A DNA stretch of 64,000 bases from NCBI GenBank assembly GCA_016178625.1, contig JACOSX010000017.1, positions 6,213-70,212 on the forward strand, written 5' to 3'. This document shows, one piece after another, positions 1 to 64,000 of this stretch. The DNA comes from Ignavibacteria bacterium (GTDB taxonomy: Bacteria; Bacteroidota; Ignavibacteria; UBA10030; SZUA-254). The notes under the pieces were generated by a model. It saw nothing but the letters and a program-made list of their open reading frames with translations, was not told the DNA's origin and did not search any database. The position numbers and the translations under genes are program-made. Within the stretch, counting starts at the first letter, position 1. Every line of letters starts with the position of its first letter.

Positions 1-210
1 ATGGCCGGGAGGGACTGTATCACTATCTCGAATTTTTCCATCAAGACCATGAATACGGACTTCACCGCCGCCTGAGTTGGCAGACATTTGCTTCGCGATG
101 TGTTCTGCCTCCCCTTGTGTATCTGCAAACGCACTTACACGGTCAGCGCCTTCTTTAGTTACGCGCCACTGACCCGAATCTTTGTCTTTCGAAACGTGGT
201 AGTTCGACAT
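1..210 (-). CDS. DUF2188-like small protein, 3' end runs off the window (MSNYHVSKDKDSGQWRVTKEGADRVSAF...)
   Basis: Reverse-strand ORF starting at ATG 208-210 with a GGAG RBS; N-terminus matches the DUF2188 pattern common in phage/ICE genes. Confidence 0.5.
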   Translation of the reverse strand, partial: MSNYHVSKDKDSGQWRVTKEGADRVSAFADTQGEAEHIAKQMSANSGGGEVRIHGLDGKIRDSDTVPPGH

Positions 211-241
211 GTTCAATTTACTCCTCAAAGTATTATGGTTA

Positions 242-961
242 CTAATTATTAAGTGATTTGGTCTTTGGTTTTTTCATAACCTGAATAACCTTACCGTTAA
301 TCATGAAGTCGTCATTCTCATGTATGTGAATCGGTGGAAAGCTCTGTGTTGATTCTGACATAAGAACGATTTGGTTATTGCTTCTGTCCCAATGAAACTT
401 TTTGATATTTGCCATGCCGTCGATTACAGAAATGACGACATCTCCCTCCTTGGGTTCACGGGGTACGCTATCAATGATTACATAGTCTCCGTCTTCTATA
501 GATTTGCCTGCAACATTCGTCCGATTCATTGATGGGCCATTAACTTTCAGTGCGAAAAGCTTATGAGTCGCTGGCACATTAACGAACGTACTTGACACAC
601 GAAGAAATCCCTCGATGTTTTCTTCTGCAAAAAGTTGTGCCGGACCTGCATTTGCTGAACCAAGGACTGGTATTGCCAAGAGGCGAGCCTTCTTGAGAAG
701 ACCAGACAGTGATTTTTGACCAGTCCTTTCGATCAAACCCCTTTTGCGATCAATTCGGATCAAGCCTTTTCTTTCAAGTTGATTTAAGTGATGCTTAATG
801 AGCTGGGGGGACTCTTCGCCAACAAACTTACCGATTTGTCGAAGGGTATACTGTCCAATATTTTTTTCTTGAGCGAGCTTGAGTAGTTTTTCTTGGAGTA
901 TATGCATGGCCATTTCAATATAATCCTTTCGTTTATGAAAGTCAAATTTAACTCTTGACAA
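242..961 (-). CDS. LexA-like S24 peptidase family repressor (N-terminal wHTH, Ala-Gly cleavage site, Ser/Lys dyad)
   Basis: 239 aa. The N-terminus resembles the LexA DNA-binding domain, ANAG supplies the Ala-Gly site, GPSM the Ser nucleophile, and the IKKF lysine the general base. Confidence 0.8.
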   Translation of the reverse strand: MSRVKFDFHKRKDYIEMAMHILQEKLLKLAQEKNIGQYTLRQIGKFVGEESPQLIKHHLNQLERKGLIRIDRKRGLIERTGQKSLSGLLKKARLLAIPVLGSANAGPAQLFAEENIEGFLRVSSTFVNVPATHKLFALKVNGPSMNRTNVAGKSIEDGDYVIIDSVPREPKEGDVVISVIDGMANIKKFHWDRSNNQIVLMSESTQSFPPIHIHENDDFMINGKVIQVMKKPKTKSLNN

Positions 962-1401
962 GACTTAAATCAATATGATCAAGATTGAACTCATTCCGTA
1001 AGGGAGTCAATCTCAGGGAAGTATCGGATTTCTTTCAACACGAAAGGTGACATAGAGAAGACCTCTTGTAGCCTCACACTGGAGGTGAAAACAAATAAAA
1101 AGGAAGCAGCATTTTGCCACTTCCTTTACCCACGTTTCTTACCAACGCAGGTTTCGTCGCCTCCCGACGACAGATAACTTCAGCTCCTTCGTGAACTGCC
1201 GACGACTCATACGCCATGTTCTGCTTTCCGCCTAACAAACCCTTTCGTTCTGTCCTGCGTAAGGGGGTTACTCGGAATATGCCTCAATGGACTGCTACTT
1301 TCGTACCAGATGATTCTATACTCTATATACATGCACAAGGGCCTATGCTAAACTTCATCTGAGAGTAGGAAGTTCAAATTAGTCTGTAACCTCATGGATT
1401 A

Positions 1402-2067
1402 ATGCATACTGTCAAGTTGAATGACGATGCCTTGATTGTTATCCAATCCATCGTCGAGCACCACGTAGAAATCGTGTCATTACAACTAATCGCTCATACG
1501 GTCGGATTAAACTGGCGGCAAAGATACGCCACCAGTAAGCTGCAGCTGTCTAACTTGGAGAGCGCCTTTTACCAAGACAAGCCGCTCCAGCGATTAAATT
1601 ATCAACGTGAGGAATTCAGGAATCTAAGCCTTGATAATCTTCCCGAAGTTGAATCTCACGTCGTGTGGTCCATGACCTCGAAGGTCTTGTGCTCCGACGC
1701 GCAGTTTCGCCATATCCCTATGATGAATTTCCACCCCACATTCGGAAGTCTATTGGATATTATTAAGGCGATCAGGTTGGTCTGCGGTACTGAGCCAGGC
1801 TTTCTACTAGCGAGTGGACGTTACTTCCATTATTACGGAAACTTTCTCCTCAATGAAAGGGAGTGGGAAAAATTCCTGGCATCCTTTCTGATGCCTTGCT
1901 GCTTAGTAAGTCCGCGTTATATAGGCAATCGTCTTCTCGCCGGAGAGTGTACCTTGCGATTGACAACGAACGCTATGTACAAGCCCGTGATCCCTCGTGT
2001 GGTGTTCGCATTCGATGGCGGCTCTAAATGGACAAAGTTATCAGAAGCTCCGTTCGTGCTCCACTAG
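1402..2067 (+). CDS. hypothetical protein, 221 aa, divergent from the LexA-like gene
   Basis: Long ORF with no recognisable motif; sits in the divergent promoter region shared with the LexA-like gene. Confidence 0.45.
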   Translation: MHTVKLNDDALIVIQSIVEHHVEIVSLQLIAHTVGLNWRQRYATSKLQLSNLESAFYQDKPLQRLNYQREEFRNLSLDNLPEVESHVVWSMTSKVLCSDAQFRHIPMMNFHPTFGSLLDIIKAIRLVCGTEPGFLLASGRYFHYYGNFLLNEREWEKFLASFLMPCCLVSPRYIGNRLLAGECTLRLTTNAMYKPVIPRVVFAFDGGSKWTKLSEAPFVLH

Positions 2068-2208
2068 TTACGACCATAACCGTTACTGCCGACGCGGTGC
2101 AGGGTTGTCATCCGGCAAGATTAAAGGCAAATCACAGCGAGAACTGGCTCGCAGCTCAACAGTCATTTGAGTCGTTAATAACCTCACAATGTTGCTGTCT
2201 GGCGGAAA

Positions 2209-3147
2209 TCACACAGTTGCCTTTCTGACCAGGAACGTACACGAGGAGGGTGAACTCTTGGGATTTATTTTTGCCTGTAGACTGAACTTCTGTCCTCGGT
2301 GATCGAACTCCCGAATGTGCATATTGACGCCTGTTCGCAGGTAGGAAATCGTATTCTTAATCGCTGAAACGAGAGAGGATTGAAGGTGACCACCCCTTCG
2401 AAGGGATTCATGAGGGGACTTCAAGGAGGGGAAGCTAGCATGTTCTGCCACCAATTTTGGAACGATCCATCCTCGGAATGAGGCTCCCTTAAAAATGAAG
2501 GAACCGTTTGTCTTGATTGATCCGTCGGATTCGATTACGGATTTGAATATAAGGCAATCCCAAAGCCGCAGTTCTCTGACGAGTCGATGGCAAATAACAT
2601 CTGCTGATGCCATGTAAACTTTGGAGAGCCTAGCCAAAGCTTCAAGTGACGGATCCAGTCGTCTCTCCTGAATTACCTCTCGAAGTGATGCTTCTGGAAG
2701 GAGTATCGCACCGGCAACAAAATTCGCGAAATCTTCTTCGACCCAGTACCGACTTCTGACAAATTTTCTTGTGGGAATCTCTTGGTCGATATCATAAAAA
2801 AAAGTATGGCCCACCTCATGTGCGATAGTGAATCGTTTTCTTAATTTAGGCACCTCGGCCCTGATCTTCATCAAAAATCCTCCACGCACCGGAATCAAGA
2901 TTCCTAAGTGAGAAGACGGCAATGCCTTTTCTGATTTTTCCAGGATTCTTCGACACTTGAACAGATTCTCAGGCTGGAATGGTGGTCCGTTCCATTGCTG
3001 CCTTTGCAATTCCTGGCAGATGTAGTCGCTAATCCGTTGCTTAGTTTGCGAAAGAAGTGACTGGCGATCCAGATAAACATAGGTCTCGCCCAGCCACGAT
3101 TTCGCGAGCCACTTGACGGAGGGATCGATCATTTTGGATTCTGTCAT
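2209..3147 (-). CDS. ImmA/IrrE family (COG2856) zinc metallopeptidase with a C-terminal extension
   Basis: HEVGH (HExxH) inside TIAHEVGHTFFYD, typical of the ImmA/IrrE/CapP family. 312 aa, about 150 aa longer than minimal ImmA. Its start overlaps the stop of the HD gene (ATGA). Confidence 0.75.
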   Translation of the reverse strand: MTESKMIDPSVKWLAKSWLGETYVYLDRQSLLSQTKQRISDYICQELQRQQWNGPPFQPENLFKCRRILEKSEKALPSSHLGILIPVRGGFLMKIRAEVPKLRKRFTIAHEVGHTFFYDIDQEIPTRKFVRSRYWVEEDFANFVAGAILLPEASLREVIQERRLDPSLEALARLSKVYMASADVICHRLVRELRLWDCLIFKSVIESDGSIKTNGSFIFKGASFRGWIVPKLVAEHASFPSLKSPHESLRRGGHLQSSLVSAIKNTISYLRTGVNMHIREFDHRGQKFSLQAKINPKSSPSSCTFLVRKATV

Positions 3148-4829
3148 GCTAAGCGAATTCTGGAGTACTCATCGAATGAGAGACTTATAACGCTAGACAA
3201 ATCGTCCGACACGGCGGGTATATTCACTCTTGCGGCGATTCCGAGTACTGAATCATGATCGAGATGTGTCAACTCAGGATGCTGTCCCGTCAATCTGTCC
3301 TCGAACCGGAGTAAATAATGCACGTGTGAGGGATTGAAAAAGGGGCGACAATCTTCAACGTCGCTCTGCAGTCTGAACATAATTTGACAATCACCATGCA
3401 CGAGAGTCTTGACAGAATCATCAATATCTGGATCCACAAATACATACATACACCATAATTCTTTGTGCTTCTGAGTGATTGATGATCTTATTTCTTCGGC
3501 CACACGCGAGGGCGCCTTTTCATCTAAAGGGCCAATGATGTGGCCATCGATATTCACTAACGCCTTAACTGCTTTGTATCCCATGCCCTCACCAGGACAA
3601 TAAATTACTACGCTTCCTTCAGGTAGGTCATTTTGTTTCTCAAGTGACCTCTCCGCTTGCCAACGTACTTCTTTTTTGGCAAGACGTTTGCGAAGAGTTT
3701 CCTTATCCGAATAAACTGGATCCTCTCCACTTTCCCCGCCGAACCGCAATCCGTATACAGGTTTGAAAAGCTTGTGTCTTGATAAATTGCTGGTGAGACG
3801 CTTGGCAATGCTGGTGCCTTCATTTTTCATGTACTCTAAAAGCGAGTCATCGGACATCGAATACAACCGGCTTTTATCAATCTTTTCCCTGTGAAACATG
3901 TCAGTTACTGCGGAGATAATCATCGCGGAGCTTGAAATTTTTGCATGGTGAAAATAGACCTTCTCCGCTAATGAATATCTGAGTCTGAGGAGGTGCAGGA
4001 GTTCGGATTGGACATCGCGTCTAATTTTTTTGGTCGACGGTTTGTGCAACCTCAGTACAAGCCGAGGTTTTCCATTATACGTCGTCACGTAAAGGTAGGA
4101 GAGAAATCGATCATCGTACCCCTCTTCAAGTCCACAAAAATAAAGATCCCTCCGGATGTAGTCCAGCAGATCGGCACACAAGGTGTTCCCAATTATATCT
4201 CCAATGAAGGGTCTGACGAGTCCTTCGACAGTGTGTTCCTCGATGGCTTGAATTGTTGCTCTAAGGTCCCGAAGCACCATTATTGGCTCGTATTGCGTGG
4301 CGCCGCTGTTACTCATTCGTTGTAAACTTTCCGATGTCCTAATGATTTGAGCAACCTCGCTCTTATCTCCCAAGAACCTCTCGGTCCGCTCGGCGTCTTT
4401 CCACTGGCTCATCAACAGGCCACCCTCGTCCTCGATTGTATGTCCGAAGGGGATGTGCGCGAGGTCATGCAACAGCGCACTCAGGCGAATCAGAAGATGA
4501 TCGTAATGGTCGATTTTGATATCAGGATATGGATTGCTATTAACCAATCTGACAAGTTTTTCGGCTACATGAAGACACCCAATAGCATGATCAAATCGTG
4601 TATGCATTGCGCATGGATAAACAAGATGCGTAGTACCTAACTGTCGCAGACCACGCAGACGCTGAAAACATTCAGTATCTATAATTCTTACTTCAAGCTC
4701 TGTAAGCATGATATCACCATGCACGGCGTCGCGAATAGTTTTGTGCGGCTTAAATAAACGCTCTAAATGGCCATCGGGATCTGCTTTCTTACTGTCAAAG
4801 ATAGTTGCCTGAGAAATAGATTTTCTCAT
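3144..4829 (-). CDS. SAMHD1-like HD-domain dNTP triphosphohydrolase (dGTPase family)
   Basis: IRDAVHGDIML..RIIDT..FQRLR..QLG, HTRFDHAIG (H..HD), LLHDLAHIPFGH and DLLDYIRRD line up with the conserved blocks of SAMHD1/Dgt/EF1143; 561 aa. Confidence 0.85.
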   Translation of the reverse strand: MRKSISQATIFDSKKADPDGHLERLFKPHKTIRDAVHGDIMLTELEVRIIDTECFQRLRGLRQLGTTHLVYPCAMHTRFDHAIGCLHVAEKLVRLVNSNPYPDIKIDHYDHLLIRLSALLHDLAHIPFGHTIEDEGGLLMSQWKDAERTERFLGDKSEVAQIIRTSESLQRMSNSGATQYEPIMVLRDLRATIQAIEEHTVEGLVRPFIGDIIGNTLCADLLDYIRRDLYFCGLEEGYDDRFLSYLYVTTYNGKPRLVLRLHKPSTKKIRRDVQSELLHLLRLRYSLAEKVYFHHAKISSSAMIISAVTDMFHREKIDKSRLYSMSDDSLLEYMKNEGTSIAKRLTSNLSRHKLFKPVYGLRFGGESGEDPVYSDKETLRKRLAKKEVRWQAERSLEKQNDLPEGSVVIYCPGEGMGYKAVKALVNIDGHIIGPLDEKAPSRVAEEIRSSITQKHKELWCMYVFVDPDIDDSVKTLVHGDCQIMFRLQSDVEDCRPFFNPSHVHYLLRFEDRLTGQHPELTHLDHDSVLGIAARVNIPAVSDDLSSVISLSFDEYSRIRLA

Positions 4830-4950
4830 CGATCCACAACTCCTTCCATCGGTTGATTACGTTTGACTCGCGATATGAAGAATATCTAACGGAATAAGAT
4901 AGTGATATCCAATACAAAATTCAATACCACTGCCGACGCGGGAACAGTTC

Positions 4951-4995
4951 GGCAGAAAAACACGCCCGCTTTGATATTATTCAAAAACGGGCGTG
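4951..4995 (-). terminator. Rho-independent terminator after the DUF932/SymE/108-aa operon
   Basis: CACGCCCG...CGGGCGTG stem followed by TTTTTCT on the minus strand. Confidence 0.55.
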
Positions 4996-5000
4996 ATTAG

Positions 5001-5327
5001 TTATGTTTTGATTGTGTCTATTTCCACCAAGAATCGTTCGTATTCGTCCTTGGTAAACCAGTCCACCAGCGGCCTCCCGGTGCGGATGAAAGTGAAATTT
5101 CCATCACGCACCAGCACTGGTGGTTTGCTGGGCAGCTCCCATCGGATCGCGAGATAATAGAACTCGATGCGAGTTCCGTCAGAGAGCTTGTGTCTTGCTG
5201 CGATGTCAGCAGTTGCGACTATGCCAGTTGTACCTTTTGGCACGCCTGAGAATGCCACGAGAGTTCGAACTCTTCTTCCGATCTTCGCCAGAGCGGTCTG
5301 CTTGTCAAAGAGCATCTCATTATTCAT
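5001..5327 (-). CDS. hypothetical protein (108 aa) coupled to the SymE-like gene
   Basis: Starts at MNNEMLF with a GGAGG RBS. The ATGAATAA junction overlaps the SymE-like stop; the upstream part of track ORF 5001..5471 is probably not translated. Confidence 0.5.
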   Translation of the reverse strand: MNNEMLFDKQTALAKIGRRVRTLVAFSGVPKGTTGIVATADIAARHKLSDGTRIEFYYLAIRWELPSKPPVLVRDGNFTFIRTGRPLVDWFTKDEYERFLVEIDTIKT

Positions 5328-5583
5328 CGCATACCTCCGTAGATGTTGGACAGATTTTAGTGATGGTGATGCGATCAGGTTCGAGGTTGAGCGTGAACGA
5401 ATCACCGATGTTGAACCCAAAATCCTCAAGGTATTTTCCTCCCAATCGGATGTACGGATGAGGAGAGCCACTCTCGTAATCGTAGTAGCGCGAGCTAACG
5501 GTGCGGCTTCGCGGGATACGTTGATGGTTGTTATCTGATGTCTTGAAGTCTAGCTCGATCATCATTGCCTCGCTTTCCATCAA
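5320..5583 (-). CDS. SymE-like (type I toxin family, AbrB/SpoVT-like fold) protein
   Basis: RYYDY...PHPYIRLGGKYLEDFGFNIGDSF matches the SymE core (Y..Y..P.I.L.GKWLE.AGF..G). ATGA overlap with the DUF932 stop. Confidence 0.6.
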   Translation of the reverse strand: MMESEAMMIELDFKTSDNNHQRIPRSRTVSSRYYDYESGSPHPYIRLGGKYLEDFGFNIGDSFTLNLEPDRITITKICPTSTEVCDE

Positions 5584-6545
5584 TTTCTTGCCTGAACCAT
5601 GTCGAGTGCAAGCTTGAAAGCATCTTTCTTGATTCGCTCTCCTGAGCCGAACCAGATCGACTTCAGACGAGCCGAATCGTCCATGCTCGGCTGGCGATAA
5701 TAGTCCACGTACTCTGTTACTGCATTGTAGGCACTCCAGAGCGTATCTGGAGCGAGGTCGGCTCCTTTGCCGGTATGTGCCAGCTCGAACACCTTCTCTC
5801 GAACCGGATTTTTCCGATGGGGATGTCCGTTGGTAGGGGGATCGGGGAAGACCTTCTTCACGTAGTCGGTTAGCACACGCCCATCGATCCTGATGCTGCT
5901 CATTTGGTTGAAGATGAGGTCGAGTTCCTCGTAGAGCTTGTTAGTGAGCCCGAGAATCTCATGTGCTTCCTTCATCCGTTCAGAGGCATGTGCAGTATGC
6001 CGGATGCGGACTTCCTGTTCCGCACCACTCAAGGCGAGTGACAGAGTATTCTCGCACACGACACGTACAGGAGTCAGTTTGACCCTCACGACGCCGCTTC
6101 CGTCATGCGAGTTGGTGAGAAGCAGAAACTTCTCGACCAAGTCGTTGCCCTTTACACGGATATAGTCAGGCAACTTCGCCAAAAGCCAGATCCGTTCTCC
6201 TTTGCCGAAAGCTCCCGCGGTGTGGTAGATGGCTTCGCCTTCTCCGACCAATGCATCGAAGGTGGTGAAGGCCTGCTCGTTCTGGATCGGTACGTAGCGC
6301 GAGCCAACCACACCGAGCACTTGGTTAGTATCTGCACGTACCGTAGCGAAGTGGCTCTCGACTGGGAGATCAAGTGTCTCGGTCTTGAGCGGAATTTTAT
6401 CAACCGTGAAGCCCAAGCCCGCAGCTTCGATTGCTTCTTGAGCCGTAGCCGGATGGTCGAGCTTGGTGCCGAGCTTGTGCCACGGCACTTCACCGACGTA
6501 CATCATGGCAGCTTTGCCGTTTGTTTCATTGAGATTATGTCCCAT
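5580..6545 (-). CDS. DUF932 family protein (phage/plasmid/ICE associated)
   Basis: 321 aa; the LLLTNSHDGSGVVRVKLTPVRVVCENTL core is typical of DUF932 (TIGR03299-like). Confidence 0.7.
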   Translation of the reverse strand: MGHNLNETNGKAAMMYVGEVPWHKLGTKLDHPATAQEAIEAAGLGFTVDKIPLKTETLDLPVESHFATVRADTNQVLGVVGSRYVPIQNEQAFTTFDALVGEGEAIYHTAGAFGKGERIWLLAKLPDYIRVKGNDLVEKFLLLTNSHDGSGVVRVKLTPVRVVCENTLSLALSGAEQEVRIRHTAHASERMKEAHEILGLTNKLYEELDLIFNQMSSIRIDGRVLTDYVKKVFPDPPTNGHPHRKNPVREKVFELAHTGKGADLAPDTLWSAYNAVTEYVDYYRQPSMDDSARLKSIWFGSGERIKKDAFKLALDMVQARN

Positions 6546-6699
6546 AGTGATATTCTCCTTTCATGGGGTTTGTATTTCTGTTCAGTGAATTGCGTTTAAG
6601 ACAGCAGGCGAAAAGAAAGCCCGTGAAGTTTTTGTATTGCAACCTCACGGGCCTGTTTGAACGTACGATGCAGCGAAGAGTGAGCGTCATCCCGACGTA

Positions 6700-6912
6700 T
6701 CAGGACGAACAAACACCTGCCGCTTCATCGATCGCCTCCCGAAACTTCTCCACGTTCTCACCGAAGACGTTCAGGTACGAGCGTTTCCTCTCCTCGCCGT
6801 CGAATCTCGACTCGCAAATCGAGAGGTACTTGTTGCCGTTCTTCGCTTCCTTCACGTCGATGAAGTAGGTGGATTTTCCTGCCTTGATACTTTTGGAATA
6901 GATTGCGTCCAT
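6700..6912 (-). CDS. PUR-alpha-like (DUF3276-like) single-repeat nucleic-acid-binding protein
   Basis: 70 aa; KAGKSTYFIDVKEAKNGNKYLSI..SR resembles the PUR repeat; AAGGAG RBS. Confidence 0.45.
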   Translation of the reverse strand: MDAIYSKSIKAGKSTYFIDVKEAKNGNKYLSICESRFDGEERKRSYLNVFGENVEKFREAIDEAAGVCSS

Positions 6913-6981
6913 AGGTTTGCTCCTTGGATATTATGGTTAATTGTTGATGGCTTTTCGCCTGTGAATTACTTGAATAGCTGG

Positions 6982-7794
6982 TTAGGCTGATTTCCTCTGC
7001 CACAAGGGGCAGAGATTTGCGTACTCGCACTCCTTGCACCAGAAGCCGGCGCGAGGATAGAAGATTCCTTCGGTGATTGCCTTAAGAACCTGTTCGACGA
7101 GATGGAAGAACACTTCGTAATCTTCATCGACCCGCCGTGTCTCGGTCACTTCGATCCGTGGCTTCTTGTTCTTGATGAAGTTGATGACTTTGAACTTCTT
7201 GGGCGCCCGACCATAGAGACTCTTGAAGGCGTAGCCGTAGGCGGTGAGCTGCAGCATCGATTGGATGTCGAACGAGCTCATGACCTGCGCTGAGGTTTTG
7301 AACTCGACGATGGTGTCGTCGCGCTCCACGATGTCGAAGTACCCCTCCAGGTTTATTCCCAATTCCCTGCCATTCCTAGGATGTACCAACGGTATGACGA
7401 AGGGAATTTCGCTCCCCTTGACTTGAGGGCGTTGCGGATATCTGTGGTACAGTGACATCATTTCTCTCCCCATGACGACGAGTTTCATGTCGTCGTCGCT
7501 ATCCTTGTACCGGATGTCTTCATCGGCTTTCTGGCTGTACCAATCCGTCTCGAAGACCTTGGCGAGCTGTTCCTGAGAAACCTTCGCTCCTGTAAGCTCC
7601 GCCTTGTGAAACCACGACAGAGCCGAGTGGAGCGCGCTGCCGAAGGCAAGCGCGGAAGGGCGGAACGTTCGAGGTATGAGATCTATGTACTGAAACTGGT
7701 ACTTCTGAGGGCATTGGAGGTAGAGCCGTAGTTGGCTGTTGGATAAGTGATCAAGCGGCTGCATGGGATGGCCGACCTCCCTTCGCGTCTTCAA
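6982..7794 (-). CDS. Cas4-like PD-(D/E)xK nuclease (RecB-family, DUF83-like) with a four-Cys cluster
   Basis: D (YFDIV) and E-x-K (VEFKT) motifs; N-terminal LQCP Cys plus C-terminal CKECEYANLC, as in Cas4/AddB Fe-S nucleases. Confidence 0.65.
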   Translation of the reverse strand: MKTRREVGHPMQPLDHLSNSQLRLYLQCPQKYQFQYIDLIPRTFRPSALAFGSALHSALSWFHKAELTGAKVSQEQLAKVFETDWYSQKADEDIRYKDSDDDMKLVVMGREMMSLYHRYPQRPQVKGSEIPFVIPLVHPRNGRELGINLEGYFDIVERDDTIVEFKTSAQVMSSFDIQSMLQLTAYGYAFKSLYGRAPKKFKVINFIKNKKPRIEVTETRRVDEDYEVFFHLVEQVLKAITEGIFYPRAGFWCKECEYANLCPLWQRKSA

Positions 7795-8179
7795 GAAATC
7801 TCTCTATTGCACGGCTCGCTTCGAGCTTGGTGACTTCCTTCAGGGAATTCACCTGAAATTCCTTCTTGAGGCGCTCATGGGCTTGATCGCCTTCGACGCC
7901 TTGATCTGCCAAGAGGCGGAAGAGGAGTCGCTTTTGCGAATCACTCATGTGTGCCTCCACGTTTCCGGAGTTGGGCTTCGCGGATAGATGAGATTTGTCA
8001 TCCTCTTTTTTAGTTGAAGCATTAGACACGACGTGTAGTTTTGCTTCACCGTTATTCCCGCCAAGTTTCACCTGACCGGTTTGTGCAGGTGTGATTTCTG
8101 TCTCCGAGATCGTGACAGTGAACAGCAGGTTACCGCTGGCTGAGCGTACCTCTAGCCTAGCTGCTGGTTGCGGTTGCAT
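7751..8179 (-). CDS. hypothetical protein (142 aa)
   Basis: ORF with an AAAGGAG RBS, first gene of the minus-strand DNA-processing operon; its 3' end overlaps the Cas4-like start. Confidence 0.4.
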   Translation of the reverse strand: MQPQPAARLEVRSASGNLLFTVTISETEITPAQTGQVKLGGNNGEAKLHVVSNASTKKEDDKSHLSAKPNSGNVEAHMSDSQKRLLFRLLADQGVEGDQAHERLKKEFQVNSLKEVTKLEASRAIERFLEDAKGGRPSHAAA

Positions 8180-8338
8180 GTTGTCTTTCTCCTTTCTTGT
8201 GATGTTGTGAATGATCTGTGTTGTCTCTTATCCTCTAGTATTTCTCTAGAGCCGAACTGCTACAAGGCGGGAGAAATTGTCTCTGGCGTAAAGAATGCCC
8301 TACTTCGCTAGCTTCTAGGTTGTGGATATCATGGAAGT

Positions 8339-9664
8339 ATGGATGAACTACGTAATGACAAAGAACCGATCACCCCCTTGGCGGTTACCAATTGGCGAGA
8401 CATCAGACGAACGTTCGGCATCAAGCGGAAGAACCGGCGTGGACACATCTACGTCATTGGCAAGAGCGGGACAGGGAAATCGAGCTTGATGGGTAATATG
8501 GTCATCTCCGATATGGAGCAGGGCTACGGTTTAGCGCTCATCGACCCCCACGGGGATTTGGCTGAAGCTGTACTCACCTACGTGCCGGAAAAGAGACTAG
8601 CCGATGTTATTTATTTCAATCCGGCTGACGTAGCATGCCCGATTGCTTTTAATCCACTAAAGAATGTTGCCCCTGACCAGCGGTACCTCGTGGCCTCAGG
8701 ACTCATTTCCGTATTCAAGAAAATCTGGGCAGAATTCTGGGGACCGCGCTTGGAACACATCCTACGGTTTTCACTCTTGACGCTCTTGGAATATCCACAG
8801 AGCACCTTGCTTGACCTGCCGAGACTGTTGACGGACGCCCAGTTTAGAAAAGAGGTAGTCTCAGGAGTAACCCAGCGTGAGGTACAAGAATTTTGGTCTA
8901 ACGAGTTTGACCGTTATTCGGCCTACTTCAGGTCAGAAGCGGTCGCTCCCATACTCAACAAGATGGGGCAATTCCTCACCAGCCTCCCCTTGAGAAATAT
9001 CGTAGGTCAAAGGCAGACGAGCTTTACCATGCGCGAGGCAATGGATTCTGGGAAAATCCTGATTGCCAATGTATCGAAGGGAAGAATAGGTGAAGATACG
9101 AGCTCGCTCTTGGGGGCGATGCTCGTCACGGAGATTCAGTTAGCTGCCTTGAGCCGAGCCGACACGGAAGAACACCAGCGCAGGCCGTTCTACCTCTACA
9201 TCGATGAGGTACATAATTTCCTCACGACTTCTGTCGCCGACATGCTGTCAGAGAGCAGGAAATTCAACCTTAGCATTACGTGCGCGAATCAATTTACCAA
9301 TCAGTTGGATGACGATGTACGTTCAGCCATTCTCGGCAATGTGGGAACGATAATCTCGTTTCGCGTCGGTCCGGAAGATGCCGAGCTACTCGCCAAGGAG
9401 TTCTCTCCGGTCTTCACTGAATCAGATATCCTCAACCTCCCAAACCATAGCATCTACTTGAAGCTCATGATTGACGGTGTCACCTCCCTACCCTTCAGTG
9501 CCACGACACTCCCTTTGCCTGAGCCCGTATCTTTCTTGGTGGAAAAAATTATCGAAGCTTCACGTAAGCGATATACACGTCCAAGAAAAGAGGTGGAGGC
9601 AGAGATACTGTTGAAGGCCAGGAAAGAACAAAGACGAGAGATCGATCAGCCGAGCCTGTTCTGA
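8339..9664 (+). CDS. TraD/VirD4-like P-loop ATPase (T4SS coupling-protein-like, FtsK/HerA superfamily)
   Basis: Walker A VIGKSGTGKSS, Walker B FYLYIDEVHNF; 441 aa; divergent from the DNA-processing operon. Confidence 0.6.
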   Translation: MDELRNDKEPITPLAVTNWRDIRRTFGIKRKNRRGHIYVIGKSGTGKSSLMGNMVISDMEQGYGLALIDPHGDLAEAVLTYVPEKRLADVIYFNPADVACPIAFNPLKNVAPDQRYLVASGLISVFKKIWAEFWGPRLEHILRFSLLTLLEYPQSTLLDLPRLLTDAQFRKEVVSGVTQREVQEFWSNEFDRYSAYFRSEAVAPILNKMGQFLTSLPLRNIVGQRQTSFTMREAMDSGKILIANVSKGRIGEDTSSLLGAMLVTEIQLAALSRADTEEHQRRPFYLYIDEVHNFLTTSVADMLSESRKFNLSITCANQFTNQLDDDVRSAILGNVGTIISFRVGPEDAELLAKEFSPVFTESDILNLPNHSIYLKLMIDGVTSLPFSATTLPLPEPVSFLVEKIIEASRKRYTRPRKEVEAEILLKARKEQRREIDQPSLF

Positions 9665-9844
9665 ACACGAGCCGCACGGGGTGCAAATCGCCCTAAGGTT
9701 TTGTGTTGCTTTCGATATCAATACTTAGCCATAGTTGACGCCAAAGGAAATTTATCCCGTCATGACTAACACCTCTTGAGACGATATCCTTCTCCTTAGC
9801 TCTTTAACATATCAAACACAATCATAAGAGAAAGGAGAACAGAA

Positions 9845-10111
9845 ATGAACTGCTCGCACTGTGGTCGAGAAGTTACAGGGAGGGTTATCGTTCGAAGCCT
9901 CACCCTTGCTAAGGCACTTCCGGTGGTACAGATGGAATCGACACCGGAGCGTGACTGGATTTGCTGCGATGCCTGCAATACCATCATCTGCCACGACTGC
10001 TGCTGCTACCCGACGAGTGGCTATTGCGATACTTGTATCGAGAAGTACAAGCTCCACGATCACTTAGCTCAGATAGGGCTGATTCCGGGGAGGGAGGATC
10101 ACTGCTTATGA
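9845..10111 (+). CDS. Cys-rich Zn-ribbon-like small protein, copy A
   Basis: 88 aa with CxxC...DWIxCxxC...CxxCCxYPxSGxCxxCI...HLAQIGLIP, paralogous to 10874..11149; AAAGGAG RBS. Confidence 0.6.
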   Translation: MNCSHCGREVTGRVIVRSLTLAKALPVVQMESTPERDWICCDACNTIICHDCCCYPTSGYCDTCIEKYKLHDHLAQIGLIPGREDHCL

Positions 10112-10422
10112 ACACAAATACCCAAAGAGATAGAAGAAACGCTCCTAACGCAAATTTAGGGCTTACAGAAGGCTCTAACTGTGCCACTCGGATGGCCTCC
10201 GAGATGACGATAACACTTGATCCGACTAAGGTAAAAAAGCAGCGAAGAATTCCACGTCTGAGGAAGGTCTACTATGGTTACTATGACCGGGAATTTCAAG
10301 CTCCCCATCCTCTCATTCGTCTCCGTGGCAAATACCTTGAAGATTTCGGGTTCGCGATCGGTGATAAGATTGAGGTCGACTTTCAACCTCACTGCATCAT
10401 CATCACCAAGGTGTTGCCATGA
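10108..10422 (+). CDS. SymE-like protein (second paralog)
   Basis: Starts at MNTNTQ (internal Met of track ORF 9961..10422) behind a GGGAGGGAGGA SD; YYGYYDREFQAPHPLIRLRGKYLEDFGFAIGDKIEV matches the SymE core. ATGA overlaps on both sides. Confidence 0.6.
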   Translation: MNTNTQRDRRNAPNANLGLTEGSNCATRMASEMTITLDPTKVKKQRRIPRLRKVYYGYYDREFQAPHPLIRLRGKYLEDFGFAIGDKIEVDFQPHCIIITKVLP

Positions 10423-10877
10423 AACGCCCCAAAGTGGTATTTGAAACTCCAGTGTACAAGGTGCTGCTGGTGCAGGAGTCGACGGTCGAGGTATCCGAGA
10501 GACAGATCCGAAGTCCGGAAGACGCTGCCAAAATAGTTATGGACTATCTACGAGGTGTCGACCGTGAGCATTTCGTAGGTCTGTACCTCAATTCCGCCAA
10601 TCGGCTCATCGGGATTCACACGATTACGATCGGCATCCTCAACTCGTCGCTGGTTCATCCACGTGAGGTATTCAAGCTTGCTTACATGATGAACGCCGCA
10701 TCGATTATCGTCTCTCACAACCATCCCTCTGGCAATGTTGAACCGTCTAGCGAAGACATTACCCTGACGAAACAGCTTGCTGATGCGGGGAAAATCCTTG
10801 GCATACCTCTTCACGATCACGTAATTGTTACGGAGCAAAACGGTTTCATGAGCTTTGCAGAGAGGGGGTTGTTATGA
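10419..10877 (+). CDS. RadC-like JAB/MPN (DUF2466) protein
   Basis: Complete JAMM motif SHNHPSGNVEPSSED (HxHx7Sx2D); 152 aa. Confidence 0.8.
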   Translation: MKRPKVVFETPVYKVLLVQESTVEVSERQIRSPEDAAKIVMDYLRGVDREHFVGLYLNSANRLIGIHTITIGILNSSLVHPREVFKLAYMMNAASIIVSHNHPSGNVEPSSEDITLTKQLADAGKILGIPLHDHVIVTEQNGFMSFAERGLL

Positions 10878-11149
10878 AATGCGAAGTCTGCGGTCGGGAT
10901 CTGGTTGGTGACATTGTCGTTCGGGACCCGCTGCCGAATGAGAAGGCAAGCATACCAACGCTTGTGCCGATGCCGGAAGAGCGTGATTGGATTTGGTGCA
11001 ATGGCTGCGATCAGATTGTTTTTGTTTGTCACAACTGTTGCTTATGTCCAGTCTCTGGATTCTGCAATGCGTGCATTAATAACTTTAATCTGTCGGAGTA
11101 TCTTGCCCAAGTCGGTTTGATTCCGAAAAGGAAGGGACACTCCATATGA
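10874..11149 (+). CDS. Cys-rich Zn-ribbon-like small protein, copy B
   Basis: 91 aa, about 45% identical to copy A with the same Cys spacing; ATGA overlap with the RadC stop. Confidence 0.6.
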   Translation: MKCEVCGRDLVGDIVVRDPLPNEKASIPTLVPMPEERDWIWCNGCDQIVFVCHNCCLCPVSGFCNACINNFNLSEYLAQVGLIPKRKGHSI

Positions 11150-11245
11150 AAAGCCGGCAAGATCCTCGGGATCCGGCTTCACGATCATATCATCGTCACT
11201 GAACACAACGGGTACACGAGCTTCGCTGAACGAGGCTTGCTGTAG
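11150..11245 (+). pseudogene. RadC C-terminal remnant (31 codons) directly after, and in frame with, Zn-ribbon copy B
   Basis: KAGKILGIRLHDHIIVTEHNGYTSFAERGLL* against the RadC C-terminus DAGKILGIPLHDHVIVTEQNGFMSFAERGLL*. Confidence 0.6.
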
Positions 11246-11458
11246 CTGAAAGCCTAGTGCACAAAACACCGGGCTTTTTTATTGCCCGACTCGTATGGGT
11301 GGATGAACCAAGAATGTTTTCTTGACAGCTTTAGAGGGTTCTGATAGTGTGGGAAACATGGTTGTGAGGAAGTCCCCGCGCCGTTTGAGGCATCCCTTTG
11401 ATTTGTAACCAACAAAAAACAACTTAACAAGCAAAGGGGTTCTCCTAAGGAGGGAAAA

Positions 11459-11611
11459 ATGGAACTTTACTTTTGGGGTTTTGTAGCACTCCTTATCATT
11501 CTTTCGTATGTGTGGATTTACTTCTTCAACAAACTTAACCGAGAGGTGCTAAACCTCGAAGGGCGCATAAGCGAGCTCGAGGGAATTGTGGGGAAGGCAA
11601 CAAAACAATAA
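11459..11611 (+). CDS. small single-TM protein (50 aa)
   Basis: ORF MELYFWGFVALLIILSYVWIYFF... with an AAGGAGGG RBS; below the 60-aa track cutoff. Confidence 0.35.
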   Translation: MELYFWGFVALLIILSYVWIYFFNKLNREVLNLEGRISELEGIVGKATKQ

Positions 11612-11649
11612 TGAAAACCAGGGGCTTCAGCCTGTTTCTCAACTCCAAC

Positions 11650-11681
11650 GTCATGAAAAGCGTTGGAGTTTTATTAACTCC
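11650..11681. terminator. 10-bp perfect hairpin (AACTCCAACG/CGTTGGAGTT) between convergent genes
   Basis: Inverted repeat between the end of the small ORF (+) and the end of the UbiA gene (-). Confidence 0.4.
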
Positions 11682-11684
11682 AAC

Positions 11685-12530
11685 CTACAGTAATATCGCA
11701 GGTACCAGACAGAGAAAAGCGAACCGTGTCAACAGCAAAAAACGCTCAATGCCTAATGCACTCGGCTGAGACCGGCAAAGTACTATACCTATCCAGAGTA
11801 ATAAATTTAATAAAACGCCAACAAATAGTGTGAACCACACAGTACTCCACATTATTGAAGAGACTATGAACAAAAGTGAGCTGACCCCGAACAGATATAT
11901 ACATATGTCCAAAGCTCGTTCAATTCCAAGGCGGATCGGCACCGATGTTTTTCCGATCGACTTGTCAGCGAGGAGATCCCTAATATCTAAGACAATCTCC
12001 CGTCCGAATATCATAAAGAAAGTGCCTCCTGCTGCTATCATCAACGGCAGTGAGAAAGTTCCAATACTCATACCAAATACGATGGTCAGGGAACTACTCA
12101 CGGCAGTGATACCGTTTGCCCAGATTCCATACCTGTTATTCACAAAGGAGTAGATGCTTAACAGTAGAACTGTTCCAACATCAACCAGGAGCGCCGTGGT
12201 GTTAAGATTGAACGAAAGAAAAATCGAAGCTGCAGCAAACAAGAACGCTATAAATAACGCTTGTTTCTTGGACAACCTACCACTCACCAGCGCACGATCA
12301 GGATGGTTGATCCTATCCTTCTCTGTGTCAACGCAATCATTTACAACAAACCCGAATCCAGAAGTCAGCAGGATAACCGCGAAGCCGCAGAAAGCTGTTT
12401 TCAAGGAACCAACTGAGGCAGTAGCCAGATAGACACTTGCTCCAATAATTCCCGCTACCGAGGAGACGAACAACCGAAGTGTTGAGATGACCGCCGTCGA
12501 CGTTGTAATGACGCTATTAGTCATCACCAT
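11685..12530 (-). CDS. UbiA-family prenyltransferase
   Basis: NDCVDTEKDRINHPDRAL (NDxxDxxxD) and multiple TM helices. Confidence 0.7.
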   Translation of the reverse strand: MVMTNSVITTSTAVISTLRLFVSSVAGIIGASVYLATASVGSLKTAFCGFAVILLTSGFGFVVNDCVDTEKDRINHPDRALVSGRLSKKQALFIAFLFAAASIFLSFNLNTTALLVDVGTVLLLSIYSFVNNRYGIWANGITAVSSSLTIVFGMSIGTFSLPLMIAAGGTFFMIFGREIVLDIRDLLADKSIGKTSVPIRLGIERALDICIYLFGVSSLLFIVSSIMWSTVWFTLFVGVLLNLLLWIGIVLCRSQPSALGIERFLLLTRFAFLCLVPAILL

Positions 12531-13377
12531 TCTCCTTTGGATTAGATTTGGCGTACTCGTTAAGGTCTACCAACACATCGTGGAAGCTTAGGTGCTTCAT
12601 TAAAACTTCCTGGTAGGCAGTATAAATGGCAAGAAGAAGTCCAATAAAAATTACTCCGTAAGAAAGAGTATTATTATTGTCCGTAGCTTCTGTCCAACCT
12701 CCGTACAACAATTTGACCTCTTTCTTGAGCGAAACCACAGCGGAAGAATCTTTTGCAATAGCGCTCGAATCCTGGGCAATAATCTGGTCAATCGTACCAC
12801 TAGCAGCATTATATACAGACGATGCTTGCTCTTTAGAAAAGGCAAGCATTTTCCCTCCATCCACCTTCCAACTAAGCCACAGTATAAGTAATGAAACACA
12901 ACTGTAGACTATAAGAATTTTTTCAAAATACTTTACTGCGTTCTTGCCGTAGCCTTCCGTTTTAGAATCGAAGTAGAGCTGCACCGACTTTGTAGCAATG
13001 CATACAATGCCAATTCCTACCAGCAAAAACCTGGGGCGCGAAAAAACGTTAACTCCCAGAAGTCCAAGCTGTGCAATTAGTAATCCGACCGAAAAGATTG
13101 TTCCACGTATATTCTCTCTCATCCTTCTCAAAATCTTGAAGTAGAATCGCAAACTTTGCGCGGCAAGGATTACAACAATAATAGAGACAATCGCTGCTTT
13201 GACCAGTACGCCTTCAGGAGAGGGCACTTCCACTATAGAAAGATCGTGAACTAATGGGACCGCCGTCGCAAAGGCACAACCTATAACAACACCTACTGTC
13301 ATGCCCCTGTTTTCCCTTGTAACCTTCGTCAACTCCGGAAAACTATCCAGCTCATGCTTTGACTTCGTTTCGTTCAA
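12517..13377 (-). CDS. hypothetical integral membrane protein
   Basis: Several hydrophobic helices; overlaps the UbiA start by 14 nt, so probably one operon. Confidence 0.5.
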   Translation of the reverse strand: MNETKSKHELDSFPELTKVTRENRGMTVGVVIGCAFATAVPLVHDLSIVEVPSPEGVLVKAAIVSIIVVILAAQSLRFYFKILRRMRENIRGTIFSVGLLIAQLGLLGVNVFSRPRFLLVGIGIVCIATKSVQLYFDSKTEGYGKNAVKYFEKILIVYSCVSLLILWLSWKVDGGKMLAFSKEQASSVYNAASGTIDQIIAQDSSAIAKDSSAVVSLKKEVKLLYGGWTEATDNNNTLSYGVIFIGLLLAIYTAYQEVLMKHLSFHDVLVDLNEYAKSNPKENGDD

Positions 13378-13806
13378 GATGGGATCCTCACAAAGTTTTT
13401 AGATGGTAAAGATATTGAATTTTCTACTTCAATTCAAACTTCAATTCAAGCCGAAGTGAGGTTAGCAAACCACATTTTGATAAGCAAGAGCAATGCCGTA
13501 AACTCGATTGGTTCTGGACACACCCTCGCTGTTGCGAGGCCCTCAGCCCTCCGTAACAGACAGCCACGCTTCCTGCGGGGCTGTCTGCACCCCTGATCCG
13601 ATCGCACCCGGAACGTTCAACGCAGGTAAAACTGGATTGCATAGCGGTTGTGTGTTTGATCCGCTCAGCGACTAAGCCATGCGTTGTGGCGTTCCCTGCG
13701 ATGAGGTGTGCCATTGGGCTCCAACGAGGTTGGCAGGGGTGGAAATATCTTGAACGAACTAGGGATAGAAAGCAAAGGTTGTCGTTCGTTAGTTTGGATG
13801 TAGGGC

Positions 13807-14598
13807 TTAGAATAATTTGTACAAGTGTGACGGCTGGGGAATTTCTTTTATTTGAATGTGTTGGATTAATTTCTCAAGCTTATCCATGAAGGCGTGGAAA
13901 TCATCATGACGATCGACCGCGAAGCCCCAGTAAAACGATAGATTGTGTCCCAGAGAATAGGACTTGCCCTGCACGAGTTGAATATCCATCCAAGTGAGGT
14001 TAAACCAATTATCACGAAGCACCCCGTTTAACTGAATGATGGTTTCAGCATCGAGGTATCCTGCATAAGTACTGAGGGTAGAGATAAGCTCATTGTTAGC
14101 ACTCTGCGCTTGATCTGTAAGAAACTGTGAGACGTAGGGATATTCTAAGCCAAGATATGCCCGCCACGATGAATCGTATAAGGGCACTTGCGACCTCACG
14201 TCTATCTGGCCGAGACTGGAAATAAAAGATGAGTCCAATATCCTTTTGAAAAGGGCAATAAAGGTAAAACTGCTATCCCATTCAGAAGTGGACATGGGTT
14301 TGGTTCTGTTTACTGCATTAATCGAAAAAACGAGATGTCCAATTCCTTGGGCAATCTCATGATATGCGATTTGGCGGACTGTGTCTCTCTGTCTTTCTTG
14401 CCACTCGGAATGCCGGCGATTTTCATTGGAGGAAAGGACAGAAAGGATAGCAATAGTAACAGCAGTTAGAAGAGCAATTCTCCCCACTAGAGTAAGTCTT
14501 CTAAGACCCCTTTTTTGGGAGTTCCATGTATTACCTACAATCCCGACCACAGCAGTGACAAGGCCGGCCAAGTGCAAAAGCAAATCCCTATCAATCAA
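13807..14598 (-). CDS. hypothetical membrane-anchored protein (2 N-terminal TM helices plus a roughly 200-aa soluble domain)
   Basis: 263-aa ORF directly downstream of the TIR gene. Confidence 0.5.
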   Translation of the reverse strand: MIDRDLLLHLAGLVTAVVGIVGNTWNSQKRGLRRLTLVGRIALLTAVTIAILSVLSSNENRRHSEWQERQRDTVRQIAYHEIAQGIGHLVFSINAVNRTKPMSTSEWDSSFTFIALFKRILDSSFISSLGQIDVRSQVPLYDSSWRAYLGLEYPYVSQFLTDQAQSANNELISTLSTYAGYLDAETIIQLNGVLRDNWFNLTWMDIQLVQGKSYSLGHNLSFYWGFAVDRHDDFHAFMDKLEKLIQHIQIKEIPQPSHLYKLF

Positions 14599-14779
14599 AG
14601 CAGGCCCACGGGTGTACTACTATCTGCGTAGAGCCAAATTGGTTCAAGGATCCGATTGACTTGTTGGAAGTCAAACGTGTCGGCGTGAGTGAACATGAGC
14701 GCTTTCCGGATCCTCGAATGGTTGCGAACTTCCTTCAATGGTTTACGTCTGAATTGGTAGGGCATAAAGATTTACATCT

Positions 14780-15250
14780 TTAGCTCTTAGATGAGAGTAT
14801 AGCGATGCCAATGAGTACGCCAAGTGCTATCAGAAGTGCTCGGTCGTTCTCTTTCGCCATCCTGAGACGCTGAAGATAAGAGAGCAATGTCGATAAACTG
14901 CCAGGGGGATTGCCGAAGTCAAATGGGTTGTACTCTCGACCTTGTAGCATCGCTAAGCTTCGATCCGGTATACCAGGTTGAACGAGCGGAATGATCAACT
15001 TACCAGAGGCTTCTGCAAAACCGACTTCTTGTTGAACGTAAGGAGAGAGATGACTGGTAAGCGTGAGAAGAACTACAACCGCATCGGCGACTTGAATGGC
15101 TTGCTTTACCTTTCCAGCGAGTAAGGTTCCGGGCTGCGGATCGTGCTCAAACAGATATGTTTCTATCCCAATGCTTGTAGCATTAGACGCGATCCACTTA
15201 ACCCACTCTGAATCGCTGGCACTGTGACTGAGGAAAACTTTGTAACCCAT
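14780..15250 (-). CDS. TIR-domain protein with a C-terminal transmembrane anchor
   Basis: KVFLSHSASD N-terminal TIR motif and conserved Glu in YVQQEVGFA; C-terminal ALLIALGVLIGIAILSS helix; 156 aa. Confidence 0.7.
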   Translation of the reverse strand: MGYKVFLSHSASDSEWVKWIASNATSIGIETYLFEHDPQPGTLLAGKVKQAIQVADAVVVLLTLTSHLSPYVQQEVGFAEASGKLIIPLVQPGIPDRSLAMLQGREYNPFDFGNPPGSLSTLLSYLQRLRMAKENDRALLIALGVLIGIAILSSKS

Positions 15251-15433
15251 TCGATAAGGGGACCTGTTTTGTTTCGCTAATTATACGGATTGCGACCGCG
15301 AAACGCAAGTGGAGAAACTAGATTTTGAAAAACAGTGACGTTCGAGAGAGTGGGGAATTAGTGCTGTCGCACTCTTAGCAGACGGAAGGCGACATCGAGG
15401 AGTTTAGCTAACCTGTTGGAATGAGTTGAGTGT

Positions 15434-15793
15434 TCAGTACCTCCGTCCACCTGACCTCATAGAACCAAACATCCGCGGGAGAAATCTGGGTCGAAAAGGA
15501 CGATGAATAAAGACCCGCCGATGGAACGGCGTAACAAGCGATACACCGAACCGTCTGCACCCAAATGAAGGACGGTAAAATGGCGCCGGGTAAAAATAAG
15601 GTCTAGGGTAGTATGGCCCCCCACCACCGTAATAGTTATTAATGACCACTTGTTTCGAGGAGTCTTGATCTGTGGAATATTCCTTGGCTTGCGCCAACAT
15701 CACCCCTGAAGCAACGACCCAAATTGCCCCTGCGCTAAACACGAGCAGCATATTCCTTCTCACTTGCATTGCTCTGTTTAATTTGTATTGCAT
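15434..15793 (-). CDS. secreted Gly/Pro/Tyr-rich hypothetical protein
   Basis: Signal-peptide-like N-terminus (likely start at MQVRRNMLL); low-complexity YYGGGGPYYPRPYFYPAPFYRP. Confidence 0.4.
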   Translation of the reverse strand: MQYKLNRAMQVRRNMLLVFSAGAIWVVASGVMLAQAKEYSTDQDSSKQVVINNYYGGGGPYYPRPYFYPAPFYRPSFGCRRFGVSLVTPFHRRVFIHRPFRPRFLPRMFGSMRSGGRRY

Positions 15794-16101
15794 TGTTAGT
15801 CCGTCAAGAATTTCAACAAAAGTCGTGCCGAGAAAATTTTCGATTCATGAGGGGGGCAAAGCGGAATTAGACCAAACAATGCGTGTTAGAGAGAGGACAA
15901 CGCGGAGTGCTGTGTATCAAAAAGGGGACTTTTAGTTTATGGTAAAGTGTGCTGGCTAGACTCACTTGGCTGTCGAAAGATACGGAGAAAAGAAGATTTT
16001 TCAAGGATTGCACGAACCAAAAATGCTGGGGTTCGTTGACGTGAAGTAAGGGAGTGAACGTGTCGCACTATCAGACGGAAAGCGACAGGTAGCTTCGGAA
16101 T

Positions 16102-16452
16102 TCATACGCTCAGTACTTTGATGACAACACTGAGCAGCTCCTCTGGGTCATACGGCTTGGTGATGTAGTCATTCGCTCCAAGCTTTATGCACTCAAGCGC
16201 TGTTGAGATGTCCCGCATCACCGTGAGCATGATTACCCTCGGATGCTTATGAACTTTTTGCATCTCCTTAAGCACGGCCAAGCCATTCATCCGACGCATC
16301 TTCATATCGAGCAAAACAATATCGTAGTCAAGCTGCTTGATTTTCTCTAGGGCAACATCGCCATCATCTGCCACGTCCACCACAAAGTCTTCATTGGTGA
16401 ACTGCTCATAGAGTGACTGTCTCAATTCCACACTATCATCAACCACGAGCAT
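16102..16452 (-). CDS. stand-alone CheY-like response regulator receiver
   Basis: VVDDS...D...LLDMKM...K receiver signature; 116 aa. Confidence 0.8.
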   Translation of the reverse strand: MLVVDDSVELRQSLYEQFTNEDFVVDVADDGDVALEKIKQLDYDIVLLDMKMRRMNGLAVLKEMQKVHKHPRVIMLTVMRDISTALECIKLGANDYITKPYDPEELLSVVIKVLSV

Positions 16453-16522
16453 TTTTGGTTTTACCGTACGACTCTCCGATGGCGTAATGAAACAGAGCTA
16501 TCGTATACTGCCTTCGTTTGCC

Positions 16523-16888
16523 TCACGATGAAATCCGCTCGATTGTTGCCAGGAGGTCCTGGATGTCGTACGGTTTGCTGATAAAATCTTCGGCACCATA
16601 CTGCTTCGCTTCCATGGCTTGTTTGAGGTCAGCAAAAGCGGTCAGCATGATCACCTTCGTCTCGGGGCTTTGCTGCTTGATGAACCTCAGTACCTCCAAG
16701 CCGTCAACCATCGGCATGCGCACGTCGAGGATTGCAAGGTCAAAGTGTTCACCTTGGACGAGGGCTATGGCTTCACCACCACCGGCAGCGGTGGTGACCT
16801 CATAGCCAGCAGCCGAGAGCACGTCGCTCAAGGTACTCCTGATGTTCTCCTCATCATCAACTATGAGGAGGTGAAGGTTGTGAGCCAT
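16523..16888 (-). CDS. stand-alone CheY-like response regulator receiver
   Basis: LIVDDEENIR, ILDVRMP and KP receiver signature; 121 aa. Confidence 0.8.
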   Translation of the reverse strand: MAHNLHLLIVDDEENIRSTLSDVLSAAGYEVTTAAGGGEAIALVQGEHFDLAILDVRMPMVDGLEVLRFIKQQSPETKVIMLTAFADLKQAMEAKQYGAEDFISKPYDIQDLLATIERISS

Positions 16889-17053
16889 CCGTTATTGTTC
16901 GTACTGTCTAGTAAACGATTGGAGAGTGAACGGCATAAAAATACGAAAGAAAGTTACGAATTCCAAGCGATATTTTGTTGCAGACGTACTTTTAAATGGA
17001 AGGCAACAAGAAGGCTCGGAAATTTTCCGAGCCTTCTCCAGTTCATGGGAATA

Positions 17054-17206
17054 CCTCTACTTACCACAGGCTCGATAGTCTGGGCAGGCCGGGGTTCCGC
17101 ACAAGGGACAACCCCCTCGATCAACCTTGGGGCTTGTTCCGGAGAACCCTAACGCAGTGACCACCAGTGCAAGCACGGTAAGCAGCAGCGTGAGTTTCTG
17201 TTTCAT
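17054..17206 (-). CDS. small secreted Cys-rich peptide (50 aa), start overlaps the CsoR-family stop (ATGA)
   Basis: MKQKLTLLLTVLALVVTALGFSGTSPKVDRGGCPLCGTPACPDYRACGK; signal peptide plus CxxC and CxxxxxC; not in the ORF track. Confidence 0.4.
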
Positions 17207-17658
17207 CGTTTCATCTCCTTTCGAGGTTTTGGTTGTTGTACGGCGTTCAGTGAATTACGCAACCAGGCGAGCTCGTCGATGAGCCCCTTGAGATCCAACT
17301 TGGAAAATTCGTGACGTAAAAACTGCAATCGCTCAGCGTCATCGCAGTCCCCAGGACAGAGAGCGAGCCGTTCGGTGAGCACTTCAGCAAAATGTGCCTT
17401 GAGGTGGTCATTCAGGACGACGTAGAGAGCTTGATGGAGCCCTCGCTCAGCAGCTTTGAGTTGTCCATAGATTTCCTTCACTGACCGATCGCTGGTCATC
17501 ATTCGCTCAATGCCGTCGAGCTGACCTTTGACGAAGTGGATACGTTTGAGAAGCTCTCGTTTTTCTTTCTGACCAAGTGGCGGACGATCATTTTTCACGT
17601 TAGCAATGTAAGAACGTACAGGGGTGTTTGTCAAATTCTTAGGTGAAAGGCAACGCAC
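17203..17658 (-). CDS. CsoR/RcnR/FrmR family (DUF156) transcriptional regulator with atypical ligand residues and a C-terminal CPGDC
   Basis: LLKRIHFVKGQLDGIERMM helix typical of the family; the canonical Cys/His ligand positions are not conserved. Confidence 0.55.
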   Translation of the reverse strand: MRCLSPKNLTNTPVRSYIANVKNDRPPLGQKEKRELLKRIHFVKGQLDGIERMMTSDRSVKEIYGQLKAAERGLHQALYVVLNDHLKAHFAEVLTERLALCPGDCDDAERLQFLRHEFSKLDLKGLIDELAWLRNSLNAVQQPKPRKEMKR

Positions 17659-18192
17659 TCAGGCAGGGGCAACAGCGGGGGTAATTGATTTCACAAATGA
17701 GTTCACATCCCCGAGGCAGCATTCGCCCTTGGGATTCTTGATGTCGCAGGCGCAGTTGCCGGCTTTGACTTCTTTAGCAATCTGCAGGGAGGCTGTTGAT
17801 TTTCCTGTGCTGACGAGCTCTTGTTTGATTCGGGCGCGCGTCCAATCGAAGCAATAGCAGACGCTCACATCTTCGCCCTTGTCCTTCGCGAAAGCCTTAA
17901 CCCTAACATCATCGATGGTGAAATATGGAACACTTTCATTGGAGAAGTAGACAACTCTACAGTTCGAATCAGCGCAGTAATAGTATTGCACGTTTTGAAT
18001 TGAGCCAATTTTTTCGGGCTTCAAGAGATGCTCAAGGGTACGCTTTTGTACCTTCTTCGAGACCGTTCGTGAAACCGGACACTGGGCTCGTGCAGGGGCA
18101 GGAGTGGTATCCGTGACTAAACAACACTCATCACCGACTTTATGTTTATCTTCTGCAATTACCTCGATCGGTTGGACGCAGCAGTTATTCAT
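17659..18192 (-). CDS. vicinal-cysteine-rich hypothetical protein (CC, CxxC, CYC, CAC, CC motifs)
   Basis: Starts at MNNCCVQP (internal Met of track ORF 17659..18264), directly after the MerT-like stop. Confidence 0.45.
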   Translation of the reverse strand: MNNCCVQPIEVIAEDKHKVGDECCLVTDTTPAPARAQCPVSRTVSKKVQKRTLEHLLKPEKIGSIQNVQYYYCADSNCRVVYFSNESVPYFTIDDVRVKAFAKDKGEDVSVCYCFDWTRARIKQELVSTGKSTASLQIAKEVKAGNCACDIKNPKGECCLGDVNSFVKSITPAVAPA

Positions 18193-19247
18193 CGTTTTGT
18201 TCCTTTCGTTTGCGGAGAGCAACATTCGGACTTGCTTTTCTCTTTGCTCTCTTTGGAACAACATGCATCTTCATTTCCCGATGGTACACTTTCCCTTTTG
18301 AGTATTTGCAGATCGGGCATATTTCCTTTGCCAAGATACTTTTCACCAGCGGCAACGACATCCCGTTCAATCCGATGGTACAATGAATCATCAAGTTCGT
18401 TGAACGATTGGAGGGACAGGAAGCCGCGTTGGATTATCGCTTTGACATCTTCACGAAACGCCTGCTTGTCTTCGCCCGTTTTGAACTTAACATGTGGACT
18501 AACGCCCGTGAGAATCCGGTCAGCGATAACGCCCGCTTCCTCAATACTCAGCGCATCAACGTCTGAACCTTTATACCACATATCCTTCGCTTTGAAGTCC
18601 TCGAGAAGGGTAGTTCGATCCTGCTCACTTACTTGCTCAATCGGTAGTTCATGTCGAGAGAACACCGACTTGAGCACCGTTTGGTGTGCTGTGGCACTCG
18701 TGCCTTCATTCCATACCACAGCCATGACGGTTCCCCGCCGGTTCAGCCAAGCTCCTTTCACGGTTGAGTCTTTCATGAGATCAAGCAAGATGAACTTTGC
18801 CCTGCTGCCACAACCGATACTCGGCGCGGCATTACACACCAGAGGCACATCGAAGAAGCTAATGTCCCGGTCAAGGATCAGGGAACTGTTCTCGGAAGGC
18901 TTCGACGGTGAAGATGACGCTGTGAATCCAAAATATGGAAAGGCGATTGCGCCGGCCGCAACAAGAGTTGCGCACCACACGCCGATTTTGTTCCAGAGGC
19001 TGGAACTTTGAACCTTGCAGCTCCCGTCTTCACACTTCACCTCGCGTTTACGATAGGCGAAGTAGAACGCAAGACCGAGAAGAAGTACCGTAAGACCGAT
19101 CAGGTATGAGCGGTAAGGTTCAAGCATGGAAAACAGGCCGATACTACCAACCCCGATCAGTGCCAACGCCACGGGTCCGATACAACACAGGGACGCAATG
19201 ATTGCGGCAATTACTCCACCCGTGCTTGAGAAGGTTGCTTTACTCAT
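18189..19247 (-). CDS. MerT-like membrane transporter fused to a C-terminal domain ending in paired CC motifs
   Basis: First TM carries SLCCIGP (MerT-type vicinal Cys), the loop has CEDGSC, and three TM helices are followed by a soluble domain with CC...CC. Confidence 0.55.
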   Translation of the reverse strand: MSKATFSSTGGVIAAIIASLCCIGPVALALIGVGSIGLFSMLEPYRSYLIGLTVLLLGLAFYFAYRKREVKCEDGSCKVQSSSLWNKIGVWCATLVAAGAIAFPYFGFTASSSPSKPSENSSLILDRDISFFDVPLVCNAAPSIGCGSRAKFILLDLMKDSTVKGAWLNRRGTVMAVVWNEGTSATAHQTVLKSVFSRHELPIEQVSEQDRTTLLEDFKAKDMWYKGSDVDALSIEEAGVIADRILTGVSPHVKFKTGEDKQAFREDVKAIIQRGFLSLQSFNELDDSLYHRIERDVVAAGEKYLGKGNMPDLQILKRESVPSGNEDACCSKESKEKSKSECCSPQTKGTKR

Positions 19248-19264
19248 ATCCTATATTCTTTCAT

Positions 19265-19654
19265 TTAGTGTAACAGGGCTTGTTCTGTTGTTTCTTTTGC
19301 GGTGAACATCTTCAACAAGGCTTTGGTAAGTGTACGCTCCACCAAGGAGTAAAATATGGTTTGTCCTTCGCGACGTGCGGTCACGAGCTTTTTGTCTTTG
19401 AGTCTACGGAGGTGTTGAGACACAGCGGAATCAGTGATCTCCAACACTTCGGCGAGATCGCACACGCACATTTCCCGATGGGCATGAAGGAGATAGAGGA
19501 TACTAAGCCTCTGCGGATTCCCTACCGCAGAGAGGAGATCCGCCAAAGTGTGCAATGGTTTTTGTTGTGCAAGATTTCGTTTGATGAGGAGCAGCTCAGC
19601 CTGCGAAAACGTTGGACCAACACAGAGCTTGCCGTCGATGTAGATTTTCTTCAT
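19265..19654 (-). CDS. ArsR/SmtB family metalloregulator
   Basis: CVCDLAEVLEITDSAVSQHLRRL metal-binding and HTH signature. Confidence 0.8.
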   Translation of the reverse strand: MKKIYIDGKLCVGPTFSQAELLLIKRNLAQQKPLHTLADLLSAVGNPQRLSILYLLHAHREMCVCDLAEVLEITDSAVSQHLRRLKDKKLVTARREGQTIFYSLVERTLTKALLKMFTAKETTEQALLH

Positions 19655-19668
19655 GATTTGATGAGTTA

Positions 19669-19697
19669 ATAGTTTAGTTACTGCTTAAATACTAAAC
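19669..19697. promoter_or_regulatory. inverted repeat GTTTAGT-N11-ACTAAAC upstream of the ArsR start (candidate operator)
   Basis: Palindrome 15 to 45 nt upstream of the arsR-like ATG. Confidence 0.3.
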
Positions 19698-19804
19698 AAT
19701 ATATGAACCAGAAAGTTCCAAATCAAGTTGCAGACCCGGTCTAAAACGAGGTTGCGAAAGTAGAAAAGCGGTCGTCTTCTTAGATGGAAGAAGACAGAGA
19801 AGGA

Positions 19805-19872
19805 AACAAAAAACCCGCTTCGGGAGGCAGCTCCAGGCTGGGGGAGGCGCCAGCCTCGGAACTAAAGCGGGT
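19805..19872 (-). terminator. long GC-rich hairpin plus T-run (minus strand)
   Basis: ACCCGCTT...AAGCGGGT outer stem with inner AGGCTGG/CCAGCCT; rc is followed by TTTTTTGTTT. Confidence 0.5.
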
Positions 19873-20020
19873 ATGAAAAGATATGAAGTCTTCTTTACAA
19901 AGTCAAACTGTGAATACTCCTCATCCTCGCTGGACTCCATTGAACCCTTGAGTCCAGCGAGGCATATTTGGTAAGGGCTTAGGCCCTCGGGCAGAGCCAG
20001 AAAACAAAAAGGCCGGCGAT

Positions 20021-20056
20021 GGGCCGACCTTTTCCTTGATACTGTGACCCTTCATC
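20021..20056 (-). terminator. Rho-independent terminator of the BNR/T9SS gene
   Basis: GGCCGGC..GCCGACC hairpin flanked by A-run/T-run about 40 nt past the stop. Confidence 0.5.
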
Positions 20057-20092
20057 ATGAAGTGGGATTCAGGGCGAACCGCCAAAGGTGCA

Positions 20093-23000
20093 TCACTTCA
20101 TCAACAGTAACTTCTTGGTAGCCTGATATGTCTGCTTGCCCGATCCATCGGTAACATTCATCCTGACGTAGTAGATGCCGCTCGATGAACTTCCAGCGTC
20201 CCAAGTTGCGTTGTAGAACCCTGCATCGAGTTCCGCTTCCACGAGGTGAGCCACCTCCTCGCCGAGCACGTTGTACACGCCCATACGCACAAGCGCGGGC
20301 GTTGCGAGCTGATAAGAGATAGTTGTGACCGGATTGAACGGGTTGGGATAGTTTGCATTAAGTCTCGTTTCTGTTGGTAGCGGGAGTTCATTTCCTTCAT
20401 TCCCATCTCTTCGTTGCTTCGTCACGACCGGTCCAGAGCCAGAGTTCACTGATATAATGTTAGAGTTTGGAGAGCTCTGGCAGAAGTTATCAAGAGCGGC
20501 AACGTAGTACGAGAAAACCGATGTTGGAGTAAGATTTCCAGAAGTTTTCTGGAAGACCGTGATGTCGTGGTCGGTGTAGCTTGTGTTTGGACCAGTGAAA
20601 ATGAGTGAGGCAGCTGGTTGACATTCGGTACTCGCCCACGGGCACGAGTATCGCCACAGTTGGTAGGACAACGCTCCAGCCACCGTCGTCCAGCTGAGCG
20701 TCGGATTAGTCCCGGGTGCGCACGCACTGCACGAAAGCATTGGCGCGGGCAGTAGATCCGGAGAGATCGAGGGAAGCTGAATATTCTTGATCCTGAACGG
20801 CGGGCCGGTGGCATCCACGTATTCAACGTAACGATCATCCTGACTATTAAACGTCGTGGTAATGCTGGCTTGACGACCGGTCGCATCAAGAACACCGGGA
20901 AGACTCCAGGTGTTGTGATATTGTGCCCACGATGTTCCATTGTTTGCGCTGTACCAAACGAGCGCGAAGTCGTTACCCTTCGTCGACGAGGATCGGTAGT
21001 CAGTGATGGTCGGTGAGTAAGGGTAATTCGGGGTGCCGGAACAATTCGAAAAGGTGTAGTTGTACACTACATCTGCGAGCGTTGTACCAGCTCGCTGCTG
21101 CACTTTGATATTCCCCTGTGATATCGAGACGTCGCGATATTCCCATGCTATCGTAACTCTGTTGGATACGTCCACGGCAAGAGACGGTCTTGCGTTGGTG
21201 AGAATGCTTGAATTGCTGGCAACGGTGAACGGTCCATACCAGGTGATATTCGAAGCCTGAACAGCGGCGGAGTTGGGTAAATAGCCGAGCATGTACTTGA
21301 TGCCTCCCGTCGACCCTCGTACTTCCCATGCCAGGTAGAAGAGATAGCCCTTGCCGCCATCCGGTCCCGGACCGGTCGTGACGGCGAAGGTTGGATTTGT
21401 CGCTCCGACCCCCGGTGTGAGTGCGAGGTTGGTAAAGGCGTTGAAGGGATAGGCGCTCACCCCATACTTTAAGCCCACATCTTTATCACACCACACCGCC
21501 GCGAATATCGAGGAGACGGTCGGTCCGGTTTGCGGCTTCGTCATGACACCGACAGGCATCGACTGGAAAGAACTGTCCCCGGAAAAATAGCCGAGTTGTA
21601 AAACATTACCAGGACTCTTTTCCCAGAAAATGGTGTGGATGCCAACGCTGAGATCGGGATACTGCACCTGATCGTACAATTTGGATACGGTTACTCCTAC
21701 AGAGTCGCCCACGAGTGCCGGGTTGCGATAGATGATGGTCGATGTGGGGTAATCGCCCACGACAGTTTCGGGAGGCCAGGTGAATCCGTAGGTGTAAAAT
21801 ATTGTGCCTGCGCTTTCATACACCACGTGGATGCCTGTAGTCGTCTGCACAACTCTTCTCTGACCGGTCGGTGAGAGCGCAGCCAGTGTTGAGGTGCCTA
21901 AGTGCGCTTTGTACTGAGCCTTCGCATACATGAGATTTACCGGATCGCGGAAAATGACCGGTCCGCTTGCGCCACCCAGTGGGACGTCTGCGCCGATACC
22001 GATCCATTTGATGAAGTAAGAATCGAAACCCCCTATTGGCTGGGTTGAAAGGGCTTCAACTTCATAGAATGGCTTTAAGGGTTTATTTGGATCTGGCTCT
22101 TCTCCCAAGAACACTCCCTTGTAATCCGTCGTATGATCTCTCAACTTAAAAGGCGAGCCAAGAGGGTTCCGCGGTGCGCTCCCTCCCTGGTTCCGCGCGT
22201 TACTGCCGTAACTCGGGTCGTTAAAATCTATCAACCACGGATCTTTAAACTTGATCGTTCCCCCTTCAACCGCAGGCGCATCGATGAGCTCGTTGCGAAT
22301 AATCGTGTTGGCGTTTGAATATGATGAGATCGACTTGAAGTTGGACCTAAACGTATTTGTTTGTGCTGTAATCGGAAAAGCATGATGGTTGACCACGTCA
22401 GGATCGGTATTCCACCTGTTGTATTTCTCCGATCCCGAGACGCCCCCGAGCACGTCCTGAGTGCCTCGCAGCACCTCGGTGGAGGTCGGATTAACCGCAA
22501 AGATCGCTTGCTGAGATTGTGTCAATGTGAAGCTATAATTGTTGTAATCAGTATTCCAGAGTCCGGTGAACGAGCTTCCGTTCCAGCGCTTGGGTGTGTC
22601 ATACGTGAGATCCCCGCTGCTGAATATTTGATCGATGGTGGCGAGGATCGTGCTATGCTGCGCAAGGTAAATCCACTGATGCACCACGCCGCCTCCGTCA
22701 GTGCGTCTATCCGTCCAAACGGGGTACGCCATCTTGTTTGTTGCGGCAATACCGATGTAATCCCCCATCCTGGGGTTCGCCATTCCTAACGTGGACGTGG
22801 CAGAACTGACTTTCGCGTGGGTAAATGTTTTGCCCCGATCCGCGGAGGCTGCCACGAAGACGTTAACGGTGGTATCACCGGGAAGCACACCGTAGTACGC
22901 TACATACACCTTCTTGCCGTCCGGACTGACACTGACACGCGGAGCCCAAAATTTACCAGCCACGTTGTTTAGCCTCCGAAGCGGCCCTGTGAAGTCATAT

Positions 23001-23965
23001 CCCGTGCCATACGTCTGTGAGCTGGCAAAATAAATGTTTGGACCGCCGGTTCTATTGTCTGCCCATGCCATATACAGGTAGTCAGTTGTTCTGTCGATCG
23101 CGCAAGACGGATAGCTATTCACCTTGAGCGTGGAATTACCGATAGTGATAGAATTCACCTCTGAGATACCTTGTATCACGGCGCTCGCACCACTGGAGAA
23201 TGTTAGTCGATCCGTCGATAGGTTGAGCCTGATATTACCACCCGACTCAAACCATAACACATACACATAGCCCGAGCTGCGAACCACTATCGAAGGTCCC
23301 TTCGAGTCCACGGCGTCGTTGTAGCTGATCTTCAGTGGTGTTGTGAATGTTAAGCCACTCGGACCGTAGGTATCTGTTGCATAACAGATTTGACTCTTTG
23401 TGCCGTTATTAAATTTCTTCGTCCATGCGGTAAAAATCCCGTTCGTTGATCCCGTTGCCAGAGTAACTTCATCTTCAAAATCAGTTCCCCCGGAGGGCGA
23501 GTTGTGATCAACCACCGTGAAGAGATCGGGCCACGTCGCACCGTTGTTGACGGATCGCGCTGCGAAAATACCATTTTTGTCAAATTTGTTCGCCGTGTCG
23601 TATGAAACAAATGCATACCACGCTTCGCCGTTGTTTGCTGCAAAGGCGACCTGCGGTCGAGCGCTGAAGCTGCCATGAGGATTGTACCCCAGTGCATATT
23701 CGGTCCAACTGGCTCCTCCATCAACAGAGTACGAATAGTGAAGTTGTTCTTCACCGTTATTAAACTTCTCCGATCCGACGGCGAGCTTGCTCGAATCGTT
23801 CGGATTCACAGCGATGGTCGGATTCCACCACCAATAGATTGAATTGTCGTGACCGACGACCACGTTGGTGGGTTGAGCGATTACCTTAGATTGCACACTG
23901 AGCATGATGAATACAAGGACCACAAGCTCAACGAGCAGCATGCACTGAGTTCGAACGCGTATCAT
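20093..23965 (-). CDS. BNR/Asp-box repeat secreted protein with a T9SS C-terminal sorting domain
   Basis: Signal peptide; SxDxGxTW-like boxes (SVDGGASWT, SVNNGATWP, SADRGKTFT); C-terminus NYPNPFNP...GIYYVRM...KKLLLMK. Confidence 0.75.
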   Translation of the reverse strand: MIRVRTQCMLLVELVVLVFIMLSVQSKVIAQPTNVVVGHDNSIYWWWNPTIAVNPNDSSKLAVGSEKFNNGEEQLHYSYSVDGGASWTEYALGYNPHGSFSARPQVAFAANNGEAWYAFVSYDTANKFDKNGIFAARSVNNGATWPDLFTVVDHNSPSGGTDFEDEVTLATGSTNGIFTAWTKKFNNGTKSQICYATDTYGPSGLTFTTPLKISYNDAVDSKGPSIVVRSSGYVYVLWFESGGNIRLNLSTDRLTFSSGASAVIQGISEVNSITIGNSTLKVNSYPSCAIDRTTDYLYMAWADNRTGGPNIYFASSQTYGTGYDFTGPLRRLNNVAGKFWAPRVSVSPDGKKVYVAYYGVLPGDTTVNVFVAASADRGKTFTHAKVSSATSTLGMANPRMGDYIGIAATNKMAYPVWTDRRTDGGGVVHQWIYLAQHSTILATIDQIFSSGDLTYDTPKRWNGSSFTGLWNTDYNNYSFTLTQSQQAIFAVNPTSTEVLRGTQDVLGGVSGSEKYNRWNTDPDVVNHHAFPITAQTNTFRSNFKSISSYSNANTIIRNELIDAPAVEGGTIKFKDPWLIDFNDPSYGSNARNQGGSAPRNPLGSPFKLRDHTTDYKGVFLGEEPDPNKPLKPFYEVEALSTQPIGGFDSYFIKWIGIGADVPLGGASGPVIFRDPVNLMYAKAQYKAHLGTSTLAALSPTGQRRVVQTTTGIHVVYESAGTIFYTYGFTWPPETVVGDYPTSTIIYRNPALVGDSVGVTVSKLYDQVQYPDLSVGIHTIFWEKSPGNVLQLGYFSGDSSFQSMPVGVMTKPQTGPTVSSIFAAVWCDKDVGLKYGVSAYPFNAFTNLALTPGVGATNPTFAVTTGPGPDGGKGYLFYLAWEVRGSTGGIKYMLGYLPNSAAVQASNITWYGPFTVASNSSILTNARPSLAVDVSNRVTIAWEYRDVSISQGNIKVQQRAGTTLADVVYNYTFSNCSGTPNYPYSPTITDYRSSSTKGNDFALVWYSANNGTSWAQYHNTWSLPGVLDATGRQASITTTFNSQDDRYVEYVDATGPPFRIKNIQLPSISPDLLPAPMLSCSACAPGTNPTLSWTTVAGALSYQLWRYSCPWASTECQPAASLIFTGPNTSYTDHDITVFQKTSGNLTPTSVFSYYVAALDNFCQSSPNSNIISVNSGSGPVVTKQRRDGNEGNELPLPTETRLNANYPNPFNPVTTISYQLATPALVRMGVYNVLGEEVAHLVEAELDAGFYNATWDAGSSSSGIYYVRMNVTDGSGKQTYQATKKLLLMK

Positions 23966-24043
23966 TACGACCTCCTATATAGTGAACCCGCCAGAGAGGC
24001 GGGTGAATAGAACGTGTGAATTAAAAGTTCTCAATTCCAATGA

Positions 24044-25354
24044 TTACCGATACCCTCGCAGCACTACCGCACGATTACCAACTTGACCGACAGCAACGAC
24101 AAAATTTCCTTGGGTTTCAACTCGAAACAATGATCCGTTGATGTATGTCTCAGCTTGATAGTTTTTCCAGGAAGAACCATTGTAATGGAGGGTGACACCG
24201 TAAGCTCCTACGACAACAATGTCATTGCTGGCGTTTCCACGCACCGCATTGGTATAATAGGTCGTCAAGCCAAAATGCAATGCTCGCCATGGTGTTGTTG
24301 CATTCAGGTATGATTTAAAGAAGATACCATCACCGACGATATAATTTCTATAGACAGATGATGACCAGAGCCCGTGTAAGCTCCAGGGAAGCCCATTGTC
24401 GGGAAGAAGTGCAACATTTCCACTGTCGATCTCCAAGACCTTCGGCCCTTCACCAGTGTAGATATTGGATGCAACAGCAAGGATCTTATACTTACCGGAT
24501 CGAGAATCCCTGGTTCCATAGATGTCTTGAATATCGTACGTTGTTCCGCTTTCAAGCTTCTGCCAACGGGTGGCGTCGTAATGTGTCAAAGAACCACTTG
24601 AGCCGACAAGGTAGAAATTACTATCCGAGGATCCCCACATTTTGTCGATACTACCTGACCGTTCTGAGATCCAGCGACTGGACCATGTCAGTCCATTCCA
24701 CCGCCCAACAGCACCAACATCAGATGAGATCCAAATATCACTTTTGCTGAATGCAAAAATCGATGTCAAGGGAGTTACAATAATTCGTCCATCATATGTA
24801 ATGGTCTGGATTTTCAGAAGCTCCCAGGCACTCCCATTCCAGTGGGCTGCATTGTACGGAGGAAAAATGAAATGTCCAGTAGAATCTAATGTGTAAATTT
24901 CCCCGACAGCCCACACATCCGTCGGTGAGATGATCGCCACATCTCTCAAGTTACTCGAATTGCCAACACCGAGCGTATCCATCTGCCAGGTAAAGTTGTG
25001 GCTCGTGGTATCAAGTGTCGTCACCACAAGTGGTGCATCAGCAGGAACAAAGTTGCCATTGAATTCTTGCATCAGTTGATACGTGTATGTTTGTTTAGGA
25101 AGGAGCCCTCCATCCACCACAACGGTATCAATCGGTGCGGTAGCGGTGAAGATAGTTTGACCGTCTCGGGAGACTCTCAGGGGAGTGCTTGAGCGCAGTA
25201 TCGGTGTAACGTTTATGTGAAGGACAAAATCAATCGCACCAACGTCTTCTGTCGTGAGATGGGAAAATGGGATGGACGGTCCTGTTGGACTCTTCGTACA
25301 AGCAAAGCCACAGATGAGAATTGCACAGCAAACAACGACGGTGAGAATTCGCAT
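24044..25354 (-). CDS. hypothetical secreted/lipoprotein with beta-propeller-like repeats
   Basis: Signal peptide with Cys; recurring W/Y-rich repeat units. Confidence 0.45.
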   Translation of the reverse strand: MRILTVVVCCAILICGFACTKSPTGPSIPFSHLTTEDVGAIDFVLHINVTPILRSSTPLRVSRDGQTIFTATAPIDTVVVDGGLLPKQTYTYQLMQEFNGNFVPADAPLVVTTLDTTSHNFTWQMDTLGVGNSSNLRDVAIISPTDVWAVGEIYTLDSTGHFIFPPYNAAHWNGSAWELLKIQTITYDGRIIVTPLTSIFAFSKSDIWISSDVGAVGRWNGLTWSSRWISERSGSIDKMWGSSDSNFYLVGSSGSLTHYDATRWQKLESGTTYDIQDIYGTRDSRSGKYKILAVASNIYTGEGPKVLEIDSGNVALLPDNGLPWSLHGLWSSSVYRNYIVGDGIFFKSYLNATTPWRALHFGLTTYYTNAVRGNASNDIVVVGAYGVTLHYNGSSWKNYQAETYINGSLFRVETQGNFVVAVGQVGNRAVVLRGYR

Positions 25355-25517
25355 GTGAAATGATCTTATCGTTGTGATAGTGTAGAAAGATTTTAATTTA
25401 GAATCAAGATATTTTTCGTGATCGGGTAAGATTTATTTTGTCAACTCCCACGTTTTACCCGTTTCACCTTGGGGAGTGATGTAATGTACGCCACTCCCCA
25501 GCTTGACTAACGAGAAC

Positions 25518-26252
25518 TCAGTACACCTTTTTCTTCTTGATCTCCTCAGCCTGCTTCTTGACGAGCTTCATCTCCTCAGGATCGAGGTAGTTCCAGGCTG
25601 CCTGCATGACCTTGGTATAGATTGCTTCTAATTTAGGTCCGAGTACCTTGGTGATACCCGCGTCGTTGGGGTCTACACCGTTCGGTGGGGCCGGGTATTC
25701 CTTTTCACCTTCCCAGGAGACAACTTCGCGCGGAATGTCGATGCTCTTAAACCACATGCGCTCTTTCGACAGGCTCTCCGTCAGCGCGAGCGTGATCCTG
25801 CCACCAATGGCGGCTTGACCGTTGAGCGTGTAGCTGTCCGGTCCCAAGATGCCGACGTGCTTCCTCGCTTCGGGATTGACAATGTCCAGCCGTACGTCGA
25901 GCGTCGGTTGCAGGACGAGGTCGCTCCCCTTCTTGTCGGGAAAGGTGAGCTCGTCGTACGAACCGAAAGGACCCTTGACCGTGAAGCCGCGTGCGCTCAA
26001 GATCTGTTGGAAGTCCAAGCCCATGTTCTTGGAGAAATCGGTGAACGGCCAGACGGTTGTCCACGGTTGGTTCTCAGAGTACGAGGCATTGACAACGGCA
26101 AAGGTAACCTCGGCTGAGGCTACGGGTGCATTGGCCGTAGGTGTGAAGTGGAACGACGGCACGTAGGCCTGTTCGCTCTTGGTTGCCTTGGGCGCGCAGC
26201 CGATAAAACCGACCGTCAGGCAGAGGGTGGTAACGTAGAAGAAGTGCTTCAT
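25518..26252 (-). CDS. hypothetical lipoprotein
   Basis: Likely start MKHFFYVTTLCLTVGFIGC (lipobox); track ORF extends to 26324. Confidence 0.45.
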   Translation of the reverse strand: MKHFFYVTTLCLTVGFIGCAPKATKSEQAYVPSFHFTPTANAPVASAEVTFAVVNASYSENQPWTTVWPFTDFSKNMGLDFQQILSARGFTVKGPFGSYDELTFPDKKGSDLVLQPTLDVRLDIVNPEARKHVGILGPDSYTLNGQAAIGGRITLALTESLSKERMWFKSIDIPREVVSWEGEKEYPAPPNGVDPNDAGITKVLGPKLEAIYTKVMQAAWNYLDPEEMKLVKKQAEEIKKKKVY

Positions 26253-26307
26253 GATACAACCTCCTATGGAGTTGTGAATGATGGATAGTGAATTAGGTAG
26301 AAACGAA

Positions 26308-26342
26308 AAAACCTCTTCCAGCACAATGGCTGACAGAGGTTT
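26308..26342 (-). terminator. hairpin AAACCTCT/AGAGGTTT followed by a T-run on the minus strand
   Basis: rc reads stem-loop then TTTTTTCGTTTC; it lies upstream of the lipoprotein gene start, so it would end a minus-strand transcript coming from the recombinase upstream region. Confidence 0.4.
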
Positions 26343-26404
26343 CTATATTCACTGGCCGACTCACCAATAGAAACCCCGGTAGCAAGCGTGCTGGGGTCTA
26401 TCTG

Positions 26405-26532
26405 ATTGCCAAACCAGTATAGATCATCCCGTACGTATTTGCGTACCGGGGCACAATGTCGTGCCCCAGCGCGTTGCCAACGTACGGGGAGAACCCTATA
26501 AAATAAAAAACGATCTACTACTGGTTTGGCAA
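26405..26532. repeat. nested palindromic element: 14-bp outer IR (TTGCCAAACCAGTA / TACTGGTTTGGCAA) enclosing GTACG/CGTAC and GGGGCAC/GTGCCCC hairpins
   Basis: Read directly from sequence, about 110 bp upstream of the serine recombinase start. Confidence 0.6.
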
Positions 26533-26644
26533 AAATAAGGTAGGAAGAAATTCGCAATGAGTCAAGTTTTTTCTTGGTGAATGAAACTTTTATTCTTACC
26601 TTTGATGAGTATCATTTCCACAAATTGTCCTGAGGAGTATTCAG

Positions 26645-28138
26645 ATGGAGAAAGAAAAATCGGTCGGTATTTGGATTAGAGTCTCGACAGAAGATCAAGC
26701 CAGAGGTGAAAGCCCGGAGCATCACGAGAAGCGCGCCCGCTACTACGCGGAATCGAAGGGATGGTCTATCAAAGAAGTCTATCGTCTTGAGGCGGTTAGT
26801 GGTAAGTCGGTGATGGAACATCCCGAGACGAAACGGATGCTGGCTGACGTACGATCGCACAAGATTACAGGAATTATCTTTTCCAAGTTGGCACGATTAG
26901 CTCGTAACACAAGAGAGCTTCTGGACTTCGCCGATATCTTTCGTGAATGTGACGCAGACCTAGTAAGTTTGCAAGAATCGATTGACACTTCAACCCCAGC
27001 TGGACGGCTCTTCTATACTATGATTGCTGCTATGGCGCAGTGGGAGCGAGAAGAAATAGCGGAACGTGTAGCAGCGTCAGTGCCGATACGTGCCAAGCTT
27101 GGCAAACCCCTCGGAGGTGCTGCTCCGTTTGGATACCAATGGGTAGACAAAAAACTGCTGATTGATCCAAAGGAAGCTCCGGTACGAAAACGAGTCTACG
27201 AACTATTCCTTGAACATCGACGCAAGAGAACGGTCGCCCGTCTACTGAACGAATCAGGATATCGCACCCGGAATGGTGGCCGGTTCTCGGATACCACAGT
27301 GGATCGTCTCTTGCGTGATCCAGTAGCCAAAGGGAAACGCCGAATGAACTATACGAAGAGCTTGGGACAGAAGAAAAAATGGATCATAAAGCCTGAGGAC
27401 GAATGGGTACATATAAATGTTGAGCCGATTGTGAGCGATGAGGTATGGGCACACTGCAACCAAATCCTGGGTGAACAATACCAAAAGCAGAATCGGCGCC
27501 CGGCTGAACACCTTTTTACCGGTATAGTGCTCTGTCACTGCGGTAACAAAATGTACGTCCCACACAAATCGCTGAAGTACACGTGCTACAAATGCCACAA
27601 TAAAATCCCCACCTCTGACTTGGAAGGGATATACCATGAGCAACTGAAAACGTTCTTTTTTTCAAATGACGAAATTTCAACTTACCTGAATAAGGCTGAT
27701 GAACTTATAAATGATCGGCAAAATCTATTCGTTTCACTTGAGGAGGAAGCCAAGAGGCTAAAGCGAGAGATGGACAAGTTGGTCCGACTACACCTTGATG
27801 GAGAGATGCCTAAAGAGGGATTCGGGAACCACTACCGGCCGCTGGAAGACAGGCTGAAACAAATAGAGAATCAACTCCCCGAACTGCAGGGTGAGATCGA
27901 TTACCTCAAAATCCAGTATCTATCAAGCGACGAGGTACTTAGCGAGGCTAAGGATCTACATCAGCGATGGCCTACACTCGAACTTTCTGAAAAAAGAAGT
28001 ATCGTAGAAACAATCACCCAAAAAATAACTATTAGCAATGACGAGGTTTCAATCAATCTATCGTACATGCCATCCTCGGCAGAAATGGCAACAGAAATGC
28101 AACACAACGTCAGGGATTCATTGCACACACCAGCATGA
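26645..28138 (+). CDS. large serine recombinase (resolvase/invertase catalytic domain, recombinase domain, zinc ribbon, coiled coil)
   Basis: [11 protein letters not shown] catalytic-Ser motif, CHCGNKMY...CYKCHNK zinc ribbon; 497 aa; 3' end overlaps the comM remnant. Confidence 0.85.
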
Positions 28139-29171
28139 AGTTGGCTGGATAATCGATCGACATTTTCGACCGGCTGATCGTAACGTGAGCATCCTCCAGA
28201 GGTTGACGAAGAACTTCGAGGACGTTGCGGGCGAATTCCGGAAGCTCATCGAGAAATAACACGCCATGGTAAGAAAGAGAAATCTCGCCCGGTCGAGGCA
28301 CTGTTCCACCGCCGACAAGAGCGCTATCGGAGATTGTATGATGCGGAGAGCGGAATGGACGCGTTGAGATCAGCGCTGAGTCGGGCGGCAACAGACCGGC
28401 GACAGAATGAATCTTGGTTGTCTCAATCGCCTCGTCAAATGTGAGAGGGGGGAGAATGGTTGGCAAGCGTTTGGCAAGCATAGTTTTCCCGGACCCGGGC
28501 GGACCGATCATGATGATGTTATGTCCCCCTGCAGCAGCTACCTCCAGAGCGCGCTTCACATTCTCCTGTCCTTTGACATCGTCAAAGTCGATTGGATATC
28601 GCTGATCCTGATTGAACACTTCACGGAGATCAACACGAAACGGCTTGAGCATTGTGTGTTCGCCATTGAGGAAGGAGACCGTTTCAACAAGAGACTCCAT
28701 CGGATAGACTTCAAGTTCTCCGACCATCGCCGCTTCCTTCGCGTTCTCTCGTGGAACGATCATGCCGCGGATGCCATTCTTTCTTACCTCAACCGCGATC
28801 GGCAGGGTTCCATGCACGGGGCGGAGAGTGCCGTCGAGAGCGAGTTCCCCGAGCATGACGAAGTCTTTCAATATGTCGGGAAGTACTTGGCCTGTCGCCG
28901 CGAGAATACCAACGGCGATCGGGAGATCGAACGCCGAGCCTTCTTTCTTAATGTCGGCAGGCGCGAGGTTCACCGTGATGCGTTGACCCGGAGGGAATCG
29001 AAAGCCTGTTGTTTTAATGGCTGCATAGACGCGATCGCGGCTCTCCTTCACGGCATTATCCGGCAATCCAACAACATTAAACGCATTGCTGGATGCCACA
29101 ATGTGTGTCTCTACCTGAATGAGATGTGCCTTGATGCCTATTGTTGAAGCGCTGAGTGCGTGAGAAAACAT
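28110..29171 (-). pseudogene. comM: comM/yifB Mg-chelatase-like AAA+ gene, truncated after the ...LVCAMNP sensor motif (C-terminal third missing)
   Basis: N-terminal [21 protein letters not shown], Walker A GPPGSGKT, Walker [10 protein letters not shown]; ends at AMNP, where full-length ComM continues with a Cys-rich region. Confidence 0.7.
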
Positions 29172-29237
29172 AGGAACAATTCCTCCCGGAAGTTCTTTCA
29201 ACATACGGAACGGATGAATGAACTGCAACTCGAAAAA

Positions 29238-29290
29238 ACGAAACTCCGACTTCCACTGAATCTGAAAGCCGGAGTTTCTTTTTGGGGGGC
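29238..29290 (-). terminator. Rho-independent terminator after the giant PKD/T9SS gene
   Basis: AAACTCCG...CGGAGTTT hairpin; rc followed by CGTTTTTTCG; plus-strand side has CTTTTTGG. Confidence 0.55.
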
Positions 29291-29298
29291 GAATATGC

Positions 29299-32200
29299 TT
29301 ACTTCATGAACAGCATCTTCCTCACGCTCATGAATCGCTGGCCCGGCGTACCTTCCTCATCGTCACCGATACTCTCGGCTGTGAGATGATAGAAGTACAC
29401 TCCCGAAGAAAGGCTGCCCGCATCGAACAGCACTTCCTGTGTTCCATCGTCCACTAACTCGTGGTTCAGTAATCGTGCAACTTCCTGACCGAGCACATTG
29501 TAAATCTTCAGGGTGACAAATGCCCGTTCAGGGAGATAGAACTGAATCGTCGTCGTTGGGTTGAACGGATTGGGATAGTTCTGCTCAAGCGTGAAGACAT
29601 CAGGTTGCTCTTCAATAACCTGACGGGGAGTATTCTTCGGCGATGTTCCACCTATCCGTATGAGGAATGGAACTTCGGAGAGCGCCTTCGTGCCGGTGAG
29701 AGCGAGTTTGTTGGCAACCATCCATGTGGCTGTGTCTTGCGCCGTCAGAGGCAGCGCACCGGCGAATGCAGCATTGATGGTTGTTATGATTGCGTCAAGA
29801 TCGGCATACTCCTGATAGGAGACACCTTCCCAGTTTGTGAGCATCGAGTCTGCCATCTCTGCAATCATCCCGACTGTACATTCGGGTCCATCGACGAACC
29901 ACGGTGAGCCGCCGGCTGGTGGTAAGTACACCAGATCACCAAAACCCGTCGGAGTTTTCCTGAATTCGCTGGCAGCGATATTGATCTTTAGCGCAAGAAG
30001 ATTCGCAAGGAAATGATTGTTATGCTTGATTGCCGGTACGCTCTTTTGTCGTTTCAAGATCGGCTTGCCTTTGACATCGAAGTCAAGACCACGAGGTGTT
30101 CCGGTGTGTGGAACGCCTTTGGTGTTGAATGTCTTGAAGACGTCGGACTGCTTCGCCGGATGCAAGTATCCCTTGATCTTCTGACCGCTATTCAGTTGAT
30201 TCGGGAGACCCGCAATCAACATACCACCTTGTCGCAAGACTTCGTCGATGACGTTGGCAGTGTTCGGCAGGGGGACAGGTTTGCCGGGCTTCGGCCGCTT
30301 GACCGGTTTTGCTTGATCGCTTTGCGCAAGCTGTTCCGGTGTGAACGTACGGAATCTCACAGTTGTATCCGGCTTGAAGACATTCAGGAATAATATCGTC
30401 GCCCCGCCTGTTGAATCGGCGATATCAACGATCACTGAGTCTGCATTGTCCGAACGTAGAGTATCGTTGACATACACGCGGTCAAATAGGTAGTTTGCTA
30501 CCGGGAAACGCCGGATAGCATACTTCCCTTTGTAGCAAATCGGAAGAGCTACATTGTCCGTCAGAATTCCAGAGAATACCGATTGGAATGGTGTGGTTGG
30601 ATCACTCTGGTACGAAATGCTGATGGGCCAAGGATAACAAATCGGCAGGATAATTGACGGTGTCAGCACGGGAACCTGAGGCACGCCAACCGTATCGTGA
30701 CTCAACCAAATATGGATCCATTTGAATCGGTTGCCGAAATCGAGACCCATGATTGACTGGCTGTCTTTAACAGTCACACAATAATAGGGTGGACTGATTG
30801 GCCAGGTCTGCTGCCAGCCTGGTCTGTGCTCTTCGTACACACAATAGCATCCGCAAGGTATATTCATGAAGCAATAGAAGCCGGCAGAGTCTGTTAAGGT
30901 GCATGCTACTGTGTCTTTACCGGGATATCCATCGGAATTGCACTTTACAAGACAGATCCTCCAATTCGGGATTCCGAACTCGGTGCCGTAGTTGAACTTG
31001 TGGTTGCCGTTTTTGTCGTTCCATTTCCTGCCATAGATGCGTCCCTTACAACTGTCGCAGTCCTTGAGTGTCAGATGATACACGTTCGACGTATCTTTAC
31101 AGAAGGAAGGACCTGGACCTGTGAGGATGAGCGAATAGTTTCCGCTTCCGACTGGTGTCAGTGTATCATTCGTGCCGTTGGTTGGTGAAATTGGATTTCC
31201 ATTGAACAACCATTGATAGGTATAGTATCCAATGTAAGGACCAACTGGGCCGGGAATTTTTACGGTATCGCATAGCGTATCGCATCCGAAAGGAAACAGC
31301 GTAAAATCCGGATCAGTGGATAACGTTACAGTGATGCTTGCGCTGCTTGTGCATCCGTTTGGATCAGTATAGGTAACCGTGTAGACTCCCGAAGTGTGGA
31401 CGGTGATGCTCTGGCTCGTCGCACCGGTATTCCAGAGATTGTTTGTCGCATACGAGCTGGTCAATGTCACGGAATCGCCCTTGCAAAACGTCGTTGGACC
31501 GCTGGCAGTAATTACAGGAGGTAGCGGAACACCATACACGTTGATTGTAATTGGTGCAGATGTCGCAAAACATCCGGTGCTCGGGTCTGTTACCGTTACA
31601 GAGAATGTATACGCGCCAGGGGTGTTGGAAAAGAAGAAGAGCGTCTGATTCGTTGAGGCGTCGGACCAGAGGTAGGTGTATGGACCAGCCGGTGCGGAAA
31701 GTATGACGAAACCACTACCGCAGATAGTCTGAGAACCATTCACAGTAATCACCGCTGGCGGCAACGGGTTTACAATCACAACGACAGGTTGGGTTGTGCA
31801 CTTACAACCGGTAGCCGGATCCGTGACAATGACAGTGTAGCTGCCCGGTTGCGTCGCAACGTAAGATTGGGAGGTTGCGCCTGAGATATTTGTTCCATTG
31901 AGCAGCCACTGGTACGCGCTGCCGGATGTTGCCGTAAGTACTACTGATCCTCCTGCGCAGAATGGCGGAGGATTGGAAGGTGAGATCGAGCACGTGTTAC
32001 TCGGCGCATAGATCGTGATCGTGTGTGTGACCGTATCTGCACAGCCGGTAGCATCCTTGACAATCAGCGTTACGGTATACGTTCCGGCTGCACTCCACGC
32101 GTGAGACGTATTTTGCAGTGCCGAGGTTGCCCCGTCTCCGAAATCCCACGACCATGAGAATGCGGGTCCTGCAGACATCGGAATATCATCGCCCAGGCAT

Positions 32201-35190
32201 GCTGTCGCAGGAAGTGAGAATGCGGCTGATGGTGGCGATGTAATGGTTACCGGAATCGTGATCGTCGACGTGCAGCTTCCGTTCGATATTGTGAGAGTCA
32301 CGTTATGGATGCCGGGCGAAGAGAATGTGACCGTCGGTGGATTCTGTCCGATAAATGATGAAGGGGTGCCGCCGAGGAATGTCCACGACCATGAGGTGAT
32401 ACTCGTGCCCGACACATACGTCGAGATGTCGGTGAAATTCACCGAACCACATGTTGTGACGAAGCTGAAGTTCGCGGCTATGGGTATCAGAATAGTCTTT
32501 GTTGTGCAGACTTGACAAGTTCCAGAAGGTACGGCTGGAACCGAACCACACACTGTTACCTGGTAATAGCCCGCCTGTGCGTAGACGTGAGTGGGACTCG
32601 ACCCGCTTCCAGTTCCGCCATCACCAAACGTCCAACTGAAACCACTCACGTTCGATGAGATTTCATTGAACTGGATGTTGTTGCACTCACCGCTGATGTT
32701 ACTCGTCGTAAAATCGAGCGTGTAAGATTGTGGAGTGCAGGGTGTTGGAGGAGGGCACGGTCCCGCCGTGATCGTGATAACGTTTGATGTATCCTTGCAT
32801 CCGTTGGCATCAGTGACGATGACGGTATAGCTTCCCGTCTGGGTTGCAGTGTATGTAGCGGATGTCGCGCTGGGGATGTTAACCCCATTTAATTGCCATT
32901 GATATGAATATCCAGTGCCTACAAGTGCATATAATGTGGTATTGATGGTCGGGGTCGGCGGGGTGCAGAAATTTATCGGATCCGGTGTAGAAATGCTCGC
33001 GGTTGGGCCCGGTGTGTGCGGAACATCGATGCACACTGAGGCGGTACAACCTGCTGCAGTCGTGACCGTCACGCAATACTGTCCGCTCGATGTCACGATG
33101 ATGGACTGCGTGTTGGCGCCATTCGACCAAGCATAGGAGGCGAAACTTGGGTTCACCGTGAGGATAACCGAGCCACCCGGATCGCAAACATGTCCCGTCA
33201 TCGAGATCGTCGGTGTTGGTTTGGGATTGATTGTCACGGGGAAGTTATATGTCATGCCGCAAACGGAAAGATGAACGACAGCAGTTCCGCCCGGTCCGTG
33301 CCAAAGCACGGAGATTGTACTCGTGCCTTGTCCGCCTGTAATAGATCCCGCTGATGACAAATTACCAAACCCATCTTCAATCGTCCACACATAGTTGATA
33401 TTGGGATTTGGAGATCCAACCGTATATGCGACGGTTTGATCCATGCAGACGGTACTTGGTCCGCTGATCGATGAGATTGCCAGGACGTTGACAGGCAGAC
33501 TGATCGGCGGTGACTTACAGAATGGTGGAGTGGTCATTACCTGTTGCACGGAGATCGTTCCCGATCCAGTCCACTGCACGGTGACACTCGCTCCGGTATT
33601 CGAACCAATGATCGTGCCGCCTGTGACTGACCAGAGATATGTGAATCCAGTACCAGAAGGAGTTACGGTATATTGGTATGTGAAACTCCCTCCCGTACAC
33701 ACTGTCTGTGGGCCGACGATAGCAACCGCGGGAGGTACCGCCACCACTGTTACTACTTGTGACGCGCTCGCGTTGCACCATGCATTTGGATTCACCGGTG
33801 TTGCTGTGACGGTTTGGGTGCCTGCGCTTGTCCAGACAATTGTTCCTGACGTTGTGCCGTTACCTGCAATGACCGTTCCGCCAGTTGCTGACCAGTTCGC
33901 GTTGTCGTTCGCGTAGAAAGTAGAGGTGTCTCCTACACAGAAAGGACCTGGTTGTCCGGCCATAATAAACTCTGGTTTCACCTTCACTTTGATGGTGTCG
34001 GCGCCACCACAACCAAGCAGAATATTATTCCAAGTAGCGATGATGAAGCAATTACCCGGGGTAGTTGGCCAGTTGATTTGTATCGTATAGTTATTTGGAT
34101 TTGTGATGATTGTGCCGCAAGTTGTCGTCCATGTGTAGTATGTACCGGGCCACAAGGGGAGCGTGTAAATAGAAGTTGATCCGGGACAGACAGTCGTTGG
34201 GCCACTGATCGGGCCATTGTTATTGATAATCGGAACGATCACCGTTGTTGTATCCTGACATACGTTTGTGCATCCGGTGACGTAGAGTGAAATGGTCCCT
34301 TGCGGACCCGAGCCCCATTGTACACAGATACTTTGAGTGTTCCCCGGAGGAAGGATCGTTCCACCATTGACAATCCAATGGTACACAGGAGTTGTGCAGC
34401 CTGGTGGCAACGTTGCGGAGTAACAAGCCTTGGCACCTGCGCAGACGGTTGCCGGACATTCAATGCCCGGTCCCTCGAGATTACTCACGGTGATGGTATG
34501 TGTAACGGAATCTGAACAGCCGCACTTGTTGTACGCTACCAGCGTGACCGTGTATGTGCCGGCGACCAAGTATGAATTTGAAGGATTGACCTGCGTGGAA
34601 GTGTTGCCGTCGCCGAAGTTCCAAAAATATGAGATGGCATTGATCGATTGGTTGATAAAGTTGACGACTTGCTTCTTACAGACGCTACTTGGTGCGCTGA
34701 ATGCGGCGATAGGGGAGTTGATGATTTTCACGCACCGCTCGTCTTTGCCGACACAGTGGTTCGTATCAGTCTCAACGACGGTGATCTGCCCTGAACCCGC
34801 CGATCCCCAGAGCACGGTAACGCAGTTGCTCGTCGAACTGCCGATGATCGTTCCCCCAGAGACAGTCCACACATACGTGTTGCCCAGATGAAGCGCGACG
34901 CAATATGTCGCATATTGGTTCTCACAGGCGATGAGGCAGCCACCTTTGTGGTCTGGTCCCCCCACAGTACCTTGCGTCGTATCGAGACAACTCGAATCAG
35001 CCTGGAACGACGAGACGATTGTCGGATGCGGTGGTATGCTATTGGGAGGACAATTCTGGCTCAATCCTCCGGCAACGCACAAAAGTATCAGAATGAACGC
35101 GCTGAACAGTGCCCAACTTGTTTTCATATTGGTTCCTTTCTTGAAATTGGACCGTGAAAAAATGTCGATTAGTGTGTTCGTCTTAATCAT
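29299..35190 (-). CDS. 1963-aa secreted PKD/Ig-like repeat protein with a T9SS C-terminal sorting domain
   Basis: Signal peptide, many PKD-like units (WNFGDGNTS...[11 protein letters not shown]), C-terminal [14 protein letters not shown]...GVYFYHL...KMLFMK. Confidence 0.8.
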
Positions 35191-35213
35191 TGTAGGAGGT
35201 CTATTTCCCGATT

Positions 35214-35507
35214 ACGATTCTCTTTGTATCCACAAAACATTTTCCGCCCGATTCGACTTCCAGCCGGTAGAAATACACTCCATCAGCAAAGCCACGCGTT
35301 GTGAAATCAACGACATGTATACCCGTTTCATACAAGGTGTGATCGATCAGCATCGAGATCTCCAGACCATCTTTGTCGAACAGAGTGAGTGTAACATACG
35401 CCTCGAAAGGCAGATTGAACTCTATACCCGATGGCTCAAAAGGATTCGGATACGTAGGTCGCGATGTAAATTCAGTCTTGATAAGTGATACCCCTATAAG
35501 GTCAGTT
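35214..35507 (-). pseudogene. orphan T9SS C-terminal sorting-domain fragment without a start codon
   Basis: Translates to ...TYPNPFEPSGIEFNLPFEAYVTLTLFDKDGLEI...GVYFYRLEVESGGKCFVDTKRIVIGK*, open from an upstream stop with no Met before the domain. Confidence 0.55.
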
Positions 35508-35688
35508 TTAAACTGTTACCATAATACACGGTAATTGAAGAAAGGTCAATCGTGGAATCCATGATTTTGGGGTTTAAAATTCATGACTTCAGAAGATATG
35601 GGTGGAAGGAAGAAGGTAGGAGGGGAGTATACTCTGTCTGCTTCCGGCAGTCAGAGTCAAATGATCTCAGTTCACCCGCCGTAGTGGA

Positions 35689-36339
35689 TTATTCCAGCGA
35701 GGTCAGACCTTCTCTGATAGCGTACTTCGTCAGCTCGGCGACTGTGAAGAGGTTGAGTTTTTCCATGATGTGTTGCCGATGTGTGTCGATTGTAGGGATA
35801 CTGACATGCAGGATGGTGGCGATCTCTTTTGTCGATGTTCCCTCGGCGATGAGTTGCAATATCTCACGCTCTTTCGGCGTGAGGGGAGCCGACTCTGATG
35901 ACTTTGCCGATGAGAGGTGACGCAGGTAATCCTGAATCACAACGCCGGCAACGTCAGGACTTACGAAGATCTTATTCGATAAGACTGTTTGGATTGCTTG
36001 GTGCAATTCATCGAGGGCACAGTGCTTCAATAAATATCCTGATGCACCTGCATTAAGCATCTCCGCGACGTATCGCTTGTCGGAGTGCATTGAGAGTGCA
36101 ATCACCTTGATGTTTGGCAGTTCGCTGAGGATCTGACGTGTCGCCTCGATGCCATTGAGATCCGGCATTGTGATATCGATAATTACGATGTCAGGATGTA
36201 GCGTTTTCGCTAATTCAACACTTGTTCTTCCATTTTCTGCCTGACCCACGACGGTCATATGGAGTTCGTTCTCAAGGATACTCCGGAGTCCTTCGCGAAC
36301 AATCTTGTGGTCGTCTGCCAAGAGAACACGCGTATTCAT
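35689..36339 (-). CDS. NarL/FixJ-type response regulator (receiver plus LuxR HTH)
   Basis: LLADDHKIVREG...IIDITMPDLNG receiver; LTPKEREILQLIAEGTSTKEIA LuxR HTH. Confidence 0.85.
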   Translation of the reverse strand: MNTRVLLADDHKIVREGLRSILENELHMTVVGQAENGRTSVELAKTLHPDIVIIDITMPDLNGIEATRQILSELPNIKVIALSMHSDKRYVAEMLNAGASGYLLKHCALDELHQAIQTVLSNKIFVSPDVAGVVIQDYLRHLSSAKSSESAPLTPKEREILQLIAEGTSTKEIATILHVSIPTIDTHRQHIMEKLNLFTVAELTKYAIREGLTSLE

Positions 36340-39300
36340 GAATGAATATCCCTTCTCGTATCTGGTTGCGGGTTCGATCTGTCGGTACTGACTCCATCAA
36401 CGTTCAGCGGAGCTTTTATCGTCACAGTCGTTCCTGCATGGGGCCATGATGAGATCTCAACTTTTCCACCGAGATAGGCGAGTCGCTCGCGGATATTGAA
36501 TAAGCCGAACCCACCACCGGCATCTGTGCTATTTGTTTGTGCCGAGCTGTCGAACCCTATGCCGTTGTCCTGAATATCTATTCTTATATTCGTATTCTCC
36601 TTCAAAACGCCCACGGTGACTCGTTGGGCATTAGCGTGCTTGATCACGTTCATAAATACCTCTCGCACTGCCTGGAACAAGACGATGCGTAGTTCGTCTA
36701 CGACCGGTTTCGCCTGTTTGTCATCAATAAATCGGAATTCGATCTTGTGCTGTTGTTGCATTTGCTCGCTCAGCCATTCGATAGCTGCCTCGAGGCTAAG
36801 CTCATAAAGGATAGGTGGACAGAGCTCGAACGTCAATGATTGTGTATCATAAATCGATTGCTCGACCAGTTCGCGCAACTCCTGAAGTAAGGTAGTGCCG
36901 TTTCCTAAGGAAACAGACCGTTGTAATGAGCGAATCTTTATTTTGCAGAGGGCAAGTGTTTGTCCGATTACATCATGAAGATATGATGCCATTTGCCGAC
37001 GTTCGCGTTCCTCGGTCAAAGAAAGTTCAGAAGCGAGTAGCCGTAGTTTCTCTTCGGCTTGTTTTCTCTCGGTGATATCCAGTGCTGTTCCGAGGCGCAC
37101 CGGGATACCTTGGAACTTAATCCATCCCGAAGTGAAATCGACCCACCGGATATCGCCCCGTTTGGTCGTGATTTTGTATTCGTACCGACTGGGGACCGAC
37201 GTGTTGCCTGAACGGTCCATCTCGCGTACTCGCAACAACTCTTGGTCAGACGGATGAACGATATCGAAAAGATCTTTACCGAGGAGCTCTGCTTTCGAAT
37301 AACCGGTCAGGATTTCTGCACCCGAGTTCACGAAGAGAAGTTTCGATTTGTGGTACATCCAAATCGCCGTTGGAGTCATCTCCGCTACAGTCCGGAATTT
37401 TTCCTCACTCTTCCGAAGCTCAAGATCGTGCTGTCTTTTCCGGCTTAGAATCGTAAAACCAAGAACAATCACGATGAGTGTGAGGGCTCCCGTTGGGATG
37501 AGAAAGAAGGGACGGAGATGCAGAGGCAATGGGATCGAGAATGAACCTCGAGCACCTTCTTCATCGAAATTGCCGAACAATCCTTTTGCCTGCACTTGAT
37601 AAACATAGTCTCCCGGCATGAGGTCGCGAAGTATGATTTCATATTTCTTCTCCCACGCGGACCAGGATCCGTCGTTAATTCTTATTCGTGTGAGAACGTC
37701 TGAGGGTGAAAGCTCACCCAAATACGCGAATGCTTTCCATCGCAATACAACATTCTTGCCTTCCATGAGCGGCTTGTCGAGTAAAATTCTCGGGTTTGGT
37801 GTCGTGCTCTCATCGCGGTGCAGGATCGCGACTCCTTTTCCCATTGTTCCAACGTACACTTCGTCTTTCAATGGGAGGACGGGCCACAATGAAAGTTGCC
37901 GTAATCCAGATTTCTCATCAAAAGTAGACCAAACCCCGTGATCGTAGCAAGAAAGTCCACCCCTTGTCGTGATCCAGAGTTTTCCAAAGTCATCTGCCTT
38001 TAAGTCCCATATCTTATCGTTGATCAAGCCGTCTGCAGTTGTCAGGTAACGAACAGAATCGTTTGGATCAATGAAGGCAAGCCCATTACGTTCGTTACGG
38101 TCACCGAACCAAACGGTGTTCTTGTCATCAATGTCAAGCGTAAAAACTCTCAAGGAGTGTAATCCCTGGTTCGTCGTCCAGTGTGTCCACTCGCCGTTCC
38201 GCCATCGACTCAGTCCCCCGAACGTGCCGAACCACCGTGTGCCGTCCTTCCCTTCTGCGAATGAATAGACTCTGCCGTTGATCAATCCTTCATCTGTTCC
38301 CCATCGAGTGAAATGACCCTTTTCCAAAACATAAGCACCCGGCTGTTTGTCTTCGAGAGGTGGATAGTACTTTCCGATGCCGAGGAACCATAATCTTCCC
38401 TTACGGTCTTTTCGAATCTTGTGGATTCTGATTCCGCCGGGATCGTCGCTCACATTGTAATGCTTCCACTGCGATCCGTCCCAGCGATACGCTCCAGAGA
38501 AGGATGATCCGCTTGAAACCCACATATTACCGTCAGCGTCTTCATTCAGACCAGTGATCACATACAAGGGTTTACGATTCATCGCGTTGATCATTTCAAC
38601 CGTTCCATTGCTGTGATGGACTTCTATCCCATCACTTGTACCTACCCATAAGCTGCCATCGTGAGCTTTGAAAAGCTCATTAACAGAGTTTCGAAGATCG
38701 GGGGACTCATGTCTCCAATAGGTCCAGCGCGACGAAGATCGTTTGTACAGAAAGAGTCCGTGCTCCGTTGCAATCCACAGATCACCGTTGGCCCGAATTG
38801 TTACGGTGAGAATCTCTCGGATTTGTGATTGTCCGAGGATGAGGGGGTGCCATATACCTTCACGTCGAATTCGCAGTTCGTCGGATTGATAAACAGCGAT
38901 CGCCTCATCATTCGGTCCGATATCAAGTGACTTGATATTGTCAACCTTCTCGCTGCGGTCGTGAAGTAGGGGAGAGTTCTTCTGCCATTCCCACAAGCCT
39001 CTCTTCTCGGACGGGAAATTAACCCATGCGATCCCACTTCCTCGTGCGTTTTCCACCACGCCCATTACTCCGATGATTGTGGAATCTGCTTTCATCTTGC
39101 ATTTCCACGACCCATCTTCCCGCTTGTATAATCCATCAACAAAGCTTGCCCAGATTCCTCCCCCGAGAGTTCTCCAGAGGCTCATGCTTTTTCCTTCGGT
39201 GAGAGCGCTCCCTGGCTCAAAAGGTTTCAGGTGGTTGTTCTCATATTGAAAGAGGCTGGCGTTTTCTTGGGCGAGGATTGATCGTCCTGAAAAGGGAATT

Positions 39301-39707
39301 GCTCCCATGACTTGTTGGAGTTCAGTGATCTGTCGAAATCCGGTCTTCGTCCCGAGATAGTACTGACCGCATTTAATGAATAGGCTGTCGCCCACCTGAT
39401 CAAAGATATTGACTGAACGGTTCTGAGGGAGACCATACATACTGTCGGTTGTCACCCATTGGAATCCGTCGTACCAAGCCAAACCCGCTGCGGTTGCAGC
39501 CCATACCGTTCCATCGGTCGCTTCAAACACTTGAGAGACGTAATTCGATGGGAGACCCGATTCGACAGTGAAATGCACCCATCGCCACGGCTCATCGAAG
39601 GTCTCCGATTGACTGCACAACTTGCTCAGAGTCGCTCCAAGTAGGAGAAGAAAGATCGCGATATCTCTTATCAGCAGTTTCATGATGGTGAACAAGGCAT
39701 TGATCAA
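36336..39707 (-). CDS. sensor histidine kinase with a periplasmic two-component-regulator-propeller/Y_Y_Y domain, PAS, HisKA_3 and HATPase
   Basis: N-terminal signal/TM, repeated WxxTxxGL propeller units, TM, PAS, HDVIGQTL dimerisation/H box, DNGIGF ATPase; 4-nt overlap with the LuxR regulator. Confidence 0.8.
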   Translation of the reverse strand: MINALFTIMKLLIRDIAIFLLLLGATLSKLCSQSETFDEPWRWVHFTVESGLPSNYVSQVFEATDGTVWAATAAGLAWYDGFQWVTTDSMYGLPQNRSVNIFDQVGDSLFIKCGQYYLGTKTGFRQITELQQVMGAIPFSGRSILAQENASLFQYENNHLKPFEPGSALTEGKSMSLWRTLGGGIWASFVDGLYKREDGSWKCKMKADSTIIGVMGVVENARGSGIAWVNFPSEKRGLWEWQKNSPLLHDRSEKVDNIKSLDIGPNDEAIAVYQSDELRIRREGIWHPLILGQSQIREILTVTIRANGDLWIATEHGLFLYKRSSSRWTYWRHESPDLRNSVNELFKAHDGSLWVGTSDGIEVHHSNGTVEMINAMNRKPLYVITGLNEDADGNMWVSSGSSFSGAYRWDGSQWKHYNVSDDPGGIRIHKIRKDRKGRLWFLGIGKYYPPLEDKQPGAYVLEKGHFTRWGTDEGLINGRVYSFAEGKDGTRWFGTFGGLSRWRNGEWTHWTTNQGLHSLRVFTLDIDDKNTVWFGDRNERNGLAFIDPNDSVRYLTTADGLINDKIWDLKADDFGKLWITTRGGLSCYDHGVWSTFDEKSGLRQLSLWPVLPLKDEVYVGTMGKGVAILHRDESTTPNPRILLDKPLMEGKNVVLRWKAFAYLGELSPSDVLTRIRINDGSWSAWEKKYEIILRDLMPGDYVYQVQAKGLFGNFDEEGARGSFSIPLPLHLRPFFLIPTGALTLIVIVLGFTILSRKRQHDLELRKSEEKFRTVAEMTPTAIWMYHKSKLLFVNSGAEILTGYSKAELLGKDLFDIVHPSDQELLRVREMDRSGNTSVPSRYEYKITTKRGDIRWVDFTSGWIKFQGIPVRLGTALDITERKQAEEKLRLLASELSLTEERERRQMASYLHDVIGQTLALCKIKIRSLQRSVSLGNGTTLLQELRELVEQSIYDTQSLTFELCPPILYELSLEAAIEWLSEQMQQQHKIEFRFIDDKQAKPVVDELRIVLFQAVREVFMNVIKHANAQRVTVGVLKENTNIRIDIQDNGIGFDSSAQTNSTDAGGGFGLFNIRERLAYLGGKVEISSWPHAGTTVTIKAPLNVDGVSTDRSNPQPDTRRDIHS

Positions 39708-39892
39708 TAAGCGTCAGGCTTGTAGAACAGAACATGCTATCTAGAGATAGCGATAGTTAGAGATTAATGTATAGCAAAACTTCCCGAATATCAAGGCAGC
39801 TTATCCGAAACTCAAGGTGGAATTATTTCCGTTTTTCCGACGTTGGATAAGGCACGAGACGACCCCCGACGACCGGAGGCATATCGGAAGAC

Positions 39893-42388
39893 ATGGTATT
39901 TTTACAGACTGTTGCATTTCCGGCAATTATTATGTATGTTTACAGTGTTCGCAAGTTCATGGTGCCGATGACATTTTCCCATAGACATTCCTTTTTAAAC
40001 CGCAAGACTCTCTTCAAAATTTGCGCTTTCGCCTTCATCACTTTGTTCCCTAGTTGTTCAACGTATCAGAATATCACTAGCTATTTCAATACCTACTACA
40101 ACGCGAGCAAGCTGTTCGATGACGCGGTGACGGAGATAGAGAAGGCTCCGCAAAAAGATCGGGATACGAATTACTTCGCCGCCTACACCATCTCAAAAGG
40201 GGTGGAGGACAAGCTGGATAAAGTGATTGAGAAATGTTCCAAACTTATCCAATTCTACCCTCAAAGTAAGCTCATTGATGATGCGATCCTGATGATCGGC
40301 AAAGCCTACGTTTATAAAGGCGAGAGCGAATCCGCTTTGCGAAAGTTTAATGAGTTGTTACAGAATTTCCCTTTGAGTGATCAGCGCTTTGCAGCGAAGT
40401 TATGGTCGGCGAAGGCGCACTACCATGCAAAGCAGGATGATGAAGTATTAAAGATTGTCAAGGAATTATTTCCCGAGGCTCGAGCTGAAGGGAAGAACGA
40501 TATCCTGCTCGAAACGCTGATGCTCGAGGCGCAAACCTTTTTCGACAGAAACGAATATGACCAGGCTGCCGCGACATATAGCCTTGCCATTGAAGTTTCA
40601 GGAGACGATCACCTTCGCGCAATTGCTGCATATCAACTCGGGTTATGTTATGAACGGCTCAGAGAGTACGAGAAAGCTGGTGAAGCGTATGGCAGGGTAA
40701 AGAAATTCAGCCCTGAATTTGCCGTGGAGTTTCGCGCCCGGCTCAAGCAGGGATCGATGTTGTCTACGAACGGTCATTACGATAGTGCTCTTAAAAGATT
40801 TGATGAGCTCAAGGATGAGGCACTCAAGAATGATGAGTTAGGCTTGGTCGAGTTGGAAATTGCCAACACGTTCAGACGGATGGGCGATACCTCGCGAGCG
40901 TTTGCAATTTACAATAACATCGACACGACGTTTAAACACACCGAAGCATCCGCTAAAAGTTTTTATCAAAGAGCTCGGGTCTTCGAGACCGAGTATCTCG
41001 ATTTCCAAACCGCACGGATGTACTATGACAAAGCAAAATCCGAATTTCCGACGGCAGAGATCACTCCGCTCGCCCAACAAAAGGCTGCCAGTTTCTCCAG
41101 CTATTTTACGTCCTACGACAATCTTCACAGATACGATAGCATACTCTTTATCACGCTTCACCCCGAGTCCATCAAGGTAAAGCACGATTCATTAAAAGTC
41201 GCGATTGATTCGTTACACTCAAAAGCTGACTCAGGGAAATCAAACACTGCTACGCTTCGTTTGCCTGATTCTCTCGACAGCAAAGTTGATTCGTTGAAAT
41301 CTCAAAAATCGCCGGTGGTTCATGAACAACGAGCGCCAAATTACCGTCCACCCGATATTCCCAATGAACTGATGGCGCCACCTGTGGAAAAGACCGGAGG
41401 TAAGATTACTCGAGAAAGCTCTCCAGATACAGTTGGTGAAGACTCTCTCGTTCAATCGGGATCCGTCACTGATAGTTTGAGGGCATTAGCGCGTGGTCAT
41501 CGACCGAGGGTCGATTCACTTGCACGTGGGGTGGATTCACTCAAGCGGGCGGCAACATTCCGTACCGCCCCGGCTCAAGAAAAGTTATCGCCAGATTCGC
41601 TTCGGGCGCTCATTGTCCGAACAAAGTTTGAACTTGCAGGGCTATTCTTGCTCGAGTTGAATCATCCAGATTCGGCACTGTTCTGGTATCGAGAGGTGGT
41701 ACGGAGCGATTCGTCCTCTCGATTGGTTCCTCGTGCGTTATATGCAATGGCGGAGATTTACCGGGAAAACAATGACTCATCTAACGTTGATTCGCTATAC
41801 ACAATCATTCTAGATCAATATAATCGCACGGACTATGCGGCTCAGGTGAGAAAAGTCAAGGGGATGGATACCGTCAAGACAGAAGTAGATCCCGCGATAG
41901 CGCAATACGAGATAGCAGAAAATCTTCTCCAATCCGGCAAGGCTAAGGAGGGGTTGGACCATCTTAGATTACTTGTTGATACGTACCCGACATCTTCCAT
42001 AGCTCCAAAAGCGCTTTATGCTGTTGGATGGATTTATGAAAGTATTCTTGTGCAGCAAGACAGCGTGTACAATGATAGTGCTGCCGTGTGGTACAAGAAA
42101 CTCATCAAGGCATTCCCTTCGAGTGTGTACGCGACGGTGGCACAGCCAAAGGTGGCTGTGAAGGATGATCCAAAGAGTCTTTCACAGTATGTAAAAATTA
42201 AAGAAATACCAACCTTTGGAAAACAAGAACCAGCAACACGTCAGCGGCAGAATATCCAGAGCGATTCGAACAAGAATCAAGGGCAGGAAGAAGACCTCCA
42301 ACGCAACAGGCGTCTGAACAGAGATGAAGAAGACGATGAGAAGGATGACGAAGAGGAAGAGCCACCAGACCCTGATGACAATAACTGA
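39893..42388 (+). CDS. TPR-repeat protein with an acidic C-terminal tail (true start probably internal, near 39959)
   Basis: Multiple TPR-like helices; signal/lipoprotein-like segment FAFITLFPSCS; C-terminal DEEDDEKDDEEEEPPDPDDNN. Confidence 0.55.
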   Translation: MVFLQTVAFPAIIMYVYSVRKFMVPMTFSHRHSFLNRKTLFKICAFAFITLFPSCSTYQNITSYFNTYYNASKLFDDAVTEIEKAPQKDRDTNYFAAYTISKGVEDKLDKVIEKCSKLIQFYPQSKLIDDAILMIGKAYVYKGESESALRKFNELLQNFPLSDQRFAAKLWSAKAHYHAKQDDEVLKIVKELFPEARAEGKNDILLETLMLEAQTFFDRNEYDQAAATYSLAIEVSGDDHLRAIAAYQLGLCYERLREYEKAGEAYGRVKKFSPEFAVEFRARLKQGSMLSTNGHYDSALKRFDELKDEALKNDELGLVELEIANTFRRMGDTSRAFAIYNNIDTTFKHTEASAKSFYQRARVFETEYLDFQTARMYYDKAKSEFPTAEITPLAQQKAASFSSYFTSYDNLHRYDSILFITLHPESIKVKHDSLKVAIDSLHSKADSGKSNTATLRLPDSLDSKVDSLKSQKSPVVHEQRAPNYRPPDIPNELMAPPVEKTGGKITRESSPDTVGEDSLVQSGSVTDSLRALARGHRPRVDSLARGVDSLKRAATFRTAPAQEKLSPDSLRALIVRTKFELAGLFLLELNHPDSALFWYREVVRSDSSSRLVPRALYAMAEIYRENNDSSNVDSLYTIILDQYNRTDYAAQVRKVKGMDTVKTEVDPAIAQYEIAENLLQSGKAKEGLDHLRLLVDTYPTSSIAPKALYAVGWIYESILVQQDSVYNDSAAVWYKKLIKAFPSSVYATVAQPKVAVKDDPKSLSQYVKIKEIPTFGKQEPATRQRQNIQSDSNKNQGQEEDLQRNRRLNRDEEDDEKDDEEEEPPDPDDNN

Positions 42389-42417
42389 CCCGTATTGCCA
42401 GACTTCCTCTAAACCTC

Positions 42418-43185
42418 ATGCTCCAATCCTTTTGTCCTATTACCTCACGGCAGACTGTCGGAGCGAATATCTATGTGCTGAGCTTTCGGTCACCTCAGAT
42501 TGCCTCCACACTGCAGCCGGGTCAATTTGTTAATATTAAAGTGAGTGAAAGCGGTATCCCGTTACTGAGACGCCCATTTAGCGTGTACCACACCGACGGC
42601 GATGATATCAAGATTATTTTTAATGTGATTGGAGTGGGCACGAAGGTATTGGCATCAAAGAACGTGGGGGACGTACTTGATGTTCTTGGTCCGTTAGGAC
42701 GTTCATACAATGTTAGTGACGGATATGAGACCGCCGTGCTGGTCGCCGGCGGGCTGGGTGTTGCACCTCTTCCGATGATTACGAAGTCCCTTGATCGGAG
42801 GTCGAAGGTACTGGTCACGTTTCTCGGTGCCCGCAGTCGCGATCACTTGGTGACAACCTTTCTTGAGAATGTCCACACTGCGACCGATGATGGCAGCGAG
42901 GGTTTCCGCGGCACGGTCGTCGAGTTACTCCGATCAATCCTTTCAGCCAATAGTTTTCCACAGCCTAAGATATTTGGCTGTGGACCAAACGTAATGTTGA
43001 GCAACCTCTCACGGCTCGCGGAAGAGCTCAGTATTCCCTGCGAGGTTTCCATCGAATGTGCGATGGCGTGCGGCATCGGAATCTGTCAGGGGTGCCCGAT
43101 AGAGAAAGTGAATGGTGAACAGAAGTACGCGCTCGTTTGCAAGGAAGGACCCGTGTTCAATTCACGATCAGTTCTCATAGTGTAG
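42418..43185 (+). CDS. pyrK: dihydroorotate dehydrogenase electron-transfer subunit
   Basis: FAD/NAD-binding oxidoreductase fold; RRPFS and GGLGVAPL motifs; C-terminal 2Fe-2S CxxGxCxxC. Confidence 0.8.
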   Translation: MLQSFCPITSRQTVGANIYVLSFRSPQIASTLQPGQFVNIKVSESGIPLLRRPFSVYHTDGDDIKIIFNVIGVGTKVLASKNVGDVLDVLGPLGRSYNVSDGYETAVLVAGGLGVAPLPMITKSLDRRSKVLVTFLGARSRDHLVTTFLENVHTATDDGSEGFRGTVVELLRSILSANSFPQPKIFGCGPNVMLSNLSRLAEELSIPCEVSIECAMACGIGICQGCPIEKVNGEQKYALVCKEGPVFNSRSVLIV

Positions 43186-43190
43186 ATTCT

Positions 43191-44135
43191 ATGGTCGATA
43201 CTCAAACTGTCATAGGAGACCTTATCCTAAAGAATCCCGTACTCGTCGCTTCGGGAACGTTTGGTTACGGAGATGACTGCAAAGACGTCGTCAACATCAA
43301 CCAACTGGGCGGCATTGTAACAAAGTCACTCTCATTGAAACCACGAGATGGAAATCCCCCACCGCGAATTGTCGAGACCGCCAGCGGTATGCTCAACTCC
43401 ATTGGTCTGGCGAATATCGGTGTCAGGAAGTTTATCGTGGAAAAACTTCCATACCTTCGGACAACACAAACGAAGATCATCGCGAATATTGCCGCAAGCA
43501 CGATCGAAGAATACTGTATTGTCCTTTCGATGCTGGACGAGGAGGAGGGTATTGATGGCTATGAAATTAACGTGTCTTGTCCGAATGTAAAGGAAGGCGG
43601 ACTGAGTTTCGGTACGAGCTGTGAGATGACCGCAGAGATTACGCGTCGGCTGCGCACGCTCACGAAGAAAACTCTCATTATCAAACTTACTCCGAATGTT
43701 ACACACATCTCAGAGTTTGCGCGGGCTGTCGCCGACGCCGGGGCTGACGCTGTTTCGGTCATCAATACGCTTGTTGGAATGGCAGTTGATATTCGAATTC
43801 GAAAACCAAAACTCTCTACTGTTACTGGCGGACTGTCCGGCCCTGCAATCAAGCCGATTGCACTGGCGAAAGTGTACGAAGTTGCTCAATCGGTGAACAT
43901 ACCTGTTATCGGCATCGGCGGGATCATGACAGCGGAAGACGCCATTGAGTTTCTTCTCGTAGGCGCTTCAGCGGTCCAGATTGGTACGGCAAATTTCATT
44001 GACCCGGCTGCCAGTGTGAACGTCGCTGATGGAATCGTACGATACTGTGAACAGAACAAGATCGAGAGCGTCAGGTCGATTGTTGGTACACTTCAGGCTT
44101 CTAAGGAACTCTCGGTAGTACGAAGCTGGCAATAG
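43191..44135 (+). CDS. pyrD: dihydroorotate dehydrogenase catalytic subunit (class 1B)
   Basis: NPVLVASGTFGYG..., GGIVTKS, NVSCPN and GIGGI motifs; start taken at MVDTQTV. Confidence 0.85.
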   Translation: MVDTQTVIGDLILKNPVLVASGTFGYGDDCKDVVNINQLGGIVTKSLSLKPRDGNPPPRIVETASGMLNSIGLANIGVRKFIVEKLPYLRTTQTKIIANIAASTIEEYCIVLSMLDEEEGIDGYEINVSCPNVKEGGLSFGTSCEMTAEITRRLRTLTKKTLIIKLTPNVTHISEFARAVADAGADAVSVINTLVGMAVDIRIRKPKLSTVTGGLSGPAIKPIALAKVYEVAQSVNIPVIGIGGIMTAEDAIEFLLVGASAVQIGTANFIDPAASVNVADGIVRYCEQNKIESVRSIVGTLQASKELSVVRSWQ

Positions 44136-44159
44136 TTCCCTCTCTACTATTTCTTTTCC

Positions 44160-45455
44160 GTGACTCAGTTCGATAAGACGCTACAGTTTCTGTATGATCT
44201 TCAGTTGTTCGGCATCAAGGTCGGATTACATAATATTCGCACGTTACTCCGTTATCTTGGACATCCTGAGCGACAATTTCCTTCCATCCATATCGCAGGA
44301 ACAAATGGCAAAGGGTCTACCGCGGCGATGCTCGCAGCAATCCTTTGTGCATCCGGATACAAGACCGGGTTATACACTTCTCCCCATTTGGTGCATTTCT
44401 CGGAGAGGATCAGGATTAATGGAAAGAAAATCTCTGAAGAGGAAATCGTTAGATATACGCGATATCTCCAGCCAGCAATTAGGAAAACTAAAGCAACGTT
44501 CTTTGAAGCAACGACGGCGATCGCCTTTCAATATTTTGCAGATCAGCGTGTCGATGTTGCAGTCATCGAGACCGGTCTCGGTGGGCGTCTCGACGCGACA
44601 AATGTCCTAACCCCCATTCTGAGCATCATTACAAACGTCGGGCTTGATCACATGGAGTATCTCGGGTCGACGTATTCAAGTGTAGCTTTTGAGAAAGGGG
44701 GGATCATTAAACCTTCGATCCCGTGTCTGGTTGGCGATATGAACACTGACGCGCTGACACTCTTGCAAAGGATTGCAAGAAAGATGAATGCATCTCTATT
44801 CAGGTGCAATAAGCTTTCCACTGTCAGGATCAACGATAATACATTGGCGGGGCTACGCGTTGCCTTGGAGACGGATCGAGATCACTATAATGATGTATTT
44901 CTCCCATTGGCTGGTGAACATCAATCGAAGAACCTGCAACTTGCTGTGCTTGCCGTTGAGCGTGTACGGGAATCGCTCGGGTTCTATCGTATTACTAAGG
45001 AAACGATCACTGCGGGGTTATGTAGTCTTCAGCGATACTCAGGACTGAGGGGGAGGATCGACGTGTTGAGTACGAAACCTCTGGTCGTAGCCGATGTGGC
45101 TCATAATCCAGCCGCAATAAAAACGCTGCTCCGTTCGTTGAAAGATTTGCTGGTGGGGAGAGTGGTGATAGTGTTTGGAGTTATGAAGGATAAGTCATAT
45201 GGGGAGATGATTGATCTTCTCGCACCGATGACCAGGCTTGCCATAACCGTTGAGCCACACACGGACCGCGCACTCGGTAGTGATGCCATCATGACTGAAT
45301 TTCATCATCGATCGACCCGAGCCATTGACGGCGGAGACGTCAATCAAGGATTTGCCCGTGCGTTGGATGAGCAAAGGAATCTTGAAACCGTCCTCGTTAC
45401 GGGCTCGCATTATGTGGTGGGCGAGGTATTAAATTTCCTTAATATGATCGCATAA
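44160..45455 (+). CDS. folC: bifunctional folylpolyglutamate synthase/dihydrofolate synthase
   Basis: Mur-ligase P-loop HIAGTNGKGST. Confidence 0.8.
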   Translation: MTQFDKTLQFLYDLQLFGIKVGLHNIRTLLRYLGHPERQFPSIHIAGTNGKGSTAAMLAAILCASGYKTGLYTSPHLVHFSERIRINGKKISEEEIVRYTRYLQPAIRKTKATFFEATTAIAFQYFADQRVDVAVIETGLGGRLDATNVLTPILSIITNVGLDHMEYLGSTYSSVAFEKGGIIKPSIPCLVGDMNTDALTLLQRIARKMNASLFRCNKLSTVRINDNTLAGLRVALETDRDHYNDVFLPLAGEHQSKNLQLAVLAVERVRESLGFYRITKETITAGLCSLQRYSGLRGRIDVLSTKPLVVADVAHNPAAIKTLLRSLKDLLVGRVVIVFGVMKDKSYGEMIDLLAPMTRLAITVEPHTDRALGSDAIMTEFHHRSTRAIDGGDVNQGFARALDEQRNLETVLVTGSHYVVGEVLNFLNMIA

Positions 45456-45672
45456 AACTTGACTTTCAGGGATAAAGCTTTTATATTACCGATGAACTTA
45501 CAGAGGAAGCACGACATTTCGTGCGATCGTAACGTAATCTACCGCTTAGCACATCATTTTTTTATCCTCGATTTTGTAATATTGTAACAGAGCATCGCCA
45601 AGCATTTAAGACTGTTGCTGGAGGATATTCACACATCATTATTTATTAATCTTTCAAGAAGGTGAATTCATC

Positions 45673-46926
45673 ATGCCCATGGACATTGCGGAGCTGAAAT
45701 CTAAAAAGATTTCTGAGCTCTCAAAAATTGCCAAGGATCTGAATATCACGGGCTATACCGACCTGCGTAAACAGGATCTGATATTCAAGATTCTCGAGGC
45801 ACAAACGGAAAAAGACGGCCTCACATTCAGCAAGGGAGTACTCGAAGTGTTACCAGATGGATACGGCTTCCTGCGTTCCGTCGACTATAACTATCTACCC
45901 TCACCTGATGACATCTACGTATCACCGTCGCAAATAAAAAAGTTCAATCTCCGAACCGGTGACACCGTGAGCGGCCAAGTTCGCCCGCCGAAAGAGGGCG
46001 AACGCTTTTTTGCGCTCTTGCGTGTTGAAGCTGTCAACGACGAAAATCCTGATGCAATCCGCGATCGTGTTCTATTCGACAATCTCACGCCTCTCTATCC
46101 TAACAATCCCATTAAGCTTGAAACCTCTCCCGGCGAATACTCAATGCGAATTATGGATTTGCTGACTCCCCTCGGGAAGGGGCAACGTGGCATGATCGTA
46201 TCGCCACCCAAAGCTGGCAAGACTATTCTCCTCCAAAAAATTGCCAACAGCATTCTCCGTAATCACCCCGAGGTGTTCCTCATTGTTCTCTTGATTGATG
46301 AGCGTCCGGAAGAAGTGACCGACATGGAGCGATCAGTCAATGCCGAAGTTGTCAGCTCCACGTTTGATGAACCACCTGAACGTCACGTCCAAGTTGCGGA
46401 CATGGTTCAGGAAAAGGCAAAGCGGCTTGTGGAAGCCAAAAAGGATGTCGTTATTTTGTTGGATAGCATTACGCGTCTTGCTCGTGCGCATAACACTGTC
46501 GTGCCTCATAGTGGCAAGATCCTTTCTGGTGGTGTTGATGCAAATGCACTCCATCGACCAAAACGGTTCTTCGGTGGAGCCAGAAACGTTGAAGAGGGTG
46601 GAAGTCTTACCATTATTGCAACAGCATTAATCGAGACCGGCAGCAGAATGGACGAAGTCATTTTTGAGGAGTTCAAAGGAACAGGGAATATGGAAATTAT
46701 CCTCGACCGGAAGTTGAGCGATAAACGTATGTTTCCCGCCATTGATGTGAACCGGTCCGGCACGCGAAAAGAGGAACTGCTTCTGGAGTCGGAAGAACTT
46801 AACCGCGTCTGGATCTTACGAAAGTTCCTCAGCGATTTCTCGACGGTTGAGGCGATGGAATTCCTCACCGAAAAAATGCGTGGAACCAAGACGAATAAAG
46901 AATTTCTCCGCGTCATGAATACGTAA
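45673..46926 (+). CDS. rho: transcription termination factor Rho
   Basis: N-terminal [14 protein letters not shown]-fold, Walker A SPPKAGKT, RecA-like core; 417 aa with no Bacteroidetes-type N-terminal insertion. Confidence 0.9.
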
Positions 46927-47038
46927 GCCTACTCAATTCAATCATTTTCATTTGATTTGAGGGTCTGGTGAATTCAGGCTTGACTTTATCGCTCCCAACT
47001 CTTACATTGGCTTAGCATTTCTATCTCTGCACCACCGC

Positions 47039-48559
47039 ATGATTAAGCCCATACATTTCCTGTATCTAACAATACTATGTGGTATTGTTATATCCAGTGG
47101 CATCGCCCAAGACAAAACCGATGCATTTGGTGTCGGTGCGTCGTTCGGCAATGCTTATCCAAAAACCGACATCAACCAATCTAAAGATTCACCTTTCGCA
47201 CGAGCCTTTTTTCGCTACTACCCCACAGAGAATTTTGCGATTGAAACTGGAGTCGGAGTCGGAACACTCTCATCGGAAGTAGGTAGCCAGTTTTTCTCCT
47301 CCTACATCTACCCGGTTGATGTGCGTTTTATGGTCCAACCTGTCATTGAGGGAGCCTTCATTCCGTATCTTTTCGGTGGGGCTGGTTTTTTGTTTTTTAA
47401 CCCCAAAGATAAATATGATCAGGAATTACCGCGGAACGCACGGAATGACTATAAACGAGTCGCCCCCTATTTTCCGGTTGGGTTGGGTGGGAATGTTTCT
47501 GTTACAAAAAACACTCTCCTTGGTATAAGCGGCAGCTACAATCTGACAGCAACTGAGAATCTGGACGATATAAAGTCCGGGTCAAAGGATGCTTATTGGA
47601 GTATTACCCTTAATGTGTTTGCATTTCTCAGAGCGGAGAACGATGATCTTGATGGTGATGGGCTGAAGAATGACGAAGAGAAATTAATAGGCACAGATCC
47701 GCTCAACCCCGACACCGATGGAGACGGACTCCGAGACGGCGAGGAAGTTCGCACGTACAAGACCGATCCACTAAATCCTGATACTGATGGTGATGGGTTG
47801 CGCGATGGAGAAGAGGTGGTCAAGTATCATACCGATCCATTGAAGAAAGACACCGATGGCGATCAGCTCACCGATGGCGAGGAAGTGCTGACGTACCACA
47901 CTGATCCACTGAAGACGGATACAGATGGAGACGGATTAAGCGATGGTGATGAAGTATTGAAATATCATACCGATCCGTTAAAGATCGACACAGATGGTGA
48001 CTCTCTCAGCGATGGTGACGAAGTGCGGAAATATCGCACCGACCCGTTGAAGATCGACACCGATGGGGATGGCTTAAGTGATGGAGACGAACTGAAAAAG
48101 TACAAAACCGATCCTCTAAAGGTGGATACCGATGCTGGTGGCATGCCCGATGGAAAGGAAATCCAGCTTAGTTTGAATCCCCTTGATCCAGCTGATGACG
48201 TTCCCATCATCAAAGTTGGCGAGAGGATTATTCTTGAAGGTGTCAATTTCGAGACAGCCAAGACGACTCTGCTGCCCGGAGCAAAGGGTATTCTCGACCA
48301 GGTTGCGTCGAGTTTAGCGAACTATCCATCGGCAGAGGTTGCGATTCATGGACATACCGATAATGTCGGCGGCGCCAAGTTCAACATGACACTATCCCTC
48401 GGTCGTGCGGAAGCCGTAAAAGCGTATCTGGTGAGTAAAGGTATCTCACCGAATCGCGTCACGACGAAGGGGTTCGGCTTCACCAAGCCGATCGGTGATA
48501 ATTCAACACAGGCAGGTAAGGCGCGGAATAGACGTATTGAATTCGTTCGGCTGAAGTAA
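47039..48559 (+). CDS. OmpA-family outer membrane protein with thrombospondin type-3 (DTDGDG) repeats
   Basis: Signal peptide, beta-barrel-like N-domain, about 7 TSP3 repeats ([13 protein letters not shown]), C-terminal OmpA domain (GHTDNVG...NRRIEF). Confidence 0.8.
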
Positions 48560-48588
48560 CATCTTTCACGATCAGTATTATTCGTACG

Positions 48589-48628
48589 CATCCCGATGAA
48601 GAGTTTTTTTTATCGGGATTTTTTTTTG
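48589..48628 (+). terminator. Rho-independent terminator after the OmpA/TSP3 gene
   Basis: ATCCCGAT...ATCGGGAT hairpin followed by TTTTTTTTT. Confidence 0.65.
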
Positions 48629-48690
48629 CATTTCGGTTCTAATTATTGTAAATTCCGACCGATATAACCTATAACCCTCTGAGTTCGTAA

Positions 48691-49869
48691 ATGAATAAAG
48701 AAGTTGTGATCGTAAGTGCCTGCCGGACACCGATTGGATCCTTTGGTGGTGTGCTCAGTACTCTCCCTGCACCGAAGCTTGGTTCCATCGTCATCGAAGA
48801 AGCACTCAAGCGAGCGCGGGTGGCGAAAGATCAAGTCAACGAAGTCATCATGGGATGTGTTCTTACTGCCGGTGTGGGCCAAGCGCCTGCACGCCAGGCA
48901 GCGATCTTTGCGGGTCTCCCAACGTCAGTCGAGTGTATGACTGTCAACAAAGTCTGTGGCTCAGGGTTGAAAGCAATCATGCTCGGGACGCAGGCGATCT
49001 TGCTTGGGGACGCAGAGATTGTTGTAGCAGGAGGAATGGAGAGCATGTCTAACTCTCCGTACCTTCTCGAGAAAGCACGCACTGGGTACAGAATGGGAAA
49101 CGCCCAGCTCGTTGACTCGATGGTTAAAGATGGCTTGTGGGATGTCTACAATGATTTCCATATGGGAAACGCAGCAGAATTGTGTGCGAAAGAGTGCAAC
49201 GTCCCGAGAGACGTGCAGGATGAATTTTCAATTATGAGTTACAAAAAGGCTCTTGAGGCGCAAAAAAATTGTTCCTTCAAAGATGAACTTGTCCCTGTGA
49301 CCATCCCACAGAAAAGTGGTGACCCGATCATCGTCACGGAGGATGAAGAGCCAAAGAAAGTGAAGTTTGATAAGATCGGCACACTGAAACCTGCATTTCA
49401 GAAGGATGGTACGGTTACTGCGGCGAACGCGTCCAAGATTAATGACGGGGCAGCCGCCGTTGTGCTCATGTCAGTGGAGAGAGCACATCAGATGGGAATA
49501 CCACCCCTTGCGCGGATCGTCTCCTATGGGTCGGCTGCGAAGAGGCCAGAACAGTTCACCACTGCTCCGGCAGATGTCATTCCCAAAATCTTAGGGCGCG
49601 CAAGTCTCAAGAAAGAAGACATAGATCTGTTTGAAATTAATGAGGCTTTCGCGGTTGTAAATCTTGCTGTCAATAAAATACTCGGATTGGATCAAAGCAA
49701 GGTAAACGTAAATGGCGGTGCAGTGGCTCTCGGTCATCCGATCGGGGCGAGTGGCGCACGCATTCTCGTGACACTGTTGCACGCGATGCGCGCTCGGCAA
49801 GCGAAGCGCGGCATGGCGGCAATCTGTATCGGAGGTGGAGAAGCAAGCGGAATGATTGTAGAACGCTGA
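48691..49869 (+). CDS. acetyl-CoA C-acetyltransferase (thiolase II)
   Basis: VIVSACRTPIG, active-site Cys in NKVCGSG, C-terminal GGGEASGMI. Confidence 0.85.
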   Translation: MNKEVVIVSACRTPIGSFGGVLSTLPAPKLGSIVIEEALKRARVAKDQVNEVIMGCVLTAGVGQAPARQAAIFAGLPTSVECMTVNKVCGSGLKAIMLGTQAILLGDAEIVVAGGMESMSNSPYLLEKARTGYRMGNAQLVDSMVKDGLWDVYNDFHMGNAAELCAKECNVPRDVQDEFSIMSYKKALEAQKNCSFKDELVPVTIPQKSGDPIIVTEDEEPKKVKFDKIGTLKPAFQKDGTVTAANASKINDGAAAVVLMSVERAHQMGIPPLARIVSYGSAAKRPEQFTTAPADVIPKILGRASLKKEDIDLFEINEAFAVVNLAVNKILGLDQSKVNVNGGAVALGHPIGASGARILVTLLHAMRARQAKRGMAAICIGGGEASGMIVER

Positions 49870-49881
49870 ACATGCAGGCAG

Positions 49882-50739
49882 ATGGATATTAAGAATGTAA
49901 CAGTCATCGGCGCAGGGACCATGGGCAACGGTATCGCGCATGTGTTTGCACAATATGGATTTTCGGTTACTCTCAATGACATCAAACAGGATTTCATCGA
50001 CCGTGGCTTGAAAACGATCTCATCGAATCTGGATCGGCAAGTAAAAAAAGCGATTATCACGGAGCAACAGAAACAAGAGACTCTTTCCCGCATTTGTTCT
50101 ACAACTTCCCTTGAAGAATCCGTGAAGGTTGCAGACATTGTTGTAGAGGCGGCTACGGAAGACCAATCCATCAAGAAACAGATCTTCAAGACTATTGATG
50201 CCGCGTCTCCACAACGATCTCTTTTGGCATCCAACACCTCGTCGATCTCCATCACCGAACTTGCTGCTTCAACCAAACGACCCGGGAACGTCATCGGAAT
50301 GCATTTCATGAATCCGGTGCCTCTCATGAAATTGGTGGAAATTATTCGTGGTTTGGCGACTACCGATGAAACGCTTCACGCTGTTACGGCACTCGCGCAG
50401 AGGTTAGAAAAAGTCCCAATCGAAGTGCACGATTATCCTGGATTTATTTCAAATCGGATTTTACTGCCGATGATCAACGAAGCAATCTACTGTGTGATGG
50501 AAGGAGTTGCAACCCCGGAGGCGATTGATACTGTCATGAAATTAGGTATGAATCACCCGATGGGACCGCTCGCGCTTGCTGATTTCATCGGTTTGGATGT
50601 TTGCCTCTCGATCATGAAAGTTCTCCACGAAGGGCTTGGAGACGCAAAATATCGCCCGTGTCCTCTCCTGAAAAAGATGGTTGCAGCGGGTCATTTGGGA
50701 AGGAAAACAGGACGAGGATTCTATGAGTATAAACCATAG
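49882..50739 (+). CDS. 3-hydroxybutyryl-CoA dehydrogenase
   Basis: [12 protein letters not shown] Rossmann motif; 3-hydroxyacyl-CoA dehydrogenase signature. Confidence 0.85.
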
Positions 50740-50780
50740 CAAGCCGTTGGCTCGAATAACGGCTATATCTCTCATCTTCC

Positions 50781-51938
50781 TTGATCAGCATACGTATGAA
50801 TTTTGACTTTAGTGAAACACAGCTCATGATTAGGGAGACAGCTCGAAAGTTCGCGGAGGAAGAGATCGCTCCTTCGGCATCAGAGCGTGATGAAAAAGAA
50901 GAGTTTCCCACCGAAGCTGTCAAGAAACTCGGTGAGCTTGGGTTTATGGGTATGATGGTCCCAGAACAGTATGGTGGTTCATCGCTCGATACGGTTAGCT
51001 ATGTTCTTGCCATTGAAGAGGTCTCCAAAGTTGATGCTTCGTGCGGTGTCATCATGTCGGTGAACAATTCGTTGGTCTGCTTTGGATTAAATCAGTGGGG
51101 ATCGGAAGAACAGAAGCAAAAGTATTTGGCTCCATTGGCGGTTGGCAAGAAACTGGGAGCCTTTGCACTTTCTGAACCGGAGGCAGGGAGCGATGCGTCA
51201 AATCAGCGGACGAGGGCAACGCGCGACGGCGACTATTATGTCTTAAATGGGACTAAGAACTTTATTACAAATGGCGCGAATGCTGATGTTGTGCTCGTAA
51301 TGGCGACAACTGATAAATCGAAAGGTGCCAATGGTGTCAGCACCTTTATTGTGGAAAAGGAAACACCCGGCTTCTCAGTTGCAAAGAAGGAAAAGAAGCT
51401 TGGCATCAGAAGTTCAGATACGGTTTCTCTTGCCTTTCAGGATTGCCGTGTTCCGGTCGCGAATCGAATTGGAGAGGAAGGGTTTGGTTTCAAATTCGCG
51501 ATGAAGACGCTTGATGGAGGTCGAATCGGGATTGCCGCACAGGCATCGGGAATCGCCAAGGCGTCATTGGAAGCGTCAATCAGATATGCAAAGCAACGAA
51601 AGGCATTCGGTAAATACATCGCTGAATTTCAGGCAATCCAGTTCAAGCTCGCTGATATGGCGACGAACATCGACGCTGCCCGGATGTTGATCTTCAAAGC
51701 TGCTGCATTAAAAGATGCTGGACAACCGTACGCTCTGGTCGCAGCGATGGCGAAGTTGTATGCTTCCAAGGTCGCGGTCGGATCCGCTCTTGAGGCAATC
51801 CAAATTCATGGCGGATATGGATATATTAAAGATTACTCAGTCGAGCGGTATTTACGAGATGCAAAGATTACTGAAATCTATGAGGGAACGTCAGAGGTGC
51901 AGCGGATTGTCATTTCACGCGCATTATTGAGAGATTAG
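50781..51938 (+). CDS. acyl-CoA dehydrogenase (butyryl-CoA dehydrogenase-like)
   Basis: ACAD family motifs; catalytic Glu in YEGTSEVQ. Confidence 0.85.
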   Translation: MISIRMNFDFSETQLMIRETARKFAEEEIAPSASERDEKEEFPTEAVKKLGELGFMGMMVPEQYGGSSLDTVSYVLAIEEVSKVDASCGVIMSVNNSLVCFGLNQWGSEEQKQKYLAPLAVGKKLGAFALSEPEAGSDASNQRTRATRDGDYYVLNGTKNFITNGANADVVLVMATTDKSKGANGVSTFIVEKETPGFSVAKKEKKLGIRSSDTVSLAFQDCRVPVANRIGEEGFGFKFAMKTLDGGRIGIAAQASGIAKASLEASIRYAKQRKAFGKYIAEFQAIQFKLADMATNIDAARMLIFKAAALKDAGQPYALVAAMAKLYASKVAVGSALEAIQIHGGYGYIKDYSVERYLRDAKITEIYEGTSEVQRIVISRALLRD

Positions 51939-51975
51939 AAATAGGTAACATATACTCACTCATGAGGGAGTTCCA

Positions 51976-52461
51976 ATGAATCGACCCGTACACCTTTTGC
52001 TTTTGTTTTCTCTTCTTCTTTTTACACAAATTGTCTGCTCGCAGACCTTATCTATCGGAGGTAGGGCTGGACTTTCGATTTTTAGTTACGGGGGGTCGTC
52101 TGCTGGGATCCAACTGGGTCCCACCTTTGACTATGAGTTCTCTAAAGGGATGTTAGTCGGCTCCGATCTTCTTCTCAATACTCAGGATGGCACTCCCATC
52201 GAATGGTCTAACTATTACAAATATTTCATTGATATTCCCAAAACCGATATTAAACCTTATGTGAATGGAGGTTTCGGCCTTTGGTTTTATTCAGGGGGAT
52301 CAGCGTTCGGATTACAAATAGGTGGCGGGTCTTATTTTAGAATCGCCCCGAATCTTTATGTGCCGGCAGATATTCAGTTTGGACCCGTCTTCACTTCTGG
52401 GTCATCGACATTTTTCTTCGCTATGTCATCAGGGATTCGGTATATTCTCCCAAATAAATGA
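51976..52461 (+). CDS. small outer-membrane beta-barrel protein
   Basis: Signal peptide; alternating hydrophobic beta-strands; C-terminal aromatic residue. Confidence 0.5.
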   Translation: MNRPVHLLLLFSLLLFTQIVCSQTLSIGGRAGLSIFSYGGSSAGIQLGPTFDYEFSKGMLVGSDLLLNTQDGTPIEWSNYYKYFIDIPKTDIKPYVNGGFGLWFYSGGSAFGLQIGGGSYFRIAPNLYVPADIQFGPVFTSGSSTFFFAMSSGIRYILPNK

Positions 52462-52789
52462 CGTTATAGTACGGTTTATAGAGGTTCGCTTTACTCTTGG
52501 TCAGATTTTTTGATGAGAATTCCACTCGAGTTTCAAGCTAATGAAAGCCAGGGAGCTTCTGCTGTCGGATAATATTTCGGGATCTCGAACAGGTATAGTT
52601 CATTGAATTTTTGTTGAAAGATTATCATTTTTGCCTCTTTCAGATGCCTAAAGCTCTTATCTGATTCACTTCAAGCAAGAGGTGAAAATAACACTTGACA
52701 AATGTTTAAATTTTTACTATACTCTAACCGTTCTTTTAGAAATGGTATATAATTCACTAATTCCAAATATTTTCTTGGAAGGATTACTC

Positions 52790-53374
52790 ATGAGAAAACT
52801 TTTTTTACTTCTTGTAGCCGCAATACTAGTGCTTAATTTACCCATGTTCGGTCAGGATGCAACGACTGGCGGATGGACCTTGACGGTAGGCGCTGGTGGT
52901 GGGGTTCCAGTAGGCGATTTCAATAATGCCTCGAATTTTGGAATCGGTGGGGTAGCATCGTTGGGTTATGTCGCTGATCCAAACTTCACAGTTTCCGCTA
53001 CGTCTGGGTATCTGCATTTTAGTGGGAAGGATGTTACGTCAGGCGGCTATACTTTTTCAACAGCAGTGAACATTGTTCCCATCTTGGTTGGTGGTCAGTA
53101 CTTCTTCATGCCACCGGGAGATGTTCGTGTTTATGGTGCCGCCAATGCTGGGCTTTATCTCTTGAGCTACAGTGCGAGTACGAATGTCAGCGGGGTAAGT
53201 GTTAGTGGAAGCACCAGCGAATCAAAGTTCGGAGTTTCACCAACATTAGGTGCCCAATTCAAGGCTGGCGACAAGATGAACGTTGATGTGAACGCAAACT
53301 ACACGGCAGTGTTCACTGACAACACAACTACAAGCTGGGTCGGGTTTGGCATCGGTTTGGAGTTTGGATTGTAA
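52790..53374 (+). CDS. outer-membrane beta-barrel (porin-family) protein
   Basis: Start at MRKLFLLLVAAIL signal peptide (internal Met of the track ORF); ends ...GLEFGL. Confidence 0.5.
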   Translation: MRKLFLLLVAAILVLNLPMFGQDATTGGWTLTVGAGGGVPVGDFNNASNFGIGGVASLGYVADPNFTVSATSGYLHFSGKDVTSGGYTFSTAVNIVPILVGGQYFFMPPGDVRVYGAANAGLYLLSYSASTNVSGVSVSGSTSESKFGVSPTLGAQFKAGDKMNVDVNANYTAVFTDNTTTSWVGFGIGLEFGL

Positions 53375-53491
53375 AAATATATAGTTAAAAGCTATTGTTG
53401 AAGGCGGCCTTTTGGTCGCCTTCTATGTATAAAGATCATGGTAAGTCGAGATATACAAATAACTAATTTTCCACATTTTCAGAGGAGTCGT

Positions 53492-54898
53492 ATGAAACAA
53501 TTTGCTATCGTAGCAGTGCTTGTGGTGGCAATGGGAAGCATTGCGTTATCACAAGCGAAGCCCGGTGGTATTGCGCGCCAGGTCGCTATGGGTGGTTCTC
53601 AAGCTGGTACAGGGCTTGTCCTCAATCCCTTCATTATGGATGACCCTGCAGTCATGCTCGTAAACCCCGCGTACCAGGCGATGTATAAAGACTATGGGTG
53701 GTCAAACGTTGCGGGAGGTGGTCTGACCGGACTTTCAACGGCTGGTGGTCCGATCGGTAACGATGGTTATGGCCATCAGTCTGCTGGAATTGCTTTCGGA
53801 CTAAACAGTGATTGGAATCTCGGGGCAATTCTGAGCTATGACCCATCAGCAGTGAATTTTGTTAACACGCTGATTTCTAATTCCAGTGGTTTATTCCCTG
53901 CTTCGATCGTGAGAAGTACCAATGGTCGATTTCCTCAGGGTATTCCTCCAGTCGCAAACGTTTGGGAAGTAGTTATATCGAATCATATGAGTTCAGCGGA
54001 TTGGGGATTCGGAGTGATGTATGGTTGGTCGAACACGGATACAAAAGCTACCGCTGCTGGTCCACCAGCCTCCTCTGGGAGTTCAGAAGCCTCTTCAAAC
54101 GTGTGGGGATTCAGGGCTGGTGTGAATGTTCCTTTTGGATCTGGTAATTCTTTTGACGCGAGTGCATCGCTTCGATTGGATAAGGCAAATGACAAGAAGT
54201 CTACTTCGCCAATTGTCGCTGCGAACACCGGTGATTTTTCAGCGTCAGGAACTGAATTTCAGGTTAACGCTCGTGCCAAGTTCAATGTATCCAGCAAGTT
54301 TAATTTCATCCCCTACGGAACTCTCGTCACGGTTTCTGCGGAGCCGAAGGAGGATGTTCCCCCAAGTGGATTGACGGCAACAACCGTGAGTGAGAAGGCA
54401 AGTGTGTTAGCGTACGCGGTAGGTGCGGGGGGTGAATATAAGACCTCTACATTCTACTTCGCCGGTGGAGTCAGTTGGCAGTCTGCACGGATCAAAGCTG
54501 AGTCTACAGCCCCGCCGACACCAACTGCCACCACTACTGCTACCTACACCGCACTTCCCGTGTTCAACCTGGGCGGCGAGTGGTGGTTTACAGATTGGCT
54601 TGCTGGGCGTGCGGGGTATTACCGATCGATCGGGAATTTCAATTTAAAAACCGAATCAGCCTCGGGGACGTTCGAAGGGAATCTCACTGTCCCGAACAGT
54701 GCCATTGCAATCGGCGCGATCAGCCCTACCAATTTCGATGGTCTGGTTACGTTGGGTCTCGGCTTTAAGTTCGGTGGTGCCGCAATTGATGCCACGGTAA
54801 GCGAAGAAGCCCTTCGTCGCGGTCTCGGGCTCATCGGTGCATCGGATAATATCAACACGTTTGGTTACATGACTGCAAGCTATTATTTCGGCGAGTAA
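53492..54898 (+). CDS. outer-membrane beta-barrel protein (hypothetical porin/transporter)
   Basis: Start at MKQFAIVAVL with a GGAG RBS; Gly/aromatic-rich; C-terminal ...SYYFGE. Confidence 0.5.
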   Translation: MKQFAIVAVLVVAMGSIALSQAKPGGIARQVAMGGSQAGTGLVLNPFIMDDPAVMLVNPAYQAMYKDYGWSNVAGGGLTGLSTAGGPIGNDGYGHQSAGIAFGLNSDWNLGAILSYDPSAVNFVNTLISNSSGLFPASIVRSTNGRFPQGIPPVANVWEVVISNHMSSADWGFGVMYGWSNTDTKATAAGPPASSGSSEASSNVWGFRAGVNVPFGSGNSFDASASLRLDKANDKKSTSPIVAANTGDFSASGTEFQVNARAKFNVSSKFNFIPYGTLVTVSAEPKEDVPPSGLTATTVSEKASVLAYAVGAGGEYKTSTFYFAGGVSWQSARIKAESTAPPTPTATTTATYTALPVFNLGGEWWFTDWLAGRAGYYRSIGNFNLKTESASGTFEGNLTVPNSAIAIGAISPTNFDGLVTLGLGFKFGGAAIDATVSEEALRRGLGLIGASDNINTFGYMTASYYFGE

Positions 54899-54921
54899 TT
54901 TTGTACGCCTCGCTGTTTCTT

Positions 54922-54956
54922 GGGCGACCGCGTTTCTCGGTCGCCCTTTTTATTTT
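54922..54956 (+). terminator. Rho-independent terminator
   Basis: GGGCGACC...GGTCGCCC hairpin followed by TTTTTATTTT. Confidence 0.65.
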
Positions 54957-55026
54957 CTGTTTGTGCACGAGGTGAATTATTTGTACATTTTATTGAAGTA
55001 GGTTATCTTTAGTACATGTCTTTCTG

Positions 55027-58000
55027 ATGGCAACGAGACGGTTCTCGACAGGTCTTCCAAAGCTTGACAACTATATAGGTGGACTCCTTCCCGGCGATGC
55101 CTTACTCACCTTTGTCTCTCAGAACGCTCACGGCAATGATCTCATCTCGTCAATCATAGGTTATGCAAGCGCTTCACATATTCCCCTTCTGTACATTTCA
55201 CTGGATGATTGCTATAAGAGGGAGATCGGTCAATATTCAAAGCTAAAATACATCAACATCTCGCCGACACTAAAGCCGCCCACCATCGTTAAGACTGTCA
55301 AGCGCTTTCTCTCGAAATATGCCAGAGACGGATATCTTATTACGGATGATCTTTCCTCGTGGAAGAAATACCTACACAGCGATCGAAAGGTGAACGATCT
55401 TTACACTGTTCTGACAGCATTTGCTGAACAGAGGCGCATAGTTCTCGCGTGCACTGCCTCCCGTGGGGCTTTTTCAAGGGAGACCCTTGCGAATCTCAAG
55501 GATGTATCCACAATCTGCCTTGACTTCATTAGATACGGAGGCAACGAATATTGCGTTCCACTTTCATTGAGAGGAAGATACATTTCCCATGGAATCCTTC
55601 CGCTCCGTTTTCAGCTATACGAGCTGACGAGTCCCGTTCGAGAGAATCCATCCTCTGAAGTGGAATTGTCCTCCTTGCTCACCGAAAAACAATCCAAAGA
55701 GCTTGATGCGCTCTTGATGAATGATGAGCGAAAATACCTGCAGATATTTCATGGGTCTGCCGAGGCGATGGTCTTATTTGATCTCGATGGAGATTATCGA
55801 GAGATCAATAAACAGATGGAAACCATTTTGGGATATTCGAGTGCGGAATTTCGCCTCATTCCACCGACATCTATTGTGCTTCCGTCAGAACGCATCCGAT
55901 TTCTTCGAAAGATCGTTGAGCTTCAGCGACGAAAGCGGGGTTTCATCACTCTTACAGTTGCAAAGAAAAATGGGAAGCATCTTCCCATAGAGTTTCATGC
56001 GTCGAATATCTCTGATGATTTATACCTCGGTATCCTACACGACATCACCGAATCTCAGCAAAGAGAGATGGCTCTCCTCCAACGAGAAGAAGAATATCAA
56101 AGGCTCGTCGAAGGTCTCCCATTCCCGATCATTGTATCTCACAATCGGAAGATACTTTTTGTGAACAGCGCGTTTTTCAAGATGTTCGGATACTCGAAAG
56201 ACGATGGTATGGGAGTGTGGGCAATAAACGATCTGCTCACTCCCGAATCGATGAGAACATATCAGAAGACACTTCGAGAGCGAACTTCATTTGTTGAACC
56301 GTTCACCTTCGAGGTCCATTGCTTACGCCGTGATGGGACCGTATTCGAAAGCGAACTGACGCTGACAGACATTCCATTTCGCGGGAAGAAGTGCCTTCAC
56401 CATAGCCTGGTCGATATCTCCACGACGAAAGGTCTTGTCGAGAAATTAACCGCTTCGGAGGAACGATATAGAACACTTGTGGAAACATCGAGCCAACCGG
56501 TGACGATAATCCGCGAAGGGAAATTTATTTTTGCGAATAAAGCATTCTATGAATTGTTTGGATTTGAAACAGATCAACAAGTCATCGACCATGACATCTC
56601 ACTTGTTGTGGCTGATGATGAGCGTGAACGATTTGCTGAGACAATGCGCAAACGCTTATCTTCCAAGGGATTGTCGACGATTGAGTTTGGAGGAGTTCGC
56701 ACTGATGGAAAGAACATCACCATAGAGCTTGTTTTGCATCCGGTGCAAGAGCACGAGAGCCCAGTTCTTCTTGGATTTTATTATGATCGGACCACGGATC
56801 AGCAGATCAAGAGAGAACTTCACCAACGGACAAGTGAGATGGCTCTTCTCAAGGAAGTCCTGCCGGCTCTTCAAAGTTCCTTGGATGCTCACCGCCTTGA
56901 GCAGGCGGCAATGCATAGGATTATGGATGTATTGTCGTGGGCGAGTGGTGGAATCTATACCATCGATGAGAAGAGCAAACAGTTCGTCTTGGGATATCAT
57001 CGAAACATGTCTGACGTGCTTGTACGAAAGCTCTCTTCCATGAGTGTTGATGAAGGGATAGGCGGCTATCTCTACAAGACACTTGAGCCACGAGTGTTTT
57101 CCACGGACCACTATCCCAGTTATCTACCGCATCGTTCCAGTTTCCGCGATGCGGGATTCCAGAAGGTATGCTTTCTTCCTTTGGTCTCTCACGAGAAGCT
57201 TGTGGGGTTGATCATCCTAGGGGCAAAAAAGGACACTCCCGCTCTTGCGTCAGAGTCAGTAGATCTTCTCACGGCGATTGGCAACTATTTGGGAAACGCA
57301 CTCGCGACGGCTAAGGCACATCGCGAGATCAGCGAATCAGAAAAGAAGAAACACCGACTCATTGACTCAAGTCCGAATGTGTTGTATATCGCTTTACCAA
57401 CCGGGTCTTTCGTCAGCGTCAACGCGGGAATCGAACGGCTTGTGGGATATTCACCAAAAGATTTCTCTCGTAATCCCTCCCTATGGTTAAAAGTTGTTCA
57501 CCCGGATGACAAGAAGATTCTTCTGGAGCGTACTACTCAACTACATGGCTTGGGTGAACGCTCTGTGACTGAATACCGCGTTCTTCCAAAAGGGAAGGCA
57601 TTGTACCGTTGGGTTCAAGATGTCGTTTCGATTGTTCGCGATGACTCAGGGAACGTCACGGAATTACTTGGAGAGATCTGTGACATCACGGAACAAAAGG
57701 TGTTGATCGATCAACTGAGAGATGAAAGCGTGCTTCATACGAATATTCTCTTCAGCGTCCCTGAAGGTGTGGTTGTGTTTGATCGCAGTCTCAAATGCTT
57801 GAAGTGGAACAATGCGATGGAAAACATCACGAGTATCCGAGAGGAAGACGTTCTGGGGAAAGATGTCGTGAAGTCTCTCCCAGGTGTTGATGGGCAGGAA
57901 TTCGAGCAAATGATTCGCACGGTGATGCGCGGGGAAGTTGTAACTTCGCGCGATCTCCCCTACACCGTCTCCGGAACGAAGAATGTCGGCTACCTTTGGG

Positions 58001-61000
58001 GTAGATTTTCCCCTTTGCACAACGCCGAAGGCAACATCACGGGTATCATTGGTGTGTTCACTGACATTAGTGCGCGGAAGAGCCTTGAGACTGAGATGCG
58101 AGAATCGGAACAAGTCCTCACCAATGTCATCGACACGATGGGTGATATTTTGGTCGTCACGGACCTACGAGGCAAGGTTCTCCAGGTCAATCGTGCATTC
58201 CTTCGGACTCTCGGTTATGCGAGAGCTGATGCAGTAGGAGTAGAGTTTCCGTATCCATGGTTGATTGAAGAGGAGATGGGTCGCTTCGTCCTTTGGATTT
58301 CCAACCTTCGGGAACGGAATTGGCTCCATGATTTTGACATGACCTGGAAAGCGATGGACGGTCGCCTCATTTCGATGAGCTTGAGCACAACGCTCTTGAG
58401 GAATTCACTCGGAGAGCCAATCGCGATGCTCAATATTGCTCGAGATATCACCGAACGCACCCTCCTCACCAAAGACTTGGAAAAGCGGACCAAGCAAATT
58501 GAGATGATCAATCGGATCATTAGCAAGGCGAACCAAACGTTGGATTTCGATGAGATTTTTGGTGTCATCGCCAAGGAGATCATGACGATTATCCCTGCCG
58601 ACGTCATTAGTGTGGGCGTATTAAACGACGATCATGTGTCGCTTCGGGTTCGCGCACTCACAGGGCATAATTTGTTCTGGAACCGGGATGTTATTCCGGT
58701 TGACCAGAGCATCTCACAGTATGCAATCCGGGATCAGAAACCGGTGATCATCCACGATTTGTTGACTCATTCTTACCACACACGTTTTGTCTCTCTCGAT
58801 AAGGGATTAAGGTCCCACGTCTCCCTTCCAATTCTCTTGAAAGGAAAAGCATTCGGCACGCTCAATGTGGGAAGCAAAGAGCCACATTCCTTCTCCGATG
58901 ACCATGTCAAAATTCTGGCGCCAATAGCACAACAGATTGGTGCTATCATTGACCGGATAAGTTTGTTTAATCAAGTGACGGAAGATGCCTCCTATATCCA
59001 CAATCTTCTGGATTCGATCGATAGCATCGTGTACACTGTTGATACGCATTTAAGTATCCGGGAGGTCAATAAGGCGTGGGATGTGTTCATGCATGAGCAG
59101 GGTGTTCAGAGGTTGGTTGAGTATCACGGGAAACATCTCTTCGATATGTTGCCCAGCGAGACACTCAAGGTCACATATCAGAATGTGGTCGATCGGTTAT
59201 TGAATGGAACGCTGCACATTTTTTCCCAGGAATACGTGCACCGAGGTCCTTCCGGCGAACGAGTCTATCAGCTTACAATCAATCCCATGATCATCGACAC
59301 GAAAATCACGGGCTTGGTGTTTACCCATACTGATATTACAGCATTGAAGAAGTCTGAGGAGGAGCTCAAGAAAGGAAACGAACAACTCCTCGCGCTCAAT
59401 GAAATTTCTTCCCTCATCAGCACATCGTTTGATCTGGATGAAATGCTCCATGCCGCACTCCCGTTAATCAGAAAAGTCATTGACGCAACAGCGGTAATTG
59501 TCTATCTTCAAGAATCCGTCGGTGATCTCGTCTGCGCGCATCAGGTCGGATTCAGCACGGAACGGCTTGAGATGATTCGCCGCCTGAGTCCAACAGAGTC
59601 GGCGACCGGTGAGGTCATAAGAACCAAACAACCCCTCTACATTTCAGAACAGGTGTACATTGATTACCGCATCCTCCCACAAAACCGGGCTGTATTGAAG
59701 GAGGATCACCTTGAAGCGATGGCCGTGATACCGCTCATTTCGAAGGATAAGGTACTTGGCGCGCTTGATATCTTCTTCGATAGCCGGCATGTATTCACCG
59801 CGCATGAGCAGCAGCTCCTCACACTCATCGGGAATCAGCTTGGCGCCGCGATCGAAAATGTGCAGCTTTACTCTGAGTTACGCTTTCAGATCGATCGGTT
59901 GACCGTGCTCTTTGAATTTAGCCAGCAGTTGACCTCAACGCTGAACATCGATGAGATTTTCCGTGTTGTGTACGAGAATGTTCATCACATCATCCCCTAT
60001 GAGCGATTCTCTATTGATCTCTACGACGACGCGGCAAAAACAAAGAGCCCCGCGTTCTGCATCGAGTCAAGAGATGGCGAGCAGATTTTCATCACCACAC
60101 TCTCTGAGCCAACTGTCATCGTGACCAAAAGCCCTGAGTGGAATGTTGTCTCGAGGAAACACTCATTTCAGTCGGGAGACAAACGAGCAATGTATGTCCC
60201 GATGCTTTCAAAGGGGAGTATCATCGGTATCATGTCGGTGCGTGCCGGTCAGCAGACTACGTATACCGATATTCATCTGAAGTTGCTAGAAAGTATCAGC
60301 AATCTTGCCGCAATCGCTCTCGAAAAAGGAAAGCTGTATGAAGAGACAGTTCAGAAATCTCTCGAGATCCAACGACGCAATAAGGAGCTTGATGACTTCA
60401 CCTACGTCGTCTCACACGATCTGAAAGAACCTCTCATCAGCATCGAAGGGTTCAGTCGGATACTACAAGCCGATTATCACGAGATCATTCAACCTGAAGG
60501 TAAAGAGTACTTCGACTCGATTGTCGGCGCCACGACGCGAATGAAGGGCTTGATTGACGACTTGCTCTTGCTCTCTCGTATCAGTCGGCCCTCGGAATCG
60601 TTCAAGCCGGTCGATCTCAAGACTGTTATCAACGACATCGCGACCGACCTAGAGTTCACGATACGGCAAAAAGGCGCCCAAATCGTCATTCCAGATGAAT
60701 TACCAACAATTTTCGGCAATGAAACTCACCTGAAAATCGTGTTCCGAAACTTGATTGGGAATGCAATCAAATTCAATGACAAACCCAATCCCCGCGTCGA
60801 GATCGGATTTCAAAATGCGGAAAATAATTCTTATCTTTTCACTATAAAGGACAATGGCATAGGCATTGACAAAGACTTTCACGAGAAAATCTTCGTGATC
60901 TTTCAACGCCTCCATCGTCGAGAAGAGTATGAAGGAAGTGGGGCTGGTTTAGCTATTGTTAAGAAAATCATCGAATTACATAAAGGGAGCATTTGGGTTG

Positions 61001-61068
61001 ATTCAGAACCGGGCAAAGGCTCAACGTTCTCCTTCACGCTGCCGAAATTGCAATCACATGAATCATAG
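55027..61068 (+). CDS. 2013-aa multi-sensor histidine kinase: degenerate KaiC/RecA-like N-domain, multiple PAS and GAF domains, HisKA, HATPase
   Basis: N-terminal STGLPKLDNYIGGLLPGDALLTF resembles the KaiC/RAD55 ATPase fold but lacks a GxxxxGK(T/S) P-loop; H box YVVSHDLKEPL; DNGIGI and GSGAGLAIV ATPase motifs. Confidence 0.75.
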   Translation: MATRRFSTGLPKLDNYIGGLLPGDALLTFVSQNAHGNDLISSIIGYASASHIPLLYISLDDCYKREIGQYSKLKYINISPTLKPPTIVKTVKRFLSKYARDGYLITDDLSSWKKYLHSDRKVNDLYTVLTAFAEQRRIVLACTASRGAFSRETLANLKDVSTICLDFIRYGGNEYCVPLSLRGRYISHGILPLRFQLYELTSPVRENPSSEVELSSLLTEKQSKELDALLMNDERKYLQIFHGSAEAMVLFDLDGDYREINKQMETILGYSSAEFRLIPPTSIVLPSERIRFLRKIVELQRRKRGFITLTVAKKNGKHLPIEFHASNISDDLYLGILHDITESQQREMALLQREEEYQRLVEGLPFPIIVSHNRKILFVNSAFFKMFGYSKDDGMGVWAINDLLTPESMRTYQKTLRERTSFVEPFTFEVHCLRRDGTVFESELTLTDIPFRGKKCLHHSLVDISTTKGLVEKLTASEERYRTLVETSSQPVTIIREGKFIFANKAFYELFGFETDQQVIDHDISLVVADDERERFAETMRKRLSSKGLSTIEFGGVRTDGKNITIELVLHPVQEHESPVLLGFYYDRTTDQQIKRELHQRTSEMALLKEVLPALQSSLDAHRLEQAAMHRIMDVLSWASGGIYTIDEKSKQFVLGYHRNMSDVLVRKLSSMSVDEGIGGYLYKTLEPRVFSTDHYPSYLPHRSSFRDAGFQKVCFLPLVSHEKLVGLIILGAKKDTPALASESVDLLTAIGNYLGNALATAKAHREISESEKKKHRLIDSSPNVLYIALPTGSFVSVNAGIERLVGYSPKDFSRNPSLWLKVVHPDDKKILLERTTQLHGLGERSVTEYRVLPKGKALYRWVQDVVSIVRDDSGNVTELLGEICDITEQKVLIDQLRDESVLHTNILFSVPEGVVVFDRSLKCLKWNNAMENITSIREEDVLGKDVVKSLPGVDGQEFEQMIRTVMRGEVVTSRDLPYTVSGTKNVGYLWGRFSPLHNAEGNITGIIGVFTDISARKSLETEMRESEQVLTNVIDTMGDILVVTDLRGKVLQVNRAFLRTLGYARADAVGVEFPYPWLIEEEMGRFVLWISNLRERNWLHDFDMTWKAMDGRLISMSLSTTLLRNSLGEPIAMLNIARDITERTLLTKDLEKRTKQIEMINRIISKANQTLDFDEIFGVIAKEIMTIIPADVISVGVLNDDHVSLRVRALTGHNLFWNRDVIPVDQSISQYAIRDQKPVIIHDLLTHSYHTRFVSLDKGLRSHVSLPILLKGKAFGTLNVGSKEPHSFSDDHVKILAPIAQQIGAIIDRISLFNQVTEDASYIHNLLDSIDSIVYTVDTHLSIREVNKAWDVFMHEQGVQRLVEYHGKHLFDMLPSETLKVTYQNVVDRLLNGTLHIFSQEYVHRGPSGERVYQLTINPMIIDTKITGLVFTHTDITALKKSEEELKKGNEQLLALNEISSLISTSFDLDEMLHAALPLIRKVIDATAVIVYLQESVGDLVCAHQVGFSTERLEMIRRLSPTESATGEVIRTKQPLYISEQVYIDYRILPQNRAVLKEDHLEAMAVIPLISKDKVLGALDIFFDSRHVFTAHEQQLLTLIGNQLGAAIENVQLYSELRFQIDRLTVLFEFSQQLTSTLNIDEIFRVVYENVHHIIPYERFSIDLYDDAAKTKSPAFCIESRDGEQIFITTLSEPTVIVTKSPEWNVVSRKHSFQSGDKRAMYVPMLSKGSIIGIMSVRAGQQTTYTDIHLKLLESISNLAAIALEKGKLYEETVQKSLEIQRRNKELDDFTYVVSHDLKEPLISIEGFSRILQADYHEIIQPEGKEYFDSIVGATTRMKGLIDDLLLLSRISRPSESFKPVDLKTVINDIATDLEFTIRQKGAQIVIPDELPTIFGNETHLKIVFRNLIGNAIKFNDKPNPRVEIGFQNAENNSYLFTIKDNGIGIDKDFHEKIFVIFQRLHRREEYEGSGAGLAIVKKIIELHKGSIWVDSEPGKGSTFSFTLPKLQSHES

Positions 61069-61076
61069 GATCGTAC

Positions 61077-61754
61077 ATGGAAAATAATAAAATTCGCATC
61101 CTTCTTGTTGAAGACAACAAAGACTTTGCAAAACTTGTTCAGGTCTACCTCCAGCGATTCGAAAAAGATCGGTTCGAGGTGACGTGGAAAGAGAATTATG
61201 CTGAAACGATGGCAGAGTTGAAGTCACACCAAAACAATTTCGATATTATTCTTATGGACTACTTTCTCCCGGGCAAGAACGGCTTGGAGATCACACGGGA
61301 ATTGTTGGAAAAAAGATTCCGGATACCAGTCGTCTTTCTGACTGTGAACAAAGATTTCGATCTCGCGCTCGACGTGATGAAGCTTGGAGTGGATGACTAT
61401 TTGGTGAAAGAGGAAATCTCGTCGCCAGTCCTTCCGAAGACAGTCTTGAATGTCGTAGAGAAACATCGTCTGAAGACTCAACTGGCTGAACTGGAGATTA
61501 GTCAACAGCGGTTAAAAGCAATCCGTGATACACTCTCCGGCATGGTACATGATTTTGAAGTTCCACTGAGAGAAATGAAGTCGCTGGCAGTAGAGTTCAA
61601 AGAACGTTTTGAATCGGATGAGCTGAAAAACTACACAAGGATTATCGATGAGAACGTCGACCGCATTATGGATAAATTGGAAAAGCTCAAGACGCTCAAA
61701 GTCGACAAGACTGTTCGGTACATTAAAGACATCAAGATGCTTGACCTTTCATGA
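61077..61754 (+). CDS. response regulator (receiver plus C-terminal coiled-coil domain)
   Basis: ILLVEDNKDF...ILMDYFLPGKNG receiver signature. Confidence 0.8.
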   Translation: MENNKIRILLVEDNKDFAKLVQVYLQRFEKDRFEVTWKENYAETMAELKSHQNNFDIILMDYFLPGKNGLEITRELLEKRFRIPVVFLTVNKDFDLALDVMKLGVDDYLVKEEISSPVLPKTVLNVVEKHRLKTQLAELEISQQRLKAIRDTLSGMVHDFEVPLREMKSLAVEFKERFESDELKNYTRIIDENVDRIMDKLEKLKTLKVDKTVRYIKDIKMLDLS

Positions 61755-61896
61755 CACTGGATGTTACGCTGCTCATACTACCATGTCCTTCGAACCTGTA
61801 GCGGGAGATCGGCAAACCCTACAAATAGTGCGTGGTGATCTCATTTAATCCGTATATTTTCATATTATTGGGTTTAGTACAATTGGGAGACCGCTT

Positions 61897-62838
61897 ATGA
61901 CCAAAGCGCTAAGATGGATTGCATTTGGCATACCTATCATGATAGGTGGGAGATGTCTTATCATTTGGATTCATCGGATCGAAGAACCGGCTTGGATTAC
62001 CTTTTTGCTCTGGCTTTTTATTTCCTCCCTCGCGCTCATCGAGATCGCGTGGTCGCGATCGCGATTCCAAAAGCTAGAACAGGTTATCTGTTCGTTCATC
62101 AGACAGCCTGAAAAGGCTGTTGTGCATCGATGGTACCTAAGGTCGGTGGATCAGATGTATAACTTACGAAAATCTGCCGTGACGGGAAGCCTCTTCTCTC
62201 TACTTGTGGCGGGGATCCTGTGGTATACGCAGTGGAATTCTTGGGAAGACGACGCCTTACTTCGCTGGTATGATAACATTGTGATTATTTGCGTGATGTC
62301 GATGGCAGCGGCGTCACAATGGCCCTTTGCCAACATCAGCATTTTTGTTTCTAGGCTGGCGAGAAAAAATCTATCAATCAATTTTTATGCACATCATCAT
62401 GATAATCTTATGTCGGTAGGATCGTTCCTTATGAAAATTGATCTCGGTGGAGTGCTTCTCACATTCTTGGTGGGGTTGAATTTATATCTAGCACCAACTT
62501 TGATCCCAATGACCGTCTACATTGTTCTGCTCATCGTATTCATATGGGCGATCATATGGTTCTTTCTGACACAGTACAATGTCCATCTCTGTATGATGAA
62601 CGAGAAACGGGATAAGCTTAACACGATTTCGAAGCGCATGATGGTTGCGCTAGAGATCCTCTTGAAGGAACCTGACGAGGTGAATATGGCAACGTTCGAT
62701 CGCATGAAGAAAACGTTTGACGAAGTCGCTGTGTTGCCCGAGTGGCCCTTCAACACTCAGAATCTTGTGACATTGCTGACGGGGATCATTGTCCCAATCA
62801 CTTTAACGCTTCTTCAGCTCTTAATGGTGAAAAAATGA
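61897..62838 (+). CDS. hypothetical integral membrane protein
   Basis: Multiple TM helices and no catalytic motif. Confidence 0.45.
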   Translation: MTKALRWIAFGIPIMIGGRCLIIWIHRIEEPAWITFLLWLFISSLALIEIAWSRSRFQKLEQVICSFIRQPEKAVVHRWYLRSVDQMYNLRKSAVTGSLFSLLVAGILWYTQWNSWEDDALLRWYDNIVIICVMSMAAASQWPFANISIFVSRLARKNLSINFYAHHHDNLMSVGSFLMKIDLGGVLLTFLVGLNLYLAPTLIPMTVYIVLLIVFIWAIIWFFLTQYNVHLCMMNEKRDKLNTISKRMMVALEILLKEPDEVNMATFDRMKKTFDEVAVLPEWPFNTQNLVTLLTGIIVPITLTLLQLLMVKK

Positions 62839-62938
62839 GAATCTTCGGCCACGTTGGAAACTACAAACGCCGAAGAAAGTCTAATTGGTTCCATCTATTA
62901 CTTCACCATCTTGTATATCCTCTTGCGGCCGGTATCGC

Positions 62939-63790
62939 ATGAAATTTACCATCGCTCTTGCTCAAGTCGATAATGTCCTCGGTGATCTTCACCGCAACAT
63001 CAAGCATCACCTCGATTTTGTCCGACGGGCAAAGGATGGTGGAGCCGATCTCGTCGTTTTCCCTGAGCTGAGCCTTAGCGGTTACTCTATTCGCGACATC
63101 AATTGGGAAGTTGCCATCCGTCCCGATGACGAAAAGCTTCTGGCAGAGCTGATCAAAGAGAGTCGTGAGATTTCCATTCTCCTCGGATGTGTAGAAGAAT
63201 CGAAAGAATACAACATTCACAATGCGGCGTTCTTGTTTGAGAAGGGAAGCGTGCGATCCGTCCATCGCAAGATCTATCCACCGACGTACGGCATGTTCGA
63301 GGAATTGCGCTACTTCAGTCCTGGCGGCAGTGTGCGAGCGGTTGATGCGAATGTTGGACGACTCGGCGTCCTTATCTGTGAAGACCTCTGGCATCTTCCG
63401 TTGCCGTATATCTTAGCGCAGGATGGTGCACAGGTTATCATCGGCATGTCGGCAAGCCCGACACGGCTGACAGGAGAGAAGGCAATTCAGATCGCGAAAA
63501 TAAACTCCGAGCAGCACAGAGCATTTGCCCGACTGCTGAGCTCATACGTGATCTTCTGCAACCGGGTTGGCTTCGAGGATGGCGTAAATTTCTGGGGTGG
63601 CTCGGAGATCGTTGGACCGGATGGCGAGGTGATTGTCCAGGCGAAATTGTTTGAAGAAGACTTGGTCTTCGCCGAGATCGACGGCAACGAGGTGCGCCGC
63701 GCGCGACGATTCTCGCGGCATTTCTTGGATGACGATGTGCGATTGGTGATTGCGGAGTTGGAGAGGGTGAGTCGCCGGGACAAGGGCTGA
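62939..63790 (+). CDS. carbon-nitrogen hydrolase (nitrilase superfamily) amidohydrolase
   Basis: Start at MKFTIALAQ; catalytic triad context FPELSLSGY (Glu), K, and LICEDLWH (Cys). Confidence 0.75.
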   Translation: MKFTIALAQVDNVLGDLHRNIKHHLDFVRRAKDGGADLVVFPELSLSGYSIRDINWEVAIRPDDEKLLAELIKESREISILLGCVEESKEYNIHNAAFLFEKGSVRSVHRKIYPPTYGMFEELRYFSPGGSVRAVDANVGRLGVLICEDLWHLPLPYILAQDGAQVIIGMSASPTRLTGEKAIQIAKINSEQHRAFARLLSSYVIFCNRVGFEDGVNFWGGSEIVGPDGEVIVQAKLFEEDLVFAEIDGNEVRRARRFSRHFLDDDVRLVIAELERVSRRDKG

Positions 63791-64000
63791 TTCTCTGATC
63801 TCGTTCTGCCGCTCTTGCAACGGAACGTAATCCCTGTCGACCGCTTCCACGCTGAGCGTGGGAGCGAGGAGGGTTACTCTGAACTCGAAGGCTCATCTGC
63901 TTTTCTCCTCGTTCCGATGGTCTCCGTTAGAATGGATAAGGTGTTCCGATGCAGAGCGTAGGGGGAGCGGAGCCCATCCTTTTTGTACATTCCCTTTTTC

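Follow-up and report, generated by a model that had tools for sequence, protein, structure and literature searches.

A palindrome beside a comM-island recombinase gene in Ignavibacteria as part of a candidate attenuation leader RNA

The locus and its genomic island

The window, i.e. the whole stretch of 64,000 nucleotides that was analysed, belongs to an uncultured member of the Ignavibacteria and contains a palindrome located between a lipoprotein gene on the minus strand and a large serine recombinase gene on the plus strand. The features of the locus are listed below along the forward strand, and those of the minus strand are read from bottom to top.

25518..26252, minus strand: lipoprotein gene of 244 amino acids with the lipobox ...GFIGC and an HpaA/NLBH-like fold, from the translation and a structure model
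26253..26305, minus strand: G-poor 5'UTR (CUAAUUCAC...) with a GGAGG ribosome-binding site at 26264-26260, from the sequence
26306..26346, minus strand: predicted intrinsic terminator, 26346/26342-26329 pairing with 26322-26309 and a U-run at 26311-26306, from the fold and its conservation
26347..26405, minus strand: linker and switch region, highly conserved in sequence among five copies
26406..26532, minus strand: rod domain, the 5' part of the predicted RNA, from the fold and covariation
26537..26565, minus strand: promoter-like box of the candidate leader, TTGACT at 26565-26560, a 17-nt spacer and TACCTT at 26542-26537, conserved in five copies
26574..26603, plus strand: putative divergent recombinase promoter, TTGGTG-N17-TACCTT(TG)
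26645..28138, plus strand: large serine recombinase of 497 amino acids with Resolvase, Recombinase and Zn_ribbon_recom domains, assigned to the integrase family phrog_95
28110..29228, minus strand: truncated comM/yifB, the first ~353 of 513 codons, from homology and alignment

A full-length comM relative aligns with the truncated gene product over residues 1-361 only, and no sequence for the C-terminal third is found in the window. Alignment with the intact comM of locus L086 and with L001, which carries the closest relative of the recombinase (90% amino acid identity), places the junction between island and comM at about 28111. The 3' end of the recombinase gene overlaps the truncated comM, such that its last ~9 codons (~26 nt) are comM-derived DNA past the junction. 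To the right of the junction the window is syntenic with its relatives, and this synteny is missing over at least 28 kb to the left. The left part encodes a LexA-like S24 repressor, an IrrE/M78 peptidase, a primase-like gene, DUF932, a PD-(D/E)XK nuclease, a coupling-protein/HerA-like ATPase, SymE, RadC, TIR and UbiA proteins, and CsoR/CopZ/MerT-like genes. By these comparisons, the recombinase gene is at the right end of a genomic island of more than 28 kb inserted in comM. The palindrome, 1.6 kb from the junction on the island side, is therefore not the attachment site of the element. The large-serine-recombinase family is highly conserved, and its cut in comM falls at the same codon across many phyla.

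The palindrome and its conserved pairing

A repeat search of the window recovered the perfect 14-bp inverted repeat TTGCCAAACCAGTA/TACTGGTTTGGCAA at 26406-26419 and 26519-26532. An earlier reading of the letters alone (the sequence-only reading) had described this repeat from 26405, one base too early. After one bulged base the outer repeat extends into a 6-bp stem, TAGATC/GATCTA. Both nested pairings described by that reading were also found, i.e. CCCGTACGT/ACGTACGGG at 26428-36 and 26480-88 and the hairpin GGGGCAC-aatgtc-GTGCCCC. The hairpin GTACG-tatttg-CGTAC, which it had described as well, exists in the window; the homologues cannot form it, and what they conserve is the long-range helix P2. 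Folding of both strands gave structure beyond chance: a 351-nt region reaches -131.4 kcal/mol on the minus strand, compared to -87.2 +/- 5.3 kcal/mol for dinucleotide shuffles (z -8.4, 0/100 shuffles as stable), and z -7.1 when folded as the plus strand. The palindrome at 26406-26532 is therefore real and not a product of chance, as the repeat and hairpins are present and the fold is far better than that of shuffled sequence. The predicted fold of the rod on the minus strand is composed of the following elements.

26530-26519 with 26419-26408, minus strand: P1 (the perfect repeat reaches 26532/26406)
26518, minus strand: bulged G
26517-26512 with 26425-26420, minus strand: P1b
26511-26489, minus strand: asymmetric U-rich internal loop (UUUUUUAUUUU...)
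26488-26480 with 26436-26428, minus strand: P2
26470-26446, minus strand: P4 hairpin (CUGGGGC...GCCCCGG)

Related Ignavibacteria contigs or islands yielded four independent homologues; with the window this makes five copies from a single lineage, ~75-80% identical pairwise in their conserved parts.

L088, 13597-13860, minus strand: homologue reached through the truncated comM protein
L101, 647-911: homologue reached through lipoprotein homologues
L103, 2208-2469: homologue reached through lipoprotein homologues
L104, 2128-2393: homologue reached through lipoprotein homologues

L103 and L104 have the layout of the window, namely a truncated comM, the recombinase gene, and a divergent module followed by an HpaA-like lipoprotein gene; the recombinase gene thus adjoins the module in three of five copies. 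The module of L101 sits after a RuvC-like gene. In L088 a distance of 1 kb separates the module from the recombinase gene, their relative orientation is reversed, and the module precedes the gene of a PEGA-domain lipoprotein that is non-homologous to the lipoprotein of the window. Two further loci (L097 and L100) have a lipoprotein gene 78% identical to that of the window, in a tyrosine-integrase element and without the module.

Beyond these positions the search was negative. Searches with BLAST, nhmmer and a covariance model located no further copy in the 64-kb window, nor any outside the orthologous positions in 1.1 Mb of related loci; when the region was compared by BLAST with the first 80 recombinase loci, there was no match. 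In L001 the region upstream of the recombinase gene is unrelated to that of the window. A pattern scan for the outer arms had no match in viral contigs and four in JGI metagenome contigs, all unrelated tandem repeats of CCAAACCAGTAACCATATAA type. Two more motif scans of viral contigs gave nothing or chance matches in coding DNA, no relatives of the recombinase were found in viral contigs, and blastn against plasmid and phage collections had no match.

All five copies form the same unbranched rod. P1 has 11-12 bp, followed by one bulged base and a P1b of 6 bp; the internal loop is strongly asymmetric, with ~23 nt including UUUUUUAUUUU on the 5' side and 2-3 nt on the 3' side; P2 has 8-10 bp and is followed by a variable internal loop and by P4, CUGGGGC...GCCCCGG with a variable end loop. 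Across the 127-nt rod 96.7% of cells are paired and both sides have changed in 14 of 37 pairs, none of 500 shuffles being as good on any measure, figures that come from five related sequences and are not to be taken as probabilities. When the partners were slid by 1-3 columns as a control, at most three double-changed pairs remained, and the pair counts were identical on a structure-blind MAFFT alignment and on a model-fitted one. Double changes include GCCAAACC/GGUUUGGC vs GGCUGAUC/GAUCAGCC, and the series CCCGUACGU vs CCACAGCC vs CCACACAAU. The few unpaired cells of P2 are alignment shifts: L103 and L088 each form a perfect P2 helix displaced by one or two columns. Read in the minus (RNA) sense, the pairs include 14 G·U cells compared to a single A·C cell, and one U·G pair is invariant in all five copies. 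Compensatory changes at ~75% identity indicate selection on the predicted fold, and it is very probable, from comparison of the five sequences, that the region acts as a structured minus-strand RNA. A leader peptide or small protein was considered and rejected, since every frame is interrupted in at least one of the five copies; three copies have a 9-codon AUG...UAG frame in common, which L103 has lost.

The sequence-only reading had also offered two explanations at the level of DNA. In one of these, the palindrome would be a recombination or accessory binding site of the recombinase; the analysis considered any duplex DNA target of the serine recombinase or of an accessory protein, whether att-like, an invertible promoter or an autoregulatory operator. 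The adjacent recombinase gene in three copies would suit such a site, and the opposite orientation in L088 could suggest a past inversion. However, the real comM junction is 1.6 kb away, comM homology ending at ~28111 within the 3' end of the recombinase gene, which does not suit an attL or attR site. Protein-binding sites conserve sequence, whereas the stems here, including the nested inner ones, change their sequence and keep their pairing, and strand-asymmetric G·U pairs would be meaningless for duplex DNA. An invertible promoter was rejected because the repeat does not include the promoter box and encloses an interior that is palindromic too, so that inverting the 99-bp interior would not switch the promoter. 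A duplex site is hardly credible on this evidence.

The other explanation was a MITE-like insertion, which was taken more widely as a selfish or neutral palindromic element of MITE or REP type that would sit between a promoter and a gene and have no function. The module does behave as an insertion or deletion, being present at some lipoprotein loci and absent from L097 and L100. Nevertheless, each locus has one copy, none further was found in the 64-kb window, in the 1.1 Mb of related loci or in the pattern scans of the viral and JGI collections, and in the comparison of loci its borders are without terminal inverted repeats or target duplication. Compensatory evolution, which implies selection on the fold, argues against a functionless element as well, and this explanation is highly improbable.

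Predicted expression signals, the candidate switch region and the downstream gene

The box TTGAC(T/A)-N17-TA(C/A)CTT is found in five of five copies, 6-8 nt before the first base of P1, with a variable spacer sequence. Its -35 element is perfect or near-perfect, and its -10 element is weak by E. coli standards (3/6 match, with T1, A2 and T6 kept) and resembles the -10 element of the L097 promoter, which has no leader behind it. A simple sigma-70 consensus scan of the window did not list the box because its -10 element matches at only three of six positions. The box at 26565-26537 is taken as the likely promoter of the leader, and transcription would be expected to start at about G26530, the first base of P1. 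Facing the recombinase gene is a TACCTT(TG) at 26597-26602 with TTGGTG 17 nt upstream, and this box together with the leader -10 box accounts for a further inverted repeat, I2, at 26537-26550 and 26589-26602. In L103 a similar TTACCTTT(C/G)AT precedes the recombinase gene.

At the other end of the module, the minus-strand hairpin with a T-run that had been noticed earlier is present at 26309-26322 and 26329-26342, followed by six U (26311 to 26306). A simple consensus scanner did not flag it in the window due to a 2x2 internal loop in the stem; the homologues have a perfect stem of 13-17 bp. Pairing of the terminator is kept in 98.6% of cells among the five copies, and one-sided changes give G·U in the minus sense only. 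Thus the structured RNA that the sequence-only reading had proposed, on the minus strand, divergent from the recombinase gene and ending at this hairpin, is supported at a predicted length of ~225 nt: its pairs covary, their G·U wobbles are specific to one strand, and both the promoter box and the terminator are conserved. That reading had also mentioned an antisense RNA of the element; one directed at the recombinase gene is not supported: the two units stand back to back, such that overlap is not expected, and the module of L088 is 1 kb away in the opposite orientation.

The same reading had stated that no minus-strand protein gene ends at the hairpin, which is true; it overlooked a minus-strand gene that starts downstream of it, with its ATG at 26252, 54 nt past the U-run. 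No separate promoter is evident in the sequence of these 54 nt. A gene start with a ribosome-binding site follows the U-run by ~50 nt in all five copies, including the non-homologous lipoprotein gene of L088. The 5'UTR is conserved also in L097 and L100, which do not have the leader. In L097 the promoter TTGACA-N17-TATCTT is followed, after ~20 nt, by the same CUAAUUCAC... 5'UTR as in the window; since that promoter stands directly before the UTR, the module is seen to sit between promoter and UTR. The AlphaFold model of the lipoprotein (pLDDT 90.9) matches H. pylori HpaA 8t8d in Foldseek with an E value of 1e-10 and a TM score of 0.58-0.73, and its matches are structures of the Helicobacter HpaA/neuraminyllactose-binding-haemagglutinin family. 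Pfam gave a weak PF05211 match, and PHROGs and NCBIfam gave none. By its predicted fold, the lipoprotein is HpaA-like.

Between rod and terminator lies the switch region, whose elements on the minus strand are as follows.

26398-26393 with 26377-26372, minus strand: predicted hairpin Pa, GACCCC with GGGGUU
within 26347..26405, minus strand: predicted small hairpin Pb
26394-26388, minus strand: CCAGCAC, complementary to GUGCUGG in the 3' arm of the terminator
26377-26367, minus strand: candidate antiterminator 5' strand GGGGUUUCUAU
26346-26336, minus strand: terminator 5' arm AUAGAAACCUC, the antiterminator partner

Two folds of this region can be drawn. State T consists of Pa (GACCCC...GGGGUU), Pb and the terminator, and state AT of GGGGUUUCUAU:AUAGAAACCUC on the 5' arm together with AGACC-CCAGCAC:GUGCUGG...GGUUU on the 3' arm. 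Both are kept in the five copies, T in 92% and AT in 96% of cells. While the stems of the rod vary in sequence and keep their pairing, the linker and switch platform is the most sequence-conserved part; its sequences barely vary, neither state has double-sided changes, and all one-sided changes are wobble-compatible in the minus sense. Covariation is therefore uninformative for the two switch folds, the region being too conserved. Constrained folding gave the following energies.

Window: state T -38.9 kcal/mol, state AT -39.2 kcal/mol
L088: state T -39.7 kcal/mol, state AT -40.6 kcal/mol
L101: state T -41.2 kcal/mol, state AT -37.3 kcal/mol
L103: state T -33.1 kcal/mol, state AT -32.5 kcal/mol
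L104: state T -33.2 kcal/mol, state AT -38.2 kcal/mol

The terminator-free fold thus differs from the terminator fold by -5.0 to +3.9 kcal/mol. In a control that altered solely the sequence upstream of the terminator, dinucleotide shuffling of that part raised the gap to +7.6 to +12 kcal/mol, and the native gap was reached by at most one of 200 shuffles per copy. In all five copies, then, an intrinsic terminator (26346-26306 in the window) lies between the promoter box and the co-oriented ATG at 26252, and a mutually exclusive pairing, seen in both pairings and energies, can sequester its arms.

A separate complementarity is found between the 5' strand of P4 with its flank, GUGCUGGGG, and the 5' strand of Pa, CCCCAGCAC; it spans 7-9 bp in every copy, and in L088 one of its pairs has changed on both sides, from G-C to A-U. 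Strand exchange through this pairing could tie the rod, by its invariant P4 stem (CUGGGGC/GCCCCGG), to the platform.

A lipoprotein gene ~50 nt past the terminator in every copy, and the availability of an antiterminator, make a cis-regulatory leader the better reading of the structured RNA. The palindrome would be the 5' domain of a ~225-nt leader (~26530 to ~26306, minus strand) that controls the lipoprotein gene by transcription attenuation, a reading that is given a probability of about 0.58 on the sequence comparisons above; the genes behind the lipoprotein gene would probably be under its control as well. We infer that the leader is transcribed and switches, and that the gene depends on read-through. 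In the proposed mechanism, RNA polymerase would start at TTGACT-N17-TACCTT on the first base of the rod hairpin P1-P1b-P2-P4 and then transcribe the conserved switch region with its two alternative folds. In the OFF state, Pa and the intrinsic terminator would form and a short RNA would be released. In the ON state, GGGGUUUCUAU would pair with the 5' terminator arm and CCAGCAC with the 3' arm, allowing the polymerase to enter the 5'UTR and the lipoprotein gene. The choice of fold could depend on a small molecule, on an RNA-binding protein of the island or host acting on the rod or P4, or on another RNA. The neighbouring genes, with the HpaA-like lipoprotein downstream, do not point to a particular ligand.

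The same signals can be read as those of a free-standing, trans-acting small RNA of the island, with the lipoprotein gene expressed through incidental read-through or an unrecognised promoter. A promoter-like box and a strong terminator would bound a discrete RNA of ~225 nt, and its fold shows covariation. Like typical Hfq-type small RNAs, the leader has a U-rich loop and ends in a hairpin with a U-tail. This alternative is unlikely in view of the constant short distance to the gene start in five of five copies, even after the exchange of the gene in L088, and of the lack of an evident promoter in the 54 nt between U-run and ATG. Moreover, both arms of the terminator have specific complements in the sequence that precedes it, which is what an attenuator needs and is superfluous for a plain small RNA. 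No target complementarity was found to the 5' region of the recombinase gene (direct repeats of 8-10 nt at most).

Alternatively, the rod might function as single-stranded DNA of a mobile island, as an origin of transfer, a single-strand replication origin or an ssDNA promoter. The coupling-protein/HerA-like ATPase, DUF932, primase-like gene and RadC of the island would fit such a role, and covariation with G·T wobble is also compatible with a hairpin in one DNA strand. However, origins of transfer usually adjoin a relaxase gene (10.64898/2026.01.13.699239), and none was found nearby. A single-stranded DNA element is very unlikely, given that the promoter-like box, terminator, antiterminator and gene start are conserved and point the same way, that the module of L101 follows the RuvC-like gene and that in L088 it is elsewhere in the island.

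Returning to the attenuation leader, a more specific proposal can be put forward tentatively, as a possibility rather than an expectation: the rod and switch would be a new riboswitch class, or the target of an island-encoded RNA-binding antiterminator, and would make expression of the HpaA-like surface lipoprotein, which may serve in exclusion or adhesion, respond to a metabolite or to the state of the comM-targeting island. To our knowledge, few cis-regulatory RNAs are known from mobile DNA. If the attenuation reading is true, it would add a new and experimentally tractable leader RNA with a defined structure from mobile DNA and from a poorly studied phylum (Ignavibacteria), and a surface-lipoprotein gene under attenuation beside an island recombinase would hint that the island regulates changes to the surface of its host cell. 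Clear covariation and a clean two-state platform make the motif a good candidate for the discovery of a ligand or partner.

Comparison with known systems

The covariance search that had been proposed for the palindrome gave no family match. Rfam 15 (4227 families) returned nothing at the gathering threshold over the whole window and nothing at E<=10 over 26253-26570, and on the homologues it gave unrelated sub-threshold matches only, none of them common between homologues. A tRNA/tmRNA scan of the window found none, and a literature search on Ignavibacteria riboswitches and comM-targeting serine recombinases found nothing relevant. A retron ncRNA was rejected, as a reverse transcriptase was not found nearby.

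With attC sites, MITEs and REP elements the rod shares an imperfect palindrome of ~130 bp, a bulged base, structure conserved above sequence, and a position beside a recombinase and a swappable gene. In contrast to integron attC sites, there is no array, no tyrosine integrase and no RYYYAAC/GTTRRRY core in the arms; the element is single and its neighbour is a large serine recombinase. Unlike all three, it is single-copy and lies upstream of a gene with a promoter-like box and a terminator.

HK022 put and EAR are cis-acting antitermination RNAs that act on the polymerase, for which an antiterminator helix is unnecessary. Similar to these, the present element is a structured RNA on a mobile element, 3' of a promoter and 5' of a terminator; it differs in that a specific antiterminator is encoded, and it has no sequence or Rfam similarity to them.

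The leaders of pT181 and of pIP501/pAMbeta1 repR, and prgQ/Anti-Q of pCF10, are found on mobile elements, in which antisense RNAs drive transcription attenuation. The candidate leader would likewise be a mobile-element leader choosing between terminator and read-through, and its long hairpins could be kissing partners. Unlike in pT181-type leaders, a conserved counter-transcript promoter inside the leader was not found (a plus-strand TTGCCA-N17-TATAAA box is present in the window copy only), and the gene encodes a lipoprotein rather than a replication or transfer function.

Terminator/antiterminator leaders (riboswitches, T-box, and PyrR- and TRAP-controlled leaders) share with the present RNA the order of promoter, structured 5' domain, mutually exclusive antiterminator and terminator, ribosome-binding site and gene. 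Riboswitch-type leaders share the near-equal energy of the two folds as well. Most riboswitches conserve the sequence of their sensor above that of all other parts, whereas here the candidate sensor is an unbranched rod of 127 nt with variable stems and the platform is most conserved. From sequence comparison, the leader may be viewed as a new family of a known kind, an attenuation leader outside the Rfam 15 families, represented by five sequences from one lineage.

A recombinase family and its probable comM target

The large serine recombinase encoded at the right end of the island (window 26645-28138, + strand) belongs to a family whose members, drawn from many phyla, share 60-70% identity. 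The 362 matches include proteins from Bacteroidota, Acidobacteriota, Planctomycetota, Patescibacteria, Armatimonadota, Desulfobacterota and others. Of the 80 recombinase loci retrieved, at least 50 have a comM gene truncated at residue ~352-358 next to the recombinase, the arrangement seen at window 26645-29228. This recurrent adjacency points to a comM-targeting island family that is spread over many bacterial phyla and always cuts the gene at the same codon.

At the 3' end of the recombinase gene the coding frame runs on through the island/comM junction (window 28111-28138), so that the final ~9 codons and the stop codon come from the host. The closest recombinase relative (L001) likewise has a host-derived 3' end across the junction. 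Excision of the island would give a recombinase with a different C-terminus. In one locus from an Armatimonadetes MAG (L012; 4409-5938 and 7466-8530), a comM-like gene of full length (residues 1-511) occurs together with a truncated comM that adjoins the recombinase. It may be that the island in L012 brings its own substitute for the comM gene that it interrupts.

The rod and the flanks of the lipoprotein gene

Within the rod, the 127-nt 5' domain of the minus-strand leader RNA, lies a sigma-70-like box on the plus strand, TTGCCA-N17-TATAAA (window 26470-26503), directed at the recombinase gene. Its A/T-rich "-10", which is complementary to the conserved U-rich loop, is found in all five copies of the leader module; across the same five copies, neither the -35 nor the spacing is conserved. 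A counter-transcript from this box is possible but unsupported.

Directly 3' of the stop codon of the lipoprotein gene is a hairpin, GGGGAGTG-gcgtacattacat-CACTCCCC (window 25470-25500, - strand), without a clear U-run, which may mark the end of the first cistron or a processing site. An independent assembly of the window locus (L081, a contig from Logan SRR12113389) breaks at window ~25521, just past the lipoprotein gene, and the break may stem from strain variation or a repeat at that point. In L088, which carries another copy of the leader module, all ORFs in the ~1.4 kb preceding the leader promoter (13861-15297) are 48 aa or shorter. Another strong hairpin is seen in this L088 interval (14093-14105 / 14147-14159).

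Island cargo and the adjoining region

The cargo of the island (window 242-19247) includes the following:
LexA-like S24 repressor adjoining an IrrE/M78 peptidase
TIR-domain protein, SymE toxin-like protein, RadC, PD-(D/E)XK nuclease and DUF932
CsoR/CopZ/MerT-like metal genes
8339-9664, coupling-protein/HerA-like ATPase, conserved close to many recombinases of this family

On the other side of the junction, ~10.7 kb between comM and a TPR gene (window 29299-39707) is missing from the relatives L001, L086 (intact comM) and L088. This stretch, which encodes among others a PKD/T9SS-sorted protein of 1963 aa, a response regulator and a protein of 1123 aa, is a second variable region immediately adjoining the island.

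Follow-up and report, generated by a model that had tools for sequence, protein, structure and literature searches.

A comM/yifB homologue in an Ignavibacteria genome ends after residue 353, at the point where its reading frame meets that of a large serine recombinase (LSR). What cut this gene, and how was the recombinase involved? By the window we mean the whole 64-kb stretch of DNA that was analysed. The comM/yifB ORF in it (28110..29228, minus strand) matches the Pfam families ChlI (7e-46) and Mg_chelatase (2.5e-75, profile positions 1-158 of 207). Its true start is most likely MFSHAL at 29171, and the product from there is database protein P0001 (MBI1805664.1, 353 aa). As the first-pass annotation had it, this protein is intact from its N-terminus through the Walker A and B motifs and ends in ...FMLVCAMNP, after which comes a TGA stop at 28110..28112. 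Uninterrupted ComM relatives (512-517 aa) read on as ...AMNP-CPCGYF..., and the truncated protein is without the last ~160 residues, which include the CPCG motif and the Mg_chelatase_C lid. As the C-terminal third is gone after residue 353, ComM is presumably inactive. Of the 120 top-ranking ComM homologues, about 11 stop at this residue too.

The LSR ORF converges with comM from the other strand, and the last 29 nt of the recombinase ORF overlap the end of comM (28110..28138), also as first annotated. The LSR matches the Pfam families Resolvase (PF00239, 8e-31 over residues 9-151) and Recombinase (PF07508, 2e-20) and, weakly, Zn_ribbon_recom (PF13408, 21.2 bits, under the cut-off of 25.3). 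Its PHROG match is an integrase (1e-110), and it holds the catalytic motif IRVSTEDQ. The closest solved chain is the catalytic domain of the TP901-1 integrase (1e-19), and residues 149-471 show a weak match to the C-terminal domain of the A118 integrase, and visual inspection of the sequence suggests a coiled coil. The element encodes residues 1-489 and part of codon 490, whereas the final seven codons and the stop (28115..28138) derive from host comM, read in antisense. The C-termini of LSR relatives follow the pattern QRN[FL][RMTK][DG]S..PA, directly before the stop. A 14-nt inverted repeat lies at 26406..26532. In five relatives the DNA preceding the LSR gene was searched for a shared operator-like repeat, and none was found; no recombination directionality factor was identified.

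The LSR belongs to a very large family, with 824 related cluster representatives at E<=1e-30 and at least 559 relatives in JGI metagenomes, from which 80 loci were fetched. In 59 of these 80 loci the LSR abuts an antisense comM that ends at residue 353. LSR identity at these loci is 63-72% and ComM identity to the window is 43-91%; the latter range means that many host lineages are involved. The identical target position is thus used by independent, divergent relatives, and L003, a 793-kb Ignavibacteriales contig, carries a related element whose overlap is likewise 29 nt. Together with the window these loci provide 60 junctions, all of which fall at the same comM codon and have the same central CA core. 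This reveals that the comM break resulted from site-specific LSR integration, with the element to the left, as the first-pass annotation had proposed, and that a single conserved site serves the LSR family in many phyla. The truncation point shared by these junctions and by the ~11 homologues above is not due to chance.

We defined the P, P', B and B' arms and the core from the 60 junctions, six attP forms and eight attB sequences. On the element side, the consensus gGCAACgCAACnt directly precedes the core in 60/60 LSR-comM junctions. This P' arm, whose motif occurs once in the window, recurs in inverted orientation as the P arm at comM 3' junctions and as the second arm of the attP palindromes. 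On the host side, the B arm has the consensus gGGaTTCATgGC..AGCATgAA. The attP palindrome GGCAACRCA-N4-CA-N4-TGYGTTGCC, with CA at its centre, is present in five loci of relatives (L091, L093, L122, L161 and L167), and the palindrome doubles as coding sequence for the protein motif GQRN-x-x-PALP. Alignment of attB with the DNA of N-side and C-side junctions shows P and P' as inverted repeats around TG, and a reconstituted attP would read GCAACACAACGTCA followed by the P arm. The truncated comM takes the first two bases of its TGA stop from the TG core and the third from the element (base 28110). The junction had been placed at about 28110..28138, which is where the two ORFs overlap, but the crossover itself is the 2-bp core at 28111..28112 and not the 29 nt. 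Comparison with uninterrupted comM, which the first-pass annotation had suggested, thus yields an attB of ...AMNP/CPCG... (the slash marks the crossover) and a TG core. These sites have the form seen in serine integrases: short imperfect inverted repeats, a non-palindromic 2-bp crossover, and an attP and attB that are alike in little beyond the core. The features of the locus are listed in Table 1.

Table 1. Features of the comM-inserted element and its junction, by position in the window unless another contig is named.
Feature	Position	Strand	Remarks
CBASS-type cyclase	L002 2720..3643		just left of the window
Visible integrated element	1..28112		left end open
LexA/CI-like S24 repressor	242..961	-	regulation/defence block 242..4829
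AEP-primase-like	1402..2067	+	regulation/defence block
M78/CapP-like peptidase	2209..3147	-	regulation/defence block
HD/dGTPase-like	3144..4829	-	regulation/defence block
DUF932	5580..6545	-	backbone module 5580..10877; Pfam
PD-(D/E)XK/Cas4-like nuclease	6982..7794	-	backbone; Pfam
142-aa ORF	7751..8179	-	backbone
T4CP/HerA-like ATPase	8339..9664	+	backbone; PF10412 2e-13
SymE-like	9961..10422	+	backbone; Pfam
RadC	10419..10877	+	backbone; Pfam
UbiA and 286-aa ORF	11685..13377		cargo block 11685..26324; Pfam, PADLOC
ThsB-like TIR	14780..15250		cargo; Pfam, PADLOC
Response regulator	16523..16888		cargo
Metal module CsoR/CopZ-zf/MerT-like/ArsR	17203..19654		cargo
1290-aa T9SS-sorted protein	20093..23965		cargo
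436-aa ORF and 268-aa putative lipoprotein	24044..26324		cargo
Large serine recombinase (LSR), integrated truncated form	26645..28138	+	497 aa; Pfam, PHROG, motif
Element-side half-site (P' arm)	28088..28110		conserved arm GCAACACAAC at 28099..28108
Crossover dinucleotide	28111..28112		CA on +, TG in comM sense; first two bases of Cys354 codon
Host-side half-site (B arm)	28113..28138		comM codons ...FMLVCAMNP antisense; aligns with uninterrupted comM of relatives (attB)
comM/yifB 5' part	28110..29171	-	353 codons; ChlI domain, Walker A, Walker B

The missing part of comM had been expected to the left of the window, beyond position 1. A tblastn search with the C-terminal part of a full-length ComM as the query indeed found no comM 3' part in the 64-kb window, and a fragment that fits was found in the same MAG (MBI1805487.1), but it sits on another, 25,110-bp contig. 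The fragment shares its accession series with the LSR and comM of the window (MBI1805663/4.1). It begins MTTQP/CLCG..., that is, at the codon complementary to the comM break and after a translated attP arm (MTTQP). We infer that the two comM halves, placed on different contigs of one MAG, are physically linked; the far junction is on a separate contig, and bins can mix strains. Among the loci fetched from relatives, no matched pair of junctions of a single element was found. One candidate for a two-junction element (L133) was rejected, as its P arm is joined to non-comM DNA and its LSR is broken. The proteins P0152 and P0329 lie on contigs of the same length (20,277 bp), which yielded no junction pair; the stretch around P0152 (L168) has a frameshifted double-HTH remnant beside a comM 3' fragment, without an LSR. 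P0231 and P0175 represent far ends only.

Towards the left, a stretch (L002) overlaps window positions 1..3408 at 99.97% identity, and the overlapping contig JACQEU010000224.1 extends the element by at least 3,785 bp beyond the window. This gives an element of at least 28.1 kb in the window and at least 31.9 kb with the overlapping contig. L003 and 20 of the 80 metagenome loci have homologues of the backbone genes upstream of their LSR. The cargo block, except for the UbiA pair, is missing from the related element in L003. As the shared backbone genes lie beyond them (5.6-10.9 kb), the metal operon, the TIR gene and the T9SS genes are cargo. The overall layout given in the first-pass annotation is therefore borne out: the recombinase lies left of the junction, its end abutting the comM 5' part, with the mobile-element genes leftward of it, a minimum length of 28 kb, and the metal operon, TIR gene and BNR/T9SS gene as cargo. 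Two cut ORFs to the left of the window (712 aa and 166 aa) were considered as counterparts of the 1021-aa ATPase and 168-aa ORF that lie beyond attP in L091, and were rejected as they do not match. Relaxase or T4SS domains were found neither among the 24 ORFs of the window nor around attP in L091 and L167; of the genes that would mark an ICE or IME, the visible part holds the T4CP/HerA-like ATPase alone, and others may lie in the unseen left part. Very probably, then, we are dealing with an integrative genomic island of at least 32 kb that carries defence and metal-homeostasis cargo and was inserted into the comM/yifB gene of this Ignavibacteria genome by its own LSR.

Next, we focused on the recombinase gene itself. 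In six unintegrated copies (L091, L093, L122, L159, L161 and L167), the attP palindrome lies within continuous ORFs of 632-651 aa that contain two HTH_3 domains. When the window LSR is fused in silico with the comM 3' junctions found at L014a, L014b, L060 and L170, the ORFs are likewise in frame, with lengths of 611-644 aa. The junction motif QRN[FL]xPALPFC... occurs in 33 of the best 120 homologues of the fused ORF; about 47 of the 120 are fused in all, while about 66 of 70 short ones end in a comM-antisense tail. A search with the 497-aa window LSR had nine cluster representatives of 602-674 aa among its 12 best (eight of them 627-674 aa), and the match of the long representatives to the window LSR ends near residue 490. 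These reading frames place attP within the recombinase ORF in relatives, where integration severs a C-terminal double XRE-type HTH, and the window element would have been cut in the same way. The double-HTH tail is absent from the window, and the far end of the element probably carries it. The severed tail has no conserved start codon and may be silent in the integrated element. Some fused genes lie on contigs of 170-206 kb, which means that a fused gene does not always represent an excised circle; no terminal overlap was found in any of the small attP-form contigs that were checked for circularity. A truncated protein that is 96% identical to the fused protein of L091 (P0256) was rejected as an att event, as it is a chimera with another recombinase.

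We propose the following course of events. The LSR would recombine its palindromic attP with the comM codons of attB (...AMNP/CPCG...) at the 2-bp core TG (28111..28112). Integration would truncate ComM after residue 353 and would also cut the recombinase gene, as attP would lie in the LSR ORF. The unintegrated gene is predicted to encode an LSR of ~630-650 aa, of which the last ~140 residues are two XRE/Cro-type HTH domains. The integrated enzyme would consist of ~490 residues and a 7-residue host-encoded tail, and the HTH-coding piece would stay at the far end of the element, adjoining the comM 3' part.

Could the island be more than a passenger? Several elements are known to interrupt a gene reversibly (regulated gene integrity), such as phi10403S in Listeria comK, and skin and SPbeta in sigK and spsM of B. 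subtilis. An equivalent, 'active lysogeny'-type switch would make the island a reversible comM interruption, whose precise and conditional excision restores ComM. In candidates for such regulation, including Listeria comK with its A118-like prophage, a serine-integrase element inactivates a conserved gene, as here, and excision would restore it; yifB is itself listed as a candidate from TIGER mapping (Mageeney et al. 2020, PMC7192596). Neither comM half carries stops or frameshifts, and neither shows an excess of altered invariant positions (1/125 in the 5' part against a control mean of 1.3, and 2/71 in the 3' fragment of the same MAG against a control mean of 0.5). Neither the LSR ORF nor the P' arm is damaged, and LSR excision at a 2-bp core would be seamless. 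However, a recent insertion predicts an equal lack of decay, and no directionality factor or inducing signal was identified. Moreover, mobile elements often disrupt competence genes merely to block their own removal by transformation, as the enrichment noted in PMC10083194 indicates. On balance, we consider a switch of this kind rather doubtful.

We also find it unlikely that the LSR-inserted island is now an immobile, domesticated fossil. Its large host-like cargo (T9SS-sorted proteins, a lipoprotein and a metal operon) would fit such a state, as would the two altered positions in the comM C-terminal fragment. Decayed remnants of the same family are also common, consisting of a truncated double HTH, the P arm and the comM 3' part with the rest deleted (L019, L085, L168 and L171/L172). 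Against this, the LSR has the full length of the integrated form and its catalytic motif, its half-site fits the family consensus, the backbone genes are intact, and near-identical copies of the element sequence are present in two other assemblies.

A temperate phage is a poorer explanation still. The model for it is the sr1WO group of Wolbachia phage WO, whose LSR integrates into the Mg-chelatase gene so that the gene halves flank the element (Bordenstein & Bordenstein 2022, PMC9203015). Phage WO also bears HTH_XRE regulators and a RadC-like gene near its recombinase-distal end (PMC9203015), and our element encodes an S24 repressor of the CI/LexA type, and several of its backbone proteins belong to PHROG families. 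However, phage WO has a tail and a eukaryotic association module. In the visible ~32 kb, by contrast, Pfam and PHROG searches found no domain of a capsid, portal, terminase or tail protein, nor did the 20-kb stretches around attP in L091 and L167 contain any. No LSR relative was found in IMG/VR, and the best LSRs of cultured phages are ~30% identical. A recombinase-HTH_XRE fusion across attP is not described for WO. Finally, chance adjacency of a decayed comM paralogue and an unrelated recombinase gene, for which nothing speaks beyond the far junction being off this contig, is refuted by the 60/60 junctions at one codon with one core, by the complementary comM 3' fragment in the same MAG, and by the match of the half-site to the attP palindromes, and can be set aside.

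The preferred reading, an LSR-inserted genomic island, makes this comM insertion an ordinary case of a well-documented habit of serine-integrase elements. The novelty that the first-pass annotation implied does not hold, as insertions of this kind are documented (PMC9203015, PMC7192596, PMC10083194). According to Durrant et al. (2022, PMC10083194), 12.4% of predicted site-specific LSRs target Mg-chelatase/comM homologues, a larger share than for any other reported LSR target, and competence genes are enriched among LSR targets. The elements described there resemble ours in having the LSR at the element edge, site-specific insertion within a ComM-type coding sequence, and divergent LSRs that share the target, and differ in host phylum, which here is Ignavibacteriota. 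Neither an attP in the LSR ORF nor a C-terminal double-HTH extension is mentioned in the available part of PMC10083194. ComM-type targets are probably preferred because disabled transformation protects the element. In Acinetobacter, AbaR/Tn6022-type islands also interrupt comM, with reduced transformation as the likely benefit (PMC11472951). Unlike the serine-recombinase element of the window, those islands are Tn7-like transposons with Tns proteins and a target duplication, and they use another site in comM.

How might the loss of the double-HTH tail matter? With the tail, the free state would differ from the integrated one in the recombinase or in how it is regulated. We prefer to read it as an extra sequence-specific DNA-binding module of the free form only, which may serve autoregulation or add contacts to attP. 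A fused directionality factor, as in engineered integrase-RDF fusions, was judged unlikely: only the free form carries the fusion, and this form has to integrate, a step that a directionality factor would block. In the integration-dependent immunity of mycobacteriophages such as BPs, attP lies in a regulatory gene, and the free and integrated proteins differ in their C-termini and behaviour. The LSR family appears analogous in having attP in a gene and different C-termini in the two states, but in BPs-type phages the repressor is split and the integrase is a tyrosine recombinase, whereas here the serine recombinase itself would be split. Similarly, archaeal integrases of the SSV ('suicidal') type have their site within the integrase ORF, which is split by integration and restored by excision (PMC7253208). 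The LSR family has attP in the integrase ORF as well, and so, by extension, would the window copy. SSV integrases, however, are archaeal tyrosine recombinases that enter tRNA genes and are destroyed by the split, whereas the split of this bacterial serine recombinase removes an accessory C-terminal DNA-binding tail alone and leaves the catalytic, recombinase and putative zinc-ribbon/coiled-coil parts intact. The likeness to SSV, drawn by analogy, is one of logic and not of membership. Tentatively, the self-splitting integrase gene could act as a functional sensor of the integration state, in which the free LSR-double HTH (Cro/CI-type) and the integrated, tail-less LSR differ in regulation, att-site choice or directionality. 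If that possibility, which we hold with reserve, were to prove correct, the family would provide a counterpart, among bacterial serine recombinases, to SSV-type integrase partition and to integration-dependent immunity. In the literature searched, without this amounting to proof of absence, we found no description of an LSR with attP in its own ORF or of an LSR-HTH fusion.

Our analysis extends the pattern of comM-targeting LSR elements to Ignavibacteriota and defines the att sites and TG core for a very large LSR family. It also provides signatures of island boundaries in MAGs, namely a 'recombinase' of ~500 aa as opposed to ~640 aa, and 'ATP-binding protein' fragments that start with MATQPC. 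What appears to be newly revealed is that integration also splits the gene of the recombinase. Should the severed double-HTH tail matter, the family would possess a natural, state-dependent switch on a serine integrase, and such a switch, if true, would be of interest for studies of recombination directionality and for integrase engineering.

The comM ORF of the window ends in ...FMLVCAMNP, followed by TGA, and its end overlaps that of the convergent large serine recombinase (LSR) gene by 29 nt, exactly as the first-pass annotation had described; ORF calls, domain searches and tblastn agree on this. The protein read from the MFSHAL start is P0001 (MBI1805664.1), encoded on an 81,426-bp contig of the Ignavibacteria MAG. 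Uninterrupted ComM relatives (at most 87% identity) are 512–517 aa long, and AMNP there runs on into CPCGYF.... A tblastn search of the 64 kb for the comM C-terminal part, with the final 161 residues of an uninterrupted relative as query, found no match. The same truncation point recurs in about 11 ComM homologs from different assemblies among the 120 closest, and a 793-kb Ignavibacteriales contig (L003) carries a truncated comM and then a 497-aa recombinase, 89% identical to that of the window, with the same 29-nt overlap. One truncated ComM (P0029) ends in ...CAMNPCPRGFMF, three codons beyond the usual break, and a neighbouring site may have been used there by a different element or junction.

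Features of the comM junction and of the inserted element (window coordinates)
Feature	Position	Strand	Remarks
LexA/CI-like S24 repressor	242..961
CapP-like M78 peptidase	2209..3147
dGTPase-like HD protein	3144..4829
Regulators	0.2–4.8 kb		LexA/CI-like S24 repressor, AEP-primase-like, CapP-like M78 peptidase, HD protein
UbiA-family prenyltransferase and domain-less ~286-aa ORF	11685..13377
ThsB-like TIR	14780..15250
Cargo	11.7–26.3 kb		UbiA pair, ThsB-like TIR, response regulator, CsoR/CopZ/MerT-like/ArsR module, T9SS-sorted proteins
Backbone	upstream of recombinase		DUF932, PD-(D/E)XK, 142-aa ORF, T4CP/HerA-like ATPase, SymE, RadC
Inverted repeat, 14 nt	26406..26419 and 26519..26532		TTGCCAAACCAGTA / TACTGGTTTGGCAA
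LSR ORF, 497 aa	26645..28138	+	Resolvase and Recombinase domains, weak zinc-ribbon match
comM/yifB 5' part	TGA at 28110..28112, likely start (MFSHAL) at 29171	-	ChlI and Mg_chelatase domains
Crossover core, TG in comM sense	28111..28112		60 junctions compared
Host comM DNA inside recombinase ORF	28113..28138		last seven codons (DSLHTPA) and stop

JGI metagenomes contain at least 559 relatives of the recombinase. We fetched 80 metagenome loci with recombinase identities of 63–72%, and in 59 of these the recombinase gene extends into a comM 5' part that lies antisense and ends at residue 353. ComM in these loci is 43–91% identical to that of the window, so the hosts belong to many lineages; the source names of related proteins include Planctomycetes, Scalinduaceae, Aerophobetes, Deltaproteobacteria, Chloroflexi and Armatimonadetes. 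The core CA (TG in comM sense) is identical in all 60 junctions, window included, and is flanked in them by a conserved element arm gGCAACgCAACnt and by comM antisense sequence gGGaTTCATgGC..AGCATgAA.

In comM sense, the window junction reads ...gcaatgaatccc TG acgttgtgttgcatttc, the attB of an uninterrupted relative ...gcaatgaatccg TG tccatgcggatattt, and the comM 3' junctions of other Ignavibacteria genomes ...gaaatgcaacgcaaccc TG tttctgcgg. The 3'-side element arm repeats, in inverted orientation, the arm that adjoins the window's recombinase, and the stop codon of the truncated comM consists of the TG core and one element base. The recombinase gene lies away from comM in six loci (L091, L093, L122, L159, L161 and L167). 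In five of them (L091, L093, L122, L161 and L167), the joined arms form the palindrome GGCAACRCA-N4-CA-N4-TGYGTTGCC, which is how a serine-integrase attP with a 2-bp, non-palindromic crossover is expected to look. The palindrome of L159 (4679..4704) has a central GA instead of CA, and this locus may be a variant with another crossover dinucleotide or another target. [quoted passage not shown]

A ComM C-terminal query retrieved many ORFs of 160–180 residues that start with MATQPC(P/L/F)CG..., where MATQP is the translated P arm, an element half-site of attP. One of these, P0128 (167 aa, MTTQPCLCGYF...), corresponds to MBI1805487.1, encoded on a 25,110-bp contig of an 'Ignavibacteria bacterium' MAG, and it shares its accession series with the window recombinase (MBI1805663.1) and comM (MBI1805664.1). 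The comM 3' fragment on which the first-pass annotation had staked its reading thus exists, but on a different contig; together with the core shared by 60 of 60 junctions, it supports a serine-recombinase-mediated insertion in comM. At comM positions that do not vary among 74 intact relatives, the window 5' half has 1 change in 125 (control mean 1.3) and the 3' half from the same MAG 2 in 71 (control mean 0.5). Neither half has an excess of such changes, and the split is either recent or reversible. Many displaced comM 3' fragments (P0122–P0182; L014, L019, L168, L171) have C(L/F/M)CG directly after the crossover, unlike intact comM genes, which mostly have CPCG; this may be a difference in the B' half-site (a comM half of attB) or relaxed selection.

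The recombinase ORF of the six attP-form loci passes residue 490 and continues through the palindrome for ~140 codons more, which gives proteins of 632–651 aa. This extension carries two HTH_3 (XRE/Cro/CI-type) domains (the dHTH tail), whose nearest solved relatives are 434 repressor, HigA2 and controller C protein. Directly next to the P arm at comM 3' junctions, the opposite strand carries a dHTH-encoding ORF, of which L014 (twice), L060 and L170 have intact copies and L019, L085, L168 and L171/L172 decayed ones. Joining the window recombinase in silico at the core to four intact far ends (the element ends next to the comM 3' part) gave in-frame ORFs of 611–644 aa. Of the 120 best homologs that a fused ORF retrieved from the database, about 47 have the fused form (627–707 aa), 33 of them matching the junction motif ...QRN[FL]xPALPFC..YP..L.TLGDHxRKxR..., and about 66 end in ...QRN[FL][RMTK][DG]S..PA*, the comM antisense tail; the sequences of fused and comM-tailed homologs part exactly at the core. 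The two forms are interleaved, as the fused L091 protein has its closest relatives among truncated proteins (89–92% identity) and is about 72% identical to other fused ones. A search of 1.84 billion cluster representatives with the 497-aa window protein returned proteins of 602–674 aa in nine of the 12 best matches (627–674 aa in eight), with alignments stopping near residue 490, which indicates that the ~640-aa form is the family's full-length gene. The recombinase gene is, by these comparisons, cut by integration into comM.

No copy of the dHTH tail or of a second arm was found in the window, and the severed tail of its element would lie beside MBI1805487.1. Severed tails usually lack their own Met codon, and their translation is probably confined to the unintegrated form, within the recombinase. 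Because the start codon is missing, they are easily overlooked; the intact dHTH ORF by the comM 3' fragment of L170 (9511..10000) is uncalled in the public annotation. In L060 (9633..10007) and in attB of L005 and L008, the Pro355 codon CCA (TGTCCATGC) gives an antisense in-frame ATG two codons before the core, a host-derived start for the severed dHTH ORF (MDIPALP...) that is not conserved across hosts. Three fused LSR-dHTH genes (P0266, P0267, P0280) are on contigs of 170–206 kb, some binned as Patescibacteria, so the unsplit gene is not limited to small excised circles. The recombinase of L166 (620..3120) has 96% identity to the L091 enzyme and turns, partway through the gene, into a different recombinase (RD and zinc ribbon); this gene is a recombinant or an assembly chimera.

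L019 (8945..14952) and L034 (4131..11275) contain an intact comM and, 4–5 kb downstream, a second complete 3' part preceded by a P arm, in L019 also by what is left of a truncated dHTH; three other genomes (L007, L011, L059) have partial extra 3' copies. An intact comM with a displaced junction is unexplained by simple LSR integration or excision. L014 (819..10531; JAWOKN010000182.1) has two complete far-end junctions 8.8 kb apart, each consisting of a dHTH ORF, P arm, TG and comM 3' part, and between them lie large T9SS-type genes and neither a recombinase nor a comM 5' part.

Positions 1..28112 of the window lie between the two comM halves. A contig of another assembly (L002, JACQEU010000224.1) overlaps window 1..3408 at 99.97% and reaches 3,785 bp further left, adding DUF2188, a CBASS-type cyclase, a 166-aa ORF and a cut 712-aa ORF. 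The element, earlier put at 28 kb or more, is therefore at least 31.9 kb. Its backbone genes also precede the recombinase in L003, as they do in up to 20 of the 80 metagenome loci. Beyond its recombinase, L003 has UbiA with a 287-aa ORF, two RadC genes, a 142-aa ORF and a PD-(D/E)XK nuclease, a content that is the window backbone minus most of its cargo. The metal operon, TIR and T9SS genes, previously proposed as cargo, fall within the cargo region, most of which is missing in L003. Relaxase, T4SS, capsid, portal and terminase genes were not seen in the window or its extension, nor around attP in L091 and L167, no recombinase relatives were found in IMG/VR, and the best matches among cultured phages and plasmids are ~30% identical. 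We therefore call the element an integrative island rather than an ICE, IME or prophage.

The CapP-like peptidase and the S24 repressor are clustered at the left of the visible element, together with the CBASS-type oligonucleotide cyclase (L002 2720..3643); a ThsB-like TIR and a dGTPase-like HD protein are also present. The attP neighbours in relatives (L091, L167, L170) include Thoeris-like TIRs, SLATT, QueC/TGT, RM and ubiquitin-like (Bil-type) genes. The comM-targeting island family is a carrier of defence genes. The UbiA pair is kept in the window and in L003 (15498..17190), two elements that otherwise differ in load. The arms of the perfect inverted repeat 5' of the recombinase gene are 99 nt apart, and the repeat is not conserved in the four relatives compared.

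The comparisons show a serine integrase family specific to one comM site with a TG crossover, a palindromic attP within the integrase ORF, and two recombinase isoforms that match the unintegrated and integrated states. From what is known of the family, ComM cut after Walker B, with its C-terminal lid gone, would be inactive, and transformation would thereby be impaired. The integrated 490-residue enzyme would retain all core LSR domains and need a directionality factor for excision, upon which both comM and the long recombinase gene would be restored. A fused directionality factor is an unlikely role for the dHTH tail, because only the form that must integrate carries the fusion. We favour an extra sequence-specific DNA-binding module that the free-form enzyme alone would carry, with a possible role in autoregulation of the element or in additional contacts close to attP.

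The first-pass annotation had implied that a serine-recombinase ICE/IME in comM might be new for an FCB-group genome; this novelty finds no support, since such targeting is reported in three sources. According to PMC10083194, 12.4% of predicted site-specific LSRs have Mg-chelatase/ATP-dependent-protease homologs as their target, and competence genes are enriched among LSR targets. Wolbachia phage WO sr1WO inserts into a Mg-chelatase gene, and its group has HTH_XRE and RadC-like genes at the recombinase-distal end (PMC9203015); yifB is on a candidate list for regulated gene integrity (PMC7192596). Tn7-like AbaR islands also sit in comM, by a different mechanism (PMC11472951). The insertion is therefore a known habit in a new phylum, and there is nothing unusual about the element as such. 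Its attP-in-ORF design is similar to that of SSV-type archaeal tyrosine integrases (PMC7253208) and to mycobacteriophage integration-dependent immunity; enzyme class, split-off part and host domain are all different. The literature searched contained no serine integrase of this design, which does not prove that none has been described. The cut in the recombinase gene is real and extends across the family, and it may merit follow-up.
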